Shown here piece after piece: positions 1-64,000 of a stretch of DNA of 64,000 nt. The stretch is taken from assembly GCA_043747595.1 (NCBI GenBank), contig JAYTOX010000058.1:22562-86561 (forward strand). The letters are read 5' to 3'. The notes under the pieces were generated by a model. It saw nothing but the letters and a program-made list of their open reading frames with translations, was not told the origin of the DNA and did no database searches. How positions within the stretch are numbered: position 1 is the first letter of the stretch; each line of letters opens with the position of its first letter. The DNA comes from Bacteroidota bacterium. Its GTDB lineage: Bacteria > Bacteroidota > Bacteroidia > AKYH767-A > 2013-40CM-41-45. Position numbers and translations under genes: made by a program.

Positions 1-45
1 TAAGATATAGAGCAATTTATTCAACTATTTTTCCAATATTTCTCT

Positions 46-936
46 TTAAAAGGAGAATACTCTCGATATATTAAAGCCTAATCGAATTCCCATATTGTTC
101 CATTTAGAATCGGTATGCGTAAAAAATTGATTCTCTACCAGTCCAAAGCTATTGGTAAAGTGAATTTGAAAAACGTGGCCTCCTGTTTCTAATTCATAAC
201 CAATAGACATGCTATCATAATATTTTACTGTCGGAGAATAATCATTGATTCGATACGCATACTCACCTGTTATGGCAGCACGTTTGGTAAATTTGTAACG
301 GAACAGCGCTGATACACCAAACGCATCGTTCTGATCGGTGATGTGCAACACCTGATTGTAATGAACAAACCAAGGTGCTATTTGCAAAGAAAAATTAGGA
401 CTAAATTTTCTGCCTAACATCGCCTCGAAACAATACGATAAACGACTCGATTGATTTTGGTAAATGTCATAACCATTGGCTATAGCATTACCATCTTTCA
501 AATTTGTATAATATGTTCCGGCAAATAACGTAAGACCAAACGGCATTCTATTATCGGTTGTTTGTCGTAGTAAACGATACTTCAAAAATCCATCAACCAT
601 TTTTTCTTGACTGCTTCTTCCAATCCCAAACATAAAGCGACCATCGGGACTGTATTCCAAACTCAGTCGAATATTTGCCGGGCCGTCTAATCCCCATGCA
701 TTGTAAGAGCCGGAATTTATTGGACCAAAACGGTGAGAGATTCTAAAATCAAGTGTTCGCTTACCAACCGTTTCAAGAGTATGTTGATCAACTAATCGTG
801 TTGTTTTAAAAGTTGCTATTACATAATCTTTCGCATGATCGTTAGTGGAATCTAATCCACTCAACATATCCTGACCATTCATAGAAAAGCCGATGAAAAA
901 AAGTACAGCCGATAAAATAATTTTTTTGTTGATCAT
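46..936 (-). CDS. DUF5777-like outer-membrane beta-barrel protein (paralog of 54076..54978)
   Basis: Has an N-terminal signal peptide (MINKKIILSAVLFFIGFSMNGQ), alternating beta-strand pattern and a C-terminal aromatic residue. Shares clear blocks with the 54076..54978 product: RISHxFG, KFRLLxQTxxNxxPFxL, ETGGHVF. Confidence 0.6.
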   Translation of the reverse strand: MINKKIILSAVLFFIGFSMNGQDMLSGLDSTNDHAKDYVIATFKTTRLVDQHTLETVGKRTLDFRISHRFGPINSGSYNAWGLDGPANIRLSLEYSPDGRFMFGIGRSSQEKMVDGFLKYRLLRQTTDNRMPFGLTLFAGTYYTNLKDGNAIANGYDIYQNQSSRLSYCFEAMLGRKFSPNFSLQIAPWFVHYNQVLHITDQNDAFGVSALFRYKFTKRAAITGEYAYRINDYSPTVKYYDSMSIGYELETGGHVFQIHFTNSFGLVENQFFTHTDSKWNNMGIRLGFNISRVFSF

Positions 937-939
937 AAA

Positions 940-1329
940 TTAGTTGTTGAGTTTACCACGATTCAGCCAAGCTTCAATTTTTTGTATGCTACAATCATTG
1001 ATTTTACCGCTACCTAACGGCATCCATTTAGCAGAATTAATTGAAGTGCTATGCGTAATGGTTTCCAAAAATCTACCGCTGTTGTTTATTGTACTTATAA
1101 CATCTGCATACGTCCCTAATCCATAAAGGCTGGTAGAACCATCGGTGTTGTGACAATTAGAATCTCCACTTCCACAGCTATGAAGCATGATAGGAGAAAT
1201 ATCGTTTGCAAACGAAACCGTACCCGTTGTATCGCATGGTGCAGCAGCCGGATGAAGTTCATCTACATTATCGTAGTAACAGCTTGTAAATGCTGCCATG
1301 ACTAAACAAATTGCGAATATTTTTTTCAT
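940..1329 (-). CDS. small Cys-rich lipoprotein, PSCyt1-like (Planctomycete-type cytochrome c domain-like) with C-x6-C-H motif
   Basis: Has a lipoprotein signal (..AAFTSC). Shares blocks VSFANDIxPI..C....CH, MP and WIxxG with 1333..1716 and 55540..55902. Lies 3 nt from each flanking gene. Confidence 0.5.
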   Translation of the reverse strand: MKKIFAICLVMAAFTSCYYDNVDELHPAAAPCDTTGTVSFANDISPIMLHSCGSGDSNCHNTDGSTSLYGLGTYADVISTINNSGRFLETITHSTSINSAKWMPLGSGKINDCSIQKIEAWLNRGKLNN

Positions 1330-1332
1330 GAT

Positions 1333-1716
1333 TTAATTGTTCTTTGCTCCTTGTTCAATCCAAAGGTAAATTAATTTCACTTGATCGTCTGCTAAAACAG
1401 GCAAGGGTTTCGGTGGCATTACCTTAGCAAAAAGTCTATTGCTGATAGTTTGATAGATTTTACTACCGTGTGCATTCCCCGGAGAAATACCTCCTTTAAT
1501 TATATCATCGTAGGTAATTAATGCGAATACGGAACGATCTTGTCCTGCAACATTCCCGGTATGACATCCACTTTGCGTGCAATTTCCACCAAAGATTCCT
1601 TGAACATCATTGGCAAAAGATACATCTTTCAACGTCGACAGATCAGTATCGTGCCTGCATGCACTGAGCAAAAAAGCAATTCCGATAATCGAACTATAAA
1701 TGAGATTTTTTAGCAT
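1333..1716 (-). CDS. small Cys-rich lipoprotein, PSCyt1-like with C-x4-C-H motif (paralog of 940..1329)
   Basis: Has a lipoprotein signal (LLSAC). Carries the motif GNCTQSGCH and a C-terminal block KVMPP...LIYLWIEQGAKNN, which is nearly identical to the 940..1329 C-terminus. Confidence 0.5.
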   Translation of the reverse strand: MLKNLIYSSIIGIAFLLSACRHDTDLSTLKDVSFANDVQGIFGGNCTQSGCHTGNVAGQDRSVFALITYDDIIKGGISPGNAHGSKIYQTISNRLFAKVMPPKPLPVLADDQVKLIYLWIEQGAKNN

Positions 1717-2000
1717 GTTTTTTTGGATCTATTCAGCAATTTTATGAAGAGGTCAATAACGATAGATTATTTGTTTAGATCAATGAGCAAAAAATGAATT
1801 CAAAAATTGACACTTTTCAAACCTATATTCTCTATAAAGATTCAATACTACATGTAATTAATAAACGAAGCAAGAAAAATTCTGCTCAAGAGGTAAAATC
1901 TAGATTTGATCAGGTAGATTTACATTCTGAAAAATGTGATGCGTAAATGATTTTAGAATTATTCTCGGATATTAGCATTACTTTTATATTCTAAACAGCT

Positions 2001-2225
2001 ATGGAAATAAAAAAACAACCAAGCAACGATCCTTTACATGGAAAAACATTGGAGTCGATCGTTAACTATTTAGTTGAACAATATGGATGGGATGAGCTAG
2101 GTGAACGAATTCCAATAAATTGTTTCAGGTCGAACCCAACTGTCAAATCGAGTTTAACCTTTTTAAGAAAAACACCCTGGGCACGAAAAAAAGTAGAAGA
2201 CCTATACATTGAAACTATTGAGTAA
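2001..2225 (+). CDS. VF530/DUF2132 family small putative DNA-binding protein
   Basis: The 74-aa product carries [56 protein letters not shown], a match to the conserved DUF2132 core. Confidence 0.6.
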
Positions 2226-2282
2226 AAATAATTTCCGATTTCACCTTATGTACTTATTCAGTTCGATTAAACTTATATAACA

Positions 2283-2320
2283 TAAAAAAAGCGAACTACA
2301 ATTGTAATTCGCTTTTTGCC
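2283..2320. terminator. bidirectional rho-independent terminator between convergent genes
   Basis: AAAAAAAGCGAACTACAATTGTAATTCGCTTTTT forms a GC stem flanked by an A-run and a T-run. Confidence 0.5.
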
Positions 2321-2337
2321 TTTATAATAAATAATTT

Positions 2338-3474
2338 TTATTCTAACACCAACCGATCAATCTTACTTTGTTTCCCATCAATAAATATTTTGTAGAAATA
2401 AATTCCTCTCGACAAAGCCACTACATCTACATTCACCAAATTAGTATTGTCGAATGTATTGTTCAGAATTACATTGCCCATAATATCATAGAAAAGAATA
2501 TTGACCAATCGAACTGTTTTATCAAAACCAAAGTTCACTTGATTTGATGCCGGATTCGGATAAGTTGAAATTTTTGCTTCGTTGATATCGGCTATTGCAT
2601 TTACAGAACTCCCGGCTATATAACTCGACAAATTTAAGTAGTACACAAAATTTCCTGAACCATTATCTTCATCGGTCATAAAAATTTCATTGTTTGACAC
2701 GAACGATAACGATTCTTTTTGCGACCAGGCTCCGCTAATATTCACTTGCGTATGTTGTCCTGAAAAAAAGTTTGTGCCAATAAAATTTTTGAAGATGTGA
2801 AGATGCGAATTCGACATTAGAATCATAGCGCTACCATCGGCAGAGATATCGGCAGAGGTAATTCGATCATTCGTGTAGAAACTATCCACTAATGTTGCAA
2901 CATAACTTCCGGGGCTATCAGGTAAGCGGTACATCTTAGTGTATCCAATTGCTGCACCATCGGCTTTTGAAAATAAATACAAATTTCCATTAAAGTGAAA
3001 AAACGATTCCACATCGTAGTTTAGCCACGACGACGAAATATTTGCTTGATCAGAATAAGTGAAACTAATTGTTTGTGCAACTGCAGAAGTAGTTGATGCA
3101 CTTGGGTATGGAATTCGAAATATTTTCAGATTTGTTCTGATACAATTATTATTTCCAAAGTCGCCTATGAATAAATAGTTGCGTTGAGCATCATGAGTAA
3201 GATCTTCCCAATCATTATTAATGGCACCGTTGATAGTTATGGTTTGCTGCAATGCTCCGGCAGATGAAACACGATATAGGCGATTGTCGCCATAACCATC
3301 GTTATGCGTCCAATAAGAATCGTAACCATTGTAATCAAGGCCCGACGACTCTCTAAGCACGCTCGGCAACGAACCCTTTACTGTAGCAGTAATAGCAGAA
3401 GCAGTTTTAATGCTTAAAGCAAAAAGAAAGAGTAAGAACACCTGTTTAGGAATTCGAGTAAGTTTTATTTTCAT
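2338..3474 (-). CDS. secreted protein with T9SS C-terminal sorting domain (type A CTD)
   Basis: Has a signal peptide (MKIKLTRIPKQVFLLFLFALSIKTASA). The C-terminus ..YPNPASNQVNFGF..GIYFYKIFIDGKQSKIDRLVLE is typical of a Por secretion tail. Confidence 0.6.
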   Translation of the reverse strand: MKIKLTRIPKQVFLLFLFALSIKTASAITATVKGSLPSVLRESSGLDYNGYDSYWTHNDGYGDNRLYRVSSAGALQQTITINGAINNDWEDLTHDAQRNYLFIGDFGNNNCIRTNLKIFRIPYPSASTTSAVAQTISFTYSDQANISSSWLNYDVESFFHFNGNLYLFSKADGAAIGYTKMYRLPDSPGSYVATLVDSFYTNDRITSADISADGSAMILMSNSHLHIFKNFIGTNFFSGQHTQVNISGAWSQKESLSFVSNNEIFMTDEDNGSGNFVYYLNLSSYIAGSSVNAIADINEAKISTYPNPASNQVNFGFDKTVRLVNILFYDIMGNVILNNTFDNTNLVNVDVVALSRGIYFYKIFIDGKQSKIDRLVLE

Positions 3475-4020
3475 TTTCTAAGTATTGTTGGTGCTGCCCT
3501 ATTAACAAAAAGTGCACTCAGCAATATAAATCGCTGCAAAGATAAAATTATTGTAAAACTGTGGCTTTCTTACACTTAACCGGTTTTCAACAAAAGTATG
3601 TTTTGTGGGTTACTTTTGTGGATTCCAAAATTTTTAATCTACACGCTTAAGTTTGTTTTTCAGGAAATAAGTACGTGTTTCTACAGTTTGCCCAAAGTTT
3701 GTACAAAGAATATTTACCTTATTTTAAGTGAGACAATGAGTGCATTAAAATCGAAAACCTCACATAACGCTCTAATTTGCAATACTTAAAGAAGGTTTTT
3801 CTGTGGTAAATAATACCCAAACTGATGAATACCTACAATCAATAATTTTCATTTAGCTTTTAGTAGCTTGGTTTTATAAATCAAAATATACTTCCGACTA
3901 AATCAAAAATGTGAAAATAAATAAGGCCTCGACTACAAATCCTTTGCGAAATCACACTTAATTCACCCCCTCTTTCATTATTTTTTTACCTTCGCAGGCA
4001 CTCAAAATTTCTTCGATTCT

Positions 4021-7000
4021 ATGAATTATCAGCGCATTAATAATCTGATCGGCTGGCTAGTATTTCTAGTCGCTTCTTTCACTTACATTTCAACGATTGA
4101 ACCAACAGGCAGTTTCTGGGATTGTGGTGAGTTCATCGCAACCGCACACAAACTAGAAGTAGGTCACCCACCGGGCGCTCCATTCTTTTTAATGCTTGCC
4201 CGCGTGTTTATCCTCTTTGCCGGCGATAACGTAAAAATGATTCCGATTATGGTAAACACTCTGTCGGCTTTAATGGCGGCGTTTACTATTCTCTTTTTGT
4301 TTTGGACAATTACAGCGCTAGCAAAAAAATTAGTAACAAAAAGCGGAGAGTTAACGACCGAAAAAATTATTGCCATTATGGGTGCCGGTGCTGTAGGTGC
4401 CTTAGCCTACGCATTCAGCGATTCATTTTGGTTCTCTGCTGTTGAAGGCGAGGTATACGCAAGCTCATCGTTCTTTACTGCCATTGTTGTGTGGGCCATG
4501 TTCAAATGGGACAATGCATCGGAAGAAAAACACAATCTTCGTTGGCTTATTCTCATTGCTTACTTAATGGGATTAAGTATAGGAGTTCACTTACTGAACT
4601 TACTTACTATTCCTGCTTTAGCATTCGTCTACTATTTCAAACGTTATACAGTTACAAAAAAAGGTATTATTTATACTGGCATACTTGGTACGGCTATTTT
4701 AGGTTTTGTTCAATATGGAATTATCCAGGAGATGATCACATTAGCAGGATCTATCGATTTGTTTTTTGTAAACACATTGGGAATGCCTTTTGGAAGTGGA
4801 ATTATTCTTTATGGAATTATTATCATCGGATTTTTAATATGGGCATTTCGATACACTAAGAAAAAAGATATGCCACTATGGAATACAGCTGTTTTATGTG
4901 TGTCGTTCATTTTAATTGGATATTCTACTTTCGCTCAAATCGTAATTCGTTCGAATGCTAATCCACCGCTGGATGAAAATAATCCGGAAAACGTTTTCAA
5001 TTTTATTTCTTATTTGAAGCGTGAACAATACGGAGAGCGTCCGTTAGTAATAGGTCAAAACTACAATGCAAAAGTAATTGATCAGAAAGAAGGCGATATG
5101 AATTATGCCAAAATCGATGGTGTAAATAAATATGTTGAAGCAGGAAGAAAAATTGAACCTGTTTATGAAGCAGACAAGACGACTGTTTTCCCTCGTATGT
5201 GGAGTAATCAGGCAAACCATATTACTGAATACAAAAAGTGGGCTGACATAAAAGGCGATCGAAATCCAACCTTCGGCGACAATTTAAAATTCTTCTTTGT
5301 TTACCAATTAGGAGAAATGTATTGGCGATATTTTATGTGGAACTTCGCCGGTCGTCAGAATGATTTACAAGGTCCCGGAGGAATTACAAAAGGAAACTGG
5401 ATAAGTGGAATTAAATTTGTCGACGAAGCTCGCCTAGGACCTCAAGATAAATTACCTGAAGGCATGAAAAACAATCGTGCTCGAAATACGATGTTTTTCC
5501 TTCCGTTGATTTTAGGAATCATAGGAATGATTTATCATTATTCACGCGATAACAAAGATGCATGGGTAGTAATGCTTTTATTCTTCTTTACCGGAATAGC
5601 TATTGTTATTTATTTGAATGGAACACCGCAACAACCACGTGAACGAGATTACGCCTACGCAGGCTCCTTCTATGCTTTCGCTATGTGGATTGGAATTGGT
5701 GTACTTTCTATCTATGAATTGCTACGTAAAAAAATAAATGGTACTACCGCAGCATCAATTGCATCGGTACTCTGTTTAGTTGCTGTTCCATTTGTAATGG
5801 CCAAAGCAGAATGGAACGATCACGATCGCTCTAACCGTTACACATCGCGTGACTTTGCTAGCGATTATTTAAATAGTTGCGAGAAAAATGCAATTATTTT
5901 TACCAATGGCGATAACGACACTTTCCCTCTGTGGTATGCTCAAGAAGTTGAAAATATTAGAACTGATGTACGAGTAATCAATTTGAGTCTATTGAATACA
6001 GATTGGTACATCGATCAGTTAAAACGACAGTATTACAATTCAGATCCAATAAATATTTCATGGGCTTCCGACAAATACAATTTAGGTAAGCGCGATTACA
6101 TACCCTATTACGACCGAGGCTTAAAAGGAGCCGTTGAATTAAAAGAGTTAGTAGACTTTATGGGAAGCGATTCTCCTGATGCAAAAGCAAGAACAAACAG
6201 TGGAGAGCAAATTAATTATTTCCCTACTAAGAATATTAAATTCACAATTGATTCTGCCGAGGTAATTGCTAACGGTGTTGTATCGCCTGAGAATGCAAGT
6301 AAAATTGTGAAGACAATGGAATGGTCGATCAATGGTGGTTATTTAATGAAAAATGATTTGATCATTTTGAACATCATTGCAAATAACCAATGGAAACGTC
6401 CTATTTACTTTGCTACAACAGTAGGTGCCGATAATTATTTAAATCTGGAATCGTATTTCCAATTAGAAGGATTAGCATACAGACTTGTTCCTATCAAAAC
6501 TGCAACTCAAAACGAGATTGTACCAGGTAGCGTAGAAACTACAAAGATGTACAACAACGTAATGAACAAATTCGTTTATGGAAATATGAATATGGAAAAG
6601 GTTTATTTGGATGAGAATAATCTTCGAATGACAACCAATTTCAGAATTAACTTTTCGCGACTGGCAGAAGAGTTAATGAACGAAGGCAAAATGGATTCTG
6701 CTGTTAAAGTATTAGACAAGTGTATGCAGGAGTTGCCTGACAAAACGATTCCATTGAATTATTTCTCTGCTAAACTTGCAGAATTATATTATCGCGCCGG
6801 TGGTGCAATGAAAAATCAGAATCCTGCTGTAACAGGTGTTGATATGGAGTTGAATAAAACAAACGATCTAATAGCAAAAGGAAATGCAATCAACGAGCGT
6901 TTACTTACCATCTACGCCGGGAATATGGACTACTATGAAAGTTTAAAGAAAACTAAATTCTTTAAGTTAGTAGATACTGACATGAATCAAGCATTGTATA

Positions 7001-7104
7001 TTTTGCAAAACATATCCACTACATTGAAAGCAACCAATCAGAAAGCGTTAGCCGATAAAGCTGACAAAGTCTTTATGGATGCCGTACAAAAAGTAGGCAT
7101 GTAA
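4021..7104 (+). CDS. DUF2723 family GT-C-fold membrane glycosyltransferase-like protein (TMEM260-like), 1027 aa
   Basis: The N-terminal motif SFWDCGEFIATAHKLEVGHPPGAPFFLMLARVF and multiple TM helices are followed by a long soluble C-terminal region. Confidence 0.65.
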   Translation: MNYQRINNLIGWLVFLVASFTYISTIEPTGSFWDCGEFIATAHKLEVGHPPGAPFFLMLARVFILFAGDNVKMIPIMVNTLSALMAAFTILFLFWTITALAKKLVTKSGELTTEKIIAIMGAGAVGALAYAFSDSFWFSAVEGEVYASSSFFTAIVVWAMFKWDNASEEKHNLRWLILIAYLMGLSIGVHLLNLLTIPALAFVYYFKRYTVTKKGIIYTGILGTAILGFVQYGIIQEMITLAGSIDLFFVNTLGMPFGSGIILYGIIIIGFLIWAFRYTKKKDMPLWNTAVLCVSFILIGYSTFAQIVIRSNANPPLDENNPENVFNFISYLKREQYGERPLVIGQNYNAKVIDQKEGDMNYAKIDGVNKYVEAGRKIEPVYEADKTTVFPRMWSNQANHITEYKKWADIKGDRNPTFGDNLKFFFVYQLGEMYWRYFMWNFAGRQNDLQGPGGITKGNWISGIKFVDEARLGPQDKLPEGMKNNRARNTMFFLPLILGIIGMIYHYSRDNKDAWVVMLLFFFTGIAIVIYLNGTPQQPRERDYAYAGSFYAFAMWIGIGVLSIYELLRKKINGTTAASIASVLCLVAVPFVMAKAEWNDHDRSNRYTSRDFASDYLNSCEKNAIIFTNGDNDTFPLWYAQEVENIRTDVRVINLSLLNTDWYIDQLKRQYYNSDPINISWASDKYNLGKRDYIPYYDRGLKGAVELKELVDFMGSDSPDAKARTNSGEQINYFPTKNIKFTIDSAEVIANGVVSPENASKIVKTMEWSINGGYLMKNDLIILNIIANNQWKRPIYFATTVGADNYLNLESYFQLEGLAYRLVPIKTATQNEIVPGSVETTKMYNNVMNKFVYGNMNMEKVYLDENNLRMTTNFRINFSRLAEELMNEGKMDSAVKVLDKCMQELPDKTIPLNYFSAKLAELYYRAGGAMKNQNPAVTGVDMELNKTNDLIAKGNAINERLLTIYAGNMDYYESLKKTKFFKLVDTDMNQALYILQNISTTLKATNQKALADKADKVFMDAVQKVGM

Positions 7105-7119
7105 AAACAAATAATTATT

Positions 7120-7157
7120 AAATCCCCTTTCAATCAAATGAAAGGGGATTTTTTTTG
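7120..7157 (+). terminator. rho-independent terminator downstream of DUF2723 gene
   Basis: AATCCCCTTTCAATCAAATGAAAGGGGATTTTTTTTG forms a perfect 11-bp stem followed by T8. Confidence 0.6.
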
Positions 7158-7246
7158 CAGTAGAATTAGATAACTATTTATCGTGTTTATAATTTTTCAA
7201 TCAATACTATTTAGAAACAAAATGTAAGTCTTATCTTGTCTCTTCT

Positions 7247-7840
7247 ATGTTGCCATTTCAATCACTCTTAAAAAGTTTAATTTGGTCAGTAAAAACTCCG
7301 AACAAAGAAGTTTTTTTGACCTTTGATGACGGACCAATCCCTAACATTACTCCATGGGTTGTAAATGAATTGAAAAGATACAATGCAAAAGCTACATTTT
7401 TTTGTGTTGGCGATAATGTTAAAAAACATCCGGAGGTTTTTCAATTACTTTTGGATAATGGACATCGAGTTGGAAATCACACTATGAATCATTTGAATGG
7501 CTGGAAAAATTTTAACAAGACGTATTTTGAAAATATCAATGAAGCAGAAAAATTTATCGAGAGCAATTTATTTCGTCCACCATACGGAAAAATAAAACCT
7601 ACGCAAATTTTTCGTTTGAAGAAAAAATATAGAATAATAATGTGGGATGTATTAACATACGATTATGATGAAAATAAAACAGGCGAAGAATGTTTGAATA
7701 AAATAAAAAAAAATGTAAAGCCGGGATCAATCATTGTATTCCACGACAGTCTTAAAGCTGAAAAAAGATTGCGATATGCATTACCAAAGTGTTTAGAATT
7801 TTTAAAAACAGAGGGATACATTTTCTCCGCCATTAATTAA
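7247..7840 (+). CDS. polysaccharide deacetylase (NodB homology domain) family protein
   Basis: Carries FLTFDDGP..TFFCVGDNV...GHRVGNHTMNH, the NodB motifs including the Asp-Asp and His-His metal ligands. Confidence 0.7.
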   Translation: MLPFQSLLKSLIWSVKTPNKEVFLTFDDGPIPNITPWVVNELKRYNAKATFFCVGDNVKKHPEVFQLLLDNGHRVGNHTMNHLNGWKNFNKTYFENINEAEKFIESNLFRPPYGKIKPTQIFRLKKKYRIIMWDVLTYDYDENKTGEECLNKIKKNVKPGSIIVFHDSLKAEKRLRYALPKCLEFLKTEGYIFSAIN

Positions 7841-8706
7841 TGAAACTAGTTTTCTTTTTACTTTTAATTATCTTAATAACAACCGGAAGTTTTGCTCAAG
7901 AAAGACGCGGAACTATCGGTGTAGGTTTATCGGCAGGTGTTATGAACTACCAAGGCGATCTTGACGACAATTTCACGTTAGTATTTACCAAACCCGGATT
8001 TGGCGCACATGCTATTGTTTTATTATTTCCACGATTGCATTTTAAAATAACAGCATTACATGGAAGCATTTCTGCCAATGATGCACAGGCAAGTTTTACA
8101 AACAACGGAGCAAGAAATTTAAATTTCTATAGTACGATCGATGAAGGTGGATTACAAATTATGTATTCACTTCAAAACAGAAAACGAGGTTTCTCAAAAA
8201 GAAATTTTGCCGTGCCATATATCTTTGCGGGAGTTTCATATTTTCAATTTGCCCCTAAGCGAAAAATAAATGGTAAAGAATACGATCTACAATCAATCGG
8301 AACCGAAGGACAGAATTTAGCCGGCAATTACCCGAAGCCTTATAAGTTGCAACAACTGTCTATTCCAATTGGAGCTGGTTTTAAAATTCGTTTAAGCGAT
8401 CATTTTGATATTGGAGCAGAAACAGGATTTCGAAAAACCTTTACCGATTATCTCGACGATGTAAGTAATCGATACCCTGATAAAGTAGCTCTGCTCAATT
8501 CAGAAGGTCCCGTAGCCCTTTACCTATCCGATTCATCGGTCGAAGGTAAAGCATCCTTTGCTCAAAGAGGAAATCCGGCAAACAACGACTGGTATGTTTA
8601 CACAAATATTCACATTACTTATTATATGACAACTCATTTATTTAAAGAGATCAAACCAAAAAATAAACACAAAGGAGATAATTGCAAAGGACTTTTTCTT
8701 AAATAG
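7840..8706 (+). CDS. outer-membrane beta-barrel protein (DUF6089-like)
   Basis: Has a signal peptide and the start QERRGTIGVGLSAGVMNYQGDLDD. The ATG overlaps the previous stop (TAATGA), so translation is probably coupled. Confidence 0.5.
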   Translation: MKLVFFLLLIILITTGSFAQERRGTIGVGLSAGVMNYQGDLDDNFTLVFTKPGFGAHAIVLLFPRLHFKITALHGSISANDAQASFTNNGARNLNFYSTIDEGGLQIMYSLQNRKRGFSKRNFAVPYIFAGVSYFQFAPKRKINGKEYDLQSIGTEGQNLAGNYPKPYKLQQLSIPIGAGFKIRLSDHFDIGAETGFRKTFTDYLDDVSNRYPDKVALLNSEGPVALYLSDSSVEGKASFAQRGNPANNDWYVYTNIHITYYMTTHLFKEIKPKNKHKGDNCKGLFLK

Positions 8707-8736
8707 TTTTTTGGGATAAATATCTAATTTTTATAA

Positions 8737-10194
8737 TTACATTTTTTGATCTAACCAATTTTTATAATTAATAATATCGGCATCGGCTGCATCTTTTTTT
8801 ATCGGAGAAAGTATATGATGCTTAACTTCACTGAAGAAAATCTTTTCTTTCCACTGGCGATCCGATTTAATTAAGCGTTGAATTACTTCAACCATTAGGA
8901 CATCTCGCTCATTAGATGTTTTTTTGAAAAAATCCACAAAATCTTTTTTTATTAACCGAATTTTATTTTCAAGAACATCAAAATCTTGCAGTTCATATCG
9001 AATCATCAGTTCAACAATTGCGATTTTAAATTTCAAATTTATATCGGTAGAACCGTAGCCTTTTAATGTAAAGAGTAAATTTAAATTCCTAATTGACTGG
9101 TGATAATTTTTAATTTCAAAATAAGAGACAGCCAAATTCAGATAAATAAATACTTCATAAAATGGAACAGAAATAATTTTTTCCAGCGAACGCATCTCCT
9201 CTAGAATTTCTATTGTTCTATCTCGATCCGATTTACTATAATTAATTACCAGCGAATTATAATAGAAGAACAAATATTTATCATACAACAATCGACTATG
9301 TTCTTCCATTGCTATTTTCAACTTCCCTGCATATTCTAATGATGCTTTTATTTTATTGTTTTTAAACAAAGTGTTTATAATATAAACCAACATCTGTAAT
9401 TTTACATCATGATTATTTTTGTTGAATAATTTATCGGATGTAAAGTCTTCGAATGTTTTCAATAAATATTCTTCAAGAGCAAGGTAGTCGCGCTTTTGAA
9501 GGAGAATTTGACTTACAGAATGATAAATTTTAAAGCGCAACTGCGGACTTTTAAGCAACTCCTTATCTTCCGTGTATTGACTAATTGTTTGTTCGAGAAG
9601 ATGAACAATTGGATTTTCTTCGGACGAAAAATTTTGTGATACTTTCATCTTATAGCTTACTACAGCTAGAATATCGTCGATCGCTCTTATTTTCCTAATT
9701 TGCTCATGATTTTTATGGCGCAGCTGAATATATTTTTCAGGATCGATCGATAATATTTCGTGCGACAACCGAATATAATCGCCGTAAATAATATCGAGCA
9801 TCTCAGCATTTTCCATTTTCGTTGCTTTCGCTTCTGCTTTCTTTAAAAAGTACAACGCTGTTTTCGTATTATTTTTTTCCAAAAAAAACTTAGCGAGCGA
9901 TAAAAGATGCAATAAATTGAGATTGTGATCATCGTCAACATGCTGCAACATCATACTTTTATTAAGGTCTGATAACAGCCGATTTCTTAATCGGTAAAAT
10001 GCGTTCTTATCTTTTTTCTTATAAAGTGAAAGCAAAATTTTATCTTCATCATATTCATCGCCCGATTTACGCATGTAATCAAAGAGTCGTTCATCGAGAC
10101 GATCGTCGTGGTAATGACTTCTGGCAATATATAGTTTGAAGAACCGAACTTGTTCTCTCGACATCCCCTTAACGATAGAATTCAATATATCCAT
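8737..10194 (-). CDS. hypothetical cytoplasmic helical protein (485 aa)
   Basis: This is a long ORF with no signal peptide. It is Lys/Leu-rich and predicted helical, and I recognise no catalytic motif. Confidence 0.45.
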   Translation of the reverse strand: MDILNSIVKGMSREQVRFFKLYIARSHYHDDRLDERLFDYMRKSGDEYDEDKILLSLYKKKDKNAFYRLRNRLLSDLNKSMMLQHVDDDHNLNLLHLLSLAKFFLEKNNTKTALYFLKKAEAKATKMENAEMLDIIYGDYIRLSHEILSIDPEKYIQLRHKNHEQIRKIRAIDDILAVVSYKMKVSQNFSSEENPIVHLLEQTISQYTEDKELLKSPQLRFKIYHSVSQILLQKRDYLALEEYLLKTFEDFTSDKLFNKNNHDVKLQMLVYIINTLFKNNKIKASLEYAGKLKIAMEEHSRLLYDKYLFFYYNSLVINYSKSDRDRTIEILEEMRSLEKIISVPFYEVFIYLNLAVSYFEIKNYHQSIRNLNLLFTLKGYGSTDINLKFKIAIVELMIRYELQDFDVLENKIRLIKKDFVDFFKKTSNERDVLMVEVIQRLIKSDRQWKEKIFFSEVKHHILSPIKKDAADADIINYKNWLDQKM

Positions 10195-10356
10195 ACCTTT
10201 TACATGAGCAATTATTAAATAAACGAAATTGAATAGGTAAGAAATTTAGAAAAAAGAATAGCAACAACCAACAGAATCATTAAATTTGAATAGAAAAATT
10301 TGAAATTGCTTAAAATCTGATAAAAACAGATCAAACTTAATACTAAACCAACGCTT

Positions 10357-11043
10357 ATGCAGATCCGTCGCATACTATTTCTTAGCTTTTTTTGTCTAAT
10401 ATCAATAGGCACCTTTGCTCAGGTTCATTTACGAATTACAAGTTTGAGTCGTTTTCCTGTTGCTCCAAACGATACTGCTTTTGAGAGTCAAATCTATGAT
10501 AGTATTCTCGTTCAGGTTCAAAATATCGGGAATACAATTCTCACCGATAATATTTCAATTTACCTACAAAGTGCTCCGGCAAATCAAGTTGACACTATTT
10601 ACGACGATTCAAGTGCAACCTATACACTTCAACTTGGAGCATCTACAACTATAAGCAGTAATGGTTACCGCGCAAGGCCAATCCATTATGACGATGGCGA
10701 TAACATAGTAGTAGTATGGCCGGCAGCAAGATTTACCCCTTATACGTGCGATACGCTCACTTTCCACGTTTATTTTGTATCGCTTATTAATCAAATTCCT
10801 GATCGATTGACGCCTACAATTTCTATTGGTCCAAATCCTTCAACCAGCTTCATTTTAGTCGATTTGCCCGTCAAAAATACTTTCAAACAAGTAAGAATCA
10901 TCGATGGTAAAGGTGCTGAAATTAGGCAAATTGAGTCTGGTGAAAATTACATTTCGACTTCGTCGTGGCCAAGTGGAATCTATTTTTTAGAGCTGGTTGA
11001 TTCGAATGGACGAAAACAAGTTAAAAAGATAATCAAAGAATAG
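10357..11043 (+). CDS. secreted protein with T9SS C-terminal sorting domain
   Basis: Has a signal peptide. The C-terminus IGPNPSTSFILVDL...GIYFLELVDSNGRKQVKKIIKE is a T9SS tail. Confidence 0.55.
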   Translation: MQIRRILFLSFFCLISIGTFAQVHLRITSLSRFPVAPNDTAFESQIYDSILVQVQNIGNTILTDNISIYLQSAPANQVDTIYDDSSATYTLQLGASTTISSNGYRARPIHYDDGDNIVVVWPAARFTPYTCDTLTFHVYFVSLINQIPDRLTPTISIGPNPSTSFILVDLPVKNTFKQVRIIDGKGAEIRQIESGENYISTSSWPSGIYFLELVDSNGRKQVKKIIKE

Positions 11044-11094
11044 ACTGTTACCACGAATCTTCTGTTGAGAGAATGTCATTTAACAAACTAAGAT

Positions 11095-11102
11095 TATCTT
11101 TG
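11095..11102 (+). promoter_or_regulatory. candidate Bacteroidota sigma-A -7 element (TAnnTTTG) for ispG
   Basis: TATCTTTG lies 15 nt upstream of the ispG ATG. The -33 region reads TTTA rather than TTTG. Confidence 0.25.
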
Positions 11103-11116
11103 TTCTCCTCATTAGT

Positions 11117-13093
11117 ATGAAATTACAAACGCTCACAGCCGATTATTGCAATAGTCTCACAAACTACAACCGCCTTCTTACAAGAGAAGTGAACGTAGGC
11201 GATTTAATTATTGGAGGCAACCATCCTATTCGTGTGCAGTCGATGACTACCACAGATACGATGAATACAATTGCAACAGTAGAGCAAAGCATTAGAATGA
11301 TAGATGCCGGCTGTGAATTAGTTAGAATCACAGCTCCGAGTATTCATGAGGCGAAAAATTTAGAGAACATACGCAAAGAACTTCATAAGCGAGGTTATCA
11401 TGTTCCTTTAATTGCCGATATTCATTTTACTCCAAACGCTGCTGAAGCTGCGGCACGAATTGTAGAAAAGGTGCGAGTGAATCCGGGAAATTATGCCGAC
11501 AAGAAAAAATTTGAAACGCACGATTATTCAGATGCCACTTACGTTGACGAACTCGATCGTATTCGTGATCGTTTTATTCCTTTGGTAAATATTTGCAAAG
11601 AGTATGGTACAGCGATGCGAATCGGAACGAATCATGGTTCGTTGAGCGATAGAATACTGAGCAGATATGGCGACACTCCGCTCGGAATGGTTGAATCGGC
11701 ATTAGAGTTCCTCCGCATTTGCGAAAATGAAAACTACTTCAACATTGTGTTGTCGATGAAGTCGAGTAATCCACAAGTAATGGTTCAGGCATATCGATTG
11801 TTGATTACAAAAATGCAAGAAGAAGGAATGAACTATCCGTTGCATTTGGGAGTAACAGAAGCAGGCGAAGGAGAAGATGGCCGAATTAAATCTGCTGCGG
11901 GAATAGGAACACTTTTAGAAGACGGCATTGGCGATACAATTCGTGTGTCGCTTACCGAAGATCCTGAATTTGAAATACCCGTTGCTAAAGCACTAGTAGA
12001 TCGCTATCAGCGCCGACGAGAGCAATCAACATATATACCTTCTGTAGAAGAAATATCTCCGATAAATACGAAAGCGAATAACGAACTCACCTATTCGCCT
12101 TTCGATTATTCAAGAAGAGCAGCAGTACACATTCAAAATTTCGGCGAACACGAAGTTCCAAGAGTGATAGCAGACATCAGCCAACTTGAAAATATTACCG
12201 AAGCATCGTTATTTGCATGCGGCTATCAGTATGTTTTTGATACAGACAAATGGAATATTTCTGATCAGGCGTGCGATTATATTTTTTGTGGAAATAAAAC
12301 ACCTGAATTTGAAATACCCGGAACTTTGGGTGTAATTGTGAATGCCGACAAATGGATTCATAACAAGACGCGACATTTTCCATTTTTTACGTTTGAAAAT
12401 TATCTGAGTACACAATCAAGAAGTGATAAATTAAATTTTGTAAGTATTGAATTAAAAGATCTTTTCGGAAAAAATGGTCACGCAATAAAAGCTTTCGATG
12501 CTACAACTATTTTAGTAGCCAAAACAGCAAACGAACATGGCATGGCAGAACAACGGAGGCTATTTATTGAATTGAACAGAGCAGGAATTAATCTGCCGAT
12601 TGTTTCGCGAAGAAATTATAGTAGCAGCAATGCAGAAGAAGTTGCGTTACATGCATCAACAGATCTTGGCGCATTATTCTTAGATGGTTTTGGTGATGGA
12701 ATATGGATCAGTGCACCGAATGTAAGTGCGAGAAAACAAATCAATTCAACAGCATTTGGAATACTCCAAGCAACACGAACAAGAATTTCAAAAACAGAAT
12801 ATATTAGTTGTCCAAGTTGCGGACGAACACTTTTCGATTTGCAAGAAACCACAGCAAAAATTCGTTCGCGCACCGATCATTTAAAAGGTATCAAGATTGG
12901 AATTATGGGCTGCATAGTAAATGGTCCGGGAGAAATGGCTGATGCAGATTACGGCTATGTAGGCACAGGCGTAGGTAAAATAACACTGTATAAAGGTCGA
13001 GAAGTTGTTTCCCGAAATATCGATTCCGAAAATGCCGTTGATCAATTAATTGATCTTATTAAATCGCACGGTGATTGGGTGGAAAGGAAGTAA
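11117..13093 (+). CDS. ispG: 4-hydroxy-3-methylbut-2-en-1-yl diphosphate synthase (flavodoxin), long Bacteroidota-type with insertion domain
   Basis: The N-terminus carries NHPIRVQSMTTTDT and the C-terminus carries ISCPSCGRT...IMGCIVNGPGEMADADYGYVG. At 658 aa this fits the long-form GcpE. Confidence 0.9.
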   Translation: MKLQTLTADYCNSLTNYNRLLTREVNVGDLIIGGNHPIRVQSMTTTDTMNTIATVEQSIRMIDAGCELVRITAPSIHEAKNLENIRKELHKRGYHVPLIADIHFTPNAAEAAARIVEKVRVNPGNYADKKKFETHDYSDATYVDELDRIRDRFIPLVNICKEYGTAMRIGTNHGSLSDRILSRYGDTPLGMVESALEFLRICENENYFNIVLSMKSSNPQVMVQAYRLLITKMQEEGMNYPLHLGVTEAGEGEDGRIKSAAGIGTLLEDGIGDTIRVSLTEDPEFEIPVAKALVDRYQRRREQSTYIPSVEEISPINTKANNELTYSPFDYSRRAAVHIQNFGEHEVPRVIADISQLENITEASLFACGYQYVFDTDKWNISDQACDYIFCGNKTPEFEIPGTLGVIVNADKWIHNKTRHFPFFTFENYLSTQSRSDKLNFVSIELKDLFGKNGHAIKAFDATTILVAKTANEHGMAEQRRLFIELNRAGINLPIVSRRNYSSSNAEEVALHASTDLGALFLDGFGDGIWISAPNVSARKQINSTAFGILQATRTRISKTEYISCPSCGRTLFDLQETTAKIRSRTDHLKGIKIGIMGCIVNGPGEMADADYGYVGTGVGKITLYKGREVVSRNIDSENAVDQLIDLIKSHGDWVERK

Positions 13094-13313
13094 GAAGTAA
13101 GAAGTAAGAAGTAAGAAGTAAGAAGTAAGAAGTAAGAAGTAAGAAGTAAGAAGGGGCATTTTTTTCACTCACCAATTACCACTCACTACTCACTTAAAAG
13201 AAGTAAGAAGGGGCATTTTTTTCACTCACCAATTACCACTCACTACTCACTTAAAAGAAGTAAGAAAGTTACGCTTCATTTTTTTCACTCACCAATTACC
13301 ACTCACTACTCAC
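13086..13313 (+). repeat. composite intergenic repeat family A: (GAAGTAA)x~10 array + three tandem 47-bp units GGGCATTTTTTTCACTCACCAATTACCACTCACTACTCAC
   Basis: The array and units are read directly from the sequence. The ispG TAA stop is part of the first heptamer. The element fills the whole convergent ispG/kynA intergenic region. Confidence 0.75.
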
Positions 13314-13316
13314 CCA

Positions 13317-14267
13317 CTAAGCGATCACCGAATCAACCCAACCTTTACCCCACTCTTCCATTTCTTTTTCTGTCCACAATTCCGGATAAAATATTCTCCG
13401 TTGAAACCGTGGAGGTAAATATTTTTGCCAGTTAGTTCCGCCTGTCGCTTTAATATCTTCCGGATCTTTTTGTAAATAACGAACGGCCGATTTATAATGA
13501 CTCAATGGCCAGTTTACATTTACATTTACATCTAACATTTTCAATGTATCAATCAGCTTCTGATTTTTCTGATCTGCTTCTGGTAGTTTTCGTACCAACG
13601 CTCTAATATTTACATCAATATTAGTTTCTGCAAGCTTGATTAATTGAGCAGAATATTTTTCTTCAAACTGTTTTAACGTTAATGTTTTTTGTCCACTCTT
13701 TAATTCGGTAGCTCCTGCTTTCCAATATATGTGTTCAAACATTTCTTGTATAGCAGATTTACTATTGAAGCTCTCACGATTATCTTTTCCAACCAAGCGA
13801 ATAAAATCGGTAGCACATATTTCAATCATTCGATATTGAGCCGACTGAAATCCGCTCGCAGGCAATAAACTCATTCTGAATTTCAAAAATTGTTGATGCT
13901 CCATTCCATCCACCATAATTTCAAACGAACGAACAAGATTTTCAAAATAGCTATTCACTCGTCCCAATCGCGCAATCAAAAACTTCAACTCCGGTTTTTC
14001 TTGCGCGGCCATTTGCTGAAATTCATGTAGACACAATTTGAAATACAATTCTGTTATTTGATGATACATAATAAATATTTGTTCATCAGGGAAACTAGTC
14101 TTAGGACTTTGCAACGACAATAATGTATCGGCATGTATATAATCCCAATACGTTAAATAATCGGCATAGAGTAATCCGTCGAGGTAAGAAACAAGATCTT
14201 GCCCCATGGCATTATACTTTTTTTCCAGTTCCTCAATTCTGGTAATGATTTCCGGTTTTAATTCCAT
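13317..14267 (-). CDS. kynA: tryptophan 2,3-dioxygenase
   Basis: Carries YADYLTYWDYIHADTLLSLQSPKT..PDEQIFIMYHQITELYFKL, which matches the TDO signature Y.DYL...LLS.Q.P....DE..FI..HQ..EL.FK. The start is set at the internal Met (MELKPEI). Confidence 0.7.
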   Translation of the reverse strand: MELKPEIITRIEELEKKYNAMGQDLVSYLDGLLYADYLTYWDYIHADTLLSLQSPKTSFPDEQIFIMYHQITELYFKLCLHEFQQMAAQEKPELKFLIARLGRVNSYFENLVRSFEIMVDGMEHQQFLKFRMSLLPASGFQSAQYRMIEICATDFIRLVGKDNRESFNSKSAIQEMFEHIYWKAGATELKSGQKTLTLKQFEEKYSAQLIKLAETNIDVNIRALVRKLPEADQKNQKLIDTLKMLDVNVNVNWPLSHYKSAVRYLQKDPEDIKATGGTNWQKYLPPRFQRRIFYPELWTEKEMEEWGKGWVDSVIA

Positions 14268-14452
14268 AGGCGGAAGGTCGGAAAAAAACAGAAACAACAA
14301 AGCAGAAAAATGCACAAAGTAACGTGATACTTCTCAGTTAAAAAGAACCGAAAATTGTACTCTATAAATTAAATAAGCATTAAACGATTAGTTCACCACC
14401 AATCGGCCATTGGTTCACGCGATCCTTTAACTAAGGTCAACAATAAATCTAT

Positions 14453-14492
14453 TTGATAAAAAAAACCGGGAACAATTTTCATCGTTCCCGGT
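14453..14492 (-). terminator. rho-independent terminator for 14505..14801 gene
   Basis: On the minus strand CCGGGAACGATGAAAATTGTTCCCGG is followed by T8. Confidence 0.6.
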
Positions 14493-14504
14493 CTACAAGA
14501 GGTG

Positions 14505-14801
14505 TTATTTGCTTTCCTTTTTACTGTCCATTTTACCATCTCCCATTTTCTCTTTGTTCATTTTTTCCATCTTCATACATTCTGCTGTACAAACATGACC
14601 TTTTTCGCCATGAGCATACATGTGTTTACCATTCATGCAAGCAGCAGTACAAACATGCTCTTTCATCATTTTGTGATCAGTCATTTTCGAATCCATCGCT
14701 TTCGTTTCAGTCTTTTTAGTGTCAGTCGTTTTCGTTTGTGCGCTTACACTTACAGCTGCTAATAAGCCAATGATGGAAAATAATGCAATTACTTTTTTCA
14801 T
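14505..14801 (-). CDS. small secreted Met/His-rich protein with duplicated HVCTAxCM motif (putative metal-binding)
   Basis: Has a signal peptide (MKKVIALFSIIGLLAAVSVSAQ). Contains two copies of HVCTA(A/E)CM and many Met, His and Lys residues. Its own terminator lies downstream. Confidence 0.55.
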   Translation of the reverse strand: MKKVIALFSIIGLLAAVSVSAQTKTTDTKKTETKAMDSKMTDHKMMKEHVCTAACMNGKHMYAHGEKGHVCTAECMKMEKMNKEKMGDGKMDSKKESK

Positions 14802-15011
14802 TTTTTGTTTTTTTAAGAGTTAGAATATATAGATGATTAATTATTTTAAAGTGAGAAACACAAACCAATTTTTGCTTGCTATATTCAATTTACGAGTTAA
14901 TCCCCAAATCGGATTTATTCCGATACCTATTTAACTCTATAGTCGGAGTTAAATTGAAAACCTGACAACCCATTCCAACCTTTTAACAAATAATTAAAAT
15001 TTGTTTAAAAA

Positions 15012-15046
15012 AATAGCCCGAATTGAATTCAATCCGGGCTATAAAC
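15012..15046 (-). terminator. rho-independent terminator downstream of DUF3108 gene
   Basis: ATAGCCCGAATTGAATTCAATCCGGGCTAT is a perfect stem flanked by A/T runs. Confidence 0.55.
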
Positions 15047-15061
15047 TAAACCTAATTATTT

Positions 15062-15847
15062 TTACTTAACCAATGCCGGTGTGCTTGCTAGATTAGAGTA
15101 ACTCACCAAATCCATTTTTATTGATCCAACTAATATATCAGTTTGAACACGGATAGGTATTTTATTTGCATCATCGCTCACCCAAATCGTCATATCTTCT
15201 TGATCTTTAAAAACACGACCTTGTTGCAACATCGGTCGCAGTTTTATACATCTGAACTTGCCAACTTTACTATCTACAATTTCTCTTCCTAAAAATTTTA
15301 GGTTGAGAGGAATTACTTTATCATCTAAATAACCTGTAATCTCAAAAATGTCGCCTTCTTTTGCACCTGTAAAATCAATTGTTCGTGCGTAATAGAAAGA
15401 CGAAACAAGATCTTGTGTATTTTCAGGAATTGAGATTGTTGCCTTTTCGCTTTTTGCACTATCAACGAAGTGATTGAAACTTACATTCTGATTAATAATA
15501 TATCCGCCTTCATTTACACGACGAACAAAAAGCCAAGGTATAATAGCATCTTTATCGACTAAACTTTCATAACGATCGCGCACTTTAAAAAACCAATCGA
15601 ATGCACCTACCGATTTTCCGGTACCAACGAAATGATAGCAATCTCTTCCTCCTAAATTAGTGTAATCGGGTTGTACTTCGAGAGTGGCTTCACCGGCATC
15701 CATTATTCCATAATGGATTCTAAATTTTAAAACTTCGCCCGGTTTGAAAGCCGAATTGTTGATGGAACGTAATGTTTTTGGAGTAGCGCTAAAACCAATT
15801 TCTGACACAAAAAGTAAAGCGGCTAACAGACAAATTTTATTTTTCAT
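15062..15847 (-). CDS. DUF3108 domain-containing protein (secreted)
   Basis: The start is set at the internal Met (MKNKICLLAALLFVSEIGFSA), which gives a signal peptide. The sequence has DUF3108-like GEVLKFRIHYGIMDAGEATLEV. Confidence 0.55.
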   Translation of the reverse strand: MKNKICLLAALLFVSEIGFSATPKTLRSINNSAFKPGEVLKFRIHYGIMDAGEATLEVQPDYTNLGGRDCYHFVGTGKSVGAFDWFFKVRDRYESLVDKDAIIPWLFVRRVNEGGYIINQNVSFNHFVDSAKSEKATISIPENTQDLVSSFYYARTIDFTGAKEGDIFEITGYLDDKVIPLNLKFLGREIVDSKVGKFRCIKLRPMLQQGRVFKDQEDMTIWVSDDANKIPIRVQTDILVGSIKMDLVSYSNLASTPALVK

Positions 15848-15874
15848 ACAGTAGGAATTACAAACACTATACCG

Positions 15875-15912
15875 AAAAAAAAGCGGCTGATTTACAAACG
15901 TAAATAAGCCGC
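15875..15912 (-). terminator. candidate terminator after scpB
   Basis: The stem GCGGCT...AGCCGC is preceded on the plus strand by A8, which becomes a T-run on the minus strand. There is an extra palindrome AGCGATCAAATATTGATCGCT at the scpB stop. Confidence 0.4.
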
Positions 15913-15943
15913 GGATATTGGTAGCGATCAAATATTGATCGCT

Positions 15944-16804
15944 CTATTCTTCGTCGTTTTCAGCCGAAATATCTGTTGTTTCGTCAGCAGCTTCAACATT
16001 GTTTTCGTTTTCTAAGAAAATAGCTTTTCTGTCGGGCATTTCCATTACTTCATCGGCTGATGCAAGTTCCTCTAGGTCAGAACCTTCAATCGAATATTCT
16101 ATAAACTCAGATTCTTGAGCTACAATTTCAGCAACATTCTCACCTTCAATTGGACTTTCTTCAGATGAATCAGCCTCCACAACCATTTCCTCTTGATTAT
16201 CGGTAGTGTTTTCAGGTAATTCTGGAATATAATTGGAAGCATCGAGCATTTCTGAAGTCCCTATTTCGTTCGATTCTAAATGAATATCTTTCAACTGAGG
16301 AAGATCTTTCACGTTTTTAATACCGAAATAATCCATGAACGTGCGACTAGTACTATAAAGAACCGGGCGCCCAGGTGTATCACTTTTCCCCGAAATTTCA
16401 ATTAATTCCTTCTCAAGCAACTTATGAATAGCATAATCGCAACTTACCCCACGAATATGTTCAACTTCCGACTTCGCAATAGGCTGACGGTAAGCGATGA
16501 TAGCCAAGGTTTCCATCTGAGAAACAGAGAGTTTCTTCTTCGACTTATGCTGAATAAGCGAGTTAATAGTTGGATGATACTGTTTTTTAGTCAAAAACTG
16601 ATAGCCATCAGATATTTCCATAAGCTCAAACGAAAAATCGTCAGACACATATTTCGCCTTAATTTCCTCGATAGCGTTTAAAAGCTCTTCATTGGTTAAA
16701 TCCCAATCAAAAGATAGTTTCAGCGAGGCCTTTATTTCATCGAGCGAAATGCTTTGTTCTGAGCAGAATATAAGCGCTTCGACCTGTTGTTTTAATAACT
16801 CCAT
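15944..16804 (-). CDS. scpB: segregation and condensation protein B with acidic C-terminal tail
   Basis: Carries MELLKQQVEALIFCSEQSISLDEI...AIIAYRQPIAKSEVEHIRGV, the ScpB winged-helix repeats. Confidence 0.8.
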   Translation of the reverse strand: MELLKQQVEALIFCSEQSISLDEIKASLKLSFDWDLTNEELLNAIEEIKAKYVSDDFSFELMEISDGYQFLTKKQYHPTINSLIQHKSKKKLSVSQMETLAIIAYRQPIAKSEVEHIRGVSCDYAIHKLLEKELIEISGKSDTPGRPVLYSTSRTFMDYFGIKNVKDLPQLKDIHLESNEIGTSEMLDASNYIPELPENTTDNQEEMVVEADSSEESPIEGENVAEIVAQESEFIEYSIEGSDLEELASADEVMEMPDRKAIFLENENNVEAADETTDISAENDEE

Positions 16805-16973
16805 TCTTGAATAAATTAGAACTGCGAATATTGATAATTAATAGACTGAAAGCAAAATTATTTGTTGACAATTGTTAAAAAAAATAGTCGAATTTTAAGA
16901 GGAAAGCCTCAAAGTTCTATTTGAAATTTGTTAGATTGGATAACGGAGAAAAGAAGCTCTGAACCAATGAGAA

Positions 16974-19748
16974 TTACACGACAACATTCACAATTTTCCC
17001 ATGAACAACAATCATTCGTTTTGGTATTTGTCCGTTGAGAAGCTTAATAACATCAGCATTCGATAGCACTTCCTTTTCAACTTCTTCTTTCGTGAATGCT
17101 AAAGGAAGAGGCAAGTTGAATTTTGTTTTTCCGTTTACCGAAATCGGGTATGCAAATTCAGACTCTACAAGATACTCTTCATTACATTCAGGGAAAACAT
17201 CTTTCGTAACACTTTCTTTTTTACCTAGCAGCTCCCAAAGTTCTTCAGCAATATGAGGAGCATAAGGAGAAACAATTATAGCTAATGGCTCCAGAATTTT
17301 TCGCTTGTTGCATTTCAATTCTGTTAATTCATTTACACAAATCATAAAAGTACTAACAGAAGTATTGAAAGAAAATTTTTCAATATCCTCTTTTACTTTT
17401 TTAATAGTCTTGTGAAGAATTTTATACTCCGCTTTACTAGGTTCCGCATCGCTGATGTCAACAAGCATTTCCTTTCCCGGCTCTCCTGCCTTATGATATA
17501 ATTTCCAAAGTTTGCGAATAAAACCTGATGTTCCTGTAATTCCATTCGTGTTCCAAGGCTTTGATAATTCGAGAGGTCCTAAAAACATCTCATACAGACG
17601 AAGACAATCAGCGCCATATTTCTCGATCATCGAATCAGGACTTACCACATTCCATTTCGACTTCGACATTTTCTCTACTTCATTACCGCAAATGTATTTT
17701 CCATCTTCCAAAATGAATTCTGCATTTTTATATTCCTCTCGCCAATTTTTAAATGCATTAATATCGAGTACATCGCCTTCCACCATATTTACATCAACAT
17801 GCCATGCCGTTACATCAAAATCTTTATTCAATCCGGCTGAAACAAATTTGTTAGAGTCTTTAATACGATAAACAAAATTAGATCGCCCTTGAATCATTCC
17901 TTGGTTAATCAATTTCTTCGCAGGTTCTTCAATAGAAATAAATCCGCGATCGAATAAAAACTTTGTCCAAAAACGAACATACAATAAATGACCGGTCGCA
18001 TGTTCTGCCCCGCCCATATACAAATCTACATCCTTCCAATAATTCAACGCTTCCTTTGATGCAATTTCTTTTTCATTAGTTGCATCCATATAACGCAAAT
18101 AATACCAAGAAGAGCCGGCCCATCCCGGCATCGTCGTCGTTTCAATAGGATAACCTTTGTAATTAAAATCTTTCGCTCTAGCTAAAGGTGGCTCGCCGTC
18201 TTCTGTAGGTAAATATTTATCTACTTCAGGCAAAACAATTGGAAGATCTTTTTCATCGACAGTAAACGGAATTCCGTCTTTGTAATAAATTGGAATTGGT
18301 TCGCCCCAATAACGTTGACGACCGAAGATTGCATCACGCAAACGATAATTTATTTTTCCTTTACCTAGATTTCTGTTTTCTATTTTCTCAATCATTTTCT
18401 TGATTGCCGATTTTACATCAAGCCCATTTAGAAAATCAGAGTTAATAATGAGCCCTTCTTTTGCATCGTACGATTCATTTTCTATATTTCCACCAGAAAC
18501 AACTTCGACAATAGGAAGATTAAAATGTTTTGCAAACGCATAATCTCTGGAATCGTGTGCCGGCACAGCCATTACAGCGCCTGTTCCATAGCTGGCAAGT
18601 ACATAATCGCCAATCCAAATTGGAATTTTATTTCCACTAAAAGGATGTATTGCATAAGCACCGGTAAAAACGCCCGTAATATTTTTCACCTCCGCCATTC
18701 GTTCACGCTCACTTCTATTTTTTGCTTCAAGGATATACGAATTAACTTCATTTCGATATTCAGGAGTGGTAATCATATCGGCAAATTCATGTTCAGGCGC
18801 AATCGTCATATAGGTAGCGCCGAAAATTGTATCAGGACGAGTAGTAAAAATTAAAAGTTCCAGGTGAGAGTGTGCAATTTTAAAATTTAGTTCAGCACCT
18901 TCGCTACGACCAATCCAATTACGTTGCTGCTCCTTTAAAGAATCGCTCCATTCTATGTGATCAAGTCCTTCAAGTAATCGTTGAGCGTAAGCAGTAATTC
19001 TCATCGACCACTGTTTCATCAACTTTCGTTCTACAGGATAACCACCGCGTTCGCTCACACCATCTTTTACCTCTTCATTTGCTAAAACAGTACCAAGCAC
19101 AGGGCACCAATTCACAAAGCCTTCGGAGATATAAGCGAGACGATAATTTATTAAAATTTCTTGTTGTTCTTTTTCAGAAAAAGCGAGCCATTGATCATTA
19201 GAAAAAATCCGTTCTTCAGAAGTAACAGCAGAAATAGTTTGATTGCCCGATTTTTCAAATTCGTTTATCAGTGTTTTTATTTCTTCAGCTTTATTACTTT
19301 TCTTATTGTACCAAGAATTAAAAAACTGAATAAAGATCCACTGAGTCCATTTGTAATAGGCCGGATCCGATGTTCTGACCTCTCTCGACCAATCGAAAGA
19401 AAATCCGATCTGATCTAATTGTTGACGATAACGTGCAATATTTTGTTCGGTAGTAATTGCAGGATGTTGTCCGGTTTGAATGGCATATTGTTCGGCAGGA
19501 AGACCAAACGAATCGTATCCCATCGGATGCAGCACATTGAAACCTGTTAAACGTTTGTATCGAGCATAAATATCAGAAGCAATATAGCCAAGCGGATGAC
19601 CAACATGCAAACCGGCACCGGAAGGATAGGGGAACATATCGAGCACATAATATTTCTCTTTAGAAGAATTTGATTCAGCACGATACGACTGGTGTTTCCG
19701 CCAGTAGTCTTGCCATTTTTTTTCTATCGTAGTAAAGTTGTATTCCAT
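16974..19748 (-). CDS. leuS: leucine--tRNA ligase
   Basis: Has the HIGH-region HVGHPLGY, the KMSKSK motif, and the CP1 editing domain. The product is 924 aa. Confidence 0.95.
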
Positions 19749-19750
19749 AT

Positions 19751-19856
19751 TTTAGTGAGTGGTGAGTGGTGAATGGTGAGTAGTGAGTAAAAAAATCCAT
19801 CCATTTATGGCCTTCTTACTTCATCCTTCTTCCTTTTTACTTCATCCTTTCTTTAA
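19751..19856 (-). repeat. composite repeat family A copy (inverted orientation) abutting the leuS start codon
   Basis: The reverse complement reads (GAAGGATGAAGTAA..)-GGCCATAAATGGATGGATTTTTTT-ACTCACTACTCACCATTCACCACTCACCACTCAC. It lies 3 nt upstream of the leuS ATG. Confidence 0.65.
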
Positions 19857-20021
19857 TCAGTAGCGAGTAAACAATAGGTTTCCCAGTTATAAACTCCGCT
19901 GCTTGACTCCATTTAAACGCCATTTCTTCATTAACATGCGAATGTAGAAAAATAAGCCGAAAGGAGAGATTTTTTGACCCTAGTACCGATAAACTTTTTA
20001 TACTTTCGTTTTCTGAAAGTT

Positions 20022-20900
20022 ATGCAAATAGAACAGCCAAAAGAAGGAAGTAAGCGTTTAAGATCATCCTATGCCTCATCGATTATTAGCGTGTCGTTGG
20101 TGTTATTTATGTTGGGATTACTTGGCTTATTAGTAGTTGATGCGAAAAAAATAGGCGACTATTTAAAAGAGCATGTTCAGTTGAATGTGTACTTACAGGA
20201 AAATATCGGCCAACAAGATCTGGATCTATTTATGGTCGCATTGAATCAATCAGATTTTGTACGTTCGGCTCGTTATGTGAGTAAAGAAGAAGCGCTTGAC
20301 AGCTTAAAGAAGGAATTGGGAGAAAGCGCAACAGGAATGCTTGAGAGTAATCCGTTGCCGGCCACGATAGATATTAACGTAAAAGCGAGTTATGCGAATC
20401 CTGATAGTTTAAAACGGATCAAAGAACAAATGAGTACTATCAGATTGGTGAGAGATGTAAGTTACCAGCAAACGGAGATCAGTAAAATGAATCAAAATTT
20501 TAGAACGATAGCAATGATCATTCTAGTTTTTTGTGCTTTACTACTTTTTGTTGCAGTTGTATTAATAAACAATACAATTCGTTTGTCGATGTATAGCAAA
20601 CGTTTTTTGATAAAAAGTATGCAACTAGTAGGAGCTACAAAATCATTTATTCGTTGGCCATTTTTAAAAACCGGTTTTGTACATGGAATTTATTCGGGAA
20701 TAATAAGCAGTATATTGTTAGCCGTTGTAGTATATTTTATTCAGCGACAGTTTCCGGAATTCCAGCAGTTATCAGATCTTAAAATGATCGGACTTCTTTT
20801 CGCAGGAATGATTTTGATAGGTATTTTAGTGACATCACTCAGCACACTTTTTTCAGTAAGCAAATATTTGCGCTTGCATGTGGATGAACTTTATAATTAA
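20022..20900 (+). CDS. ftsX: cell division ABC transporter permease FtsX-like
   Basis: Has an N-terminal TM helix, a periplasmic domain and three C-terminal TM helices (FtsX topology). The start is set at the internal Met (MQIEQ). Confidence 0.65.
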   Translation: MQIEQPKEGSKRLRSSYASSIISVSLVLFMLGLLGLLVVDAKKIGDYLKEHVQLNVYLQENIGQQDLDLFMVALNQSDFVRSARYVSKEEALDSLKKELGESATGMLESNPLPATIDINVKASYANPDSLKRIKEQMSTIRLVRDVSYQQTEISKMNQNFRTIAMIILVFCALLLFVAVVLINNTIRLSMYSKRFLIKSMQLVGATKSFIRWPFLKTGFVHGIYSGIISSILLAVVVYFIQRQFPEFQQLSDLKMIGLLFAGMILIGILVTSLSTLFSVSKYLRLHVDELYN

Positions 20901-20944
20901 GCAAAGGCCCTTTTCTTGCTTTCTAAAATTTGTTAGCTTTATAT

Positions 20945-21402
20945 GAGGTAAAAAGTAAGAAGAGTAAGAAGTATGAAGTAAGAAGTATGAAGTAAGAAGT
21001 ATGAAGTAAGAAGGATGAAGTAAGAAGTAAGAAGTAAGAAGTAAGAAGTAAGAAGTAAGAAGTAAGAAGTATGAAGTATGAAGTAAGAAGTATGAAGTAA
21101 GAAGTAAGAAGGATGAAGTAAGAAGGATGAAGTAAGAAGTAAGAAGTAAGAAATAAGAAGTATGAAGTAAGAAGTTCGAAGTATTAAGTATGAAGTATGT
21201 CAAGGGGGACTCACCAATTACCACTCACCACTCACTAAAGAGAATGCCGTTCGGAATTAATAGTTGTTCTTCAAAAATAGTTCGTACATCTTACTAAACA
21301 TTCCGCTTTGCGGCAAAGGTCAAGTAGTAAGTAGTAAGTATGTCATAAATGGACGTGATTTTTTACTTACAACTTACCACTCACTACTTACCATTCTCAC
21401 TG
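20945..21402. repeat. compound repeat region: ~250-bp degenerate (GAAGTAA/GAAGTAT/GAAGGAT)n array + family A tail + family B unit + second family A copy
   Basis: The heptamer periodicity is visible by eye. The tail is GACTCACCAATTACCACTCACCACTCAC. A further copy ..TTTTTTACTTACAACTTACCACTCACTACTTACCATTCTCAC overlaps the CDS 3' end at 21374. Confidence 0.75.
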
Positions 21403-23968
21403 TTCGTACTTTATCTTCAAACAAAATTTTACCTATATAAATTCCCGGTGGAAGTTTTTCGTTGCTGAGCTGAATATCGTTTTTTCCGGATGTGAAAGTT
21501 ATTTTTTGCGACGATTCAACTTGGCCGGATGAATTGATTAATTGAAAAATTGCATTTCCACTTTTTGCAGAATTAAATTGAATTCGGAATTTTCCATCTG
21601 TAGGATTAGGATAAACAATAATCTGTTCCGATGAATTGCCAATAATATTATCAGCACTGAGCACTTCCAGCATATCGCCAACCATCATTCCACTTCCAAA
21701 ACTCGTGACCCAAATTAAATTTGGTTGATAAGGATCAAAGAAAACTCGCTCCGGCTGTCTAAATTGATAAGTACTAACATTCGTCCATGATGGTAATGCT
21801 AAATTCATATTAGATGATGTCCATAAACCATTGGTTTCTGTAGTGAGATATGCCTGATATAAATTCGAAGGATTAAAAGTGATTGAAGTAACTCTGTCGA
21901 ATTGAGAACCTGTCAATTTTGTCCAACTCAACCCACGATTGGAAGTTTTATACAATCCGCCAAGACCATTCGGTGCACCACCCCATCCGCTGAAGACACA
22001 TGCATACCAAGTATTTTGTGTAGCATCGTTCGGATCTATCACAACATCTTTTGTCCAATAGCGCATTCCGGCATCACTTACATCTGTCCATGAATTCGTG
22101 TTCGGATCGTAAATAAAAACACCGGAGCTCGCAGTGAATGTGCCGCTTGAATTTCTTCGTCCGGAGAATGAACAAACTACTTTACCATCGTTTAATACTA
22201 TGATACTTGCAGCGTGTCCTTCTGTGCGCGGAGGATTAGGAAGTTTTGTCCATGTAGATGTTTGTAGATTATTCAAATCATCGGTTCTGTAAATTCCTCC
22301 AAGCTGACTGCCTTGTGTACCGCCGAAATGAATTACAGATGCATACATTCTGTTTTGATTTGTTGGATCTATCGCTAACCAAAAAACAGGATGATTAAAT
22401 ACATGCAAATTGCTCCATGTACTTCCGCTGTCAGTAGAGAAAACGATTTTTCCATTTCCATCGCTGGCATCTAATTGTGCATCTGCAAGTCGTGTGCTTT
22501 GATACATATCATGAATGTTAGAACAAGCACCAAATAAATTTCCATTGGTGCTTTCTGCAATTCTATACAATGAGTTTACAGAAAATCCCGAGTATTGATA
22601 TCCCCAACTAGAACCACCATCATTGCTTGTTAGTCCACCAATATCGCTAAAGCAGCCAATCATTTTATTTGCAGAAGTCCAATGTACTTGCCAGCAAGTT
22701 GTATTTTCTAATCCTACACTGTGATACGCACGATTTTTTGGTGTTGGTATTCCGGCACTATGTTCATCTGATTGGGAAACGTAAGCTTGTCGCCATGATG
22801 TTCCTCCGTTCGAACTTACTTGGACATTAGAGAAATTACTAAAAATTACTTTTGATGAATTAAGTGGCGCAGCAGTTATTCCAAAACATGTTTCGCTCCA
22901 ACTAAAATTTTTGTCACCTTGATAGCCTTCCCAACCGGTTACGATATTAGCATTACTAATTGTTTGGTATATCGAAGACCATGTTGAACCTGCATCCGAT
23001 GATTTTAATACTAGTGGCGAACCGTTAGCATTATCATGTCCACCAAGGTAAATTGTATTAATATCATTCCACGCCATTGTACAATACATTACAAAATCGT
23101 TCGAGAAATTTATTCCCGTCGATTTTGGAACCCATGTACCATTGGCATTATCCATTGTATAAACCCCTTTAGCAAAATTGTAGTAGTCCCATGGTTTAAC
23201 TCCATTGTATGTACCTGATGAATTTGCAGTAATAGCAGTAAGTCGAAGTGTATTCCCTGATCTTGCTCCGGCGAATGACCAAATAACTTGTCCGGAAGTG
23301 ATACCGGAAGTATTCATCACAGAAAAATTAATTCCACCATCGCTGCTATGAATTAATCCGTCATTAGTGCCAATATAAATGTTTTGTCCGTCGAAGAAAA
23401 CGCCACCAAGAATTAATCCGGCGCCCATAGAGTTAGCAACTTTAACCAAATTAAAAGATGTTCCACCATCATTCGAAATCAAGATGTGGCCATACGCGCC
23501 AATGAGTAATTGATTTGGATTTGCATAATTTGCTTTCACAGAGTAAGCAGAACCGTAAGTTGACAGATTATAAGAATTCAATGTAGACCATGTTGCTCCA
23601 GCATCAAGCGATTTAACAGGGAATTCATTGTTGCCATCATTGTAAATAGTATAGGCAGTATGTCCATCGTTAGTAAATTCAAAAGTCGAAACATTTCCAA
23701 TTTGTAATTTTGAAAAGTCAGACTGATTATAACTTATACCAAAGTTAGTAGAATGAAAAAGTTGGCTCATATCGCAAGCAACATAATATTCATTATCGTT
23801 TGCCGGATTGATAGTAGGAAAAAATAAAGCACCACCGCCACCCATACCGGAATGATAAAAAGCGACAGGTTGAGCTTCAGTAAAAAGTGCGATTACACTT
23901 AGGCAAAGTGTCAGGAATGATTTGAGTTTCATTTTTCTTTTTTTTAGAATAGAAGAATAAATATCCAA
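21374..23968 (-). CDS. BNR/Asp-box repeat beta-propeller protein (GH74/sialidase-like) with T9SS C-terminal domain
   Basis: Has a signal peptide and at least seven S-x-D-x-G-x-T-W-type Asp-box repeats (SLDAGATWS, SSDAGSTWS, SSNGGTSWR, STDSGSTWS and others). The C-terminus YPNPTDGKFRIQF..GIYIGKI is a T9SS tail. The last codons (MVSSEW) are encoded by the family A repeat. Confidence 0.6.
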   Translation of the reverse strand: MDIYSSILKKRKMKLKSFLTLCLSVIALFTEAQPVAFYHSGMGGGGALFFPTINPANDNEYYVACDMSQLFHSTNFGISYNQSDFSKLQIGNVSTFEFTNDGHTAYTIYNDGNNEFPVKSLDAGATWSTLNSYNLSTYGSAYSVKANYANPNQLLIGAYGHILISNDGGTSFNLVKVANSMGAGLILGGVFFDGQNIYIGTNDGLIHSSDGGINFSVMNTSGITSGQVIWSFAGARSGNTLRLTAITANSSGTYNGVKPWDYYNFAKGVYTMDNANGTWVPKSTGINFSNDFVMYCTMAWNDINTIYLGGHDNANGSPLVLKSSDAGSTWSSIYQTISNANIVTGWEGYQGDKNFSWSETCFGITAAPLNSSKVIFSNFSNVQVSSNGGTSWRQAYVSQSDEHSAGIPTPKNRAYHSVGLENTTCWQVHWTSANKMIGCFSDIGGLTSNDGGSSWGYQYSGFSVNSLYRIAESTNGNLFGACSNIHDMYQSTRLADAQLDASDGNGKIVFSTDSGSTWSNLHVFNHPVFWLAIDPTNQNRMYASVIHFGGTQGSQLGGIYRTDDLNNLQTSTWTKLPNPPRTEGHAASIIVLNDGKVVCSFSGRRNSSGTFTASSGVFIYDPNTNSWTDVSDAGMRYWTKDVVIDPNDATQNTWYACVFSGWGGAPNGLGGLYKTSNRGLSWTKLTGSQFDRVTSITFNPSNLYQAYLTTETNGLWTSSNMNLALPSWTNVSTYQFRQPERVFFDPYQPNLIWVTSFGSGMMVGDMLEVLSADNIIGNSSEQIIVYPNPTDGKFRIQFNSAKSGNAIFQLINSSGQVESSQKITFTSGKNDIQLSNEKLPPGIYIGKILFEDKVRTVRMVSSEW

Positions 23969-24077
23969 TTAAGTAAAGGTATATATTCTATTGATAAATT
24001 GTATTCAAATAAGGCAATTAAAAATTAGCAGAGAAATGTAGCGTAGTTTCTTTATTATTCCGCTGAATTAAATTTAT

Positions 24078-24085
24078 TATCTTTG
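24078..24085 (+). promoter_or_regulatory. candidate -7 element TATCTTTG upstream of cytochrome c peroxidase gene
   Basis: TAnnTTTG lies 19 nt upstream of the ATG in a divergent intergenic region. Confidence 0.25.
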
Positions 24086-24103
24086 GAATAAGCATAGAAA
24101 AGT

Positions 24104-26032
24104 ATGGCAACGCGGCTATTAATTTTTATTTTCCTCATTGTACTGATAAGTTCTTTTACCCGAAATTCAAATTCAGGTGTTACAGATCGGAATGAAAACG
24201 TCAATGAAGTTGTTCATGCTATTTTTGATGCGAATAGTTCAGAGTTCATTTCTAAGTTAGAGCTTTTGAAGTCGTTGGCACAAAAAAATAATTTCGATAG
24301 CACCACTTTAATTAAAATGAAATCGGTTTTTCTTGAATGTAGAAATCTTTATAAGATCAACGAACTATTTTCAACCTACTTTTTTCCGACCAGCGATTTG
24401 AATTGTAATGGCCCGGTAATTTCGGAGGTGGAATATGAAGATGAGCCAAAGCAAATGATCGTAAAGCCGACAGGTTTGCAAGTAATAGAAGTCAATTTAT
24501 ATTCTAACCATGTTGCGGAAAATTCGAATAAGATTATTAAACAAATTTCACATCTAATTGATATTTATTCTTCTCTTACAAATGCTTTTCATTCCAAAAA
24601 AGTAAATGAAAAATATTTTATAGAAGCCATGCGTACCGAAGTCGATCGTCATTTCTCGCTTGGTATTGCAAATTTTGACACACCAATCTGTAGAAATTCT
24701 TTTGAAGAGATAAAGCAGTCGCTTGCTTCATTAGGAATTTTAATGAAATTAATTTATTCCGATAAGCCTTCAATTGAAATTGAGAAAATTAAAAATCAAT
24801 TGAACGATATAATTGAATATTTGAATAAATTTAAATTCATTGAAGATGTTGATTTACTTTTCTGTTTGAGTAAACAGTATGTTCCATTGAGTATAGCTAT
24901 CAGCGATTACTTTTATCAATTACCAAAAACAGAATATGCACAATCAACAGCATTACGGCCTGACCAGCAATCAATTTTCGATAAACGAGGATTCAATGCC
25001 TTCTTTTATAATCCGAGAGGAGAAAATAAAAATTATTCTGTTGAAGTAGCTGAGCTCGGCAAATTATTATTTTTTGATCCGATTTTATCGCTCAATAATA
25101 AACGAGCATGTGCTTCTTGCCACAGAGCCGATATGGCATTTACGGATCAACTTCCAACAAGCGCCGGTTTTCATGCAGGAAAATCTGTTTCACGCAATGC
25201 TCCTACAATTTTGAATGTCGCGCTTCAAAGAAATTATTTCTGGGATAATCGTTCTACAGATTTAGAAGATCAAGTAGGACAAGTTATTTTCAATTCCAAT
25301 GAAATGAAAAGTAGTTATGATTTGATTATTGAAAAACTTAATAGTTCGGCCGAATACAAATCAATTTTCAAAAAATCTTTTGCCGAAACCGAAGATACCG
25401 TGATAAATAAATTTTCTATTTCAAATGCTATTGCCGAATACGAAAGAAAGTTAATAGCGATGAATAGTAAATTCGATAAGAATGTGAGAGGAGAGTTGAA
25501 TGATTTTACAGCCGATGAAAAATTAGGATTTCAAATTTTCATGACGAAAGGTAATTGTGCTTCGTGTCATTATTTGCCTATGTTCAGCGGACTTGTTCCA
25601 CCGAATTATACAAAAAGCGAATTTGAAAATATCGGCACCACAAAAACAGCCGATTTTTTAAAACCCGTTTTTGATTCGGATAGCGGAAGAGGCGCACGTT
25701 ACCGCACAAGTATTTATGTTGGGTCATTCAAAACGCCAACATTGCGAAATGTTGCATTGACATTTCCATACATGCACAACGGAGCATTTAAAACGTTAGA
25801 ACAAGTAGTAGATTTTTATAATGAAGGAGGCGGTGCAGGATTGGGATTGGACGTACCCAACCAAACTCTTAATGCAACAAAATTGAATCTTACCGCATTG
25901 GAAAAGTCTGCATTGATTTCTTTTTTGTTTACACTTACAGACACATTAGGAATGACCGATCGTCCAAATCGTCTCCCATTATTTCCAAAAAATTCAATTC
26001 TGAATAAAAGAGTAGTTGGAGGAGAATATTAG
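24104..26032 (+). CDS. di-haem cytochrome c peroxidase family protein with ~300-aa N-terminal extension
   Basis: Has two CxxCH motifs (CASCHRADMAF and CASCHYLPMF) with the CCP/MauG spacing. A PTLRNVALTFPYMHNG block is also present. Confidence 0.8.
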   Translation: MATRLLIFIFLIVLISSFTRNSNSGVTDRNENVNEVVHAIFDANSSEFISKLELLKSLAQKNNFDSTTLIKMKSVFLECRNLYKINELFSTYFFPTSDLNCNGPVISEVEYEDEPKQMIVKPTGLQVIEVNLYSNHVAENSNKIIKQISHLIDIYSSLTNAFHSKKVNEKYFIEAMRTEVDRHFSLGIANFDTPICRNSFEEIKQSLASLGILMKLIYSDKPSIEIEKIKNQLNDIIEYLNKFKFIEDVDLLFCLSKQYVPLSIAISDYFYQLPKTEYAQSTALRPDQQSIFDKRGFNAFFYNPRGENKNYSVEVAELGKLLFFDPILSLNNKRACASCHRADMAFTDQLPTSAGFHAGKSVSRNAPTILNVALQRNYFWDNRSTDLEDQVGQVIFNSNEMKSSYDLIIEKLNSSAEYKSIFKKSFAETEDTVINKFSISNAIAEYERKLIAMNSKFDKNVRGELNDFTADEKLGFQIFMTKGNCASCHYLPMFSGLVPPNYTKSEFENIGTTKTADFLKPVFDSDSGRGARYRTSIYVGSFKTPTLRNVALTFPYMHNGAFKTLEQVVDFYNEGGGAGLGLDVPNQTLNATKLNLTALEKSALISFLFTLTDTLGMTDRPNRLPLFPKNSILNKRVVGGEY

Positions 26033-26127
26033 AGTGGGTTTCTGTTTTGCTGAAAGATGCATTTTGCGATAGGCGAGCACTCGTTCAACCAAGCAATATT
26101 CACAATTGTGCATTCTTCATTAATCTC

Positions 26128-26413
26128 CCGCTTCGACGTTCCGATGGCTATCGGAATCGTCCGTTGCATTAAACGTACGAATGATTCAATCTTTTACAAA
26201 ATCTGTATATCCCACTGCTGGCGACGAATTTGTCACTCTCACCGCTTCGACGATTCCGATAGCCATCGGAATCGTCGAAGCAGCGCAAAATTTATTCCCA
26301 GCAGAATTACTTTAATTATGTCCGACTGAAAGTTCAATAGCACAATCTGTCGCACAACATTCAACCAAGCAACTCCGCTTCGACGTTCCGATGGCTATCG
26401 GAATCGTCCGTTG
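26128..26413. repeat. REP-like palindromic repeat cluster (3 copies of GCTTCGACGTTCCGATGGCTATCGGAATCGTCCGTTG; middle copy inverted and a perfect 16-bp-stem palindrome)
   Basis: Copies lie at 26128-26166, 26242-26285 and 26385-26413. The same REP flanks the RAYT at 46.3-47.2 kb, and the conserved ~80-bp spacer is also shared. Confidence 0.75.
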
Positions 26414-26585
26414 TTATTGAGTAGTGAATATTCATGCACTTTTCAAGACTCATCAAAAACCGCCATTAACCAAACGTTCCCTTTTTAGTAGTTTTTGATT
26501 CTTGACTTCCCTTTTTTTGACTTTATTAAACGCTCTTGCTTATTGCTCTTTTTTCCTATCTTGCGCCCTTCTTGTACATATTACA

Positions 26586-26831
26586 ATGGCTAAAAAAGAT
26601 CTTAAAACAACAGTTGACTTCCCTTTTGGGAAAGAAAATATTATGTGGATGCTTGTCGGTATCGCTGTAATCATTATCGGATTTATCCTAATGATTGGTG
26701 GCGGCGCTACTGATCCGAAGGTTTTTAACCCGGAAATTTTTAGCACTCAACGTATCACCGTTGCTCCGGTATTGGTAATTGCAGGACTCATGATCGAGAT
26801 CTATGCGATCATGAAAAAGCCAAGAGATTAA
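26586..26831 (+). CDS. DUF3098 family small membrane protein
   Basis: Carries MAKKDLKTTVDFPFGKENIMWMLVGIAVIIIGFILMIGGG followed by a second TM helix. The internal Met is chosen as the start. Confidence 0.55.
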   Translation: MAKKDLKTTVDFPFGKENIMWMLVGIAVIIIGFILMIGGGATDPKVFNPEIFSTQRITVAPVLVIAGLMIEIYAIMKKPRD

Positions 26832-26882
26832 TTCACCGTATATTTTTCTGAAATTATTCAGAGCCTCCAACTCCTCTAATCA

Positions 26883-27701
26883 ATGAGCATTTTAAATGCA
26901 ATCATTCTAGCCATCATTGAAGGGCTGACTGAGTTTTTACCTATATCATCTACCGGTCACATGATTATCGGTTCTTCAATAATGGGAATCGCTGCTGCTC
27001 CTTTCACCAAATTATTTACTGTGTGTATTCAGTTTGGAGCCATTCTTTCTGTCGTTATTATTTATTGGAAAAAATTTATTCCCACAGGAAACTGGCAAGA
27101 AATAATTTCCTTTTACAAAAGATTACTCATTGCTTTTATTCCGGCCGTTATTTTTGGTTTACTCTTTAAAAAACACATCGATCTGCTTTTAGAAAATGTA
27201 GTCGTTGTAGCTATTGCTTTGCTTGTAGGCGGAATCATTTTTCTCTTACTCGATAAATGGTTTGCGTCGGTAGAAGAATACGGAGTCTCCGAATTAAAGT
27301 CAGACAAAAAAGCATTTTTGATAGGAAGCTTTCAAGTGCTTGCCATGGTTCCTGGTGTATCGCGATCGGCAGCTACAATTATTGGTGGACTTACACAAAA
27401 ACTAAACAAACGTGCAGCTGCCGAATTTTCTTTTTTCCTAGCCGTACCTACCATGTTTGCCGCAACAGTAAAAGACCTTTACGATTATTCGAAAGATGGT
27501 TTTAGTTTACAAGGCAACGAAATTTATCTTTTAGTGATTGGAAATGTAATTGCTTTTTTTGTGGCGTTACTTGCTATTAAATCGTTCGTTTCCTATTTAT
27601 CAAAACACGGTTTTAAAATTTTCGGATATTACCGCATCATAGTTGGACTAACAATTTTGATTTTGTATTGGATGGGAATAGATCTGAGAATGGTTTCCTA
27701 A
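26883..27701 (+). CDS. uppP: undecaprenyl-diphosphate phosphatase
   Basis: Carries [15 protein letters not shown] and [10 protein letters not shown], which are BacA/UppP signatures. The product is an 8-TM protein. Confidence 0.85.
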
Positions 27702-28417
27702 TGAAAGTTTCAACCGATCGAATTATACTGATCAACAAACCACTCGAGTGGACTTCGTTCGATGTGGTAGCGAAAATAAAACGCCCGCTGTTAAATGAAT
27801 ACCGTCTTACTTTTCCCGAAGAAGAACGGGCACAAATAAAAAAATACAAAGTTGGTCATGCCGGAACATTAGATCCGTTAGCAACAGGATTGCTTGTTAT
27901 TTGTTCAGGAAAATTTACTAAGTCGATTAGTGAAATACAAGACGCTGAAAAAGAATACACCGGCACCATCGTAGTTGGAGCCGTTACCGACTCGTACGAT
28001 TTGGAATCGGAGCCAAAAGATTTTAAAGATTATTCATTCATTACAAATGAAAATATTTTCAGTTTGGCGAAGAAGATGGAAGGAACACAACAGCAAGTGC
28101 CACCGATGTTCAGCGCAATAAAAGTGGACGGAGAACGAGCATACGAAAAGGCGCGTTTAGGGATAGATTTAGGGTTGAAGTCGAGGGAAATAACCATTAA
28201 CAGATTTGAGATAACCCGAATAGCACTCCCGGAAATTGATTTTAGAGTAGTGTGTACCAAAGGAACCTATATTAGAAGTCTGGCTCAAGATTTTGGCAAG
28301 AGTTTAGGTTCAGGAGCATACCTTTCGGCGCTTTGCAGGACAAGGATTGGGAAGTATGAGCTGGCAAATGCGCTATCACCGCTCGAATTTTTAGAGCAAC
28401 TTACTGAAAGCAAGTAG
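27701..28417 (+). CDS. truB: tRNA pseudouridine(55) synthase
   Basis: The catalytic motif HAGTLDPLATGLL is present. The start overlaps the uppP stop (TAATG). Confidence 0.85.
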   Translation: MKVSTDRIILINKPLEWTSFDVVAKIKRPLLNEYRLTFPEEERAQIKKYKVGHAGTLDPLATGLLVICSGKFTKSISEIQDAEKEYTGTIVVGAVTDSYDLESEPKDFKDYSFITNENIFSLAKKMEGTQQQVPPMFSAIKVDGERAYEKARLGIDLGLKSREITINRFEITRIALPEIDFRVVCTKGTYIRSLAQDFGKSLGSGAYLSALCRTRIGKYELANALSPLEFLEQLTESK

Positions 28418-28474
28418 CTTAAGTCCATTTAAAAATATTACAGAAAATGCTTTACAAGGGGGGTGTCCGTATAG

Positions 28475-28482
28475 TATATTTG
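28475..28482 (+). promoter_or_regulatory. candidate -7 element TATATTTG upstream of queA
   Basis: This matches TAnnTTTG and sits ~48 nt upstream of the queA ATG. TTTACA lies ~20 nt further upstream. Confidence 0.25.
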
Positions 28483-28530
28483 CCGCCCCTTTAGGCCTCA
28501 TTTAGAGACCAACTATTTTAAAATCAACCT

Positions 28531-29580
28531 ATGAAATTATCCCAGTTTAAAGTGAATGTGCCTGAGGCACTTATTGCGAATCATCCGGCAAAAAACCGAG
28601 AAGACGCGCGACTAATGGTCTTAGATAGAAAAACAGGTAAGATTGAGCATAAACACTTTAAAGATGTTCTTAGTTATTTCGACGAAGGAGATACGATGAT
28701 CGTGAACGATACGCGCGTATTTCCTGCTCGATTGTATGGTAATAAAGAAAAAACCGGTGCGAAGATCGAAGTGTTTTTACTTCGTGAATTGAACCGTGAA
28801 AGCCGCTTGTGGGATGTATTGGTTGATCCGGCGCGGAAGATCAGAATTGGTAACAAACTTTATTTTGGCGACGACGATTTGTTAGTAGCGGAAGTAATAG
28901 ATAATACAACATCGAGAGGGCGAACATTGCGTTTCCTTTTTGATGGTCCTTACGAAGAGTTTAAGAAGACGATTACATTACTTGGAAATACACCACTTCC
29001 TAAATATATAAAGCGTAAGGCAGAGCCGGAAGATGTAGAGCGGTATCAAACAGTATTTGCTCAAAACGAAGGAGCCGTAGCAGCACCAACAGCAGGACTA
29101 CATTTCAGTTTGCCATTGGTAAAACGTTTAGAATTGAAAGGTGTGAACTTTGCTAATGTTACGTTACACGTAGGACTAGGAACATTTCGTCCGGTGGAAG
29201 TAGAAGATTTAACGAAGCACAAGATGGATTCTGAGCAGGTGATTATTGGTCAGGATGCATGTGAGATCGTTAATAAGGCAAGAAGTGAGAAGAGAAAAGT
29301 TTGTGCAGTAGGAACAACGGTTATGCGAGCAATAGAATCGTCGGTAAGCACACAAGGGGAATTGAAACCATTCGACGGCTGGACAAACAAATTTATTTTT
29401 CCTCCATACGATTTCAGTGTTGCAAATTGTATGATTACAAATTTCCACATGCCTGAATCAACGTTACTGATGATGGTAGCAGCCTTTGCCGGTTATGATA
29501 ATATGATTAATGCGTATAAGATAGCAGTAAAAGAAAAATATCATTTCTATAGCTACGGCGATGCGATGTTGATACTTTAA
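28531..29580 (+). CDS. queA: S-adenosylmethionine:tRNA ribosyltransferase-isomerase
   Basis: Carries [43 protein letters not shown], the conserved QueA N-terminus. The product is 349 aa. Confidence 0.9.
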
Positions 29581-29721
29581 TAAGAAGTAAGAAGTAAGAA
29601 GTAAGAAGTAAGAAGTAAGAAGTAAGAAGTAAGAAGTAAGAAGTTGACAATGCCTAAAACAGATTGACCTATTTTAGGCATTGTCCTTTTTTACTCACCA
29701 CTCACTACTTACCACTCACCC
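29581..29721 (+). repeat. composite repeat family A copy: (TAAGAAG)x9 + terminator hairpin + TACTCACCACTCACTACTTACCACTCACC tail
   Basis: Begins at the queA stop codon. It fills the convergent queA/gdh intergenic region. Confidence 0.75.
29648..29692 (+). terminator. rho-independent terminator embedded in family A repeat
   Basis: CAATGCCTAAAACAGATTGACCTATTTTAGGCATTG is a 12-bp stem, followed by TCCTTTTTT. Confidence 0.6.
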
Positions 29722-29722
29722 A

Positions 29723-31147
29723 TTATGGGAAAATTCCCAGCGACTGATAGCTGACGCCTAACTTTCTGATACCGCTTACAAATGCAGCAGTACGTAAATC
29801 ATCAATTCGTTTATCGGTCTTTTTAATTTCTCTGATCTCGTTATATGCATAGATCATTGTTTCTTCTAAGCCGGAACGAACCAAATCAATTTCATCGCCT
29901 CCATGTGTGAGTGCTTTTCTCTGACGTGCGTCGAGCGAATTGCCTGTCATACTTTCAACCGCTGTGATGAGTTGGTAATTGGATAGTTCTCTAAATCGTT
30001 TTTCCATTCTACCAAAGCGAACGTGCGAAAGATTTTTCAACCATTCGAAATAAGAAACAGTAACACCTCCCGCGTTTAGAAAAAGATCGGGAATAATCAT
30101 TACATTTTTTTGATTAAGAATGATCTCTGCATTTTTAGTTACCGGACCATTCGCACCTTCTGCGATTATTTTCGCTTGTATTTTCGGAGCGTTCTCAGCA
30201 GTAATTTGATTTTCTAATGCGGCCGGAATTAAAATATCGCATGCCATTTCGAGCATCGACATTGGGTCAGTAATATTTTTAGCACCTAAATAATTTAAAA
30301 TGCTTCCACTTCCTTGACGATGTTTAAAAACTTCTTCTACATCTAATCCTTTTTCATTATAAATGCCGCCTTCACGTTCTAAAATACCGATGATAATTCC
30401 TCCACCTTCTTGACAAAATTTTGCTGAGTAATAACCAACATTTCCGAGACCTTGTACAATTATTTTCTTGCCTTCGATACCGGGTTCAAGTCCCAACTCT
30501 TTCATGTCATCTACATTGCTCAATGCTTCTCTTAAACCATAAAACAATCCTTGTCCGGTAGCTTCCGTCCGACCTTGAATACCGCCTTGACCTAATGGTT
30601 TACCGGTTACACAACCAAGTGCATTAAGGTCATCGTATTTGAATGTTGCATACGTATCGGCAATCCAGGCCATCTCACGAGAGCCGCTACCATAATCCGG
30701 TGCAGGAACATCGATCGCAGCGCCAATCATACTTTTCTTGATAAGCTCGGTAGTATAACGACGCGTAATTCTTTCTAATTGCTTGGTAGTATAATTTTGC
30801 GGATTCACTTTTATTCCACCTTTAGCACCACCGAACGGAACATCTACTACTGCGCATTTGAAAGTCATAAGTGTAGCGAGTGCTTTTACTTCGTCTTCGT
30901 TTACGAATTCACTGTAACGAATACCACCTTTCGTTGGCGATTTATGGTGACTATGTTGTACTCGAATACCTTCTACCACTTCGAGTTTACCATCTTTCTC
31001 TAATGGGAAAGAAAATTTATAAATACTGTTACAAATTTTTATTTGATGCAATAAACCCGGTTCAAAATCTGTTAGTGCAGCGGCCTTATCGAAATAAGCC
31101 ATTACATCATTATAGAATTTCCGGCCATTTTCAAGATCGTTATTCAT
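29723..31147 (-). CDS. gdh: Glu/Leu/Phe/Val dehydrogenase family, likely NAD-specific glutamate dehydrogenase
   Basis: The active-site block is KCAVVDVPFGGAKGGI. A Rossmann motif GLGNVG is also present. Confidence 0.85.
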   Translation of the reverse strand: MNNDLENGRKFYNDVMAYFDKAAALTDFEPGLLHQIKICNSIYKFSFPLEKDGKLEVVEGIRVQHSHHKSPTKGGIRYSEFVNEDEVKALATLMTFKCAVVDVPFGGAKGGIKVNPQNYTTKQLERITRRYTTELIKKSMIGAAIDVPAPDYGSGSREMAWIADTYATFKYDDLNALGCVTGKPLGQGGIQGRTEATGQGLFYGLREALSNVDDMKELGLEPGIEGKKIIVQGLGNVGYYSAKFCQEGGGIIIGILEREGGIYNEKGLDVEEVFKHRQGSGSILNYLGAKNITDPMSMLEMACDILIPAALENQITAENAPKIQAKIIAEGANGPVTKNAEIILNQKNVMIIPDLFLNAGGVTVSYFEWLKNLSHVRFGRMEKRFRELSNYQLITAVESMTGNSLDARQRKALTHGGDEIDLVRSGLEETMIYAYNEIREIKKTDKRIDDLRTAAFVSGIRKLGVSYQSLGIFP

Positions 31148-31298
31148 AGTTATTGTTTTTTAATAAGAGATGTGGACGATTAGATAAAATACATGTTTCA
31201 AATACCTCAGAAAGTTAAAAGTAAGATTTGAGAATACAAGACAAATACTGTTTTTTTTATCGACAAAATGAGACGAAACGACTGAATAAAAAGGTCAA

Positions 31299-31649
31299 TT
31301 AATCATCTCCGCTTTGCGCATTCAATCCACTGAAGATAGAATTGATAACAGTCAAGATAATACTAAAAAAGAAAGCCGTCCAAAATCCATCAACTCGAAA
31401 GCCGGGTACAATTCGATCGACGAGCAAAACGATAAACGCATTTATGACCAGCAAGAACAATCCCATCGTAAAAATGGTGATTGGAATAGTAAGAATAATT
31501 AAGAGCGGTTTGATGATTACATTCAGAAAAGCCAAAACAACAGCAACACTGAGTGCAGTAAGTACAGAATGAACATGAACACCTTTAAAAAGGAAAGCTG
31601 CGATTAAAACTGCAAGCGTACTTATTACCAATTGAGCAAGTAATTTCAT
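31299..31649 (-). CDS. phage holin 4-like (Holin IV superfamily) small membrane protein
   Basis: The 116-aa product has four predicted TM helices, with the pattern ..VINAFIVLLVDRIVPGFRVDGFW.. seen in chromosomal holin-family proteins. Confidence 0.45.
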   Translation of the reverse strand: MKLLAQLVISTLAVLIAAFLFKGVHVHSVLTALSVAVVLAFLNVIIKPLLIILTIPITIFTMGLFLLVINAFIVLLVDRIVPGFRVDGFWTAFFFSIILTVINSIFSGLNAQSGDD

Positions 31650-31670
31650 AGAAAAGCAAATTGAGTTAAT

Positions 31671-33449
31671 TTATTTCAACCTAATATCTTTAACATTCAT
31701 CTGAATGCTTGTTTTGTTATTGTATGTATTCTCTTCAATAGCATAGCAAATATCAAAAGGAATTTTACGTGAGATAAACGAAAAATGTTGTCCCATTTGA
31801 AAAGCAATTCCATCCAATCCGAAACGACGAGTTTCATCTTCAGCGAGATTAAGCTTCAAATGATTGTTTCCTACGATTCGTGAAAGTCCGGTGTCGCGCA
31901 CATTATCACTTCTGAAAACGGGGCTCATGTTTCCCGGACCGAAAGGAGCAAATTGTTTAAGTACATTAAAGAAAGAAGGAGTAATTTCTGAAAGTTTAAT
32001 TACAGCATCAATCTCAATTTCTTGTGTCAGGCTATTTTCTTCGATCGTAGAAGAAACAATTTCTTCGAAGCGCGTTTTAAATTCTTCGATGTGTTCTATT
32101 TTCATAGTAAGACCGGCAGCATACATGTGTCCACCAAATTGCTCGAGTAGATCGCTGCATCTTTCAATAGCATTGTAAACATCAAAATCTTTCACCGAAC
32201 GTGCAGAGCCGGTAGCTAAACCATTCGATTCAGTAAGAATGATAGTAGGACGATAATATTTTTCAGTCATCCGAGAGGCAACAATACCGATTACACCTTT
32301 ATGCCAGTCAGGATTAAACAAAACAGTAGAACGACGTCGAGCAAATTCAGAATCAATTTGAATCATGTCGAAGGCTTCTTGCGTAATTTTTACATCGAGA
32401 CTTTTACGTTCGTCGTTATGTTCTTTTATTCGCAGAGAATTCGCAATTGCTACAGCAGGATTTTCGGAGATGAGTAATTCGACAGCATGACGAGCATCGT
32501 CGATACGACCAGCAGCGTTGATACGAGGGCCTAAAATAAAAACAAGATCGTTTACAGTTAAATTATAGTGAGAAACTCTTCGATCATCGTCAAGCACATC
32601 TATATAGAGAGGAACCTTCTCCATTTCAAGAATAGCTTTTACACCATGACGCGGTTTGTAATTCAATTGCTTTAAACCGTAGTGAACTAAAATTCTATTT
32701 TCACCAACAAGAGGAACGATATCGGCAGCAGTACTGATGGCAACTAAGTCTAAAAATTCTTCGATCTCCTTGAAAGGAATATTATGACGTTGAGCATAAC
32801 CGGAAATTAATTTAAAACCAATTCCGCATCCGGAAAGTTCATCGAACGGATAAGTACAATCTGCTCTTTTAGGATCAAGTACAGCACAAGCATTCGGCAA
32901 TTCATCGCCGGGACGATGATGATCACAAATAATAAAATCGACACCTAACTTTTTTGCATCGGCTACTTTGTCGTTCGATTTAATACCGCAATCTAAAGCA
33001 ATGATTAATCGAAAATCATTTATAGCAGCGTATTCAATTCCGGCAGTAGAAATACCATACCCTTCTTTGTAACGATCGGGTAGGTAGAAGTCGACATTGT
33101 CGTAAAACTTTTTCAGAAAAGAATAAACGAGAGCAACAGCAGTAGTACCATCCACATCATAATCGCCATAGATCATGATCTTTTCATTATTCTTAATTGC
33201 TAGATCCATGCGATCTATCGCCTTATCCATATCACGCATTAAGAACGGATCGTGAAGGTCAGTAACAGAGGGGCGAAAAAAAAGTCGTGCCTGATCGAAT
33301 GTAGAAATACCTCGATGAACTAAAAGGTTTGCCAGGGTTTTATTAATGTTTAATTGCGAAGCTAAAGCAGCTACAATTTCCGGACTACCATCCGGTTTTA
33401 AACTCCATCTTTTCTCACGAATCTCTACATCTATCATATCGGTGTGCAA
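31671..33449 (-). CDS. recJ: single-stranded-DNA-specific exonuclease RecJ
   Basis: Has DHH motifs (DYDVDGTTAVAL, ALDCG..DHH) and a DHHA1 domain, with GGH in FGGHMYAAG. Confidence 0.85.
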   Translation of the reverse strand: MHTDMIDVEIREKRWSLKPDGSPEIVAALASQLNINKTLANLLVHRGISTFDQARLFFRPSVTDLHDPFLMRDMDKAIDRMDLAIKNNEKIMIYGDYDVDGTTAVALVYSFLKKFYDNVDFYLPDRYKEGYGISTAGIEYAAINDFRLIIALDCGIKSNDKVADAKKLGVDFIICDHHRPGDELPNACAVLDPKRADCTYPFDELSGCGIGFKLISGYAQRHNIPFKEIEEFLDLVAISTAADIVPLVGENRILVHYGLKQLNYKPRHGVKAILEMEKVPLYIDVLDDDRRVSHYNLTVNDLVFILGPRINAAGRIDDARHAVELLISENPAVAIANSLRIKEHNDERKSLDVKITQEAFDMIQIDSEFARRRSTVLFNPDWHKGVIGIVASRMTEKYYRPTIILTESNGLATGSARSVKDFDVYNAIERCSDLLEQFGGHMYAAGLTMKIEHIEEFKTRFEEIVSSTIEENSLTQEIEIDAVIKLSEITPSFFNVLKQFAPFGPGNMSPVFRSDNVRDTGLSRIVGNNHLKLNLAEDETRRFGLDGIAFQMGQHFSFISRKIPFDICYAIEENTYNNKTSIQMNVKDIRLK

Positions 33450-33582
33450 GATAATTAAAATGACACTCTAAAAATCTAAAATTATTAAAAGAAACGTACA
33501 AGATGCGGTTAAAAACTTTATTCTATGTAAATAATCAATTGAACGAGGTGAATAAACGTTTTTCCCCTGCTAAAAATTTAAT

Positions 33583-34314
33583 TTACTCGCCATCTTCATC
33601 ATCTTGTTCGGAAGATGAAGATTCAACATCAGGAGTATAATTTTTTCCGGCTACAACAATTACAATTTCACCTTTAACTGTTTTAGCACTGAAATGATCT
33701 TTACATTTCCTTAACGATCCATGAAAATTTTCTTCAAACATTTTAGATATTTCTCTCGAAACACTGGCGCTGCGTTCTTCACCAAAAATACCGATGAATT
33801 GTTCTAACGCTTTCACTAAACGATAAGGTGATTCGTAAAAAATCATTGTTCGTTCTTCTTCACGCAATTTTTCCAAGCGTGTTGCTCTTCCTTTTTTTTG
33901 CGGAAGGAAGCCTTCAAAAACAAATCGGTCGGTTGGCAAACCTGAGTTAACCAATGCAGGAACAAAAGCAGTAGCACCGGGCAATGTTTCAACACGAATA
34001 CCTTTTCGTAGACATTCACGCACTAATAAAAAACCGGGATCAGAAATTCCGGGCGTACCGGCATCAGAAATAAGAGCTATAATTTCGCCTGCTGAAATTC
34101 GTTCTACAATATCTTCTACGATTTTATGCTCATTGTGCATATGATACGATTGCAATCTTTTATCGATACCGAGATGGCGAAATAAATTTCCACTCACGCG
34201 CGTATCTTCTGCAAGAACAGCATTGGCTTCTTTAAGAATACGAATAGCTCGGAGAGTGATGTCTTCCAAATTACCTACGGGAGTTGGGACAATGTACAGC
34301 CCTTTTTTTTCCAT
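33583..34314 (-). CDS. rsmI: 16S rRNA (cytidine1402-2'-O)-methyltransferase
   Basis: Carries MEKKGLYIVPTPVGNLEDITLRAIRILKEANAVLAEDTR, the tetrapyrrole-methylase fold. The start is chosen at the internal Met, which overlaps the upstream stop (ATGA). Confidence 0.8.
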   Translation of the reverse strand: MEKKGLYIVPTPVGNLEDITLRAIRILKEANAVLAEDTRVSGNLFRHLGIDKRLQSYHMHNEHKIVEDIVERISAGEIIALISDAGTPGISDPGFLLVRECLRKGIRVETLPGATAFVPALVNSGLPTDRFVFEGFLPQKKGRATRLEKLREEERTMIFYESPYRLVKALEQFIGIFGEERSASVSREISKMFEENFHGSLRKCKDHFSAKTVKGEIVIVVAGKNYTPDVESSSSEQDDEDGE

Positions 34315-35219
34315 CAGCCTATATACCGACGTTCCACGATATCCATAAACAGCGACGCTTGAGCAGGATGTTTTTCCCAATTTAATTCGGTCGAAACATC
34401 TTTCATAAAAGCTTGTGCATGGAAAGCTGAACCGCAATTATTCAGAAGATCGACAGCAGCATTGTATCGGTGAGAATCGCCATTAAAAAGATGATTGATG
34501 AATTGAAATTTTTCATTAAGCCCGATTGAAGCGCCAATATCTTTAACAGGAATTCTATTTAAATGTTGAGATACACTATTGGAATGCTGACTGTGTGCAA
34601 TACGATCGGCCAGCGATTCTTTTCCTTCGAACGTATGAGCAACCGAAGATTTAGGTTCAAAATTATCGTTAAATTCTGTTGTCGAATTTTTATTACTGGA
34701 GCGTTCAATTACTGTTTCCGTTTTCGAAATCTCGGCCATTAATTTATCCATCGACATGTGAGAAGGCACTTCAACAGGAGCATCGCTTACTTCTTCTTTG
34801 CGAACAGGCTCCGGCTTTTTTGTTTCACTTTCTTTTGGCGTTGAATGAATGGGCGAAACACTTGCTGTTGGAATTGGCTCAACAGCAGGAGTAGGATTGT
34901 TAGCAGAAACCGGAATTTCCGGCGATGGAGCAGATTTAGGTTCAGGAACAAAAGCTAACTGCTTTTCATTCAATAGATCAAGAGCATTATGATAATGAAG
35001 TTGAAGTGCCAGTTCATACATTTTGCGGATCTCGGCTAAAAAAACATCCATTTCAACAGCCGGAATGGCCGATGAATGTGCTTGCATAAAACGATGAAGA
35101 TCTCTGATTCGTTCGGTCGATAAAATAAGTTGTTGGTGAATTATAGGACTTTGCATGCATCTTGTAACGGAGAATTGAAAAAGATGTTTGGTTTTGAAAA
35201 AAAAAAATTGCAAAACCAT
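34314..35219 (-). CDS. hypothetical Pro/Ser/Glu-rich protein, translationally coupled to rsmI
   Basis: The ORF has a low-complexity central region. Its start position is uncertain. It overlaps rsmI by 4 nt. Confidence 0.4.
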   Translation of the reverse strand: MVLQFFFFKTKHLFQFSVTRCMQSPIIHQQLILSTERIRDLHRFMQAHSSAIPAVEMDVFLAEIRKMYELALQLHYHNALDLLNEKQLAFVPEPKSAPSPEIPVSANNPTPAVEPIPTASVSPIHSTPKESETKKPEPVRKEEVSDAPVEVPSHMSMDKLMAEISKTETVIERSSNKNSTTEFNDNFEPKSSVAHTFEGKESLADRIAHSQHSNSVSQHLNRIPVKDIGASIGLNEKFQFINHLFNGDSHRYNAAVDLLNNCGSAFHAQAFMKDVSTELNWEKHPAQASLFMDIVERRYIG

Positions 35220-35363
35220 TTTTTTGGGACAATGTTTTTAAGCAAAAAACGATGTCCAAAAAATTCAACTTTATGATATTGCTGGCACTAAAAAATCATT
35301 AGTAAAACAGTTGTTTCGCTCTTTCACGCTTCCATTTCTATTGGAAAAACACTATTATTCACG

Positions 35364-35371
35364 TACGTTTG
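35364..35371 (+). promoter_or_regulatory. candidate -7 element TACGTTTG for tdk
   Basis: TAnnTTTG lies 19 nt upstream of the MFRETL start codon. This supports taking 35390 as the start. Confidence 0.3.
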
Positions 35372-35389
35372 CACTTGAAAATTTCTATT

Positions 35390-35977
35390 ATGTTCCGGGA
35401 AACCTTAAACGCGAGTAAAGTAAAAAAAGGCCATATTGAAGTGGTTTGTGGTTCTATGTTTTCCGGAAAAACGGAAGAGCTTATTCGCCGACTTAAAAGA
35501 GCAAAGATTGCACGTCAGAAAGTGGAGATTTTCAAACCTCGAATTGATGTACGGTACGACGAAGTAAATGTAGTTTCGCACGACAGCAATTCTATTCATA
35601 GTACACCGGTAGAATCGGCTTCACAAATTCTTTTGTTGGCAACAGATGTAGATGTTATTGGAATTGATGAGGCTCAATTTTTTGATGACGCATTACCAAC
35701 AATTTGTCAGACGTTGGCCGATCGCGGTATTCGTGTAATTGTAGCCGGGCTCGACATGGATTATTTAGGAAAGCCCTTTGGTCCGATTCCGAATTTATTA
35801 TCGATTGCAGAATATGTTACAAAAGTACATGCTATTTGCATGAATTGCGGTGACCTTGCAAATTATTCGCATCGTTTTGTAAAAGGCGATACACGAATTT
35901 TACTTGGAGAACAGGAAAGTTATGTTCCGCTTTGTCGTTATTGTTTTAACATGGAACGAGCCAAACAAAATGAGTGA
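35390..35977 (+). CDS. tdk: thymidine kinase
   Basis: Has the P-loop [17 protein letters not shown]. The C-terminus has a Zn ribbon (CMNCG...CRYC). Confidence 0.85.
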
Positions 35978-38453
35978 AACCATCTATAGTATACAGGAAC
36001 TTTCAACTATTTCGGGAGGAACACTTTCATTAAAATCTCCGGAGACGATTGATATAAGAAATTTGCTCACCGATAGTCGTCGTTATTTAGATGCCGAGCA
36101 TTCGTTGTTTTTTGCTATTAAAGGTGAGCGACATGATGGTCATAAATTTATTACAGAACTTTTTGGTGAAGGCGTACGCAATTTTGTAATTAGTGAGTGG
36201 AGAAATGAGTACCAATCAATTGCTGCAAATTTTATATTTGTAAACGATGCACTTTCCACACTTCAAAAAATAACTGCAAGTCATCGCAAGCGATTTCATT
36301 ATCCTGTAATAGGAATAACAGGAAGCAATGGAAAAACAATTGTAAAAGAATGGTTGTATCAATTATTACGTTCCGACATTGATATTGTACGAAGTCCAAA
36401 ATCGTATAATTCACAGATTGGTGTACCACTTTCAGTTTGGGGAATGCAAGATGAACATCAACTGGCAATTTTTGAAGCCGGCATTTCTATGCCTGGTGAA
36501 ATGCACAAATTAGAAGAAATAATTCAGCCAACCATCGGCATCTTTACAAACATAGGTTCGGCACACGACGAAAATTTTAAAAGTGAAAAAGAAAAAGTTC
36601 TTGAAAAGCTTGAATTGTTTAAAGGTGTTCATACATTTATTTATAATAAAGATTACCAAACGATTCATGAATCTATTTCTGAATTCAAATTTTCATTTCC
36701 AGAATTAAAAGTTTTCACTTGGTCGAGGAAGTCAAAATCGGATTTACAAATTGGACGCATTACAAAAAATTCGGAAGACACAGAGATTCAAGCCGTTTAT
36801 GAAAATAATTTTATCAAAATAACAATTCCTTTTATCGACGACGCTTCGGTTGAAAACGCAATTCAATGTTGGTCGTTAATGCTGGTATTAAAAATTGATC
36901 AAGAAACAATCGATGAACGAATGAGTTTGTTGAGTCCGGTAGCGATGCGATTAGAAATGAAAACCGGCATTAATAATTGTTCGGTGATCAACGATAGTTA
37001 CAATAGCGACATCGGTTCCTTGACAATAGCATTAGATTTTTTAAATCAACAAAAGCAACATATAAAAAAAACCGTTTTACTTTCTGATATTTTACAAAGC
37101 GGAAAAAATGAAACGATATTATACAAAGAAGTAGGCGACTTATTAAAAGCAAAAGGTATTCAATCGATTGTTGGTATTGGTCCGGCGATAAGTCGTCAGG
37201 TTGATTGTTTTTCGATGAACAAAAAATTTTATTTATCGACCGATGATTTTCTGCGCGATTTTTCTCCGACAAATTTCAGAGATGAAACCATTTTGTTGAA
37301 AGGAGCGAGAGTATTTGGTTTTGAGAAAATTTCGAAAGTGTTACAGCAGAAAGCACATGAAACAGTTTTAGAGATTAATTTAAATTCATTAGTTCACAAT
37401 TTAAATTATTATCGTTCGCGACTCAAACCACAGACGAAAATAATGGCGATGGTGAAAGCTACATCTTACGGAAGTGGAAGTTTTGAAGTAGCCAATATTC
37501 TACAATTTCATCACGTCGATTATTTGGCAGTAGCATACAGCGATGAAGGCGTTGAACTTCGGAAATCGGGAATTGGTTTGCCAATAATGGTGATGAATCC
37601 GGAGTTAATGAATTTCGAGCGAATGATTAAATATCGGTTAGAGCCGGAAGTTTATAACTTCAGACAACTGAATCAGCTTGCAGAAATATTCAACAAACAT
37701 ACCGGTGAACCCTTCAAAATTCATTTGAAGTTAGATACAGGAATGCATCGCTTAGGATTTGAGGAACGAGAGATTAACGAGTTGGTAGTACGACTTATTA
37801 ATAATAAAAATTTACATATTCAATCGGTATTTACACACTTAGCAGGAAGCGACGAAGCAGAGCACGATGGTTTTACCAAATTGCAATTTGATCGATTCAA
37901 AAAAATGAGTGACGAGATTATTCGTAATTTTAATTATCCAATTCTTCGACACACATTAAATTCATCGGGTATCCTCCGCTTTAGTGAGGCACAATATGAG
38001 ATGGTTCGGCTGGGAATTGGATTGTATGGAATAGCGGCCACCTCTAACGAGCAAAATCATTTACAACAAGTAGCAACATTAAAAACAACTATCTCACAAA
38101 TTAAAAATGTTCCCGCCAACGAAACAGTTGGTTATAGTAGAATGGGAAAGTTAAAACGTGATACGATAGTAGCGACCGTGGCGATAGGATATGCAGATGG
38201 AATAAGTAGAAGGCTGGGAAATGGAATTGGTAAAATGTTAGTGAATGGAAAACTAGCTCCAATAATTGGAAGTGTATGTATGGATATGTGTATGCTCGAC
38301 ATAACAGATATACCTGCAAAAGAAGGCGATGAAGTGATTGTATTCGGCACTGAATATCCGGTAACCGAAATGGCGAAAGCAGTAGGAACAATTCCTTATG
38401 AAGTTTTGGTAAATGTTTCGCAGCGGGTAAAGAGAGTATATTTTCAAGAATAG
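35970..38453 (+). CDS. murF: bifunctional UDP-N-acetylmuramoyl-tripeptide--D-alanyl-D-alanine ligase / alanine racemase fusion
   Basis: The N-terminal Mur ligase carries [11 protein letters not shown]. The C-terminal alanine racemase carries [11 protein letters not shown] with the PLP-Lys, and GYADG. The gene overlaps tdk by 8 nt. Confidence 0.8.
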
Positions 38454-38990
38454 AATTGGAAGTAAGTAAGGTCATGGGTCATGGGTCATTGGTCATGGGT
38501 CATGGGTCATGGGTCATTGGTCATGGGTCAAAGGTCATTATACTCTGCTTCTATTTACTTTTTACCAATTAGTTTTGGAATGATGAAGGATAAAGTAAGA
38601 AAGGTTAAAGGTTACTTTTTTTACTCACCTCGCAAAGCGGAATCTTTAGCGAAGCGGGATTCCGCTTACGCTTAGAATTAATTTAAAGCACTCAACATCG
38701 AACTTTTATTAAATCATTACTTACTTTGAAAGCATTTAATTTGATTGCTAACAAAAGCGGAATTCCGTTCGGCGTTTAAAGGCTTCCATTTTATTTCTTA
38801 CCTCCGCCTCTCTAAAAATTCCGCTTTGCGGTGGAATTCCGTTCGGCATATAATAGCTTCCATTTTATTTCTAACCTCCGCCTCTCTAAAAATTCCGCTT
38901 TGCGGTGGAGAAGCAAGAAGGGTCATTTTTTTACTCACCAATCACTACTCACTAAAAAATTTACTACTCACTAAAAAATTTAATTCTTAA
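38454..38990. repeat. compound repeat region: (GGTCATG)x~10 array, GCGGAATC/GATTCCGC hairpin, two tandem ~75-bp family B units (GGAATTCCGTTCGGC...AATTCCGCTTTGCGGTGGA), family A tail
   Basis: All components are read directly. The family A tail is AAGAAGGGTCATTTTTTTACTCACCAATCACTACTCAC. The region fills the 3'-3' intergenic space between murF-alr and the PAP2 gene. Confidence 0.7.
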
Positions 38991-40035
38991 CGAGCAGCCA
39001 ATTAATTCCTACGACGGGAATGCCTGATTGATATGATGGAAAAAATGTTGGTTTGAATTTAAATTTTTGCAGGTTCATGCTTTGTTGATTTTCTTTTTTA
39101 GAATCTACCTCTACTCTACCTCTATTGACGGCAATTTTTCCAAATGAATATCCGAGAGCAATACCAAGTGGATAATCGCTCGCCCAATGCACTCCATTGT
39201 TCAACATAGCAAAACCCAATAATCCCATTAGGCTATAACCAACAGGTCGAATAAATTTTTTCTCAGGATAATTTTCTGCAATCACCGTAACAGTTGCCAT
39301 TGCAGTTGCTAAATGTCCAGTAGGAAATGCATCGTGATTAGGAACATGGTCGGCATACACTTTCTGATTGGGAAAAAATCGCCAAACACCTCGAGGAACT
39401 GTCGTAGTATACGGACTTTCTCGTCCTGTAATGTGCTTAAGAAATTGTGTTGCAATTCCTGTTGTAAGAATGGCTTCTCCCAATTGTGATGCCGTTTGTA
39501 ATTCTCGATTGTCTTTGCTTATTAATCCTGCAGCCCAAAAGCTAAGTGCAATCGTTGTATGAGTCCAGCCATCACCTAAAAAGTACATTGCAGAATTGAT
39601 ATCCGTAGGAACATTAAACTGAATTGGAATTTTTTGTTTAGCTATTATTATTTTGCCATCTATTATTGCAGTTTGATTACTTGTTCCGGCGAGATTGAAA
39701 GCTGATCCTATATTTTTTGCGCCCACTAATATTTGGTCATCGAATGCATATAAAATAAGTGTTCCACCTGTTATCATTCCTAAATTAATCAACTGACTTT
39801 TCCGAAATGTTTTTTTTGCATACAATGCATAATCTTTCGGCAACGTACTTACAAAATGCAATGGTCGTGGTCGTTGATAAATAAAACTTTTTCCATTTGA
39901 AAATGAATAAGTCATTTCTCTTCTTTTATCAACAGTAATATTGGTAGACTTACCTATTAATGTTTCGTCTTTCGATAACGCAGAGAATGTAATGTTAGTG
40001 AAAACAAAAAATAAAATAAATGTGAAAATTTTCAT
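38980..40035 (-). CDS. PAP2 superfamily phosphatase with N-terminal secreted beta-rich domain
   Basis: The C-terminal PAP2 motifs are KxxxxxxRP-like, PTGHLATAMA and VHWASDYPLG. A signal peptide is present. Confidence 0.6.
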   Translation of the reverse strand: MKIFTFILFFVFTNITFSALSKDETLIGKSTNITVDKRREMTYSFSNGKSFIYQRPRPLHFVSTLPKDYALYAKKTFRKSQLINLGMITGGTLILYAFDDQILVGAKNIGSAFNLAGTSNQTAIIDGKIIIAKQKIPIQFNVPTDINSAMYFLGDGWTHTTIALSFWAAGLISKDNRELQTASQLGEAILTTGIATQFLKHITGRESPYTTTVPRGVWRFFPNQKVYADHVPNHDAFPTGHLATAMATVTVIAENYPEKKFIRPVGYSLMGLLGFAMLNNGVHWASDYPLGIALGYSFGKIAVNRGRVEVDSKKENQQSMNLQKFKFKPTFFPSYQSGIPVVGINWLLVKN

Positions 40036-40048
40036 TGGTGTATTGCGA

Positions 40049-41032
40049 CTAAAAAGTCATTGCAAGAGATGCAAAGCAAGTCTTTCCTGAATAGTTAATA
40101 AAATAAGAAGGATGGTATTTTCTTTTATGAATAAGAGAAGTTGTTGGACTAGTAGCAGCTTCCTGCTCTCTATTTTGTTTTGCGCGATTGCAAATTTGTT
40201 TTGCGCAGAAATAACCGAGTAGACCACCTGTAAAAACGTCGGACGACCAATGCTGATGTTCGATAATTCTTGAGACACCTACAAGCGATGCCAATGAATA
40301 AGAAATAATTGGGACTGCTTTTATTTCAGAATACTGAGTTGCAAAAACAGTAGCAATAGAAAATGCCGTTGCAGTATGACCGGAAGGAAATGCATCGAAA
40401 TAAGAAGGAGGTAATTTTTCGTTTCTTTCAGTCCATTGTTTTATTGGACCACTCCATCTATGATCTCCATTGATATAAAAATCGAATGGCCTAGCTCTTC
40501 CGGTTGATAATTTTATTAAACGAGTCCAGATAGAAGATGTAATTAATGCTTCACCGAGTAATGCAGATGTTTCAATTCCTTTTTCGTTGTGAGAAAGTAA
40601 GCTATACCCAGCAAACAAGGCAGAAAGTCCCAAACCATAATTACCTCCAAGTTCAGTAAAGGAAGCATTGAATCGAGAGAATGACTGATGTTTATCTTTC
40701 ACGGGACTAAAAAAATGATCGATGTTACGATCTTTAAGAATAAGGATTGTTGTTGCCAAAGCCCCTGCCCCAATTCCAATTATCTGATTCTTCTGAAGAT
40801 GTAAGGGAAAGGTTGCTTGTTTTACAAAATCTGTTTTTAATGATTTGAAAAAACGAGGATTATGAATGGCGTTCTTTTCGTGCTTCAGTTCAGAATTTCC
40901 AAGATCATAGCCGAACATATTTAAATGACAAAAAGAGAGAATTAATGTCCAGCCAAAAAATCGAATTTTTAGGCTAGATATTATCTGCATTGGGCTAGAT
41001 AAAAAAGAAAATAGAAGAGAATGTCTTTTCAA
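40049..41032 (-). CDS. PAP2 superfamily membrane phosphatase
   Basis: The motifs are TGRARPF, PSGHTATAFS and EHQHWSSDV. Confidence 0.65.
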   Translation of the reverse strand: MKRHSLLFSFLSSPMQIISSLKIRFFGWTLILSFCHLNMFGYDLGNSELKHEKNAIHNPRFFKSLKTDFVKQATFPLHLQKNQIIGIGAGALATTILILKDRNIDHFFSPVKDKHQSFSRFNASFTELGGNYGLGLSALFAGYSLLSHNEKGIETSALLGEALITSSIWTRLIKLSTGRARPFDFYINGDHRWSGPIKQWTERNEKLPPSYFDAFPSGHTATAFSIATVFATQYSEIKAVPIISYSLASLVGVSRIIEHQHWSSDVFTGGLLGYFCAKQICNRAKQNREQEAATSPTTSLIHKRKYHPSYFINYSGKTCFASLAMTF

Positions 41033-41229
41033 AATGAATTTAACCTTTTGAATAAGGTTGTAAGATATGAGTATTCACCAAATGAAAGAATGAGAAGAAT
41101 GTGAATTTTACACTCCACTATTTGATTACTTAAGAAGTGTTCCTAAAATTTAGAGACAACGAAAAAAGTAACTATTAAGCAATAAGTGTATAAAAAAGGA
41201 ATCCGAAAAAATACCTCAAAACAACTTTA

Positions 41230-42294
41230 TTAAAAGAACTTTGGCATCTTATTATTATGACGTGAACGCTGACCGCGCTTGATCATTGAGACATACGAAA
41301 AATTAATTTCGATACTACTTGTTGAGGCAGCTGATGTTGAAAGCGACGACACATTGCTATCGTATGAAATACCAAGACCTAACGTGTTATACTCAACTCT
41401 TGCATTCACCACGATTGCATCGTCCCAACGATAAAATCCTCCGAGATAAAAATAGGCTTCTTTTTGATAATTGGTATAGCGTGATTTAAACTGAATCTTA
41501 TTTTTAAATAATCCTCCAAACATAATTTCTTTCTGCGAGCCTTGCGACATAAAAATTGCTTTCGGTAAAATCCACATATAGGCATCGCGTGTTAACGCAA
41601 TTTCTCCGGAAGAATGAATAGTAAGCTTGCGTTGAAGTGGCGATTCTTGCTTTAAAAAGAATGTAACATTTGGACTTCCAACATGCGACATAGCTGCTCC
41701 GATATTAAATGAATTTACTCCATCAGGAACATAAAAATAATTTAACCCTGCGTTGAAATCAAGATAAGAGAATTGTTGTAGCTGAATATTTTCAAAGCTC
41801 GAGGCAGTTGGATCGAATGCATCTCCATTCCATTGTGAATCCCATGTTGCTTTAGTAAGGTCGATCGATTGTTGATTTAAACCTGCTTGAAATCCGACAG
41901 TAAGAAACTGATCATTTTGATCTGTGAGTGCTTGCGTGTATGAAAGTGAGCCTTCAAAAATTGTATTACTGTATCCGGCTAAACCTGCTTTGTCTTGATA
42001 GATCAACACACCTATTCCGAAATAATTACTTCCGATCAAACCTTTTCCCAACGGTGCATCGGCGGAAATATGAAAAGTGGTATACCCTTCACCTAAACCT
42101 GACCATTGGCGGCGATACAAATTACTTATGCGAGCCTTACCATCAAAAACGCCGGTGTTAGCAGGATTAACCACTAACGGCGCATTATAGAATTGAGAAA
42201 AATGGACATCCTGTGCAAGCATAGGTGTTGCAAACTGCAATGCTAAAGCAAATAGTACAACGATTATTTTTATGTCTTTCAAAATTCTTCGCAT
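41230..42294 (-). CDS. T9SS outer-membrane protein PorP/SprF family
   Basis: The N-terminus QDVHFSQFYNAPLVVNPANTG is the PorP/SprF signature. The gene lies immediately downstream of the type B CTD cargo gene. Confidence 0.8.
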   Translation of the reverse strand: MRRILKDIKIIVVLFALALQFATPMLAQDVHFSQFYNAPLVVNPANTGVFDGKARISNLYRRQWSGLGEGYTTFHISADAPLGKGLIGSNYFGIGVLIYQDKAGLAGYSNTIFEGSLSYTQALTDQNDQFLTVGFQAGLNQQSIDLTKATWDSQWNGDAFDPTASSFENIQLQQFSYLDFNAGLNYFYVPDGVNSFNIGAAMSHVGSPNVTFFLKQESPLQRKLTIHSSGEIALTRDAYMWILPKAIFMSQGSQKEIMFGGLFKNKIQFKSRYTNYQKEAYFYLGGFYRWDDAIVVNARVEYNTLGLGISYDSNVSSLSTSAASTSSIEINFSYVSMIKRGQRSRHNNKMPKFF

Positions 42295-42311
42295 TAAAAA
42301 TTAGTACTTAC

Positions 42312-44384
42312 TTATCTTACTAAGGTTACACTTCCTGTTTTACTTATTGTTTTACCATCAGAATAATTGATTGTTACAACATAAGTAAAAACACCCGGAT
42401 TCAAATCTTTTCCTTTATAACTTCCATCCCATCCAATCGACGGATTGTTAGTTTCAAATATTAGTTCTCCCCATCTATCATAAACTGAAAAACGAACACC
42501 ATATAGATTATTTCCTCGTAAGAATAAATAATCGTTGTGGCCATCGCCATTTGGAGAGAAAGAATTTGGAACAAAGAAATCGTTGTTATGCAAAATCGTA
42601 ACTACTACTTGTCTTGTTGTTGTACAGCCGAAACCATCGGAGATTGTACAAATGTAAATTGTAGTTTCGAGTGGACTTGCAATTGGTGTTGGCGATGTAG
42701 CACTATCTAATCCAAGCGTCGGCGACCAACTGTATGTTAATCCTCCGCCTGCTGTCATCTGATAACTGCTTCCGAAAAACATAGAAGTATCGGGTCCAAC
42801 AAAAGCCGTCGGAACACTTTCAATTCGTATGTAAGAATATTTTATTACTGTGTCAGAACCATATTGATTCGTGGCGATGAGCTGAACATCGTACAAACCA
42901 TCGGTAGCATATTGTATTCCACCTGGATTTTGTTGGCTGGAAGTATCAACGATTGCCCCCGGAAAATACCACGACCAAGAAGTAAAAGGTCCCCCGGCAA
43001 TTATTTGTCCGGCAAAAGCAATTGAAACGCGCGAACAAGCCTGAGTAATATTAGCAGTAAAATCTGCTTGAGGCAACGGGCAAACATTGGCAAGAATATA
43101 ATTTGTTTTGGTTAATGAGTCGGTGCCATATTGATTACCTACAGTAAGAGTTACAGAGTAAGTTCCGGGAGTTGCGTAGCATACCGTTGGATTAGCAGAA
43201 GTGCTGGTAGAAGGATTTCCACCGGGGAACGACCATAACCAAGAAGTAGCACCACCGGTTGAAAGATCGGTGAATGAAATACATTCTCTCTCACAAATAA
43301 CAGAATCGCTTGCTACGAAATCAGGATTTGGAGGCGTACAAGCATTTACAACCATGTAATTTAATTTTGTGGCAGTATCACTTCCGGCAGGACTAGAAAC
43401 GATAAGCTGAACAGAATAAGTTCCGGGATTTGCAAAAACAATATTAGTAGGATTTTGCGCCGATGATGTTCCGGGAGTTCCGCCGATAAAAGTCCAATTG
43501 TAATTAAGAGCTATAGTAGTTGTATCAGCAAAAAAATTAACAGAACCGCCGGCACATATTACAGTATCGCTTGCAGTGAAATCGGCGATCGGTGTTGTTA
43601 AGCTTGCTAATAAAATACTATCGATTGCTACAGATGGATTGCTGATTCCAGCACCCAATCCAAGATTCTTCCAACGAAAGCCAATTTTAACAGCAGGATT
43701 ATTATTAGCAGATGTAGGCAAAGCAATAGTGTATAACGACCATTTAAAGATGGTAGTATCACTAGCACAAAAAGCAGTTCTTGGTAATTCTGCAAGAGTA
43801 GTCCAAGCGCTTCCGTTGTAATACTCTACAAATGTATTGTCATTATTACTTCCCGGCTCATCTAATTTTCCTAACAAATAATTGAAGTTAAGGACGAGCG
43901 ATGAAACTCCAATGCAATTTATCACCGGCGATTCAACACGTTTTTCTGTTACTTCAGTAAGCATGAATCCACCCGGATCGTAGATAGCACCGCAATCGCC
44001 ATACGGACAACTAATCGCGGCCGTGGTACTATTTTCAGAACCAAAAACATTTCCAATATGTAGCGATCTTTTTGTTTGCGCAGCATTGGTTTTGCAACCT
44101 TTTACAGCACAATTACCTGAAGTTTGTCCGGGTTCCGTGGCACTGATAAACCACTCATTGGCTTTGGTACCTTGAGTTCCGATCGGGCTCACGCTCCAAA
44201 CACCACCCGAAGATGGACTCAAATAACCGGCAGCGATAGCACCGGAATCGCAGATACCAGATGTTGACCCAAAATCATCGAAGAAAATGGGAGTTTGTGC
44301 ATTGGCCTTCACTCCACAAAAGATGGAAATGATTGCGATAACGATGTTTCGGTAAAGTTTACCGGTAAAGTATTGGTGATCCAT
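42312..44384 (-). CDS. PKD-repeat secreted protein with gliding-motility-associated (type B) T9SS C-terminal domain
   Basis: The C-terminus FFVPNSFSPNGDGHNDYLF..VYDRWGELIFE..WDGSYKGKDLNPGVFTYVV matches the type B CTD. Several PKD-like repeats are present. Confidence 0.7.
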   Translation of the reverse strand: MDHQYFTGKLYRNIVIAIISIFCGVKANAQTPIFFDDFGSTSGICDSGAIAAGYLSPSSGGVWSVSPIGTQGTKANEWFISATEPGQTSGNCAVKGCKTNAAQTKRSLHIGNVFGSENSTTAAISCPYGDCGAIYDPGGFMLTEVTEKRVESPVINCIGVSSLVLNFNYLLGKLDEPGSNNDNTFVEYYNGSAWTTLAELPRTAFCASDTTIFKWSLYTIALPTSANNNPAVKIGFRWKNLGLGAGISNPSVAIDSILLASLTTPIADFTASDTVICAGGSVNFFADTTTIALNYNWTFIGGTPGTSSAQNPTNIVFANPGTYSVQLIVSSPAGSDTATKLNYMVVNACTPPNPDFVASDSVICERECISFTDLSTGGATSWLWSFPGGNPSTSTSANPTVCYATPGTYSVTLTVGNQYGTDSLTKTNYILANVCPLPQADFTANITQACSRVSIAFAGQIIAGGPFTSWSWYFPGAIVDTSSQQNPGGIQYATDGLYDVQLIATNQYGSDTVIKYSYIRIESVPTAFVGPDTSMFFGSSYQMTAGGGLTYSWSPTLGLDSATSPTPIASPLETTIYICTISDGFGCTTTRQVVVTILHNNDFFVPNSFSPNGDGHNDYLFLRGNNLYGVRFSVYDRWGELIFETNNPSIGWDGSYKGKDLNPGVFTYVVTINYSDGKTISKTGSVTLVR

Positions 44385-44434
44385 ACGATTTTAAAAGCGA
44401 ACCAATTTACACTTATTTTGGAAATTTCTCAACT

Positions 44435-45346
44435 TCACTTTTTATAAAGATCGGCAAATAAATAAAGGTTAAAATCCGCTTTTTGAGCTGCTTTACTTAT
44501 TTCTTGTCTGATCTCCTCTTTATTTATGTCTTTCATTCGATGACGACGAATTAAATGATAGGCCTTTTCGGCCAGCAAATAATTTTTTCTATCATTTTTT
44601 GAAAGTATATGTCCGTGGTTATTGATCTGATTTATTAGTTCTTCAACACCATTAAATTGTGACGCTACTGTTTTAATTACTGGAACATTCCAATCATCCT
44701 TCATTTGCTGATGCATCATTTTTTGGAGATTGTTAACTAACGTATCGGCACCTTCACGGTCAGCTTTATTGACCACGAAGATATCTGCAATTTCCATTAT
44801 GCCCGATTTAAGTGTTTGCACTTCATCGCCCGATTCAGGAACCATCACTACAACAGTAGTGTCGGCCAATCCTGCAATTTCAACTTCCGACTGACCAACA
44901 CCGACAGTTTCTACAATGACCATGTCGAAATTAGCGGCACAAAGTACATCTGTTATTTCAATAATTTTTTCTGAAAGTCCGCCGAGCGATCCTCTGGTGG
45001 CTAATGAGCGAATGAATACGTTATTATTATTGAAATGTTCCGCCATTCTTAAGCGATCGCCAAGGAGAGAACCAAAGTTAAAAGGCGACGTTGGGTCAAC
45101 CGCTACGATGGCCACATTTTTATTCTCTTTTTCGGTAAGTACACGAAGTAAAGCGTTGATGAGCGTACTTTTCCCGGCTCCGGGAGGCCCGGTAATACCG
45201 ACCACAGGTATATTTTTACGTTGAATATTTTTAAGAATAGTTTCCCAACCTTCCAATTCATTTTCCACAATAGTAATAGCACGAGCGATTGCTTTTCGGT
45301 CGCCTGAATCCAATGCACTAAGAAAGCTTTTGTAATCTTCGTTCAA
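44435..45346 (-). CDS. meaB: MeaB/ArgK-like methylmalonyl-CoA mutase-associated GTPase
   Basis: Has the P-loop GITGPPGAGKSTLI and the G-motifs DxxG and NKAD. Confidence 0.8.
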   Translation of the reverse strand: MNEDYKSFLSALDSGDRKAIARAITIVENELEGWETILKNIQRKNIPVVGITGPPGAGKSTLINALLRVLTEKENKNVAIVAVDPTSPFNFGSLLGDRLRMAEHFNNNNVFIRSLATRGSLGGLSEKIIEITDVLCAANFDMVIVETVGVGQSEVEIAGLADTTVVVMVPESGDEVQTLKSGIMEIADIFVVNKADREGADTLVNNLQKMMHQQMKDDWNVPVIKTVASQFNGVEELINQINNHGHILSKNDRKNYLLAEKAYHLIRRHRMKDINKEEIRQEISKAAQKADFNLYLFADLYKK

Positions 45347-45449
45347 GTAAATGGTATTTAGAGCAAAGAAACAAGAATCATTGAGAAATCAAAAGTGTTT
45401 TTATTGAAGAGATTGGTACAAGAAGGGTGAAGTAAGAAAAAATAACCCA

Positions 45450-46004
45450 TCACTCCATCTTTATCAATCTCTTTCTAAAAATATTTTTATCAGAAATTGC
45501 TTCGATAAAATAATTGCCCGAAGGAAGAAAACCAACATCAATCGTTTCATTTCCATTTACTTTTTTGGAATAAACTAGCGCTCCTAATTCATTGTACAAT
45601 TTTAATAAAATGTTTATTGGATAAACCGAATGAACCGACAATTCTTTCGTAATTGGATTCGGGTAAAATTGAATAGACTTATCATCAGATTCCTGTTCTT
45701 GAATTCCCGTTGAAAGTGAATCGCAAATACTTCCTATGACCGGGCCAAGGTTGTAGTTGACCATGTTTGGTAAACTTTGAATTGTCCGACCATTTCCTAA
45801 ATCAAAATAAGATTGTTGGTAATTGCAATTTACTCCCAAATTATCAGGAGTTAAAATTACATCCATGTGGTGAGTGTAATAAGTATTTGAAAAGGGCCCT
45901 TGGAAATTATCTCCCTTAGTTAAATAAATTCGATCATCAGGGCCTAATAGTATTTCTCCGCTAACGACGGATTTGCCACTCCCACTGCTTCGACGTTCCG
46001 ATAG
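45450..46004 (-). pseudogene. remnant of a T9SS cargo gene (CTD only) truncated at a REP/RAYT insertion
   Basis: The ORF ends with a T9SS CTD (IQFYPNPITKELSV...GNYFIEAISDKNIFRKRLIKME). It lacks a signal peptide and a functional domain. The upstream open frame runs into REP copy 45985-46023 and stops there. Confidence 0.4.
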
Positions 46005-46293
46005 CTATCGGAATCGTCCGTTGCATTAATAGTAAAACAGATTCAAGCTTGTACAAAATCTGTAAATCCCGCCGCGGACATTCGTCCGCAATAAATAACT
46101 CAACGCTTTTCCTTAGTGATTAAATTTTAAAATAGTTACTCTCATTCCTTGCTAGCGACGGAAATTGTAACTCCAACTGCTTCGACATTCCGATACCTGA
46201 TGCGACCAACTTCACTCAAACTTTTACTATTATCCAATAAAATAAATCCCCAGACTGCTTCGACGTTCCGATAGCTATCGGAATCGTCCATTG
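45985..46293. repeat. REP cluster (3 copies, one degenerate) with conserved spacer and second GTGGATATTCATCCAC hairpin
   Basis: CTGCTTCGACGTTCCGATAGCTATCGGAATCGTCCGTTG is present at 45985-46023 and 46255-46293. A degenerate copy lies at 46178-46208. Confidence 0.75.
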
Positions 46294-47205
46294 TTTTAAG
46301 TCGTGGATATTCATCCACTATTCAAAGCTCATCGTCTTACAAATAACAATTAAATTTGATAAGGTGTAATCATGTATTAAAAAAATTCCTGCTCGACACG
46401 GTAGTAACAGGCGGTGTAAGACAATCAATTTCTAGAACATTAGGTAGGCCATAGTAATTACGAGCCGAGCTAAATAAGTAATCCTGTTCATTGTAAACAA
46501 TTTTATCTACTACCGGATTTCGGTGGATATAATTCAGTTTCTGCCATGTTACCCGTTCGGTGTACAGTTCAATTGCATGATTTTTATCTTGCCAAATTTT
46601 ATGGTTTCTGTTTTTGGGATGTATTTTACCGGCATAAGCAAATTTGTCCAGTAGCCATTCCCTGCGACTCTCCGCTTCGTTCTCAATTACAAGAACTGCA
46701 TTTTTTGAGGTATGCCGTTTGAAATCCCTTACTACATGGTCGAGATCGAACGGCATTTTAGTGTTGGCTATTAGGTGCAAGTGACTTGGCATTAAACACC
46801 AGCCGAAAATATTTAGCCCTTTATTTTCTTGGCAATAGTTCAATGAGTCAACGATGAGTTGTTTTTGGTTTACACGAGTAAAAAGATCGATCCAATCAAC
46901 AACTGTCATCGTCATGAAATAAGTTTTGTCTTTGCGAATGTTATAATGAAGCCCTCTTGACATGATAAAATTAATTTTGTCAAAAATAATAGTAAGCAAT
47001 TCGCCGATCAATGATCATTTCTGTTTCAACCTTATAATTTCCATCTTTAATTAGTGAAATTGGCTGGCAAAGGTTTTTTAAAAGTGTAGCGATTGCTTCG
47101 AACGAACTGATGTATGCATTTAAATACGATGAGCTTTGAAGAGTGGATGAACATCCACAGCTAAAATACAACGGACGATTCCGATAGCTATCGGAACGTC
47201 GAAGC
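46255..47205 (-). mobile_element. REP-RAYT-REP unit (domesticated IS200-like transposase with flanking REP hairpins in inverted orientation)
   Basis: The architecture is read directly from the sequence. It matches the canonical RAYT/REP organisation. Confidence 0.6.
46370..47011 (-). CDS. REP-associated tyrosine transposase (RAYT; IS200/IS605-like HUH Y1 transposase)
   Basis: The HUH motif is CLMPSHLHLIA and the catalytic-Tyr block is YIHRNPVVDKIV. The gene is flanked by inverted REP copies (46255-46293 and 47169-47205). The true start may be the internal Met at 46963. Confidence 0.7.
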   Translation of the reverse strand: MIGELLTIIFDKINFIMSRGLHYNIRKDKTYFMTMTVVDWIDLFTRVNQKQLIVDSLNYCQENKGLNIFGWCLMPSHLHLIANTKMPFDLDHVVRDFKRHTSKNAVLVIENEAESRREWLLDKFAYAGKIHPKNRNHKIWQDKNHAIELYTERVTWQKLNYIHRNPVVDKIVYNEQDYLFSSARNYYGLPNVLEIDCLTPPVTTVSSRNFFNT

Positions 47206-47365
47206 GACGCAAGATTTATCAGCTTTGAGATTGCTTCGCACGAATAGATGTACGTGTACAAATACGATGAGCTTTGAAGGGTGGATGAATATCCACAGTT
47301 AAATACGACGGACGAATGTTCATCATAGCAAGCTCACCAATCACAACTTACCTCTCACTAAAAAT
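47040..47365. repeat. REP copy (inverted) + tandemly duplicated ~115-bp unit containing AGTGGATGAAyATCCAC hairpin + degenerate family A tail
   Basis: The block GATTGCTTCG.ACGAA..GATGTA....AATACGATGAGCTTTGAAG.GTGGATGAA.ATCCACAG occurs twice. CTCACCAATCACAACTTACCTCTCAC lies at 47331-47360. Confidence 0.55.
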
Positions 47366-47401
47366 AACTAAAACGAATTATTCAGTAACCATTATTAATT
47401 A

Positions 47402-48160
47402 TTAATTGCCCCTCCAGTGTTCCCTCAGTTTTTTATATTTCAAAAAAGTTGAGTATGCAGAAATGCGAGCAATTGTAAATCCTGCCCCGCCATCTAAAAA
47501 CCCAAAATGAACTATGTAATGATGCAGAAATTTAGCAATGGGATTCAATATCAATTTATACAACGGCGCCTTTTTCTTTAAATCGAAATATGCTTTTGCT
47601 GCTATGGTAGTAAAATATTCTGCTTGTTTGTAATGCTCTTCTACTGTATAGTAACTATAATGCAATAGATCACCTTTTAATTTTCCTATTGAATCGTTAG
47701 CTGCGTTCAATTCATACTTGTCGTGCGGATTTATTCCTTTCCACTCCCCTTTTCTACTGTCGAACAATCGCAATTTTGTATCGGGATACCATCCACTATG
47801 ATGAATCCATTTACCACAATAATTAGTAAGGCGATTCATTGTGTAACCCGTTTTTTCAAAATTATTTTTTACTTCAATAATTGAATTGATCAATGTAAAA
47901 TTCAATTCTTCATCGGCATCTAGTGAAAGTACGTAAGGAAATTTTGCTTGAGTAATGGCCCAATTTTTTTGTTGCAGGTGCCCTTCAAATGTATGCTCAA
48001 TAAAACGAGCACCTTTTGCCACACAAATATCTTTTGTTTTGTCTTTACTGAATGAATCAACAACCACTATATCATCGGCAACCAATCGAACGCTATCCAG
48101 ACAACGACCAATATTTCGTTCTTCATTGAAAGTAATAATAACAACAGAAAGTTTGATCAT
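47402..48160 (-). CDS. family 2 glycosyltransferase (LPS core-type)
   Basis: Carries LSVVIITFNEERNIGRCLDSV...DDIVVVDSFSKD...SLDADEE, which are the GT2 DxD motifs. Confidence 0.8.
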   Translation of the reverse strand: MIKLSVVIITFNEERNIGRCLDSVRLVADDIVVVDSFSKDKTKDICVAKGARFIEHTFEGHLQQKNWAITQAKFPYVLSLDADEELNFTLINSIIEVKNNFEKTGYTMNRLTNYCGKWIHHSGWYPDTKLRLFDSRKGEWKGINPHDKYELNAANDSIGKLKGDLLHYSYYTVEEHYKQAEYFTTIAAKAYFDLKKKAPLYKLILNPIAKFLHHYIVHFGFLDGGAGFTIARISAYSTFLKYKKLREHWRGN

Positions 48161-48180
48161 AGGTATTTCAAAAATATATT

Positions 48181-49761
48181 TTATTCGGGCTTAATAATAG
48201 ATTTATTTTGAACATGGGTAAAGAAAAAGAGATAGAAAAAAGCCACAAACGTTGCTCCAGGCTGTGTTTCTAATGTATCTTCTGTAAGCATCGAAACCAT
48301 TGCGATGATCAGGAAAAACACAAAGAGCATTGAATAATTTTGTTTGGAAAGAACAGGATAAAGTAATGCAAAAAGAAAATACATCAATCCTATTATTCCG
48401 AAAGCCACCGTAATTGCTAAATACTGATTGTGTGCTCTCAAACGATGATCTTGATCGAGTTGTGTATTCATTGAAACATATTGTTCTTTAAATGCCAACG
48501 GAAGATCTCCTGTGCCGACACCAACAAATGGATGAGCAGCAATAATTCCCAAAGCCGCTTTCCAAAATTCAAATCGCTGCGAAACAGAATGCCCACTTGG
48601 ATTTTCACCATGCACAAGTTGATCAAATTCCCAAATTACTTGCTTGATTCTATTTTGAAGATTTGAAGTTTCTTGAAAATCGAAATTCGCAATTCCATTT
48701 TCAATCGACTTAATTTCAAATTCGTTTAAGGCCTTAACTCCCTCGGCATCTTTTTTTAATCCTTTACTTGTAAGAAAGCGAATGATAGTAGAATAGATTC
48801 TTTGCCCTTTATTATCTAACGAATCATAATCGATTGAGCTTCTTTCATTCCATGCATTTCGTAATTCCGATTCGCATACAAACATATTTACAGGATAACC
48901 ATTTTCTCGTTCCGTATTTTCAGGATGAAATTCGTAATGATTTCCCATGGCGGTTGTATCACCAACAGAAATTTGGTATTCCTTTTTTACATAATATTTT
49001 TTTACAAGAGAACTCAAATATAAAACCATTGCAAGTGGAATACCAATGGCGAAAACAAAAAATCCGAAACGAAATAGTTTATTTTTCGATTTGAAGATTT
49101 GGTACGTTAGCGCTGCAAATAAAATTATTGAAAGTGTAATTATTCCTGTGAGCGATTCAACAACTATTAAAAATAAAACGAACCAGCTTATAAGCAGCGG
49201 TAAAATTATTTTCTGAATTCCCTTTACTTCTTCGGTATAAAAAAGATAGTAAACCATCGAAACAATGGCGATGCAAGTAAAAAGTGCAAATCGAATGTGG
49301 GAAATATGGTAAATAAAAATATCTCGTATGTCATGAATCTCACGATGTATTAAACCGGTGAGAACTGCCAATGCAGAAAATGTTCCTGCTAAAACTGCAA
49401 AAACAAAAACGGTTAATACAAGTTTGAATTGCTTCTGAGTGAGTGGTTGGTTCCCGGCTATAATCAAAGGTAAAATCAATAGCGGAAGTTTTATTCGCAG
49501 ATCTTTAAATCCATCGGAAAGTTCGGATGTCCACACTAATCCAATCAAATGCATGATCCAAATTCCGGTGATGAACAATGCTGTTCTATTTAAAAAGAAT
49601 CGTTTGAATTTATCTTTTACATTTCCTTCGAAAAGAAAAGATCCGGCTAAAAAAAACTGAGCTAGACTTGTTAAGAACAACGACACCGGCAATCCACTCA
49701 CCAATAAAATTAATCCGGTGAGATATAAATAAGGCGTCTTGTAATTTAATTGTAGCTTCAA
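48181..49761 (-). CDS. O-antigen ligase (Wzy_C) family polytopic membrane protein with periplasmic insert
   Basis: Has more than 10 TM helices. The C-terminal block HNQYLAITVAFGIIGL..LTEDTLETQPGATFVAFFYLFFF is typical of Wzy_C. Confidence 0.55.
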   Translation of the reverse strand: MKLQLNYKTPYLYLTGLILLVSGLPVSLFLTSLAQFFLAGSFLFEGNVKDKFKRFFLNRTALFITGIWIMHLIGLVWTSELSDGFKDLRIKLPLLILPLIIAGNQPLTQKQFKLVLTVFVFAVLAGTFSALAVLTGLIHREIHDIRDIFIYHISHIRFALFTCIAIVSMVYYLFYTEEVKGIQKIILPLLISWFVLFLIVVESLTGIITLSIILFAALTYQIFKSKNKLFRFGFFVFAIGIPLAMVLYLSSLVKKYYVKKEYQISVGDTTAMGNHYEFHPENTERENGYPVNMFVCESELRNAWNERSSIDYDSLDNKGQRIYSTIIRFLTSKGLKKDAEGVKALNEFEIKSIENGIANFDFQETSNLQNRIKQVIWEFDQLVHGENPSGHSVSQRFEFWKAALGIIAAHPFVGVGTGDLPLAFKEQYVSMNTQLDQDHRLRAHNQYLAITVAFGIIGLMYFLFALLYPVLSKQNYSMLFVFFLIIAMVSMLTEDTLETQPGATFVAFFYLFFFTHVQNKSIIKPE

Positions 49762-49802
49762 GAAATTCTATGTAGTGGTTTTAATAAATCAATTTCGAAC
49801 GT

Positions 49803-51497
49803 TTACTTTCCATCGCCTGTACTACCTGCATTCGCACTATATGTTCCTTTCAATACCGATGTATAAGTAGGCTGATCGTTTAAAACTTCGATAGCTTTCT
49901 TTACATCCAAATCGTGCGTTAACGATTCTTTGATCCGGCCTTTTAAATATCCGTAACGAGAAACTATTTCATCTTCTACAAGTGATGTGATGTCGGCTCT
50001 GTTTTTTTGGATATCTGTTTGCTTGTCATGTTTTAATTTAAGCCTTAATGCTTCTATATCATCTTTCAACTGTGAGAAATATAATTCGTCTTCTGCATTT
50101 TTCTTAAATTCATCGAGCGATTTCTCACTCTTCGTAACATAATCATATTCTTTATCGCCAATGAAAGCTACAAAGTCGTTCCAATCGGCTTCCGACAAAT
50201 TAAAGTCTTCTGTGTTAATCGTAGGGTGCAGTGTTCGATATCTACTCGCATAATCGAATACAATATTTTTATTCATTAGGCTTACACTAATAGGATTTAA
50301 TTTTTTCGAAACAGTTACCATATCAGGTTTAATTCCTCCGCCATCAAAAACCGAGCGACCAACTTTCGTTTTAAACTCATTCATTAAAGAATCAGGAACT
50401 TTTCCAACACTTCCATCTTCGTTTCTATGAGTGTAATCGAGTGCTTGAATACATCGACCACTAGGAATATAATATTTCGCTGTAGTAATTTTTAATTGTG
50501 CATTATAAGAGAGTGGACGTGTAGTTTGAACCAATCCTTTCCCAAATGTTTTTTGTCCAATAATTACTGCACGATCGAGATCCTGCAAAGATCCAGATAC
50601 AATTTCTGAAGCAGAAGCGGAACCGCTGTTCACCAACAAAACAAGAGCGAGAGTAGGATCAATTGCTTCATTGATTGCTTTGTAACTTTTATTTAAATCT
50701 TTCAGCTTGCCTCTAGTGCTTACTATTTCCTGACCTTTCGGAACAAAAATATTAGAAATATTTACCGCTTCATTTAATAATCCACCTGGGTTTCCTCTTA
50801 AATCGATGACTAAACCTTTCAAAGAATTTTTAGATTTCAAATCTTTCAATGCATCAGCAACATCTTTACTGCAATTTTCGGTGAAACTATTCAGCTTAAT
50901 ATAACCGATTGAATTGTTCAACATTCCATAGTAAGGAATAGACTTAATTTTAATTTCTTCACGAGTAAGTAATCGTTCGAACGCTTTTTCTTCTCCTTCT
51001 CTTTTGATTAAAAGTTTCACTTCCGTTTTCGGTGATCCTTTAAGCATGCGACTAATTTCATCGGTACGTTTTAATTTTGTAGAGCGTCCATCAATTTCCA
51101 AAATCACATCACCGGCTCTTAGTCCGGCTTTGTCGGCAGGAAACCCTTCGTAAGGTTCTGAGATAGCAACGTAGTCGCCTTTCTGACGAACAACTGCTCC
51201 GATACCACCATATTGCCCGGTGGTCATAAACCGATAATCTTCGATATCAGATTCAGGAATGTAATTAGTGTATGGATCGAGAGTTGACAACATTTCATCG
51301 ATCCCTTTTTTCATAAGCTTACCGGGGTCGACCGAATCGACATAATAAATATTTACTTCACGATATAAGTTTGAAAAAATATCGAGGTTTTTTGCTACTT
51401 CGAAATATTCGTCGACGAAAGCAAAAGTACCGATAGAAAGTACCGCTGTAAGTAGAACGATAAATCTAATTTTATTTTTAAGAATGAATTTTTTCAT
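49803..51497 (-). CDS. ctpA: S41 family carboxy-terminal processing peptidase (PDZ-containing)
   Basis: Carries GLVIDLRGNPGGLLNEAV, the S41 catalytic Ser/Lys region, and a PDZ domain (GDVILEIDG). Confidence 0.85.
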   Translation of the reverse strand: MKKFILKNKIRFIVLLTAVLSIGTFAFVDEYFEVAKNLDIFSNLYREVNIYYVDSVDPGKLMKKGIDEMLSTLDPYTNYIPESDIEDYRFMTTGQYGGIGAVVRQKGDYVAISEPYEGFPADKAGLRAGDVILEIDGRSTKLKRTDEISRMLKGSPKTEVKLLIKREGEEKAFERLLTREEIKIKSIPYYGMLNNSIGYIKLNSFTENCSKDVADALKDLKSKNSLKGLVIDLRGNPGGLLNEAVNISNIFVPKGQEIVSTRGKLKDLNKSYKAINEAIDPTLALVLLVNSGSASASEIVSGSLQDLDRAVIIGQKTFGKGLVQTTRPLSYNAQLKITTAKYYIPSGRCIQALDYTHRNEDGSVGKVPDSLMNEFKTKVGRSVFDGGGIKPDMVTVSKKLNPISVSLMNKNIVFDYASRYRTLHPTINTEDFNLSEADWNDFVAFIGDKEYDYVTKSEKSLDEFKKNAEDELYFSQLKDDIEALRLKLKHDKQTDIQKNRADITSLVEDEIVSRYGYLKGRIKESLTHDLDVKKAIEVLNDQPTYTSVLKGTYSANAGSTGDGK

Positions 51498-51515
51498 GAT
51501 ACAGAGAATACTTTT

Positions 51516-51749
51516 TTATGGTAAAGGGTCATAGCCGGAGCCGCCCCATGGATGGCAACGAGAGATTCTTTTTATTGCGAGATACAATCCTTTAAACGGA
51601 CCATATTTTTTTAAGGCTTGAATTCCATAAGCAGAGCAAGTAGGATCGAATCGGCAACTAGGTCTCAACAAAGGTGAAAGCGCCAATTGATAAAAGCGAA
51701 TAAGACCTATGAAGATTTTAGCTAGTATGCGTGATAATATCCTTAGCAA
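51516..51749 (-). CDS. yidD: membrane protein insertion efficiency factor YidD
   Basis: Carries [44 protein letters not shown]. Confidence 0.8.
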
Positions 51750-52128
51750 AGCGTTGTAGAATTAATTTTAATTTTTCTTCTGTTTCATTATAGGTAATAA
51801 TATTTTTACCGGAAAAATAACAGAGGAGAGCAACTTGAATTTTCTTGTCAGAGATTAACGTATAAATATCTGCTTTATTTTTTCTGTACGACTCACGCAT
51901 TAATCGTTTCATCCGATTTCTATCAACAGCTTTTTTAAAAAAACGTTTAGGTACACTGAAAGCAATTTGAGCAGGAAAATCTGTTTCCAACGGAGTAGCG
52001 ATCCAAGTAAGTTTAAAAGGGGGCATTGAAATTATTTTTCCTTTTGAAACCAGTAATTCGATTGCTTTACGGCTACTTAGTCGCTCTGCTTTCTTAAAAG
52101 TATAACGACGAGGTGTAGCGGCGTTCAT
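51718..52128 (-). CDS. rnpA: ribonuclease P protein component
   Basis: Carries [21 protein letters not shown] and a basic RNR-like region ([17 protein letters not shown]). It lies upstream of yidD as in the canonical operon. Confidence 0.75.
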
Positions 52129-52134
52129 TGGAAA

Positions 52135-52884
52135 TTACTTATTAGCTTTCTTGATATATTGTTCAAGCGCCATAGTCATAGAAGGGGCCGCAGGAACAGG
52201 AGCTTGAATATCTAAACGGAGGCCGGCATCGGCCACAGCCTGAGCGGTAGTAGGACCAAAAGCGGCGATGCGCGTATTGTTTTGTTTGAATTTCGGAAAA
52301 TTTTTGAAGAGAGAGGTGATTCCTGAAGGGCTAAAAAATACGAGCACATCATAGTTTACCTCCGCCAGATCGGAGAGGTCGGAGGCTACCGTTTTATAAA
52401 TAACAGCTTTTGTATAATCGATTGAAAAAGAATCGAGTGTTTCAAAAATTTCTTGTTTGTGAATATCAGTACAAGGAACAAGAAATTTTTCTTTTTTATG
52501 CTTTTTGATTAGGTCCATCAGATCGTTGATGGTTTGTTTTCCAAAAAAGATCTTACGTTTTCTATAGACTACGAATTTTTGAAGGTAATAAGCAGTTGAC
52601 TCAGAGATGCAGAAATACTTCATGGTTTCAGGAACAGTGACACGCATTTCAATGCACATGCGGAAAAAATTGTCGGCAGCATTTCGGCTGGTCAAAATTA
52701 CTGCAGTATGCTCAGCAATATTCACTTTATCTTGCCTAAAATCTTTGGCAGCAATCGGCTCTACATGAATAAACGGTCTGAAATCAATTTTAAGGTTGAA
52801 TTTCTTCGACAAATCGAAATAGGGCGACTTTTCTGTTTCGGGCTTTGGCTGTGTAACCAGGATACTTTTAACTTTCAAACTCAT
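52135..52884 (-). CDS. hemD: uroporphyrinogen-III synthase
   Basis: Has the HemD-like fold pattern (ILVTQPKPE..., two-lobed with about 250 aa). The assignment rests on overall similarity only. Confidence 0.6.
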   Translation of the reverse strand: MSLKVKSILVTQPKPETEKSPYFDLSKKFNLKIDFRPFIHVEPIAAKDFRQDKVNIAEHTAVILTSRNAADNFFRMCIEMRVTVPETMKYFCISESTAYYLQKFVVYRKRKIFFGKQTINDLMDLIKKHKKEKFLVPCTDIHKQEIFETLDSFSIDYTKAVIYKTVASDLSDLAEVNYDVLVFFSPSGITSLFKNFPKFKQNNTRIAAFGPTTAQAVADAGLRLDIQAPVPAAPSMTMALEQYIKKANK

Positions 52885-52930
52885 ACTAAGGATTTCCGTT
52901 TTCGCTATAAGTCTCGGGGTGCACAGGTGA

Positions 52931-53827
52931 TTAAGACCACATAATTCGTATCAAAATCATCAAGGGCGCAATTTCAAGAGTGCAAAGATATAAAAATAAG
53001 TAAAGCAGCGAGAAAGTTGACGTACTGAGTCCAATAAGAATACCCCTAAAAATTCGATAACCGAAGGCAAGGCCAACAATAGAAAGCCCTAAAACAATAA
53101 ACCAATGGGAAGAGAACACCTGATTATAGGCCATTAAAAAAATAAACGGAAGCAGAACAATTCCAAGTATGTTATTGATAAGAAACGTATTGAAAATATA
53201 AGTGGCCATTTCTCTTTCTAAATTAAAGAGCCGGCCGGCAATTTTCAAGATCAGAAATTTCAGTGCATAAACGAGTGAAATCAGGACTGCAAAAAGGAGA
53301 AAACGATTGAATCCGGAGCCTACTCCTCCCAGTCTCCAGCCATAATTCAAGCTTATTAGATAAAGAAAGAGCGCTGCTATGAGATTAAAAACGAGACTTA
53401 AATACGTTGACGTTCGCTGAACGAGTATATTTTCATCCCTAACAATCTGATTGGTGAGATTATTATTGACAAAAGCCAATACCATTTGCGAAAAATATTT
53501 GGTGTAAAAAATTCGTAAAGCGGCATAAACACCTAAAACTAAAAGGAGAATTGGAAAAAACCAATCGGGCGATGAGGCTGTTTTTGAAATTGGTGTTTCG
53601 TTGGCAGGATGAAGAAAATGGCCATGATAGAGGTTGGAATACACAGGTCTATTGGCAGAATCGGCTGCATAAAATGCGAGCGTATCGAACTTCCATGCAG
53701 CTCGCATTGAACTATCGATGTTAGATTTTTGAACAAGCCCTTCTGGTTTACTGAAAATATACATCGACGAATCATTCGAATGAAACGCAGAAGAATCAGA
53801 AAAAAAAACAGTAGAATCGGGCGACAT
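52931..53827 (-). CDS. DUF4271 domain-containing membrane protein
   Basis: Has multiple TM helices after a soluble N-terminus. It carries DUF4271-like blocks and lies in the typical position next to hemD in Bacteroidota. Confidence 0.55.
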   Translation of the reverse strand: MSPDSTVFFSDSSAFHSNDSSMYIFSKPEGLVQKSNIDSSMRAAWKFDTLAFYAADSANRPVYSNLYHGHFLHPANETPISKTASSPDWFFPILLLVLGVYAALRIFYTKYFSQMVLAFVNNNLTNQIVRDENILVQRTSTYLSLVFNLIAALFLYLISLNYGWRLGGVGSGFNRFLLFAVLISLVYALKFLILKIAGRLFNLEREMATYIFNTFLINNILGIVLLPFIFLMAYNQVFSSHWFIVLGLSIVGLAFGYRIFRGILIGLSTSTFSLLYLFLYLCTLEIAPLMILIRIMWS

Positions 53828-54075
53828 TTAGAGTAGGAAACCTATAAGTAGAGAGTTTTTTGATGGCAACTATCTGCAAAGATAAATTCAATTTACAATT
53901 TAATACGCTTTGAAATTTAAAATGTTGCTAAAGGCAGAATTGAAGTAGGCCAGGAATTTAAAATTGGGTTCGAAAGAAAAAGTGGGAAAAGCAGCCTCTC
54001 AGTTTACGAAGCGGTATTGCTATTTCTCAAAAGATTCGTATTTATACGTTATCGATAAAGAAAAACCAAGAGCAA

Positions 54076-54978
54076 TTATTTCTTTGTCGTAGTTTTTGGA
54101 TCGCCTACCAACTTGAACATTCTGGAAATATTAAAGCTAAATTTAAATCCTCCCTTTTGCCACGAGTCCATAGTATTAACCAGGTAATCGTTTTCCAAAA
54201 TACCCGAGGCATTACTGAACATGATTGTAAATACGTGGCCGCCGGTTTCTATTTCTATTCCGGCTCCAATTACATCTGTATGCTGAAGGACCAATCGATT
54301 TCGATTCAATGTATTGGAATAATCAAAAATAATTGAAGCGCTTGGAGTAAATTTAAATCTGAACCCTCCAGATAAACTGAACGTATTGTTATCATCATCG
54401 GCAGGAACAAAATTTCGGTGAACATATGTTGGTATTACGACAACACTAAAACGAGAGGAAAATTTTCTGGCTAGTATCAGTTGCGAAACATAAACTAAAC
54501 GATAAGCGTCGCTCGTATAATCCATTCTATCTTGGGTAGAATAAGTTAAATTAGCAAAACCGGAAAGCGAAAAAGGAATTGAATTATTTTCAGTTTGATC
54601 GAGTAATCGAAATTTAACAAGTCCTTCTAAATCTTCATTCCTTTTGCAACGGCTCACACCAATCATAATATGGTCCGTTAGTCCGTAATGAAACCCAATT
54701 CGAATATCGCTCGACTGGTCAAAACCATATAAGTTATGAAATCCGCCGCCGCTTTGTGTGCCAACATTTCCGAAGAGATGGCTTATACGCACATCTAAGT
54801 TTTTTTTCTTGACAGTTTCGTTTGTGTGGATATTAATTAATTTATTTCCTTTAAACATACCGATTACCGGTAAATTAGATTTCGGTTTTTCATTTTGCAA
54901 TAATTTAAGGAGATCGTCTTGAGCAAAAAGAAAGGTAGGCAAGAAAAAGAAAAGTAAGTAGAGTAAATATTTATTCAT
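54076..54978 (-). CDS. DUF5777-like outer-membrane beta-barrel protein (paralog of 46..936)
   Basis: Has a signal peptide (LLYLLFFFLPTFLFAQ). Shares the blocks DVRISHLFG, VKFRLLDQTENNSIPFSL and IEIETGGHVFTIMFSN with 46..936. It is the last gene of the operon. Confidence 0.6.
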   Translation of the reverse strand: MNKYLLYLLFFFLPTFLFAQDDLLKLLQNEKPKSNLPVIGMFKGNKLINIHTNETVKKKNLDVRISHLFGNVGTQSGGGFHNLYGFDQSSDIRIGFHYGLTDHIMIGVSRCKRNEDLEGLVKFRLLDQTENNSIPFSLSGFANLTYSTQDRMDYTSDAYRLVYVSQLILARKFSSRFSVVVIPTYVHRNFVPADDDNNTFSLSGGFRFKFTPSASIIFDYSNTLNRNRLVLQHTDVIGAGIEIETGGHVFTIMFSNASGILENDYLVNTMDSWQKGGFKFSFNISRMFKLVGDPKTTTKK

Positions 54979-55538
54979 TTATTAATAACGTTTTTACCGG
55001 TTGCACGATAATCTAAAGTAACATTCACATCTATAATTTCTGCAATATTATGAAATAATAATTTCGGAACAGTAATATTAAAATCTTTTAATGCAACTTT
55101 GAAATTGGAGTTGATAGAGAAAGTGTTTCCATCTTTCTTATAAACCCCGTTTAGCTCAAGTTCTTTTTCAACTCCATGGATAGAAATAATTCCTTTAGCA
55201 GTAACATTATGTTCTCCATCAGAAAATGTTGCAATGGAATCTTGAATTATTCCTTTGAAGGAGGCCATAGGAAACTTATCGCTTTCCATATATTTTTCAT
55301 TGAAATGTTCTTCCATCAATTCTTTAGCGAAATGAAAATTTCGGATAGGAATAACTACGGCAATTTCATTGGTTGAACTATTAATAAAACTTGCAGCCTG
55401 TTTATTTTCTGCTTTAATATCTTCAATGGGAGCATGAGAATAAAAAGTAACAATCCCGCTCACCGCATTATATATGTTTTGCGAAAACGATGGAGTGCAG
55501 TAAATAATTAAAAAAAGAATCAGTGTTATTTTTTTCAT
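54975..55538 (-). CDS. YceI-like (lipocalin-like, polyisoprenoid-binding) periplasmic protein
   Basis: Has a signal peptide and YceI-like blocks (VSGIVTFYSHAP...; ...ITVPKLL...IEIIDVNVTLDYRA). It overlaps the DUF5777 gene by 4 nt. Confidence 0.65.
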   Translation of the reverse strand: MKKITLILFLIIYCTPSFSQNIYNAVSGIVTFYSHAPIEDIKAENKQAASFINSSTNEIAVVIPIRNFHFAKELMEEHFNEKYMESDKFPMASFKGIIQDSIATFSDGEHNVTAKGIISIHGVEKELELNGVYKKDGNTFSINSNFKVALKDFNITVPKLLFHNIAEIIDVNVTLDYRATGKNVINK

Positions 55539-55539
55539 T

Positions 55540-55902
55540 TTATTTTTCGGGGTAACCTTGTTGAATCCACGATTTCAATTGAAAGTAATCGCATTCACTA
55601 ATATGATACTTTTCGGGCATGTGCTGAGGGTCGTTCAAAGGGAGGTCTATTCTGTATTCTATGGTTCCCGAACGAATTCGATTGACAACTGTTTTATAGT
55701 TGGTATAATCATAAGCGCCTTTTCCTCCGGGTGCATGACATTCAGTAAAATTGCAATTCGCATTCAAGATCGGTAAAATATTGGTGTTAAATGTAAATCG
55801 AACGCTATCACAATTATTCGGACGGAAAATAGTTTCAACCATCTTTTCCTTTGTACAAGAAATTATGGTTAAGCAAAAAAGACCGATCCAAATAGATTTC
55901 AT
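55540..55902 (-). CDS. small Cys-rich lipoprotein, PSCyt1-like with C-x4-C-H motif (third paralog)
   Basis: Has a lipoprotein signal (LFCLTIISC) and carries ILPILNANCNFTECHAPGG...MPEKY...LKSWIQQGYPEK. The internal Met is chosen as the start. Confidence 0.5.
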   Translation of the reverse strand: MKSIWIGLFCLTIISCTKEKMVETIFRPNNCDSVRFTFNTNILPILNANCNFTECHAPGGKGAYDYTNYKTVVNRIRSGTIEYRIDLPLNDPQHMPEKYHISECDYFQLKSWIQQGYPEK

Positions 55903-55971
55903 ACTTGAATCAAATATAGGAAAAGGAATCTGTCTTAGCAATTCAATTTACATGAACTGCTTCAATAAAAT

Positions 55972-56646
55972 TTAAAAAATAGCTTGTGTTCTTTCCACAA
56001 CCCAGTAAAGAGCGATTAACGAAATACAGAGAGAAACAGGAATAGTCACAAATTTTCGATACCAATTTTGGTCAGAAAAACGAGTTTGGAAAACGATAAT
56101 GGCAAGAAAAATAACGGCCGTTTGTCCTGCTTCTACGCCAATATTAAACGATATCAGAGCCGACATAAAATCCTTTTCAGGCAAACCGATATCTGCTAAG
56201 ACGCCGGCAAATCCTAGTCCGTGGATAAGTCCGAATAAAAAAACGACGATAAGCCTCCACCACTTCAGTTCTGTTATTAAAATATTTTCTACTCCAATAA
56301 AAACTATTGATAGCGCAATTAAAGGCTCAACTATTGCTCCTTGCGGATGAATCATATTGTTCATCGCCAGTGCCAATGTTATGGAATGAGCAATTGTAAA
56401 ACACGTTACTTGAGCCAAAACAATTTTTAATTTCGGATTAAATAAAAATATGCCTAATACAAATAAAATATGATCGAAACCAAGAGGAAGAATGTGTTGA
56501 AATCCAAGTTTCAGATATTCCCAAAACAAATTGACCTTCGACATACCCTCAAGATCGTAAGCCATAGTGTGAGCTGAGCTTGAAAATGAAATCAAGGTAA
56601 ACAAGCAAAAGCTGATCAAGAATTTATTTTCGGTATTCAACTTCAT
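55972..56646 (-). CDS. HupE/UreJ family metal (Ni/Co-type) transporter
   Basis: Has 6 TM helices. His-rich motifs (HILPLGFDHILFVLG, HGLGFAGVL) are in TM segments, as in HupE/UreJ. The start overlaps the TPR gene stop (ATGA). Confidence 0.65.
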   Translation of the reverse strand: MKLNTENKFLISFCLFTLISFSSSAHTMAYDLEGMSKVNLFWEYLKLGFQHILPLGFDHILFVLGIFLFNPKLKIVLAQVTCFTIAHSITLALAMNNMIHPQGAIVEPLIALSIVFIGVENILITELKWWRLIVVFLFGLIHGLGFAGVLADIGLPEKDFMSALISFNIGVEAGQTAVIFLAIIVFQTRFSDQNWYRKFVTIPVSLCISLIALYWVVERTQAIF

Positions 56647-57974
56647 CAGTTAGCGGCTAAATAATTTTTATTTTCCCATTTCAACAAAACAGGTAAAAAC
56701 GGATTTGTACTTAAAGCCGATTGAATCAGCTTTACACCTTCAACACGGTTTCCTGATTTACTGAGTATAAGTCCGGCTTGATAATGAAGAACTGGATTCT
56801 GTGAATTCGTTCTTAAAGCTCTCACGACATATTTATTTGCTTTTTCAAAATCGCCTCGTTTGTAATATACCCAAGCTAAAGTTTGCTCAACATCAATATT
56901 ATCGGGACGGCGATTATATTCTATCAAAGCATGTTTTAATGCTTTGTTATAATCATAGGCGTTAATGTACGCGATAGCAAGTTCTTTATCGGCATAATGA
57001 CCATGATTTTTAACGCTCTCATCACCACTCACGCCAGCAAGCAATTCAATGGTTTTCTGCGCAGCTATGTATGCTAATTTAGGTTGGTTACTTATTCGAT
57101 ATACTTCCGACAACTCTTCTTCAAAAGAGAAATCGTCGATTATAGCAATGGCTTTTTTCAAATAATTAATTGAAGCAATGTAGTTACGCTTTGCTTTTTC
57201 AATGCGAGCCAAACCTGCATAAGCAAAAGAAAAAATAGGGCGATAATAGATTGCTGTTTCATATTGAAGTTGCGCTGAATCGAGCTGACCAGTTTGCTCA
57301 TACAAATGTCCGAGTTGAATTCGCGTCCATTCTGTAGCTTCCATTCCGGGATAGCCGGACTGAAGCGATAATTTCATTGCACTGATTGCTCCTGGATAAT
57401 CGCCATGAATTTCTCTTAAGTAGGAAATTCTACTATACGATCGATTATCAGGACGAAGTAATGCCATTTTATCGGCCATCACAATTGCATTTTGGTAGTC
57501 GCCATTTTCTACAAATGCATCGGTGAGAATTCCATAAACAGCAGTGCTATAAGGATTGATTCGTTGTGCATCTACAGCTATTGGAATTGCATCAGAAAAA
57601 TGATGTTGCGATAAAAGCACAGTTGCCTTTCCTATTAAGGATTCAAAATTTGTTGAATCTTTTTTAAGTACACTGCTAAAAAGTTCCAATGCCTTCGGAT
57701 CATAATAAGCATGCTCTCCTGATTCTCTCGACTCTTGAATATATGCAAACCCTAACTTCACTTTTGCTTCTTGGTTTTCAGGATTGATGCGAAGCGTTTC
57801 GATAAGCGATTGAATCGCTGCTTTACTATTAATCCATTCATTAGAAGATGCTGATTGACCTTGACGAATTTTAATTCCAAGTTTCAACTGATCAGGAGTT
57901 CTAAATTCTATGATTGCAAAAGAAAAGATGCTCACAAAAGAAAGAAGAAAAATGTATGCGATATTTTTTTTCAT
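56646..57974 (-). CDS. tetratricopeptide repeat protein (periplasmic/membrane-anchored)
   Basis: Has multiple TPR-like helical repeats and an N-terminal TM/signal (MKKNIAYIFLLSFVSIFSFAII). Confidence 0.65.
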   Translation of the reverse strand: MKKNIAYIFLLSFVSIFSFAIIEFRTPDQLKLGIKIRQGQSASSNEWINSKAAIQSLIETLRINPENQEAKVKLGFAYIQESRESGEHAYYDPKALELFSSVLKKDSTNFESLIGKATVLLSQHHFSDAIPIAVDAQRINPYSTAVYGILTDAFVENGDYQNAIVMADKMALLRPDNRSYSRISYLREIHGDYPGAISAMKLSLQSGYPGMEATEWTRIQLGHLYEQTGQLDSAQLQYETAIYYRPIFSFAYAGLARIEKAKRNYIASINYLKKAIAIIDDFSFEEELSEVYRISNQPKLAYIAAQKTIELLAGVSGDESVKNHGHYADKELAIAYINAYDYNKALKHALIEYNRRPDNIDVEQTLAWVYYKRGDFEKANKYVVRALRTNSQNPVLHYQAGLILSKSGNRVEGVKLIQSALSTNPFLPVLLKWENKNYLAAN

Positions 57975-58052
57975 GGTTCGAGTAATTGAAAAGATATATT
58001 TAAAAATAAGGACCGAAGCGATACACACTTCGGTCCTTGCTAAAAACAACCA

Positions 58053-60128
58053 CTATTTAGCAATAGTAATTTTGATAGATTGAACTGTTGATCCATTGTT
58101 TTGAAGCACTGCAAAATAATTGCCCGACGTTTGACTTAACCACTTCACTTCGTAGCTATCGGCATCACGCATTTCATTGTTAACAGGAACAGCAACTATA
58201 CGACCCATAGAATCATAAATCTTCAAAGTTACTTTCGTTTTTGAAGTAACACGGAATTTAATATTTACCGATTCAGTAGATGGATTTGGATACGATTCCA
58301 TTAAAAGTTGAGGCGAACCTACATTCAATCCGCCTGTTGGATTAACAGCAGTGAGTACATAGCCTCCTGTACATAATCCATAACCACTCCATGGCAATTG
58401 AACATAAGGAAATGATGTGCGGAAAGTAGTATCGTTTTGCTCAACACCTGTAGTATAACCCAAAACACCTAGCAATTGAGGAGTAAGCGGACTATTTCCA
58501 ATTGTATAATCGTCGTAGAACAATCCAACTGCTGCAAGAGCGGCACCCGATACAGCTTGAAGTTCAATACGAGTTACATCATCTTCCAAACGACGACCAT
58601 TCGGGAATCCATCCATATTCGGAATATTTTGAATTGCAGTAGAAGTATTGAAACGACTATCTGTTAATCCAAGAACTGCTGCCTGAATAATACCAAGTGA
58701 GCTAAAGTCGGCCGAGTTACGAGCTGTAACCGGAACCGCCATATTAAGACGTAACATATCTCCAAAAGTTGGAAGGAAGTTATTGATGAAAGGTTTTCCG
58801 GCTGATAATGGATTACCTGGAGTTTTCCCTGTGAATAATTGATACGGTGCAAGATTCGGAACGCCTGTGTAGAAGATTGGAAGTAAATCGGCTGAACGTG
58901 GTTTACCCGCGCGCAATAAATATTTTCCGAAGATGGCAGTATCAAGTGCAGTACCTTGCGTAGCAGCATTGCCATACAATACATACAATCCATCGTGTGT
59001 ATTTCCAAAATCTACATTTCCTAAAACAGTTGGAGATGCGCGTTGAATTCTTAGGCTCGACAATGCCGGAACTGCTCCGCCAAACAAACTGTCGTCCATA
59101 TAAAGTCCAAGCTCCGGATTACAGAAATAATCATCGAAGTATGTAGAGTCTTGATAAGGAGTAAGGCTATTCCAAAAATCTTTCATACCAATTGGAATAA
59201 CAGCTTCATTAGTTAAAGGCATTCCTAAGCGAGAAACTTGAACGAAATTTCCTGTGTGTGATTCCGTTCCATTACCATTAAGTGTGCGAATGGCTGGACG
59301 ACTAGCAGAAGCCCATACACCGATAACGAAATCGCCATCGAGAATACTTGAAGCTTGCGCAACTGTCTTACCATCTTTTTGTAAGTCAGAGATATTTATT
59401 TTTAGAGCAATAACATGAACGTTTTTACATTTCAATCCATCTTTTGGAGCATCTACACCGGTACCACCAGCACGAGTTTGACCGAGGTCAAAAATTCCAC
59501 CTAAGTCAACAAAAAACGGATCGTCGGCAGGACCACAATAAACAGATTCTCCACTAGTAGCAGTTGTAATTGCATTGGTAAAGAGTGTTTCGTAGTCAGG
59601 TGAATTTAATCCTACACCTGAAGAAATAGACCGCGGGCCAATATTTGGTGGCGGCACAATTCCATTGGTTACGATTGTTGAAAAAGCTCCACCATTTACA
59701 CTTTTCTCTGCTGTGTAAGTTGTTTTCAAATTCTCTGCACCTAATCTGATATTAAAAAACGTTGATGGATCTTGATTTACTTTAGCGAAAGTGAAACGAT
59801 AAGTAATGTCGTCGCCTGCTGTTGCACCATTATTTTTTACGTGAATTTCATAACGAACATTTTCTCCGAATGAAAAATAATTTGGTCCGCCTTGCGGTAA
59901 TTCTGCAGGAACATAGGCTGCAATAATTGTTACTTTGTTCGAATCTTGCGGATCGCGGAAGGCATACAGATCTGTATTATCTGCAACCGGATCGTTACTA
60001 ATAAGCGGAGCTTCACGATGGCTCGACGCTGTCAACTGATTCTGTTGACTTGCAAAGAAAAGTCCTCCACCAATAAGGAGAAGGGCTATTGAAGCAATAG
60101 AAAGTCGTTTTTTTGTAGACGTTTTCAT
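58053..60128 (-). CDS. DUF4331 domain protein with T9SS C-terminal sorting domain
   Basis: Has a signal peptide followed by SSHREAPLISNDPVADNTDLYAF, the hallmark DUF4331 N-terminus. The C-terminus ESYPNPSTESVNIKF...GNYFAVLQNNGSTVQSIKITIAK is a T9SS CTD. Confidence 0.7.
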   Translation of the reverse strand: MKTSTKKRLSIASIALLLIGGGLFFASQQNQLTASSHREAPLISNDPVADNTDLYAFRDPQDSNKVTIIAAYVPAELPQGGPNYFSFGENVRYEIHVKNNGATAGDDITYRFTFAKVNQDPSTFFNIRLGAENLKTTYTAEKSVNGGAFSTIVTNGIVPPPNIGPRSISSGVGLNSPDYETLFTNAITTATSGESVYCGPADDPFFVDLGGIFDLGQTRAGGTGVDAPKDGLKCKNVHVIALKINISDLQKDGKTVAQASSILDGDFVIGVWASASRPAIRTLNGNGTESHTGNFVQVSRLGMPLTNEAVIPIGMKDFWNSLTPYQDSTYFDDYFCNPELGLYMDDSLFGGAVPALSSLRIQRASPTVLGNVDFGNTHDGLYVLYGNAATQGTALDTAIFGKYLLRAGKPRSADLLPIFYTGVPNLAPYQLFTGKTPGNPLSAGKPFINNFLPTFGDMLRLNMAVPVTARNSADFSSLGIIQAAVLGLTDSRFNTSTAIQNIPNMDGFPNGRRLEDDVTRIELQAVSGAALAAVGLFYDDYTIGNSPLTPQLLGVLGYTTGVEQNDTTFRTSFPYVQLPWSGYGLCTGGYVLTAVNPTGGLNVGSPQLLMESYPNPSTESVNIKFRVTSKTKVTLKIYDSMGRIVAVPVNNEMRDADSYEVKWLSQTSGNYFAVLQNNGSTVQSIKITIAK

Positions 60129-60522
60129 ATTCTAATGAATTTGGTTAATAATAAATATTGATAGATTTAATTAAACTTTAGAACACTTACGTGAGTAGAG
60201 AACAGGTTGGATTGCCGGAAATGCTAATTTAATTGAAAATAAAAATGATGTCATTAACTGAGAGGAAAAAAATATGAAATTGCCGTAGTTTAGTGGAAAA
60301 TGAATACTTTTTGGCACCCTTTATTGAAAAGAGCAAAAAGAAAAGTCTAAAACAACTTCAGCAATTCACTCATGATTAGGAAAAAAAGCTAGGAGAGAAC
60401 TATATCGAATAAATTTGATTTCATTTGAAATAAAATCAACTTAAAAAAAGGAGTAATAACCTGATAAAGTTTATTTCGAAAATTTTCTGATGACATAATT
60501 TCTACTCGGATTAAAAAGAATT

Positions 60523-61758
60523 TTATTCCTCAATAACCAATCGTTTAGAAATCGTTAGATTTTTAACTAAAATTTTTACAATATAGATCCCTGAAGGAAT
60601 CCACTCTAAATCAACCTTATCATTGTAACTTTCTTTTTCCATCACAAGTTTTCCATAGATATTGTAAATAGAAATATGTTTTAAAGAAAGATACTGATCA
60701 GCATCTGAAAATAAAAGTTGAAAACTATTTCCGGCAGGATTAGGGAATAAATCAATTGAGTTAGATCCGGTTTTATTCTCCTCTATCGAAGTCGCTATGT
60801 CAACTGTATGTCGAACAATTACTTCATTATCTAAAATAACATTTGTGCTCCAAATAAATTGTGCGTCGTTTGAAGCATCATCAAAAATATTTGTAAAATT
60901 AGTATACGCCGGCTTATTATTTACTCCAATTGTAGCATTTGAATAAAGAGTAGCGGCCGGCCACAAACTGTCATTGAAAGTAGGTTCAGACCAATTTGCC
61001 GGACGACTCCAATGCAAACCATAGAAGGATGTTCCGTTATTGACATCTGCTGTTGAACAATTATTCGACAAACGCAACGAACCATTTTCTGTCGGACAAG
61101 TGAGATCGGTAATTGGTGCTGTATAAAAAGTTTGCGCTTTCCAGTCGCTGCCGGTCTTTGCAATAATAGTGTTGTTGGCATCTTTAAAAACTGCAACCAT
61201 TCCACCATCGCCATCATGATATTGAAATCCGTTGCTCACTTCGGAACCTAATCCTAAATGTTCTTCCCAATCAACCAATAGCATGGCAATGGTAAAAGGT
61301 CTGCTCACTCGAAATCTTACAATATTTGAATTGAACTGCGTATACGGAACATTGTCTTTCCCAACAGGAATTCCATTAATATACATTTCAAAATAATTAT
61401 CTGCAAAAATAAAAGCAGTGATCAATTCACCATTCGGATCAATGGTAATAATGTCAGAACCATTGAGGGCAGCAAGTGCTGCTGAGCTATTTGTGAAATT
61501 TGCACCATTGCAAACGTTGTTTAAATCTGAAGCAAATGGAAATGTACTATTCAAATAATTTATAACTGCCGGAACTACCCAAACTGAATTATCGCTAGCT
61601 ACAATGGTTCCTACTCCGGCTATTCGTCCACTTGTACAAGTGTATAAATTACTTGTTGTAGTTGTTGCTAAGCCTTGAGTAACCGAAGCTGTTCCTAAAT
61701 ATTGAGAATATGAATTGAATGAAATAAATAAAAGTAAACTAAAGGCAAGTTGTTTCAT
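60523..61758 (-). CDS. secreted protein with T9SS C-terminal sorting domain
   Basis: Has a signal peptide. The C-terminus LFPNPAGNSFQLLF..SGIYIVKILVKNLTISKRLVIEE is a T9SS tail. Confidence 0.55.
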   Translation of the reverse strand: MKQLAFSLLLFISFNSYSQYLGTASVTQGLATTTTSNLYTCTSGRIAGVGTIVASDNSVWVVPAVINYLNSTFPFASDLNNVCNGANFTNSSAALAALNGSDIITIDPNGELITAFIFADNYFEMYINGIPVGKDNVPYTQFNSNIVRFRVSRPFTIAMLLVDWEEHLGLGSEVSNGFQYHDGDGGMVAVFKDANNTIIAKTGSDWKAQTFYTAPITDLTCPTENGSLRLSNNCSTADVNNGTSFYGLHWSRPANWSEPTFNDSLWPAATLYSNATIGVNNKPAYTNFTNIFDDASNDAQFIWSTNVILDNEVIVRHTVDIATSIEENKTGSNSIDLFPNPAGNSFQLLFSDADQYLSLKHISIYNIYGKLVMEKESYNDKVDLEWIPSGIYIVKILVKNLTISKRLVIEE

Positions 61759-61804
61759 TTAATTTTAAGGTTTAGTAACGATTAATTTAAAGGTTGAAGA
61801 GTTC

Positions 61805-63466
61805 TTATTGATGAATTAATTTAAACGTTTTAATTTCATTAATACATTTTAAACTTAATAAATAAATTCCTTGACTTACATTCCCTTCAATACTGAAAGA
61901 ATAATTTTGCCCTTCATTTAATTTTACATTTTTATTTTCTTGAATAATCTGCCCTGTACAATCGTATAATGTTATCGTAACATTATTTAATTCCAACGAA
62001 GAAATAATTTCTACTTTCATATTAAAAGGATTAACCACTTGAATCATTGAAGTCGCACTAAAAGCCGGTTCATCAACTGAAGTGATCATATTACAATTAT
62101 ATGCAATTGGATTTAATTCAATAGGGCTGCCGGGAGTAAGCGTTTGTCCGTTGAAACCCGAATAGTTAATAGGATAATAAGAGCATCTGAAAACTGCATT
62201 CATTACAGGAGTTGTTCCTTGACTCACTATTCCGTTTTGCCCTATCGGATTTACATATCGCCAAACTGTAGTTTTAGTTGAATCGATTTCAAAAAAATTT
62301 CCTTTCGAGCCTTCACAAATAATTGTATTTCCATTTGGCAATCGTTGTGCGCCTGAGATATTCATCGAATAAAAGTCGGTTGGTGTTGATGCAGCATATT
62401 TCCAAAAAGCAGAATCGGGAAGAAAAGGAAGATTAGTTGCAATTGAATAATTCCCTAACGAATCGATTGGAGGAAAAAACTGATCGATGGTTGAATAACT
62501 ACCGCCAGGTCTTCCGGGTCCATTATTAAAAAGCAAAATACTTCCGGCATTTGGCATCCCGTTTTCAATCCAGCGAGCATTATGTTGACCGAATAATTTT
62601 TTATCGCTCGCAGTACCTCGATTATAAGCCGCAGCGTTTCCCCATCGATACATCAAATCTCCACCTCTTGAATGAACACCTCCGCTATGTGAAGATGACT
62701 CAATAGTTGAAGTGCTGTGATCGATAATCCACACTTCACTTAAGTTATGTGCACTTAAAATTATTTGATCGAGAGTCGGGTTATAGTCGAGTGCATTGCA
62801 ATGAAGCCAATCGGCAGCAGTACTTGCAGTAAAATTTAGATTGATTAATTCAGGATGCTGGGAAACATTTCCATAGTTCGCTTTTGTAGAATCGAAATCT
62901 TGAATCAAATGATCCCAAGCATGCCACTCCCAAACAATATTTGCAGCATTGATTCCGACAGGCTGCAACTCTACAATTTTTTCAGACCAGAGTGTTGTAC
63001 CAAGCAACGACGGATTTCTTCCGGCGGCAATTGCTTCATTTGAAGTTTTTAATTCCCATACAATTGCCAGAACGTTTCCATTTGGCAATACTCGAATGTC
63101 GTGGTGTTGACATTGCGTTGTAGAAGACAATGTGTACGACCAAATCAAGTTACTATTCCAATCAAATAATTCAACTATTCCTCCATTTCCACCGGCAGTG
63201 AAAACATTGTTGTTAGTACTTCCCGGACGTAAGAGATTTCCATCTTGCAAAAGATAAACAGACTGACCGGGGTGATGAGTTCCTGCCCAAGAATGAACTA
63301 AGTATCCGCACTTGTCAATCAGATAAGAATTGTTTGAACTAATAGGAGAGAACAAAACATACCCATTTGCAGAGCCAACATTTTGCGTAAATAATCCAAC
63401 CGTTTGCTGGGCTAATAAATTATACGAGCAGACAATTGCAAAGATAAAGAGTACAATTTTTTTCAT
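61805..63466 (-). CDS. arylsulfotransferase (ASST)-like beta-propeller protein with T9SS C-terminal domain
   Basis: The N-terminal block GLFTQNVGSANGYVLFSPISSNNSYLIDKCGYLVHSW resembles the ASST family start. The C-terminus has a T9SS CTD. The start is set at the internal Met MKKIVLF. Confidence 0.45.
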   Translation of the reverse strand: MKKIVLFIFAIVCSYNLLAQQTVGLFTQNVGSANGYVLFSPISSNNSYLIDKCGYLVHSWAGTHHPGQSVYLLQDGNLLRPGSTNNNVFTAGGNGGIVELFDWNSNLIWSYTLSSTTQCQHHDIRVLPNGNVLAIVWELKTSNEAIAAGRNPSLLGTTLWSEKIVELQPVGINAANIVWEWHAWDHLIQDFDSTKANYGNVSQHPELINLNFTASTAADWLHCNALDYNPTLDQIILSAHNLSEVWIIDHSTSTIESSSHSGGVHSRGGDLMYRWGNAAAYNRGTASDKKLFGQHNARWIENGMPNAGSILLFNNGPGRPGGSYSTIDQFFPPIDSLGNYSIATNLPFLPDSAFWKYAASTPTDFYSMNISGAQRLPNGNTIICEGSKGNFFEIDSTKTTVWRYVNPIGQNGIVSQGTTPVMNAVFRCSYYPINYSGFNGQTLTPGSPIELNPIAYNCNMITSVDEPAFSATSMIQVVNPFNMKVEIISSLELNNVTITLYDCTGQIIQENKNVKLNEGQNYSFSIEGNVSQGIYLLSLKCINEIKTFKLIHQ

Positions 63467-63470
63467 TTTA

Positions 63471-64000
63471 TTATTTACGTAAGTGGATTTGGCATCCGAT
63501 TGATTTTGTTTCTTTAATTTGTATTTCATTTCCTTTTAATAAAGCGTCAACTGCACTTTCAATATACTTTGTCGTTACTTTAGTAGGCTCAGCTCCGTTA
63601 TCATCTATAGCTCCATTGTATTTCACAATATAAGCACCCTTTTCTTTCCAGATTACGAAAGCGTGTGGAGTTTTTTGAGCTTGAAAGTTTTTGGCAACAG
63701 TTTGAAATCCGTCGTACAGATAAGGGTAATTAAATTTTTCGGCTTTTGCCTTAGCAATCATTTTCAGATATGAATCCTCTTCATAAGTAAGCGTATCGGT
63801 CGAACTAATAGCGATAACCGGTACATCAAGCGATTTGTATTTTAGGTTCAATTTGTTAATTCGTTGAGGATATAACTTAGCAAATGGGCAATGGTTGCAG
63901 GTAAAAATAATTACAAAGCCTTTCGCTTTAGGATAATCTTTTAAAGAAACATTTTTTCCATTAATATTTTTTAAAGAAAAATCGTTTACGCTTTTGCCAT
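63471..64000 (-). CDS. TlpA/ResA-like thiol:disulfide oxidoreductase (thioredoxin fold), N-terminus beyond window end
   Basis: The in-frame upstream extension gives GFVIIFTCNHCPFAK, a CxxC motif. AhpC/TSA-redoxin-like blocks follow. The frame is open at the window edge. Confidence 0.65.
   Translation of the reverse strand, partial: GKSVNDFSLKNINGKNVSLKDYPKAKGFVIIFTCNHCPFAKLYPQRINKLNLKYKSLDVPVIAISSTDTLTYEEDSYLKMIAKAKAEKFNYPYLYDGFQTVAKNFQAQKTPHAFVIWKEKGAYIVKYNGAIDDNGAEPTKVTTKYIESAVDALLKGNEIQIKETKSIGCQIHLRK

Follow-up and report, generated by a model that had tools for sequence, protein, structure and literature searches.

Organization of the Six-Gene Locus

The stretch of DNA analysed here (the window, 64 kb in length) contains six adjacent genes, all of which were confirmed as open reading frames on the minus strand at 54076–60128, as the original prediction had listed them, and the view that they encode envelope proteins is supported (Table 1). 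Family calls were made by comparing Pfam scores with curated cut-offs; five of the six predicted calls are borne out by Pfam or TPR families, whereas the sixth, a PSCyt1-like lipoprotein, is supported at the level of distant homology only. The TPR and lipoprotein genes probably start at ATG 57974 and ATG 55902, respectively, in both cases later than the longest open reading frame. The genes are packed as tightly as had been described, but with one ATGA overlap (YceI/DUF5777) and not two; the TPR/HupE junction is TGATG, a 1-nt overlap. The lipoprotein and YceI genes are 1 nt apart, and there are two wider gaps, one of 78 nt between DUF4331 and TPR, which contains a terminator-like hairpin, and one of 69 nt between HupE and the lipoprotein gene, which contains a conserved promoter box.

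These genes had been proposed to form a dedicated operon with one element per envelope layer, and it is this part of the proposal that does not survive comparison of gene neighborhoods. Of 33 well-flanked DUF4331 loci, only 3 contain the complete six-gene set, the YceI, DUF5777, and lipoprotein genes lie beside DUF4331 in only 3–4 of 33 such loci at the species level, and all six genes occur together only in the closest relatives (L003, L004, L005, L007, L009, L095, and L097). Furthermore, the lipoprotein–YceI–DUF5777 trio is found without DUF4331, TPR, and HupE in at least 11 loci, and the spacing between HupE and the lipoprotein gene is anything between 69 nt and over 1 kb, depending on the locus. 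The proposal also implied no transcript boundary inside the set, but two are predicted, at the conserved hairpin after DUF4331 and at the promoter box before the lipoprotein gene. With about an even chance of being correct, our preferred reading is that the six genes are two adjacent, separable three-gene units, namely module A, an ECF-regulated unit for copper/nickel capture and import, and module B, a redox/lipocalin unit.

Table 1. Features of the locus and of a related unit in the same window (positions are those of the window).
Feature	Position	Strand	Evidence or remark
ECF-sigma-type promoter, ATCCA-N17-CGTAAGT	60185..60212	-	~57 nt upstream of DUF4331 start codon
DUF4331 protein with T9SS type-A C-terminal sorting domain, 691 aa	58053..60128	-	first gene of module A
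Codons Ser35-Ser36-His37, predicted mature DUF4331 N-terminus	60018..60026	-	cleavage between LTA and SSH
T9SS C-terminal sorting domain of DUF4331 protein, aa 613-687	58068..58292	-	
Terminator-like or attenuator hairpin, 13-bp stem, 7 GC pairs, then ATTTTTAAAT	58008..58038	-	between DUF4331 and TPR
TPR protein, N-terminal membrane anchor or signal sequence, 442 aa	56646..57974	-	multiple TPR Pfam families
HupE/UreJ-2 inner-membrane metal permease, 224 aa	55972..56646	-	PF13795 (HupE_UreJ_2), 150.9 bits
Bacteroidota housekeeping -7 box TATATTTG (TAnnTTTG)	55911..55918	-	ends 8 nt upstream of lipoprotein start codon
Small lipoprotein, 120 aa, cytochrome-c-like layout	55540..55902	-	lipobox IISC
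YceI-family lipocalin with signal peptide, 187 aa	54975..55538	-	PF04264, 46.5 bits
DUF5777 outer-membrane beta-barrel protein, 300 aa	54076..54978	-	PF19089, 262.7 bits
Paralogous module-B-like unit without YceI	46..1716	-	custom HMM matches, ORFs

Module A: Proteins and Distribution

The DUF4331 protein matches the Pfam model of that name with 427.8 bits and the sorting-domain models Por_Secre_tail and TIGR04183 with 37.4 and 37.8 bits, respectively. The family has more than 8000 homologues, with a mean column identity of 72–76% in Bacteroidota. Its predicted mature N-terminus, Ser35-Ser36-His37, is an X-X-His sequence and thus a putative ATCUN-type Cu(II)/Ni(II) motif. Each of 63 diverse members (63 of 63) retains His37, and no other His is conserved throughout the family. 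The X-X-His motif was found in 111 of 150 representatives, almost all of the remaining 39 being fragments truncated at the N-terminus; 102 representatives have sufficient upstream sequence to be scored, and in these the motif is SSH in 96, ASH in 4, SNH in 1, and TSH in 1. Both Ser residues preceding the His are 90–95% conserved, and an ATCUN site does not need them. Nine cluster representatives without a signal peptide begin with M-[S/T]-S-H, two of which were verified at the DNA level; these proteins are apparently cytoplasmic, which is a poor fit to a purely extracellular capture role. DUF4331 is large (~550 aa), and Asp, Asn, and Arg residues are invariant at many positions; its size and very strong conservation would suit an enzyme or a protein with several partners better than a simple metal carrier. 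The AF2 model is too poor (pLDDT 50.5) to locate the N-terminus within a site.

DUF4331 is accompanied most constantly by the TPR protein, which is present in 28 of 33 well-flanked loci and, by unbiased clustering, in 57 of 79 loci. HupE/UreJ-2 follows in 22 of 33 well-flanked species-level loci, and a TonB-dependent receptor and the ECF/RskA pair are each found in 12 of 33. Other frequent companions are a His-rich small protein bearing AHTFxxxHxATVHxENGxYHxH, a second DUF4331, and an S26 signal peptidase, genes for which adjoin module A in 16–18 loci. Unbiased clustering of open reading frames recovered the same partner set and no further specific partner, including no Ni- or Cu-dependent enzyme recurring near DUF4331 loci. 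The module A cluster in the window is without a TonB-dependent receptor. The combination of receptor, HupE, and His-rich protein is what metal-import systems typically show. The permease has a predicted mature N-terminus at His26 (cleavage between SSA and HTMAY), and H26, H51, D58-H59, H87, H142, and E172, which include His, Asp, and Glu residues of the transmembrane part, are kept in at least 95% of 42 homologues.

Module A: Regulation

In 27 of 67 loci the strict promoter motif ATC[CT]-N15-19-CGTANGT stands upstream of the first DUF4331 gene, whereas shuffled sequence gives an expectation of 0.18. Both strands of the 64-kb window together contain a single match, at 60212–60185. Of 52 matches in loci totalling 2.4 Mb, 39 are immediately upstream of genes of the system, these being DUF4331, TonB-dependent receptor, TPR, or His-rich protein genes. 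The motif was derived in this analysis. In close relatives, sigma/anti-sigma genes lie directly upstream of module A; in L004, a closely related metagenome-assembled genome (MAG) with a 99% identical DUF4331, they are ~8 kb upstream of DUF4331, a position corresponding to ~4 kb past the end of the window, with genes for thioredoxin-like and AhpD-like proteins in between. The sigma factors from different contexts are ~70% identical. The sigma factor is SigK-like, with best NCBIfam matches that are SigK/SigE-like but sub-threshold; the one here contains a single Cys and lacks the redox Cys pair of SigK. The anti-sigma factor passes NF052375 and RskA_C and has one transmembrane helix. In the literature, RskA-type anti-sigma factors are connected not only with heavy metals but also with redox stress (PMC7826278). 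Neither a Fur/Zur/NikR-type signal nor a metal riboswitch was found.

A hairpin of -18 kcal/mol or stronger is located 3' of the DUF4331 stop codon in 48 of 54 loci; at the same cut-off, hairpins were found in 12 of 150 random windows (8%), in 3 of 41 loci after HupE, and in 11 of 52 after TPR. The hairpin sequences are unrelated from locus to locus.

Module B

The lipoprotein belongs to a small family (19 to 59 clusters among 5.8 billion) whose invariant residues are C16, C31, C50, C55, H56, H94, M95, and C104; its motifs include NCNFTECH (CX4CH, nt 55735–55755), DPQHMP (Met95, nt 55618–55620), and the pair C31/C104. No significant fold or Pfam match was obtained, the Pfam cytochrome models included, and the AF2 model is four-helical (pLDDT 73). 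However, the family profile reaches the PSCyt1/Cytochrome_CBB3 protein P0179 (E 1.3e-8; hhalign probability 95.6%), the second domain of which is a canonical CXXCH cytochrome c. As the lipoprotein has no Pfam match of its own and is connected through this profile, the PSCyt1-like label is a remote one, and the motifs together with this one link suggest a possible cytochrome c with CX4CH, not CXXCH, spacing.

YceI, whose closest relative of solved structure is BcnB (5ixg; E 8e-4), is always paired with DUF5777 in the fetched loci, down to 35% identity. Over the same range, H67 and H248 of DUF5777 are invariant; no solved relative of this barrel was found. Neither DUF4331 nor DUF5777 was mentioned in the literature searched, in line with the original view of the locus as undescribed. 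The neighboring DUF4271 and hemD, also pointed out originally, are conserved beside DUF5777 in this lineage and have their own promoter box (53884–53877), and hemD synteny is absent from distant YceI–DUF5777 pairs. The arrangement ECF–RskA–lipoprotein–YceI–DUF5777–DUF4271–hemD, with module A absent, occurs in L083-85, L098-L101, L103, L104, L107, and L114, and in L112 a Rieske protein takes the place of the lipoprotein.

The window and 11 of 13 loci have a TAnnTTTG box at -15 to -17 from the lipoprotein ATG (chance, 1.2% per 20-nt span), and it is kept whether the lipoprotein gene comes after HupE or after RskA; this box is predicted to be module B's own promoter. No ECF-type promoter was found consistently ahead of module B. 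The second, paralogous unit of the window (46–1716) comprises two cytochrome-c-like lipoproteins, at 1333–1716 (CX4CH) and 940–1329 (CX6CH), and a DUF5777 barrel at 46–936 (288 bits); its 127-aa protein scores 19.3 bits for PSCyt1, against a cut-off of 22 bits.

Comparison With Known Systems

ECF-sigma-controlled uptake across the outer membrane with an extracellular capture protein is exemplified by the haemophore system HasA/HasR with HasI/HasS, and ECF control also by FecIRA. Module A resembles both in its dedicated sigma/anti-sigma pair and, in relatives, in a TonB-dependent receptor in the same regulon, and it resembles the HasA/HasR type in that a predicted abundant, secreted protein, the putative binding protein, is encoded first. 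It differs in that its anti-sigma factor is RskA-type, not FecR-type, export is by T9SS, the receptor of relatives has no detected signalling extension (CarboxypepD_reg, Plug, and barrel), and the window's cluster has no receptor. In NiSOD maturation, the S26-family protease SodX trims SodN so that its N-terminal Ni-binding hook becomes exposed. In some module A loci, likewise, an S26 peptidase gene adjoins a protein predicted to need an exactly processed metal-binding N-terminus. However, this S26 protein scores as an ordinary signal peptidase I (TIGR02227, 142 bits) and reaches only 29.6 bits against the 63-bit cut-off of the SodX model, and the window's cluster has no S26 gene. HupE/UreJ Ni/Co permeases of hydrogenase and urease clusters are also small, multi-helix inner-membrane secondary transporters with a signal peptide and with conserved His/Asp motifs in the first helix, whereas the window protein belongs to HupE_UreJ_2, a divergent family; module A loci showed neither hydrogenase, urease, or B12 genes nor a riboswitch nearby.

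A closer comparison is with the Anglerase-HupE/UreJ-2 proteins (Ang-1/Ang-2), permeases with His1 capture domains that bind Cu2+ and Ni2+ (Franco Cairo et al. 2025, PMC12537917). The permease family (PF13795) is common to both, as is a His that comes first after signal-peptide cleavage, and the concept, in which an extracytoplasmic N-terminal-His part captures Cu2+/Ni2+ and feeds the permease, is similar. Since only ~20 residues separate His1 from the first transmembrane helix, the window permease has no fused Ang domain; its candidate capture protein, DUF4331, is instead separate, much larger, and T9SS-exported, with His at position 3 (X-X-His) and not at position 1. That study makes no mention of DUF4331. 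Module B is comparable to BcnA (a YceI lipocalin) and LcoA (PMC9113575), in that both link a YceI lipocalin genetically with a small redox protein. However, LcoA is a membrane cytochrome b561, in contrast to the periplasmic c-type-like lipoprotein or Rieske protein here, DUF5777 is an obligatory third partner, and the phylum and quinone type differ. Mycobacterial SigK–RskA (ECF19; PMC7509140, PMC7826278) is matched by the sub-threshold sigma factor and the RskA_C anti-sigma factor, but the redox-sensing Cys pair is absent and the regulon content is unrelated.

Alternative Interpretations

A single operon for uptake or trafficking across the envelope, in which each layer contributes one component and all six genes serve one cargo, would account for the common strand, the close spacing with two start/stop overlaps, the closest relatives with all six genes, and the ECF–RskA pair upstream of both arrangements. 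Given the rarity of the full set, the loci with module B alone, the variable junction between the modules, the conserved hairpin and housekeeping box within the set, and a module B without a consistent ECF-type promoter, we regard this as very unlikely. It is equally improbable that the whole neighborhood is an envelope oxidative/redox-stress regulon of a SigK/RskA-type sigma factor, with module B detoxifying lipid radicals, DUF4331, TPR, and HupE protecting or remodeling the surface, and metal transport secondary. Redox sensing is linked to RskA-type anti-sigma factors and ECF18/19 (PMC7826278), the Burkholderia YceI–cytochrome pair detoxifies lipid peroxyl radicals (PMC9113575), ECF–RskA still adjoins module B where module A is absent, and the intervening thioredoxin-like and AhpD-like genes of L004 fit as well. 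However, the sigma factor has only its single Cys, the ECF-type promoter precedes DUF4331, receptor, TPR, and His-rich genes and not consistently module B, and the receptor, HupE, and His-rich protein are typical metal-import partners.

Two further alternatives concern one module each. DUF4331 might be a surface or periplasmic enzyme, such as a copper-dependent oxidase or an N-terminal-nucleophile-type hydrolase using the processed N-terminus, with TPR and HupE/UreJ-2 serving enzyme maturation or cofactor supply; its very high conservation, the many polar residues invariant across phyla, the conservation of Ser35 and Ser36 alongside His37, the cytoplasmic-type members, and the adjoining dedicated S26 peptidase of some loci, reminiscent of maturation proteases, are consistent with this. 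We consider it possible but unlikely: a strict N-terminal nucleophile would not tolerate Ala (4 of 102) or Thr (1 of 102) at position 1, whereas His37 does not vary; cofactor supply to a periplasmic or surface enzyme is difficult to reconcile with a TonB-dependent receptor and with a HupE importer directed to the cytoplasm; and searches, even by family profile, found no solved enzyme similar to DUF4331. Module B, in turn, might handle haem, porphyrin, or metal, and not electrons, with the DUF5777 barrel as an outer-membrane channel and the CXnCH...M lipoproteins as Cys/His/Met binders of metal, e.g., Cu(I), or tetrapyrrole. The variable Cys spacing (CX4CH, CX6CH) is unusual for haem attachment, and extra invariant Cys, His, and Met in the lipoprotein, the two barrel His residues, the conserved DUF4271–hemD neighbor, and the silence of the Pfam cytochrome models point the same way. 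This is nevertheless distinctly unlikely, as the profile link leads to a protein with a canonical cytochrome c domain, a Rieske redox protein substitutes in L112, YceI partners are known as redox/quinone carriers (PMC9113575), and distant YceI–DUF5777 pairs lack hemD synteny.

Proposed Mechanism and Outlook

In the two-module reading, module A would be transcribed from a promoter recognized by its dedicated SigK/RskA-type ECF sigma factor, the strong hairpin after the first gene would make DUF4331 the abundant product, and read-through or re-initiation would supply the TPR protein and the permease. Once DUF4331 is exported, signal-peptide cleavage would expose the Ser-Ser-His N-terminus as an ATCUN-type Cu(II)/Ni(II) site, and the type IX secretion system would display the protein at the cell surface for metal capture. 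The metal would then cross the outer membrane, in many relatives possibly via the co-regulated TonB-dependent receptor with the His-rich small protein, and the HupE/UreJ-2 permease, with the conserved His at its mature N-terminus, would bring it into the cytoplasm through the inner membrane; for the TPR protein, a role as adaptor or chaperone in the periplasm is presumed. What the analysis shows is gene content, conservation statistics, promoter and hairpin motifs, and the conserved N-terminal motif of DUF4331; metal binding, the identity of the metal, and the direction of transport are what we infer.

The chemistry of module B we likewise infer: an isoprenoid quinone bound by the lipocalin and the small redox protein would work together at the outer membrane, and, judging from the parallel with BcnA (YceI) and LcoA (cytochrome), module B is most likely an outer-envelope redox unit of a lipocalin and a small redox protein. 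Overall, module A (DUF4331-T9SS, TPR, and HupE/UreJ-2) is a conserved, widespread, uncharacterized Bacteroidota gene cluster, and metal uptake, the role originally suggested for all six genes as one system, is the best reading for this part of them, the metal most likely being, for example, copper or nickel.

Organization of the Region

A two-module, ECF-promoter and attenuator architecture is very probable for the region at 54-60 kb of the window. Module A comprises the DUF4331-T9SS, TPR and HupE/UreJ-2 genes, and module B a small CX4CH lipoprotein, YceI and DUF5777. The original prediction had treated all six as a single tightly packed envelope operon, and as a description of the genes it is largely confirmed: every one of the six minus-strand ORFs is present at the predicted coordinates, and a DUF4271-hemD-rnpA-yidD-S41 peptidase block lies directly downstream of DUF5777, as it had noted for hemD and DUF4271. 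Of the two ATGA overlaps that it reported, only that between YceI and DUF5777 is found, the rest of the description being essentially right. The DUF4331 and TPR genes are separated by 78 nt, TPR and HupE meet in TGATG with a 1-nt overlap, and gaps of 69 nt and 1 nt precede and follow the lipoprotein gene, respectively. Since the longer ORF crosses a hairpin, ATG 57974 is the more probable start of the TPR gene, and that of the lipoprotein gene is ATG 55902 (MKSIW..., lipobox IISC). The window derives from an uncultured member of the Bacteroidota, and the closest record is L004, a Bacteroidota MAG contig whose DUF4331 protein is 99% identical to that of the window.

Coordinates of genes and sequence elements in the window and in related loci (L-numbers)
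Sequence	Feature	Position	Strand	Remarks
Window	DUF4331 with T9SS sorting domain	58053-60128	-	PF14224, 427.8 bits, profile positions 1-421 of 421; PF18962/TIGR04183, 37.4 and 37.8 bits, aa 613-689 of 691
Window	TPR protein	56646-58049	-	Longest ORF; many TPR families in Pfam
Window	HupE/UreJ-2 permease	55972-56646	-	PF13795, 150.9 bits (cut-off 24.5)
Window	Small Cys lipoprotein	55540-55941	-	Longest ORF; no Pfam match
Window	YceI	54975-55538	-	PF04264, 46.5 bits (cut-off 23.7)
Window	DUF5777 barrel	54076-54978	-	PF19089, 262.7 bits
Window	DUF4271-hemD-rnpA-yidD-S41 peptidase	52135-53827	-	Synteny shared with loci L083-L104
Window	Second module-B-like unit	46-1716	-	Two lipoproteins of the same type and a DUF5777 barrel, without YceI
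Window	Paralogous lipoprotein	1333-1716	-	CX4CH; NCTQSGCH ... VMPP; PSCyt1 19.3 bits (cut-off 22)
Window	Paralogous lipoprotein	940-1329	-	CX6CH; SCGSGDSNCH ... WMP
Window	DUF5777 barrel (paralogue)	46-936	-	288 bits
Window	Hairpin 3' of DUF4331	58038-58008		13-bp stem
Window	TAnnTTTG box before lipoprotein gene	55918-55911		TTATATTTG
Window	TAnnTTTG box of DUF4271/hemD	53884-53877
Window	Bipartite ECF-type motif	60212-60185		Single occurrence in 64 kb, both strands
Window	Genes where L005 has ECF-RskA directly before DUF4331	60523-63529	-	Several genes
L004	Genes where L005 has ECF-RskA directly before DUF4331	2267-9594		Several genes
L112	Rieske [2Fe-2S] protein	8828-9274		148 aa
L002	His-rich small protein	14211-14591
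L057	His-rich small protein	14094-14477
L088	DUF4331 protein beginning M-S-S-H-R-E-A-P	7453-8898		No signal peptide
L090	DUF4331 protein beginning M-S-S-H-R-E-A-P	7001-8440		No signal peptide
L091	DUF4331 protein beginning M-S-S-H-R-E-A-P	417-1856		No signal peptide
L005	(CCTCCAT)n repeat	~9780-9870		Intergenic, upstream of DUF4331
L084	(CAAACRC)n repeat	~6430-6485		Intergenic, upstream of ECF gene
L093	REP-like inverted 'ctgcggtttttctgcg' copies	~3230-3330		Before lipoprotein gene

Conservation of the Two Modules

A survey anchored on DUF4331, with one genome per species, gave 79 loci, almost all of them Bacteroidota by label, with one Ignavibacteria and one Synechococcus. The contig labelled Synechococcus sp. 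UW140 MAG (L023, CALRTD020000536) is 3 kb long and probably misbinned; its DUF4331-T9SS gene is of Bacteroidota type (69% identity), with a TPR gene after it. Partners were sought with iterated profiles against six-frame ORFs of the 79 loci and counted in the 33 loci that have at least 4 kb on either side of the anchor; the contigs of the distant DUF4331 representatives P0246, P0257, P0260 and P0217 are too short for partners to show. The TPR gene accompanies DUF4331 in 28 of these 33 loci and HupE/UreJ-2 in 22, and two or more DUF4331 genes are likewise present in 22. A TonB-dependent receptor, an ECF sigma factor and an RskA-type anti-sigma factor occur in 12 each, an S26 signal peptidase in six, a His-rich small membrane protein and the Cys lipoprotein in four each, and YceI and DUF5777 in three each. 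These partners emerged again from unbiased all-against-all clustering of the ORFs, which added just one further recurrent family, a generic histidine kinase whose position varies among its 11 loci.

The converse survey, anchored on DUF5777 in metagenomes and in agreement with look-ups of lipoprotein homologues, revealed at least 11 loci with the order ECF sigma-RskA-lipoprotein-YceI-DUF5777-DUF4271-hemD and without DUF4331, TPR or HupE, and a smaller set in which DUF4331-TPR-HupE lies between RskA and the lipoprotein, as in the window. Distant DUF5777 genes (35% identity) keep the pairing with YceI and lack the lipoprotein; one of these loci has a Rieske protein in its place and one has an ECF sigma gene. 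Because the surveys from DUF4331 and from DUF5777 separate them, the region is best read as modules A and B. A single six-gene system is not borne out, as the six genes are co-conserved in only 3/33 loci and module B stands without module A in at least 11. The idea that YceI and DUF5777 substitute for a TonB-dependent receptor, which is absent from the cluster in the window, was likewise rejected, because module B holds the same chromosomal site without module A. What stands of the original interpretation is that the genes are envelope-related, undescribed and plausibly concerned with metal handling.

Transcription Signals

The proposal of one polycistronic unit is also contradicted by two conserved elements within it, a hairpin and a promoter box, at which transcript boundaries are predicted. 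A hairpin of -18 kcal/mol or stronger lies 3' of the DUF4331 stop codon in 48 of 54 loci, compared with 12 of 150 random windows, 3 of 41 sites after HupE and 11 of 52 after TPR. The hairpin sequences are unrelated between loci, so that structure and position are what is conserved, and this conserved hairpin leads us to predict that DUF4331 is a high-abundance product. The same hairpin was the sole sub-threshold match in an Rfam scan of 52000-62000, which found no riboswitch. The promoter box, TAnnTTTG, corresponds to the Bacteroidota housekeeping -7 element. Eleven of 13 loci, and the window as well, have it at -15 to -17 relative to the lipoprotein ATG (chance expectation 1.2%), with either HupE or RskA upstream. 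DUF4271/hemD has a box of its own.

Upstream of the first DUF4331 gene, at a distance of 50-120 nt, is a bipartite motif, ATCC(A)-N16/17-CGTA(A/G/T)GT, which has the usual shape of an ECF sigma promoter. Of 67 loci, 27 carry it, where shuffled sequences predict 0.18, and 39 of its 52 matches in 2.4 Mb of loci are directly upstream of genes for DUF4331 (32), the receptor (3), TPR (2) or the His-rich protein (2). A candidate ECF-type promoter before module B was discarded, there being only near-matches, which were inconsistent. The regulators that adjoin DUF4331 are SigK-like sigma factors and RskA-type anti-sigma factors (NF052375, 113.7 bits; RskA_C, 64 bits), directly upstream of DUF4331 in the close relatives L003, L005, L007 and L009. 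In L004 the pair is about 8 kb upstream, with three T9SS cargo genes among the intervening genes, and this position corresponds to about 4 kb past the end of the window, so that the pair is outside it. Compared with the sigma factors of six-gene loci, those beside module-B-only loci and receptor-type DUF4331 loci show an identity of about 70%. The motif and the adjacent sigma/anti-sigma genes of relatives are those of a SigK/RskA-type ECF regulon, in which recognition of this promoter by the sigma factor is putative.

The genes that intervene in the window and in L004 encode T9SS cargo (a 411-aa protein and an arylsulfotransferase-like protein, with an esterase-like protein in L004) and thioredoxin-like, AhpD-like, methyltransferase and thiamine-phosphate-synthase-like proteins. 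Intergenic repeats near the modules in L005, L084 and L093 are short, tandem or palindromic, and of low complexity.

The DUF4331 Protein

The DUF4331 domain of the window protein is complete, preceded by a hydrophobic N-terminal region and followed by a T9SS type-A sorting domain. Its family comprises 6843 representative clusters (exhaustive search, E up to 0.001), with a mean column identity of 72-76% among Bacteroidota homologues. When divergent members (33-58% identity) were aligned, H37, the His of the predicted mature N-terminus Ser35-Ser36-His37, was invariant in 63/63 sequences and was the only His conserved across the family. It belongs to the motif A↓S-S-H-R-E-A-P (the arrow being the predicted cut), directly after the signal peptide; this motif is found in 111 of 150 representatives, and almost all of the remaining 39 are fragments truncated at the N-terminus. 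In all 102 members with enough upstream sequence to be scored, the His is third after an A/G/S residue (SSH 96, ASH 4, SNH 1, TSH 1). Nine cluster representatives begin M-[S/T]-S-H without a signal peptide, and two such starts were verified on DNA, having a good Shine-Dalgarno sequence and an upstream in-frame peptide that is not hydrophobic. From the placement of H37 and these starts, the mature N-terminus after cleavage or Met excision would be X-X-His, the pattern known as ATCUN (amino-terminal Cu(II)/Ni(II)), and the sequences fit it family-wide, with the cleavage site being predicted.

Three signal-peptide-less proteins of this type are encoded in L088, L090 and L091, contigs that look actinobacterial from their neighbor genes (e.g., Tad-pilus and MMPL in L088), and in each a small ORF of 90-100 aa precedes the DUF4331 gene. 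S26 signal peptidase genes adjoin DUF4331 in 16-18 loci; a role as SodX-type maturation protease was considered and rejected, as the protein falls below the SodX cut-off and is an ordinary signal peptidase I. No solved relative of DUF4331 was found in the PDB by sequence or family-profile search, and the AF2 model failed (pLDDT 50.5).

The Permease and Proposed Metal Import

At least 95% of 42 homologues of the HupE/UreJ-2 permease share its H26 (predicted cut SSA↓H26), H51, D58-H59, H87, H142 and E172. The permease thus has the family's sequence features, namely a His that is first after the predicted signal-peptide cut and His/Asp/Glu residues in its transmembrane helices. A 2025 study reported His1 of PF13795 permeases to be 100% conserved, and found that fused periplasmic 'anglerase' domains bind Cu2+ with a Kd of about 60-74 nM and Ni2+ with a Kd of about 220 nM and have no meaningful enzyme activity; capture of metal by these domains to feed the permease is the proposal of its authors (PMC12537917). 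Whereas the Ang-1/Ang-2 fusions carry a folded non-cytoplasmic capture domain of ~150-180 aa N-terminal to the permease, the window permease (224 aa) has none, with only ~20 residues from His26 to the first transmembrane helix.

The His-rich small protein (~126 aa, membrane) occurs in L002, L057 and nine other loci, always encoded between HupE and the TonB-dependent receptor and sometimes with its own ECF-type promoter. It has an AHTFxxxHxATVHxENGxYHxH motif and a C-terminal PPPE/K, and no match in Pfam or NCBIfam. A relationship with the Cys lipoprotein was dismissed, as the hit sets do not overlap.

Components of Module B

The lipoprotein family is small (19 clusters by sequence search, 59 by profile). 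Its invariant residues are C16 (lipidation), C31, C50, C55, H56, H94, M95 and C104, which give the motifs NCNFxECH and DPQHMP; the Cys-His spacing is CX4CH (CX6CH in one paralogue), in contrast to the canonical CXXCH. The label PSCyt1-like in the original prediction is upheld by remote profile homology and not by Pfam or fold searches. The family profile reaches the homologous protein P0179 (E 1.3e-8, hhalign probability 95.6%; PSCyt1 45.1 bits, Cytochrome_CBB3 32.2 bits), the first domain of which has CX4CH and the second of which is a canonical CXXCH PSCyt1/Cytochrome_CBB3 domain, and an alignment places Met95 of DPQHMP at the MP of a PSCyt1 protein. In the AF2 model of the lipoprotein (pLDDT 73), four helices follow one another as would be expected for a class-I cytochrome c. 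On the other side, the Pfam PSCyt1 model (PF07635) matches none of 20 family members even at E up to 10, and no Foldseek match in the PDB was below E = 3, those to two cytochrome c domains (E = 6-8) not being significant. The term cytochrome-c-like is therefore supported as a resemblance, not as proven membership. PDB sequence and profile searches returned no matches for the lipoprotein or for DUF5777, in which H67 and H248 are invariant down to 35% identity.

The nearest solved structure to the window YceI is BcnB (PDB, E 8e-4). YceI lipocalins bind isoprenoids or ubiquinone, and those of Burkholderia detoxify membrane lipid peroxyl radicals together with a cytochrome (PMC9113575). In BcnA-LcoA the YceI gene is linked to a membrane cytochrome b561 gene, whereas in the window its partners are the lipoprotein and DUF5777, and the cluster contains no cytochrome b561. 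We class module B as an undescribed variant of the YceI-redox-partner pairing. The second unit in the window, which lacks YceI, indicates that the cytochrome-c-like lipoprotein and DUF5777 form a recurrent pair. In L112 a Rieske protein directly follows a distant YceI-DUF5777 pair, in the usual position of the lipoprotein.

Functional Interpretation

Taken together, the DUF4331 N-terminus, His1 of the permease and the His-rich partner favor a regulated Cu/Ni capture-import pathway, in which DUF4331 would be a capture protein that acts in trans and feeds Cu/Ni to the HupE/UreJ-2 permease. We put the chances of such a role for module A at slightly short of even. We would place module A with the known ECF-regulated metal-uptake and HupE/UreJ-2 capture systems, as a variant whose signature component is the uncharacterized T9SS-exported X-X-His protein DUF4331. 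Literature searches returned nothing specific that ties HupE, TonB and zinc, or ATCUN and TonB. Room should be left for an enzymatic role of DUF4331, in view of its size, conservation, conserved Ser-Ser and cytoplasmic-type members.

For module B, a redox unit of the outer envelope is suggested by the small redox protein, either c-type-like or Rieske, that repeatedly accompanies DUF5777, whether YceI is there or not; we infer its chemistry, and a redox role is a tentative reading that may well prove wrong. The neighboring hemD does not establish a functional link to haem, since distant YceI-DUF5777 pairs lack this synteny. A still bolder scheme, which we regard as improbable, would make DUF4331 a new secreted X-X-His metal-capture family that the T9SS displays on the Bacteroidota surface, with module B cooperating in reductive protein-metallophore uptake. 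Electrons would reach the outer membrane by way of the cytochrome-c-like lipoprotein, the DUF5777 barrel and a YceI loaded with quinone; there, Cu(II) bound tightly to DUF4331 would be reduced to Cu(I), which would be held weakly by the ATCUN site, released and imported through HupE/UreJ-2. The scheme places this cooperation in the present lineage.

Conclusions

The DUF4331 family is very large and extremely conserved, yet, like DUF5777, it is not mentioned in the literature searched. Among Bacteroidota, its gene comes first in a conserved ECF-regulated cluster that includes HupE/UreJ-2 and often a TonB-dependent receptor, with a promoter defined in sequence, and this context, together with the His that every member has as third residue of its predicted mature N-terminus, provides a concrete and testable hypothesis for its function. 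The recurrence of CXnCH cytochrome-c-like lipoproteins alongside YceI lipocalins and DUF5777 barrels points to a redox unit of the outer envelope that is as yet undescribed. If the hypothesis for DUF4331 is true, Cu/Ni capture, known to proceed through small molecules or fused domains ('anglerase'), would gain a protein-based route, and the T9SS would be tied to the trace-metal nutrition of Bacteroidota that are abundant in the environment.

Follow-up and report, generated by a model that had tools for sequence, protein, structure and literature searches.

Two described cytochromes, PccH and FoxE, come closest to the three small lipoproteins analyzed here, which we refer to as P1, P2, and P3. 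PccH of Geobacter sulfurreducens (GSU3274; PDB 4RLR; PF22297) is a monohaem cytochrome c with a canonical CXXCH motif. The sequence identity is only 18%, and PccH is known neither as a lipoprotein nor as the partner of a DUF5777 barrel. FoxE of Rhodobacter ferrooxidans SW2 (PDB 5MAB) is a dihaem Fe(II) oxidoreductase with two canonical CXXCH domains. This protein is soluble and periplasmic, and its gene lies in the foxEYZ operon, not beside that of an outer-membrane barrel, whereas the genes of P1–P3 adjoin DUF5777 genes. The closest sequence family is PSCyt1 (PF07635), which shares with P1–P3 the block F..(D)I.PIL...C..CH. PSCyt1 is the N-terminal module of large multidomain proteins, and its motif cysteines are separated by 2 residues; P1–P3 are stand-alone lipoproteins of 120–130 residues in which this spacer is 4 or 6.

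Cytochromes c3 are multihaem proteins whose haems are bis-His ligated. The tetrahaem cytochrome c3 of D. vulgaris (PDB 2CTH) contains the motifs CGTAGCH (haem II) and CKKSKCH, and its haem is covalently bound in the solved structures. CGTAGCH resembles the consensus of our family and has the same length and almost the same composition as CTQSGCH, the motif of P3. Haem 3 of hydrazine dehydrogenase is likewise bound by CX4CH (PMC6469936). Both sites occur in multihaem proteins of unrelated fold, whereas the lipoproteins are predicted to bind a single haem in a class-I-like fold, with Met as a ligand. Thus, CX4CH haem chemistry is already known, though not in a monohaem His/Met fold nor as a family-wide alternative. 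A survey of haem motifs (PMC11492766) describes CXCK, CX2CK, CX3CH, CX4CH, CX11CH, CX15CH, and CX17CH, and includes neither CX5CH nor CX6CH. Our literature search returned no paper using either of the latter terms, and we found no description of CX6CH as a haem motif.

A third system, Cyc2, is similar in architecture. Cyc2 is a fused monohaem cytochrome–porin that oxidizes iron in both neutrophilic and acidophilic Fe(II) oxidizers, a role cited in PMC10734462. One monohaem cytochrome c and one outer-membrane β-barrel constitute a minimal outer-membrane redox unit in Cyc2, and gene order suggests a similar pairing in the DNA studied here. In Cyc2, a canonical CXXCH and a larger barrel of ~16 strands are joined in one polypeptide, whereas the lipoproteins have a predicted lipid anchor, are encoded separately from the barrel in all 11 gene contexts examined, and adjoin a barrel with 12 predicted strands.

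The window, that is, the whole stretch of DNA analyzed, comprises 64,000 nucleotides from an uncultured Bacteroidota bacterium. A profile scan of all six frames identified exactly three members of the family in it:

55540..55902, minus strand: P1, a cytochrome-c-like lipoprotein of 120 residues with the CX4CH motif CNFTECH
55735..55755, minus strand: codons of P1 Cys50-Asn-Phe-Thr-Glu-Cys55-His56, the residues predicted to attach haem and to supply its proximal ligand (columns invariant, n = 77)
55615..55620, minus strand: codons of P1 Met95-Pro96, the putative distal haem ligand, aligned to the MP of cytochrome c6
940..1329, minus strand: P2, a lipoprotein of 129 residues with a CX6CH motif, C52-GSGDSN-C59-H60 (codons 1150..1176)
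1018..1023, minus strand: codons of P2 Met103-Pro104, as read from the sequence
1333..1716, minus strand: P3, a lipoprotein of 127 residues with a CX4CH motif, C46-TQSG-C51-H52 (codons 1561..1581)
1414..1419, minus strand: codons of P3 Met100-Pro101, as read from the sequence

The initial annotation had given the three coding ranges without a strand. The coordinates are correct, and the strand is minus: the minus-strand translations are clean open reading frames, and a plus-strand reading was rejected because its translations are stop-rich. For P1, the TTG at 55941 in the mechanical list of reading frames was dropped in favour of the ATG at 55902, which yields a proper lipoprotein signal peptide. 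In each protein, a hydrophobic N-terminus is followed by a lipobox, and lipidation is predicted. Specifically, P1 begins with MKSIWIGLFCLTIISC (lipobox IISC, Cys16) and P2 with MKKIFAICLVMAAFTSC (lipobox FTSC, Cys17); the lipobox of P3 is LSAC (Cys20). Alignment of the translations bore out the features that had been noted as common to the three products: the lipobox Cys, the C-x4/6-CH block, and a downstream Met-Pro...W..G block, which ends in P1 with W112..G116. Where the shared block had been given with 'PI', P3 has 'GI'. Pairwise identities between the proteins are 19–26%; besides the lipobox Cys, all three have the F, I, C, CH, Y, P, W, and G columns in common.

P1 contains a further pair of cysteines, Cys31 (in the sequence 'CD[ST]') and Cys104. 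This pair also occurs in P2 and in its SCYYD-type relatives, where both residues are present or neither is; P3-type proteins have neither. As the two cysteines co-vary and the protein is exported, they probably form a structural disulfide in P1 and P2.

Searches for homologues yielded 95 clusters, all of small lipoproteins encoded by uncultured Bacteroidota and annotated as 'hypothetical protein' or, for members with the canonical motif, as 'cytochrome c'. In an alignment of 77 relatives, C16, C50, C55, H56, P96, and W112 (P1 numbering) are invariant and M95, I45, Y69, and G116 are conserved in at least 90%. Identity between subfamilies is 19–30%; the invariance of the signature columns despite this divergence indicates that the pattern shared by the three lipoproteins is beyond chance.

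Profile comparisons place this pattern in a cytochrome c scaffold. P3 matched PSCyt1 with E = 0.0018 and 19.3 bits, below the gathering cut-off of 22 bits, and weakly matched Cytochrome_CBB3, and single-sequence Pfam scans of P1 and P2 gave no match. Among the 77 relatives, 27 matched PSCyt1 (E < 0.01; best 1.3e-6), 16 matched Cytochrome_CBB3 (E < 0.01), and three matched PccH. The matches of P3 and of the relatives support the PSCyt1-like scaffold originally proposed for the three proteins. In an NCBIfam scan, a Leptospira lipoprotein family and cytochrome c551 showed only distant resemblance; scores against the LIC11213 family lipoprotein model (NF047812) were 18.5 bits for P1 and 21.1 bits for P3, short of its cut-off of 100. 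When compared with PDB sequences, the family profile matched cytochrome c6, FoxE, hydrazine synthase alpha, and cytochromes c551/c552, which upholds the suggested similarity to cytochrome c domains. In the alignment with cytochrome c6 (3dr0), the C..CH and MP of the family fall on the haem-binding CxxCH and MP, with a 2-residue gap inside the motif.

When the predicted fold of P1 was compared with known structures, the only matches were PccH, a monohaem cytochrome, and FoxE, an iron oxidase. As in class I cytochromes c, the predicted model is all-alpha with N- and C-terminal helices, and in P1, P2, and P3 a Met in a Met-Pro context follows the CH by ~40–50 residues. The departure from class I lies in the CXXCH motif, of which both Cys and the His are kept around a spacer of 4 (P1, P3) or 6 residues (P2). 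Based on the Pfam and PDB profile matches, the scaffold is a cytochrome c fold of the PSCyt1/PccH/FoxE kind. The initial annotation had left the choice between a c-type haem and a non-haem metal site; of the two, the c-type haem is clearly favoured as the predicted occupant.

The spacer between the two motif cysteines varies within the family. Among the 95 close relatives, it is x4 in 50, x6 in 29, x2 in 14, and x5 in three. The motif is almost uniformly CNF(T/S)ECH in the P1 clade and CTQSGCH in the P3 clade. The clade that contains P2, named 'SCYYDN', has all four lengths: CISCH and CLSCH (x2), CGTSSCH (x4), CGTNNSCH (x5), and CGSQDLACH and CGSGDSNCH (x6). One locus of a relative, L014, encodes a P3-type CX4CH protein, an SCYYD-type protein with the canonical CISCH, and DUF5777, in that order and with the same layout as the genes of P3 and P2 in the window. 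The canonical protein occupies the middle slot, so that P2 corresponds in position to an ordinary cytochrome c.

An exhaustive profile search at E ≤ 1e-3 returned 44,991 representative clusters. We performed a local domain parse on the best 150 of these 44,991 clusters, in which each protein contains 2–8 tandem copies. In these best 150, a C-xn-CH motif was present in 459 of the 462 domains, the remaining three being truncated ends; 278 of the 462 have CXXCH, 171 (37%) have CX4CH, and a few have x3, x5, x6, or x7. Within the same 150 clusters, CXXCH and CX4CH domains alternate in single polypeptides, the downstream Met-Pro is kept in 171 of 171 CX4CH domains, and the CX4CH consensus is C-[AGT]-x-[ST]-G-C-H. 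The earlier description of CX4CH as rare does not agree with these frequencies.

The genes of the three lipoproteins lie at two loci of the window, locus A (P3 and P2) and locus B (P1). The neighbouring genes, and one further gene for a c-type cytochrome, are as follows:

46..936, minus strand: DUF5777 protein, copy A (Pfam DUF5777, 6.8e-86), 3 nt downstream of P2
54076..54978, minus strand: DUF5777 protein, copy B, a predicted outer-membrane barrel; its start overlaps the stop of the YceI gene
54975..55538, minus strand: YceI-like periplasmic protein (Pfam YceI, 6.3e-12); its start is 2 nt past the P1 stop
55972..56646, minus strand: HupE/UreJ_2 membrane protein at locus B, before P1
56646..58049, minus strand: TPR protein at locus B
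58053..60128, minus strand: DUF4331 protein, secreted, with a T9SS C-terminal domain; the first gene of the row at locus B
24104..26032: di-haem cytochrome c peroxidase (CCP) with two CASCH motifs

Locus A reads P3, P2, DUF5777 on the minus strand, with gaps of 3 nt. Locus B, also on the minus strand, reads DUF4331, TPR, HupE/UreJ, P1, YceI, DUF5777. Both arrangements recur in relatives, whose loci are given here as L numbers: the P3-P2-DUF5777 layout is repeated in L003 and L004, and the P1-YceI-DUF5777 triad is kept in L001, L002, L007–L011, L013, and L016. We examined 11 contexts, namely, the two window loci, L001/L002, L003/L004, L005/L006, L013, L014, L015, L016, L017, and one more locus known from its gene list without DNA. 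In all 11, a family member lies directly upstream of DUF5777. This includes L017, whose lipoprotein gene is uncalled in the annotation yet plainly present, with the motif CSGRSCH. A YceI gene separates lipoprotein and DUF5777 in L013 and in loci of the P1 type; L017 and loci of the locus-A type lack this intervening gene. Adjacency to the DUF5777 barrel, with or without YceI, is the most informative feature of the context and is absent from the initial annotation.

The genes preceding P1 are less constant. Only the window, L007, L010, and L012 have the DUF4331-TPR-HupE block next to P1, and an ECF sigma/anti-sigma pair takes its place in L001, L016, and L017. We considered DUF4331-TPR-HupE/UreJ as an obligate part of the lipoprotein–DUF5777 unit and rejected this, as the block is absent from L001, L008, L016, and L017. 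Missing from several loci, it was not counted in the unit.

The DUF5777 protein has a signal peptide and an OMP-like C-terminus, and its AlphaFold model contains 12 strands (pLDDT 77). No match was found when the DUF5777 profile was compared with PDB sequences, and a literature search on DUF4331 and DUF5777 returned no papers. Each of the 120 best DUF5777 homologues stands alone as a protein of ~300 residues, with no cytochrome–DUF5777 fusion among them. Eight divergent copies (27–37% identity) have in common three invariant histidines, H67, H187, and H248, and several invariant Arg, Lys, and Asn residues. This conservation argues for a specific ligand or catalytic site in DUF5777 rather than the role of a plain pore.

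The surroundings of two relatives are unmistakably those of a redox system. In L005 and L015, where the lipoprotein has the canonical motif, the neighbours encode a hexahaem lipoprotein, Tat-signal 4Fe-4S (Fer4_11) proteins, NrfD membrane proteins, single-pass proteins of 280–294 residues, and another cytochrome c. Lutibacter-like or Chitinophagales strains, which are cultivable, also have versions with the canonical motif. In the window, the two CASCH motifs of the di-haem CCP imply that c-type cytochromes must be matured in this organism. Spacers as long as CX15CH are known to require a dedicated lyase; Pfam scans of nearly all open reading frames in the window identified no dedicated haem lyase (CcsA/ResC-like) or other maturation gene.

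Our preferred reading, in which we have moderate confidence, is that P1–P3 are monohaem cytochromes with covalently bound haem, His/Met ligation, and a lengthened attachment loop, and that they act as redox partners of the DUF5777 barrel. Taken singly and judged from sequence, P1 and P3 probably carry haem, and the chances for P2 appear even. Haem c is suggested by the signature residues, which are the most conserved columns of the 77 sequences, by the graded natural series of x2, x4, x5, and x6 spacers, all four within the clade of P2, and by the canonical CISCH protein in the operon slot of P2 (L014). It is further suggested by the mixture of CXXCH and CX4CH domains in single polypeptides with Met-Pro in 171 of 171 of the latter, by the profile alignment on the CxxCH and MP of cytochrome c6, by the proven CX4CH haem sites of cytochrome c3 and hydrazine dehydrogenase (haem 3), and by the production of c-type cytochromes in this organism (di-haem CCP). 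The partnership is suggested by the position of the lipoprotein gene directly upstream of DUF5777 in 11 of 11 contexts, and its redox nature by the hexahaem, 4Fe-4S, NrfD, and cytochrome c genes around the canonical relatives in L005 and L015. Counted against the preferred reading are the lack of Pfam matches for P1 and P2 and the sub-threshold PSCyt1 score of P3, the absence of CX5CH and CX6CH from the list of described motifs (PMC11492766), the window's lack of a lyase-like gene, and the lack of a cytochrome–barrel fusion among the 120 best DUF5777 homologues.

What the data establish is homology to cytochromes c, conservation of the haem signature across spacer lengths, similarity of fold, gene linkage, and redox neighbours in relatives. 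From these, we infer covalent haem, its ligands, a complex with the barrel, and the course of electron transfer, including its substrate and direction, in the following terms. P1, P2, and P3 would be Sec-exported, lipid-anchored proteins of a PSCyt1/PccH/FoxE-like branch of the class I cytochromes c. The cytochrome c maturation system of the host would link haem covalently to Cys50/Cys55 of P1, Cys52/Cys59 of P2, and Cys46/Cys51 of P3. The His after the second motif Cys would be the proximal iron ligand and the Met of Met-Pro the distal one, giving a six-coordinate His/Met one-electron carrier, and the spacer of 4 or 6 residues would enlarge the loop at the edge of the haem. A disulfide of the type Cys31–Cys104 (P1) would staple the N-terminal segment of P1 and P2 to the C-terminal helix. 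Each cytochrome would be co-translated with a 12-stranded DUF5777 barrel, to which locus B would add a YceI-like binder of lipid, isoprenoid, or quinone. Together, cytochrome and barrel, with or without YceI, would form an outer-membrane-associated redox unit; it is gene order that suggests a physical complex with DUF5777. The cytochrome would exchange electrons with whatever the barrel binds or lets through. In the relatives with the canonical motif, the lipoprotein–barrel pair may be the outer end of a chain that includes the hexahaem lipoprotein and NrfC/NrfD-type quinol-linked modules.

Some features of the lipoproteins could also be accommodated by descent from a cytochrome c fold with loss of haem. 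The motif Cys and His and the distal Met would then bind Cu, Zn, Ni, or Fe or form a structural disulfide, and the protein would serve as a metal chaperone or as a structural lid of DUF5777 in metal uptake. The spacing is non-canonical, CX6CH has no described haem precedent, and a Cys2-His-Met set would, by general chemistry, be a plausible soft-metal site. Moreover, HupE/UreJ-type, TPR, and secreted DUF4331 genes precede P1, an arrangement that recurs in L007, L010, and L012, and DUF5777 has its three invariant histidines. However, the lipoprotein–DUF5777 pair persists in L001, L008, L016, and L017, from which the DUF4331-TPR-HupE genes are absent, and family members with a canonical CXXCH fill the same operon slot. 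The alternation of CX4CH and CXXCH inside single proteins, the retention of Met-Pro in 171 of 171 cases, and the agreement in composition between CX4CH and the proven haem site of cytochrome c3 likewise speak for haem, and we consider the haem-free fold unlikely.

A split between the proteins appears more improbable still. P1 and P3 would be true haem c proteins, while P2 would hold haem by a single thioether or non-covalently, or would have lost it and become a non-redox paralogue in the P3-P2-DUF5777 operon. Solved structures do provide a precedent for CX4CH and, among the described motifs, none for CX5CH or CX6CH, and wherever a member of the P2 clade was seen (window, L003, L004), a P3-type CX4CH partner accompanied it. 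Yet both Cys, the His, the Met-Pro, and the Trp are invariant across 29 P2-clade clusters despite variable spacer residues, which is unexpected for a defunct site. Far longer spacers, CX11, CX15, and CX17, are also known to carry haem (PMC11492766). We regard as very improbable that the motif cysteines are a redox-active dithiol/disulfide, as in a thiol-disulfide oxidoreductase, with no relation to haem. Such a function would fit an exported protein with two closely spaced conserved cysteines, but the predicted model is all-helical and matches cytochromes rather than a thioredoxin-like fold. Furthermore, a dithiol function leaves unexplained the conserved His directly after the second Cys and the distant Met-Pro, and redox-active dithiols keep a fixed spacing, whereas the spacer here varies from 2 to 6.

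The preferred reading of P1–P3 as cytochromes c has consequences for how such proteins are recognized. If P1 and P3 carry haem, CX4CH would be a common motif of a very large monohaem/PSCyt1-like family, not a multihaem curiosity. Members of the family are labelled 'hypothetical' because motif and HMM searches expect CXXCH, and c-type cytochromes would accordingly be under-counted in Bacteroidota and in metagenome censuses. Haem in P2 would make CX6CH a new natural motif, and with the orthologous x2/x4/x5/x6 series one could readily probe which spacers the System II haem lyase tolerates. The strict pairing offers a first functional handle on DUF5777 and suggests a minimal outer-membrane redox unit in many Bacteroidota.

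A broader proposal, which we advance tentatively and hold to be rather doubtful, is that the lipoprotein and the 12-stranded DUF5777 barrel, with or without YceI, constitute an undescribed, widespread outer-membrane electron-transfer module of Bacteroidota. This module would be a two-gene analogue of Cyc2 whose motif expanded stepwise from CX2CH through CX4CH and CX5CH to CX6CH while remaining functional. If so, CX5CH and CX6CH would be new haem c motifs, served either by an ordinary System II lyase or by an unrecognized dedicated one.

Finally, we inspected the window for regulatory elements. Across its full length, Rfam gave no match to an RNA family. In a scan of 53800..60600 for sigma-70 promoters and terminators, using a tool that does not cover Bacteroidota promoters, hits were not above the shuffled expectation. 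By eye, a TAnnTTTG-like box, TATATTTG, is visible ~9 nt upstream of the P1 ATG and is a weak hint of a separate P1 promoter.

Eight DUF5777 proteins, predicted to be outer-membrane barrels, were compared: the two encoded in the window (46..936 and 54076..54978, both on the minus strand) and those of six related loci on other contigs (L001, L003, L005, L013, L014, and L015). At only 27-37% identity, three histidines were invariant in all eight: H67 in DxRxxHxFG, H187 in PxxxHxN, and H248 in TGGHxF. Arginine, lysine, and asparagine residues were likewise invariant. A simple 12-stranded pore would not usually show such conservation, and the invariant residues suggest a bound ligand, a metal, or a catalytic site.

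The small lipoprotein P1, whose stretched CX4CH motif departs from the canonical CXXCH, has relatives in loci beyond the window:

L017, about 5560..5990, plus strand: P1-type lipoprotein gene (CSGRSCH, then ...HMPF...WIHQGYKNN), directly upstream of DUF5777
L014, 4637..5422, minus strand: 261-aa lipoprotein with a C-terminal copy of the domain shared by P1 and its paralogs P2 and P3 (CSISGCH) after an N-terminal region

The L017 gene is uncalled in the public annotation of its contig, and annotation probably misses other short proteins of the family as well. The L014 gene adjoins a YceI gene and lies close to a lipoprotein-DUF5777 pair; the CX4CH domain is thus also a module of larger lipoproteins.

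In the window, P1 is preceded by a three-gene block (55972..60128, minus strand) encoding:

DUF4331 protein, 691 aa, with a type IX secretion system (T9SS) C-terminal sorting domain
TPR protein, 467 aa
HupE/UreJ_2 membrane protein, 224 aa

This block accompanies P1 again in L007, L010, and L012; L001, L008, L016, and L017 lack it. A literature search returned no mention of DUF4331.

On two marine, Flavobacteriia-like contigs (L015, 409..7033; L005, 4444..13012), the lipoprotein relative with the canonical motif and its DUF5777 sit within repeated units that encode a small Tat-signal protein, a Tat 4Fe-4S Fer4_11 protein, an NrfD protein, a single-pass protein of 280-294 aa, and a cytochrome c; L015 additionally contains a hexahaem lipoprotein. 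This arrangement resembles an electron-transfer system of the periplasm, linked to quinol and as yet uncharacterised.

Two further haem-related genes lie elsewhere in the window:

52135..52884, minus strand: uroporphyrinogen-III synthase (HEM4), downstream of the P1 operon
24104..26032, plus strand: di-haem cytochrome c peroxidase (CCP_MauG) of unusual length (642 aa)

The HEM4 protein shares 90-98% identity with its counterparts in L001, L007, L008, and L010, as against only 45-75% for the products of flanking genes in the same loci. For HemD, this is unexpectedly strong conservation. The peroxidase domain of CCP_MauG begins at about residue 315, and the N-terminal half has no Pfam match.

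T9SS cargo is abundant in the window, with six proteins carrying the Por_Secre_tail sorting domain, one of them arylsulfotransferase-like:

2338..3474; 10357..11043; 21374..23968; 45450..45866; 60523..61758; 61805..63529: Por_Secre_tail proteins
42312..44384: PKD protein with a CHU_C domain, adjoining the next gene
41230..42294: PorP/SprF gene

Two other ORFs were also recorded:

46370..47011, minus strand: 213-aa ORF weakly matching an IS200-like Y1 transposase, with an E-value (5e-5) roughly at the cut-off
about 2041..2230, plus strand: small ORF (74 protein letters, not shown) between the P3-P2-DUF5777 locus and a T9SS cargo gene

The P3-P2-DUF5777 locus of L003 has a VF530 (PF09905) gene similarly placed nearby, and the second of these ORFs may be its counterpart.
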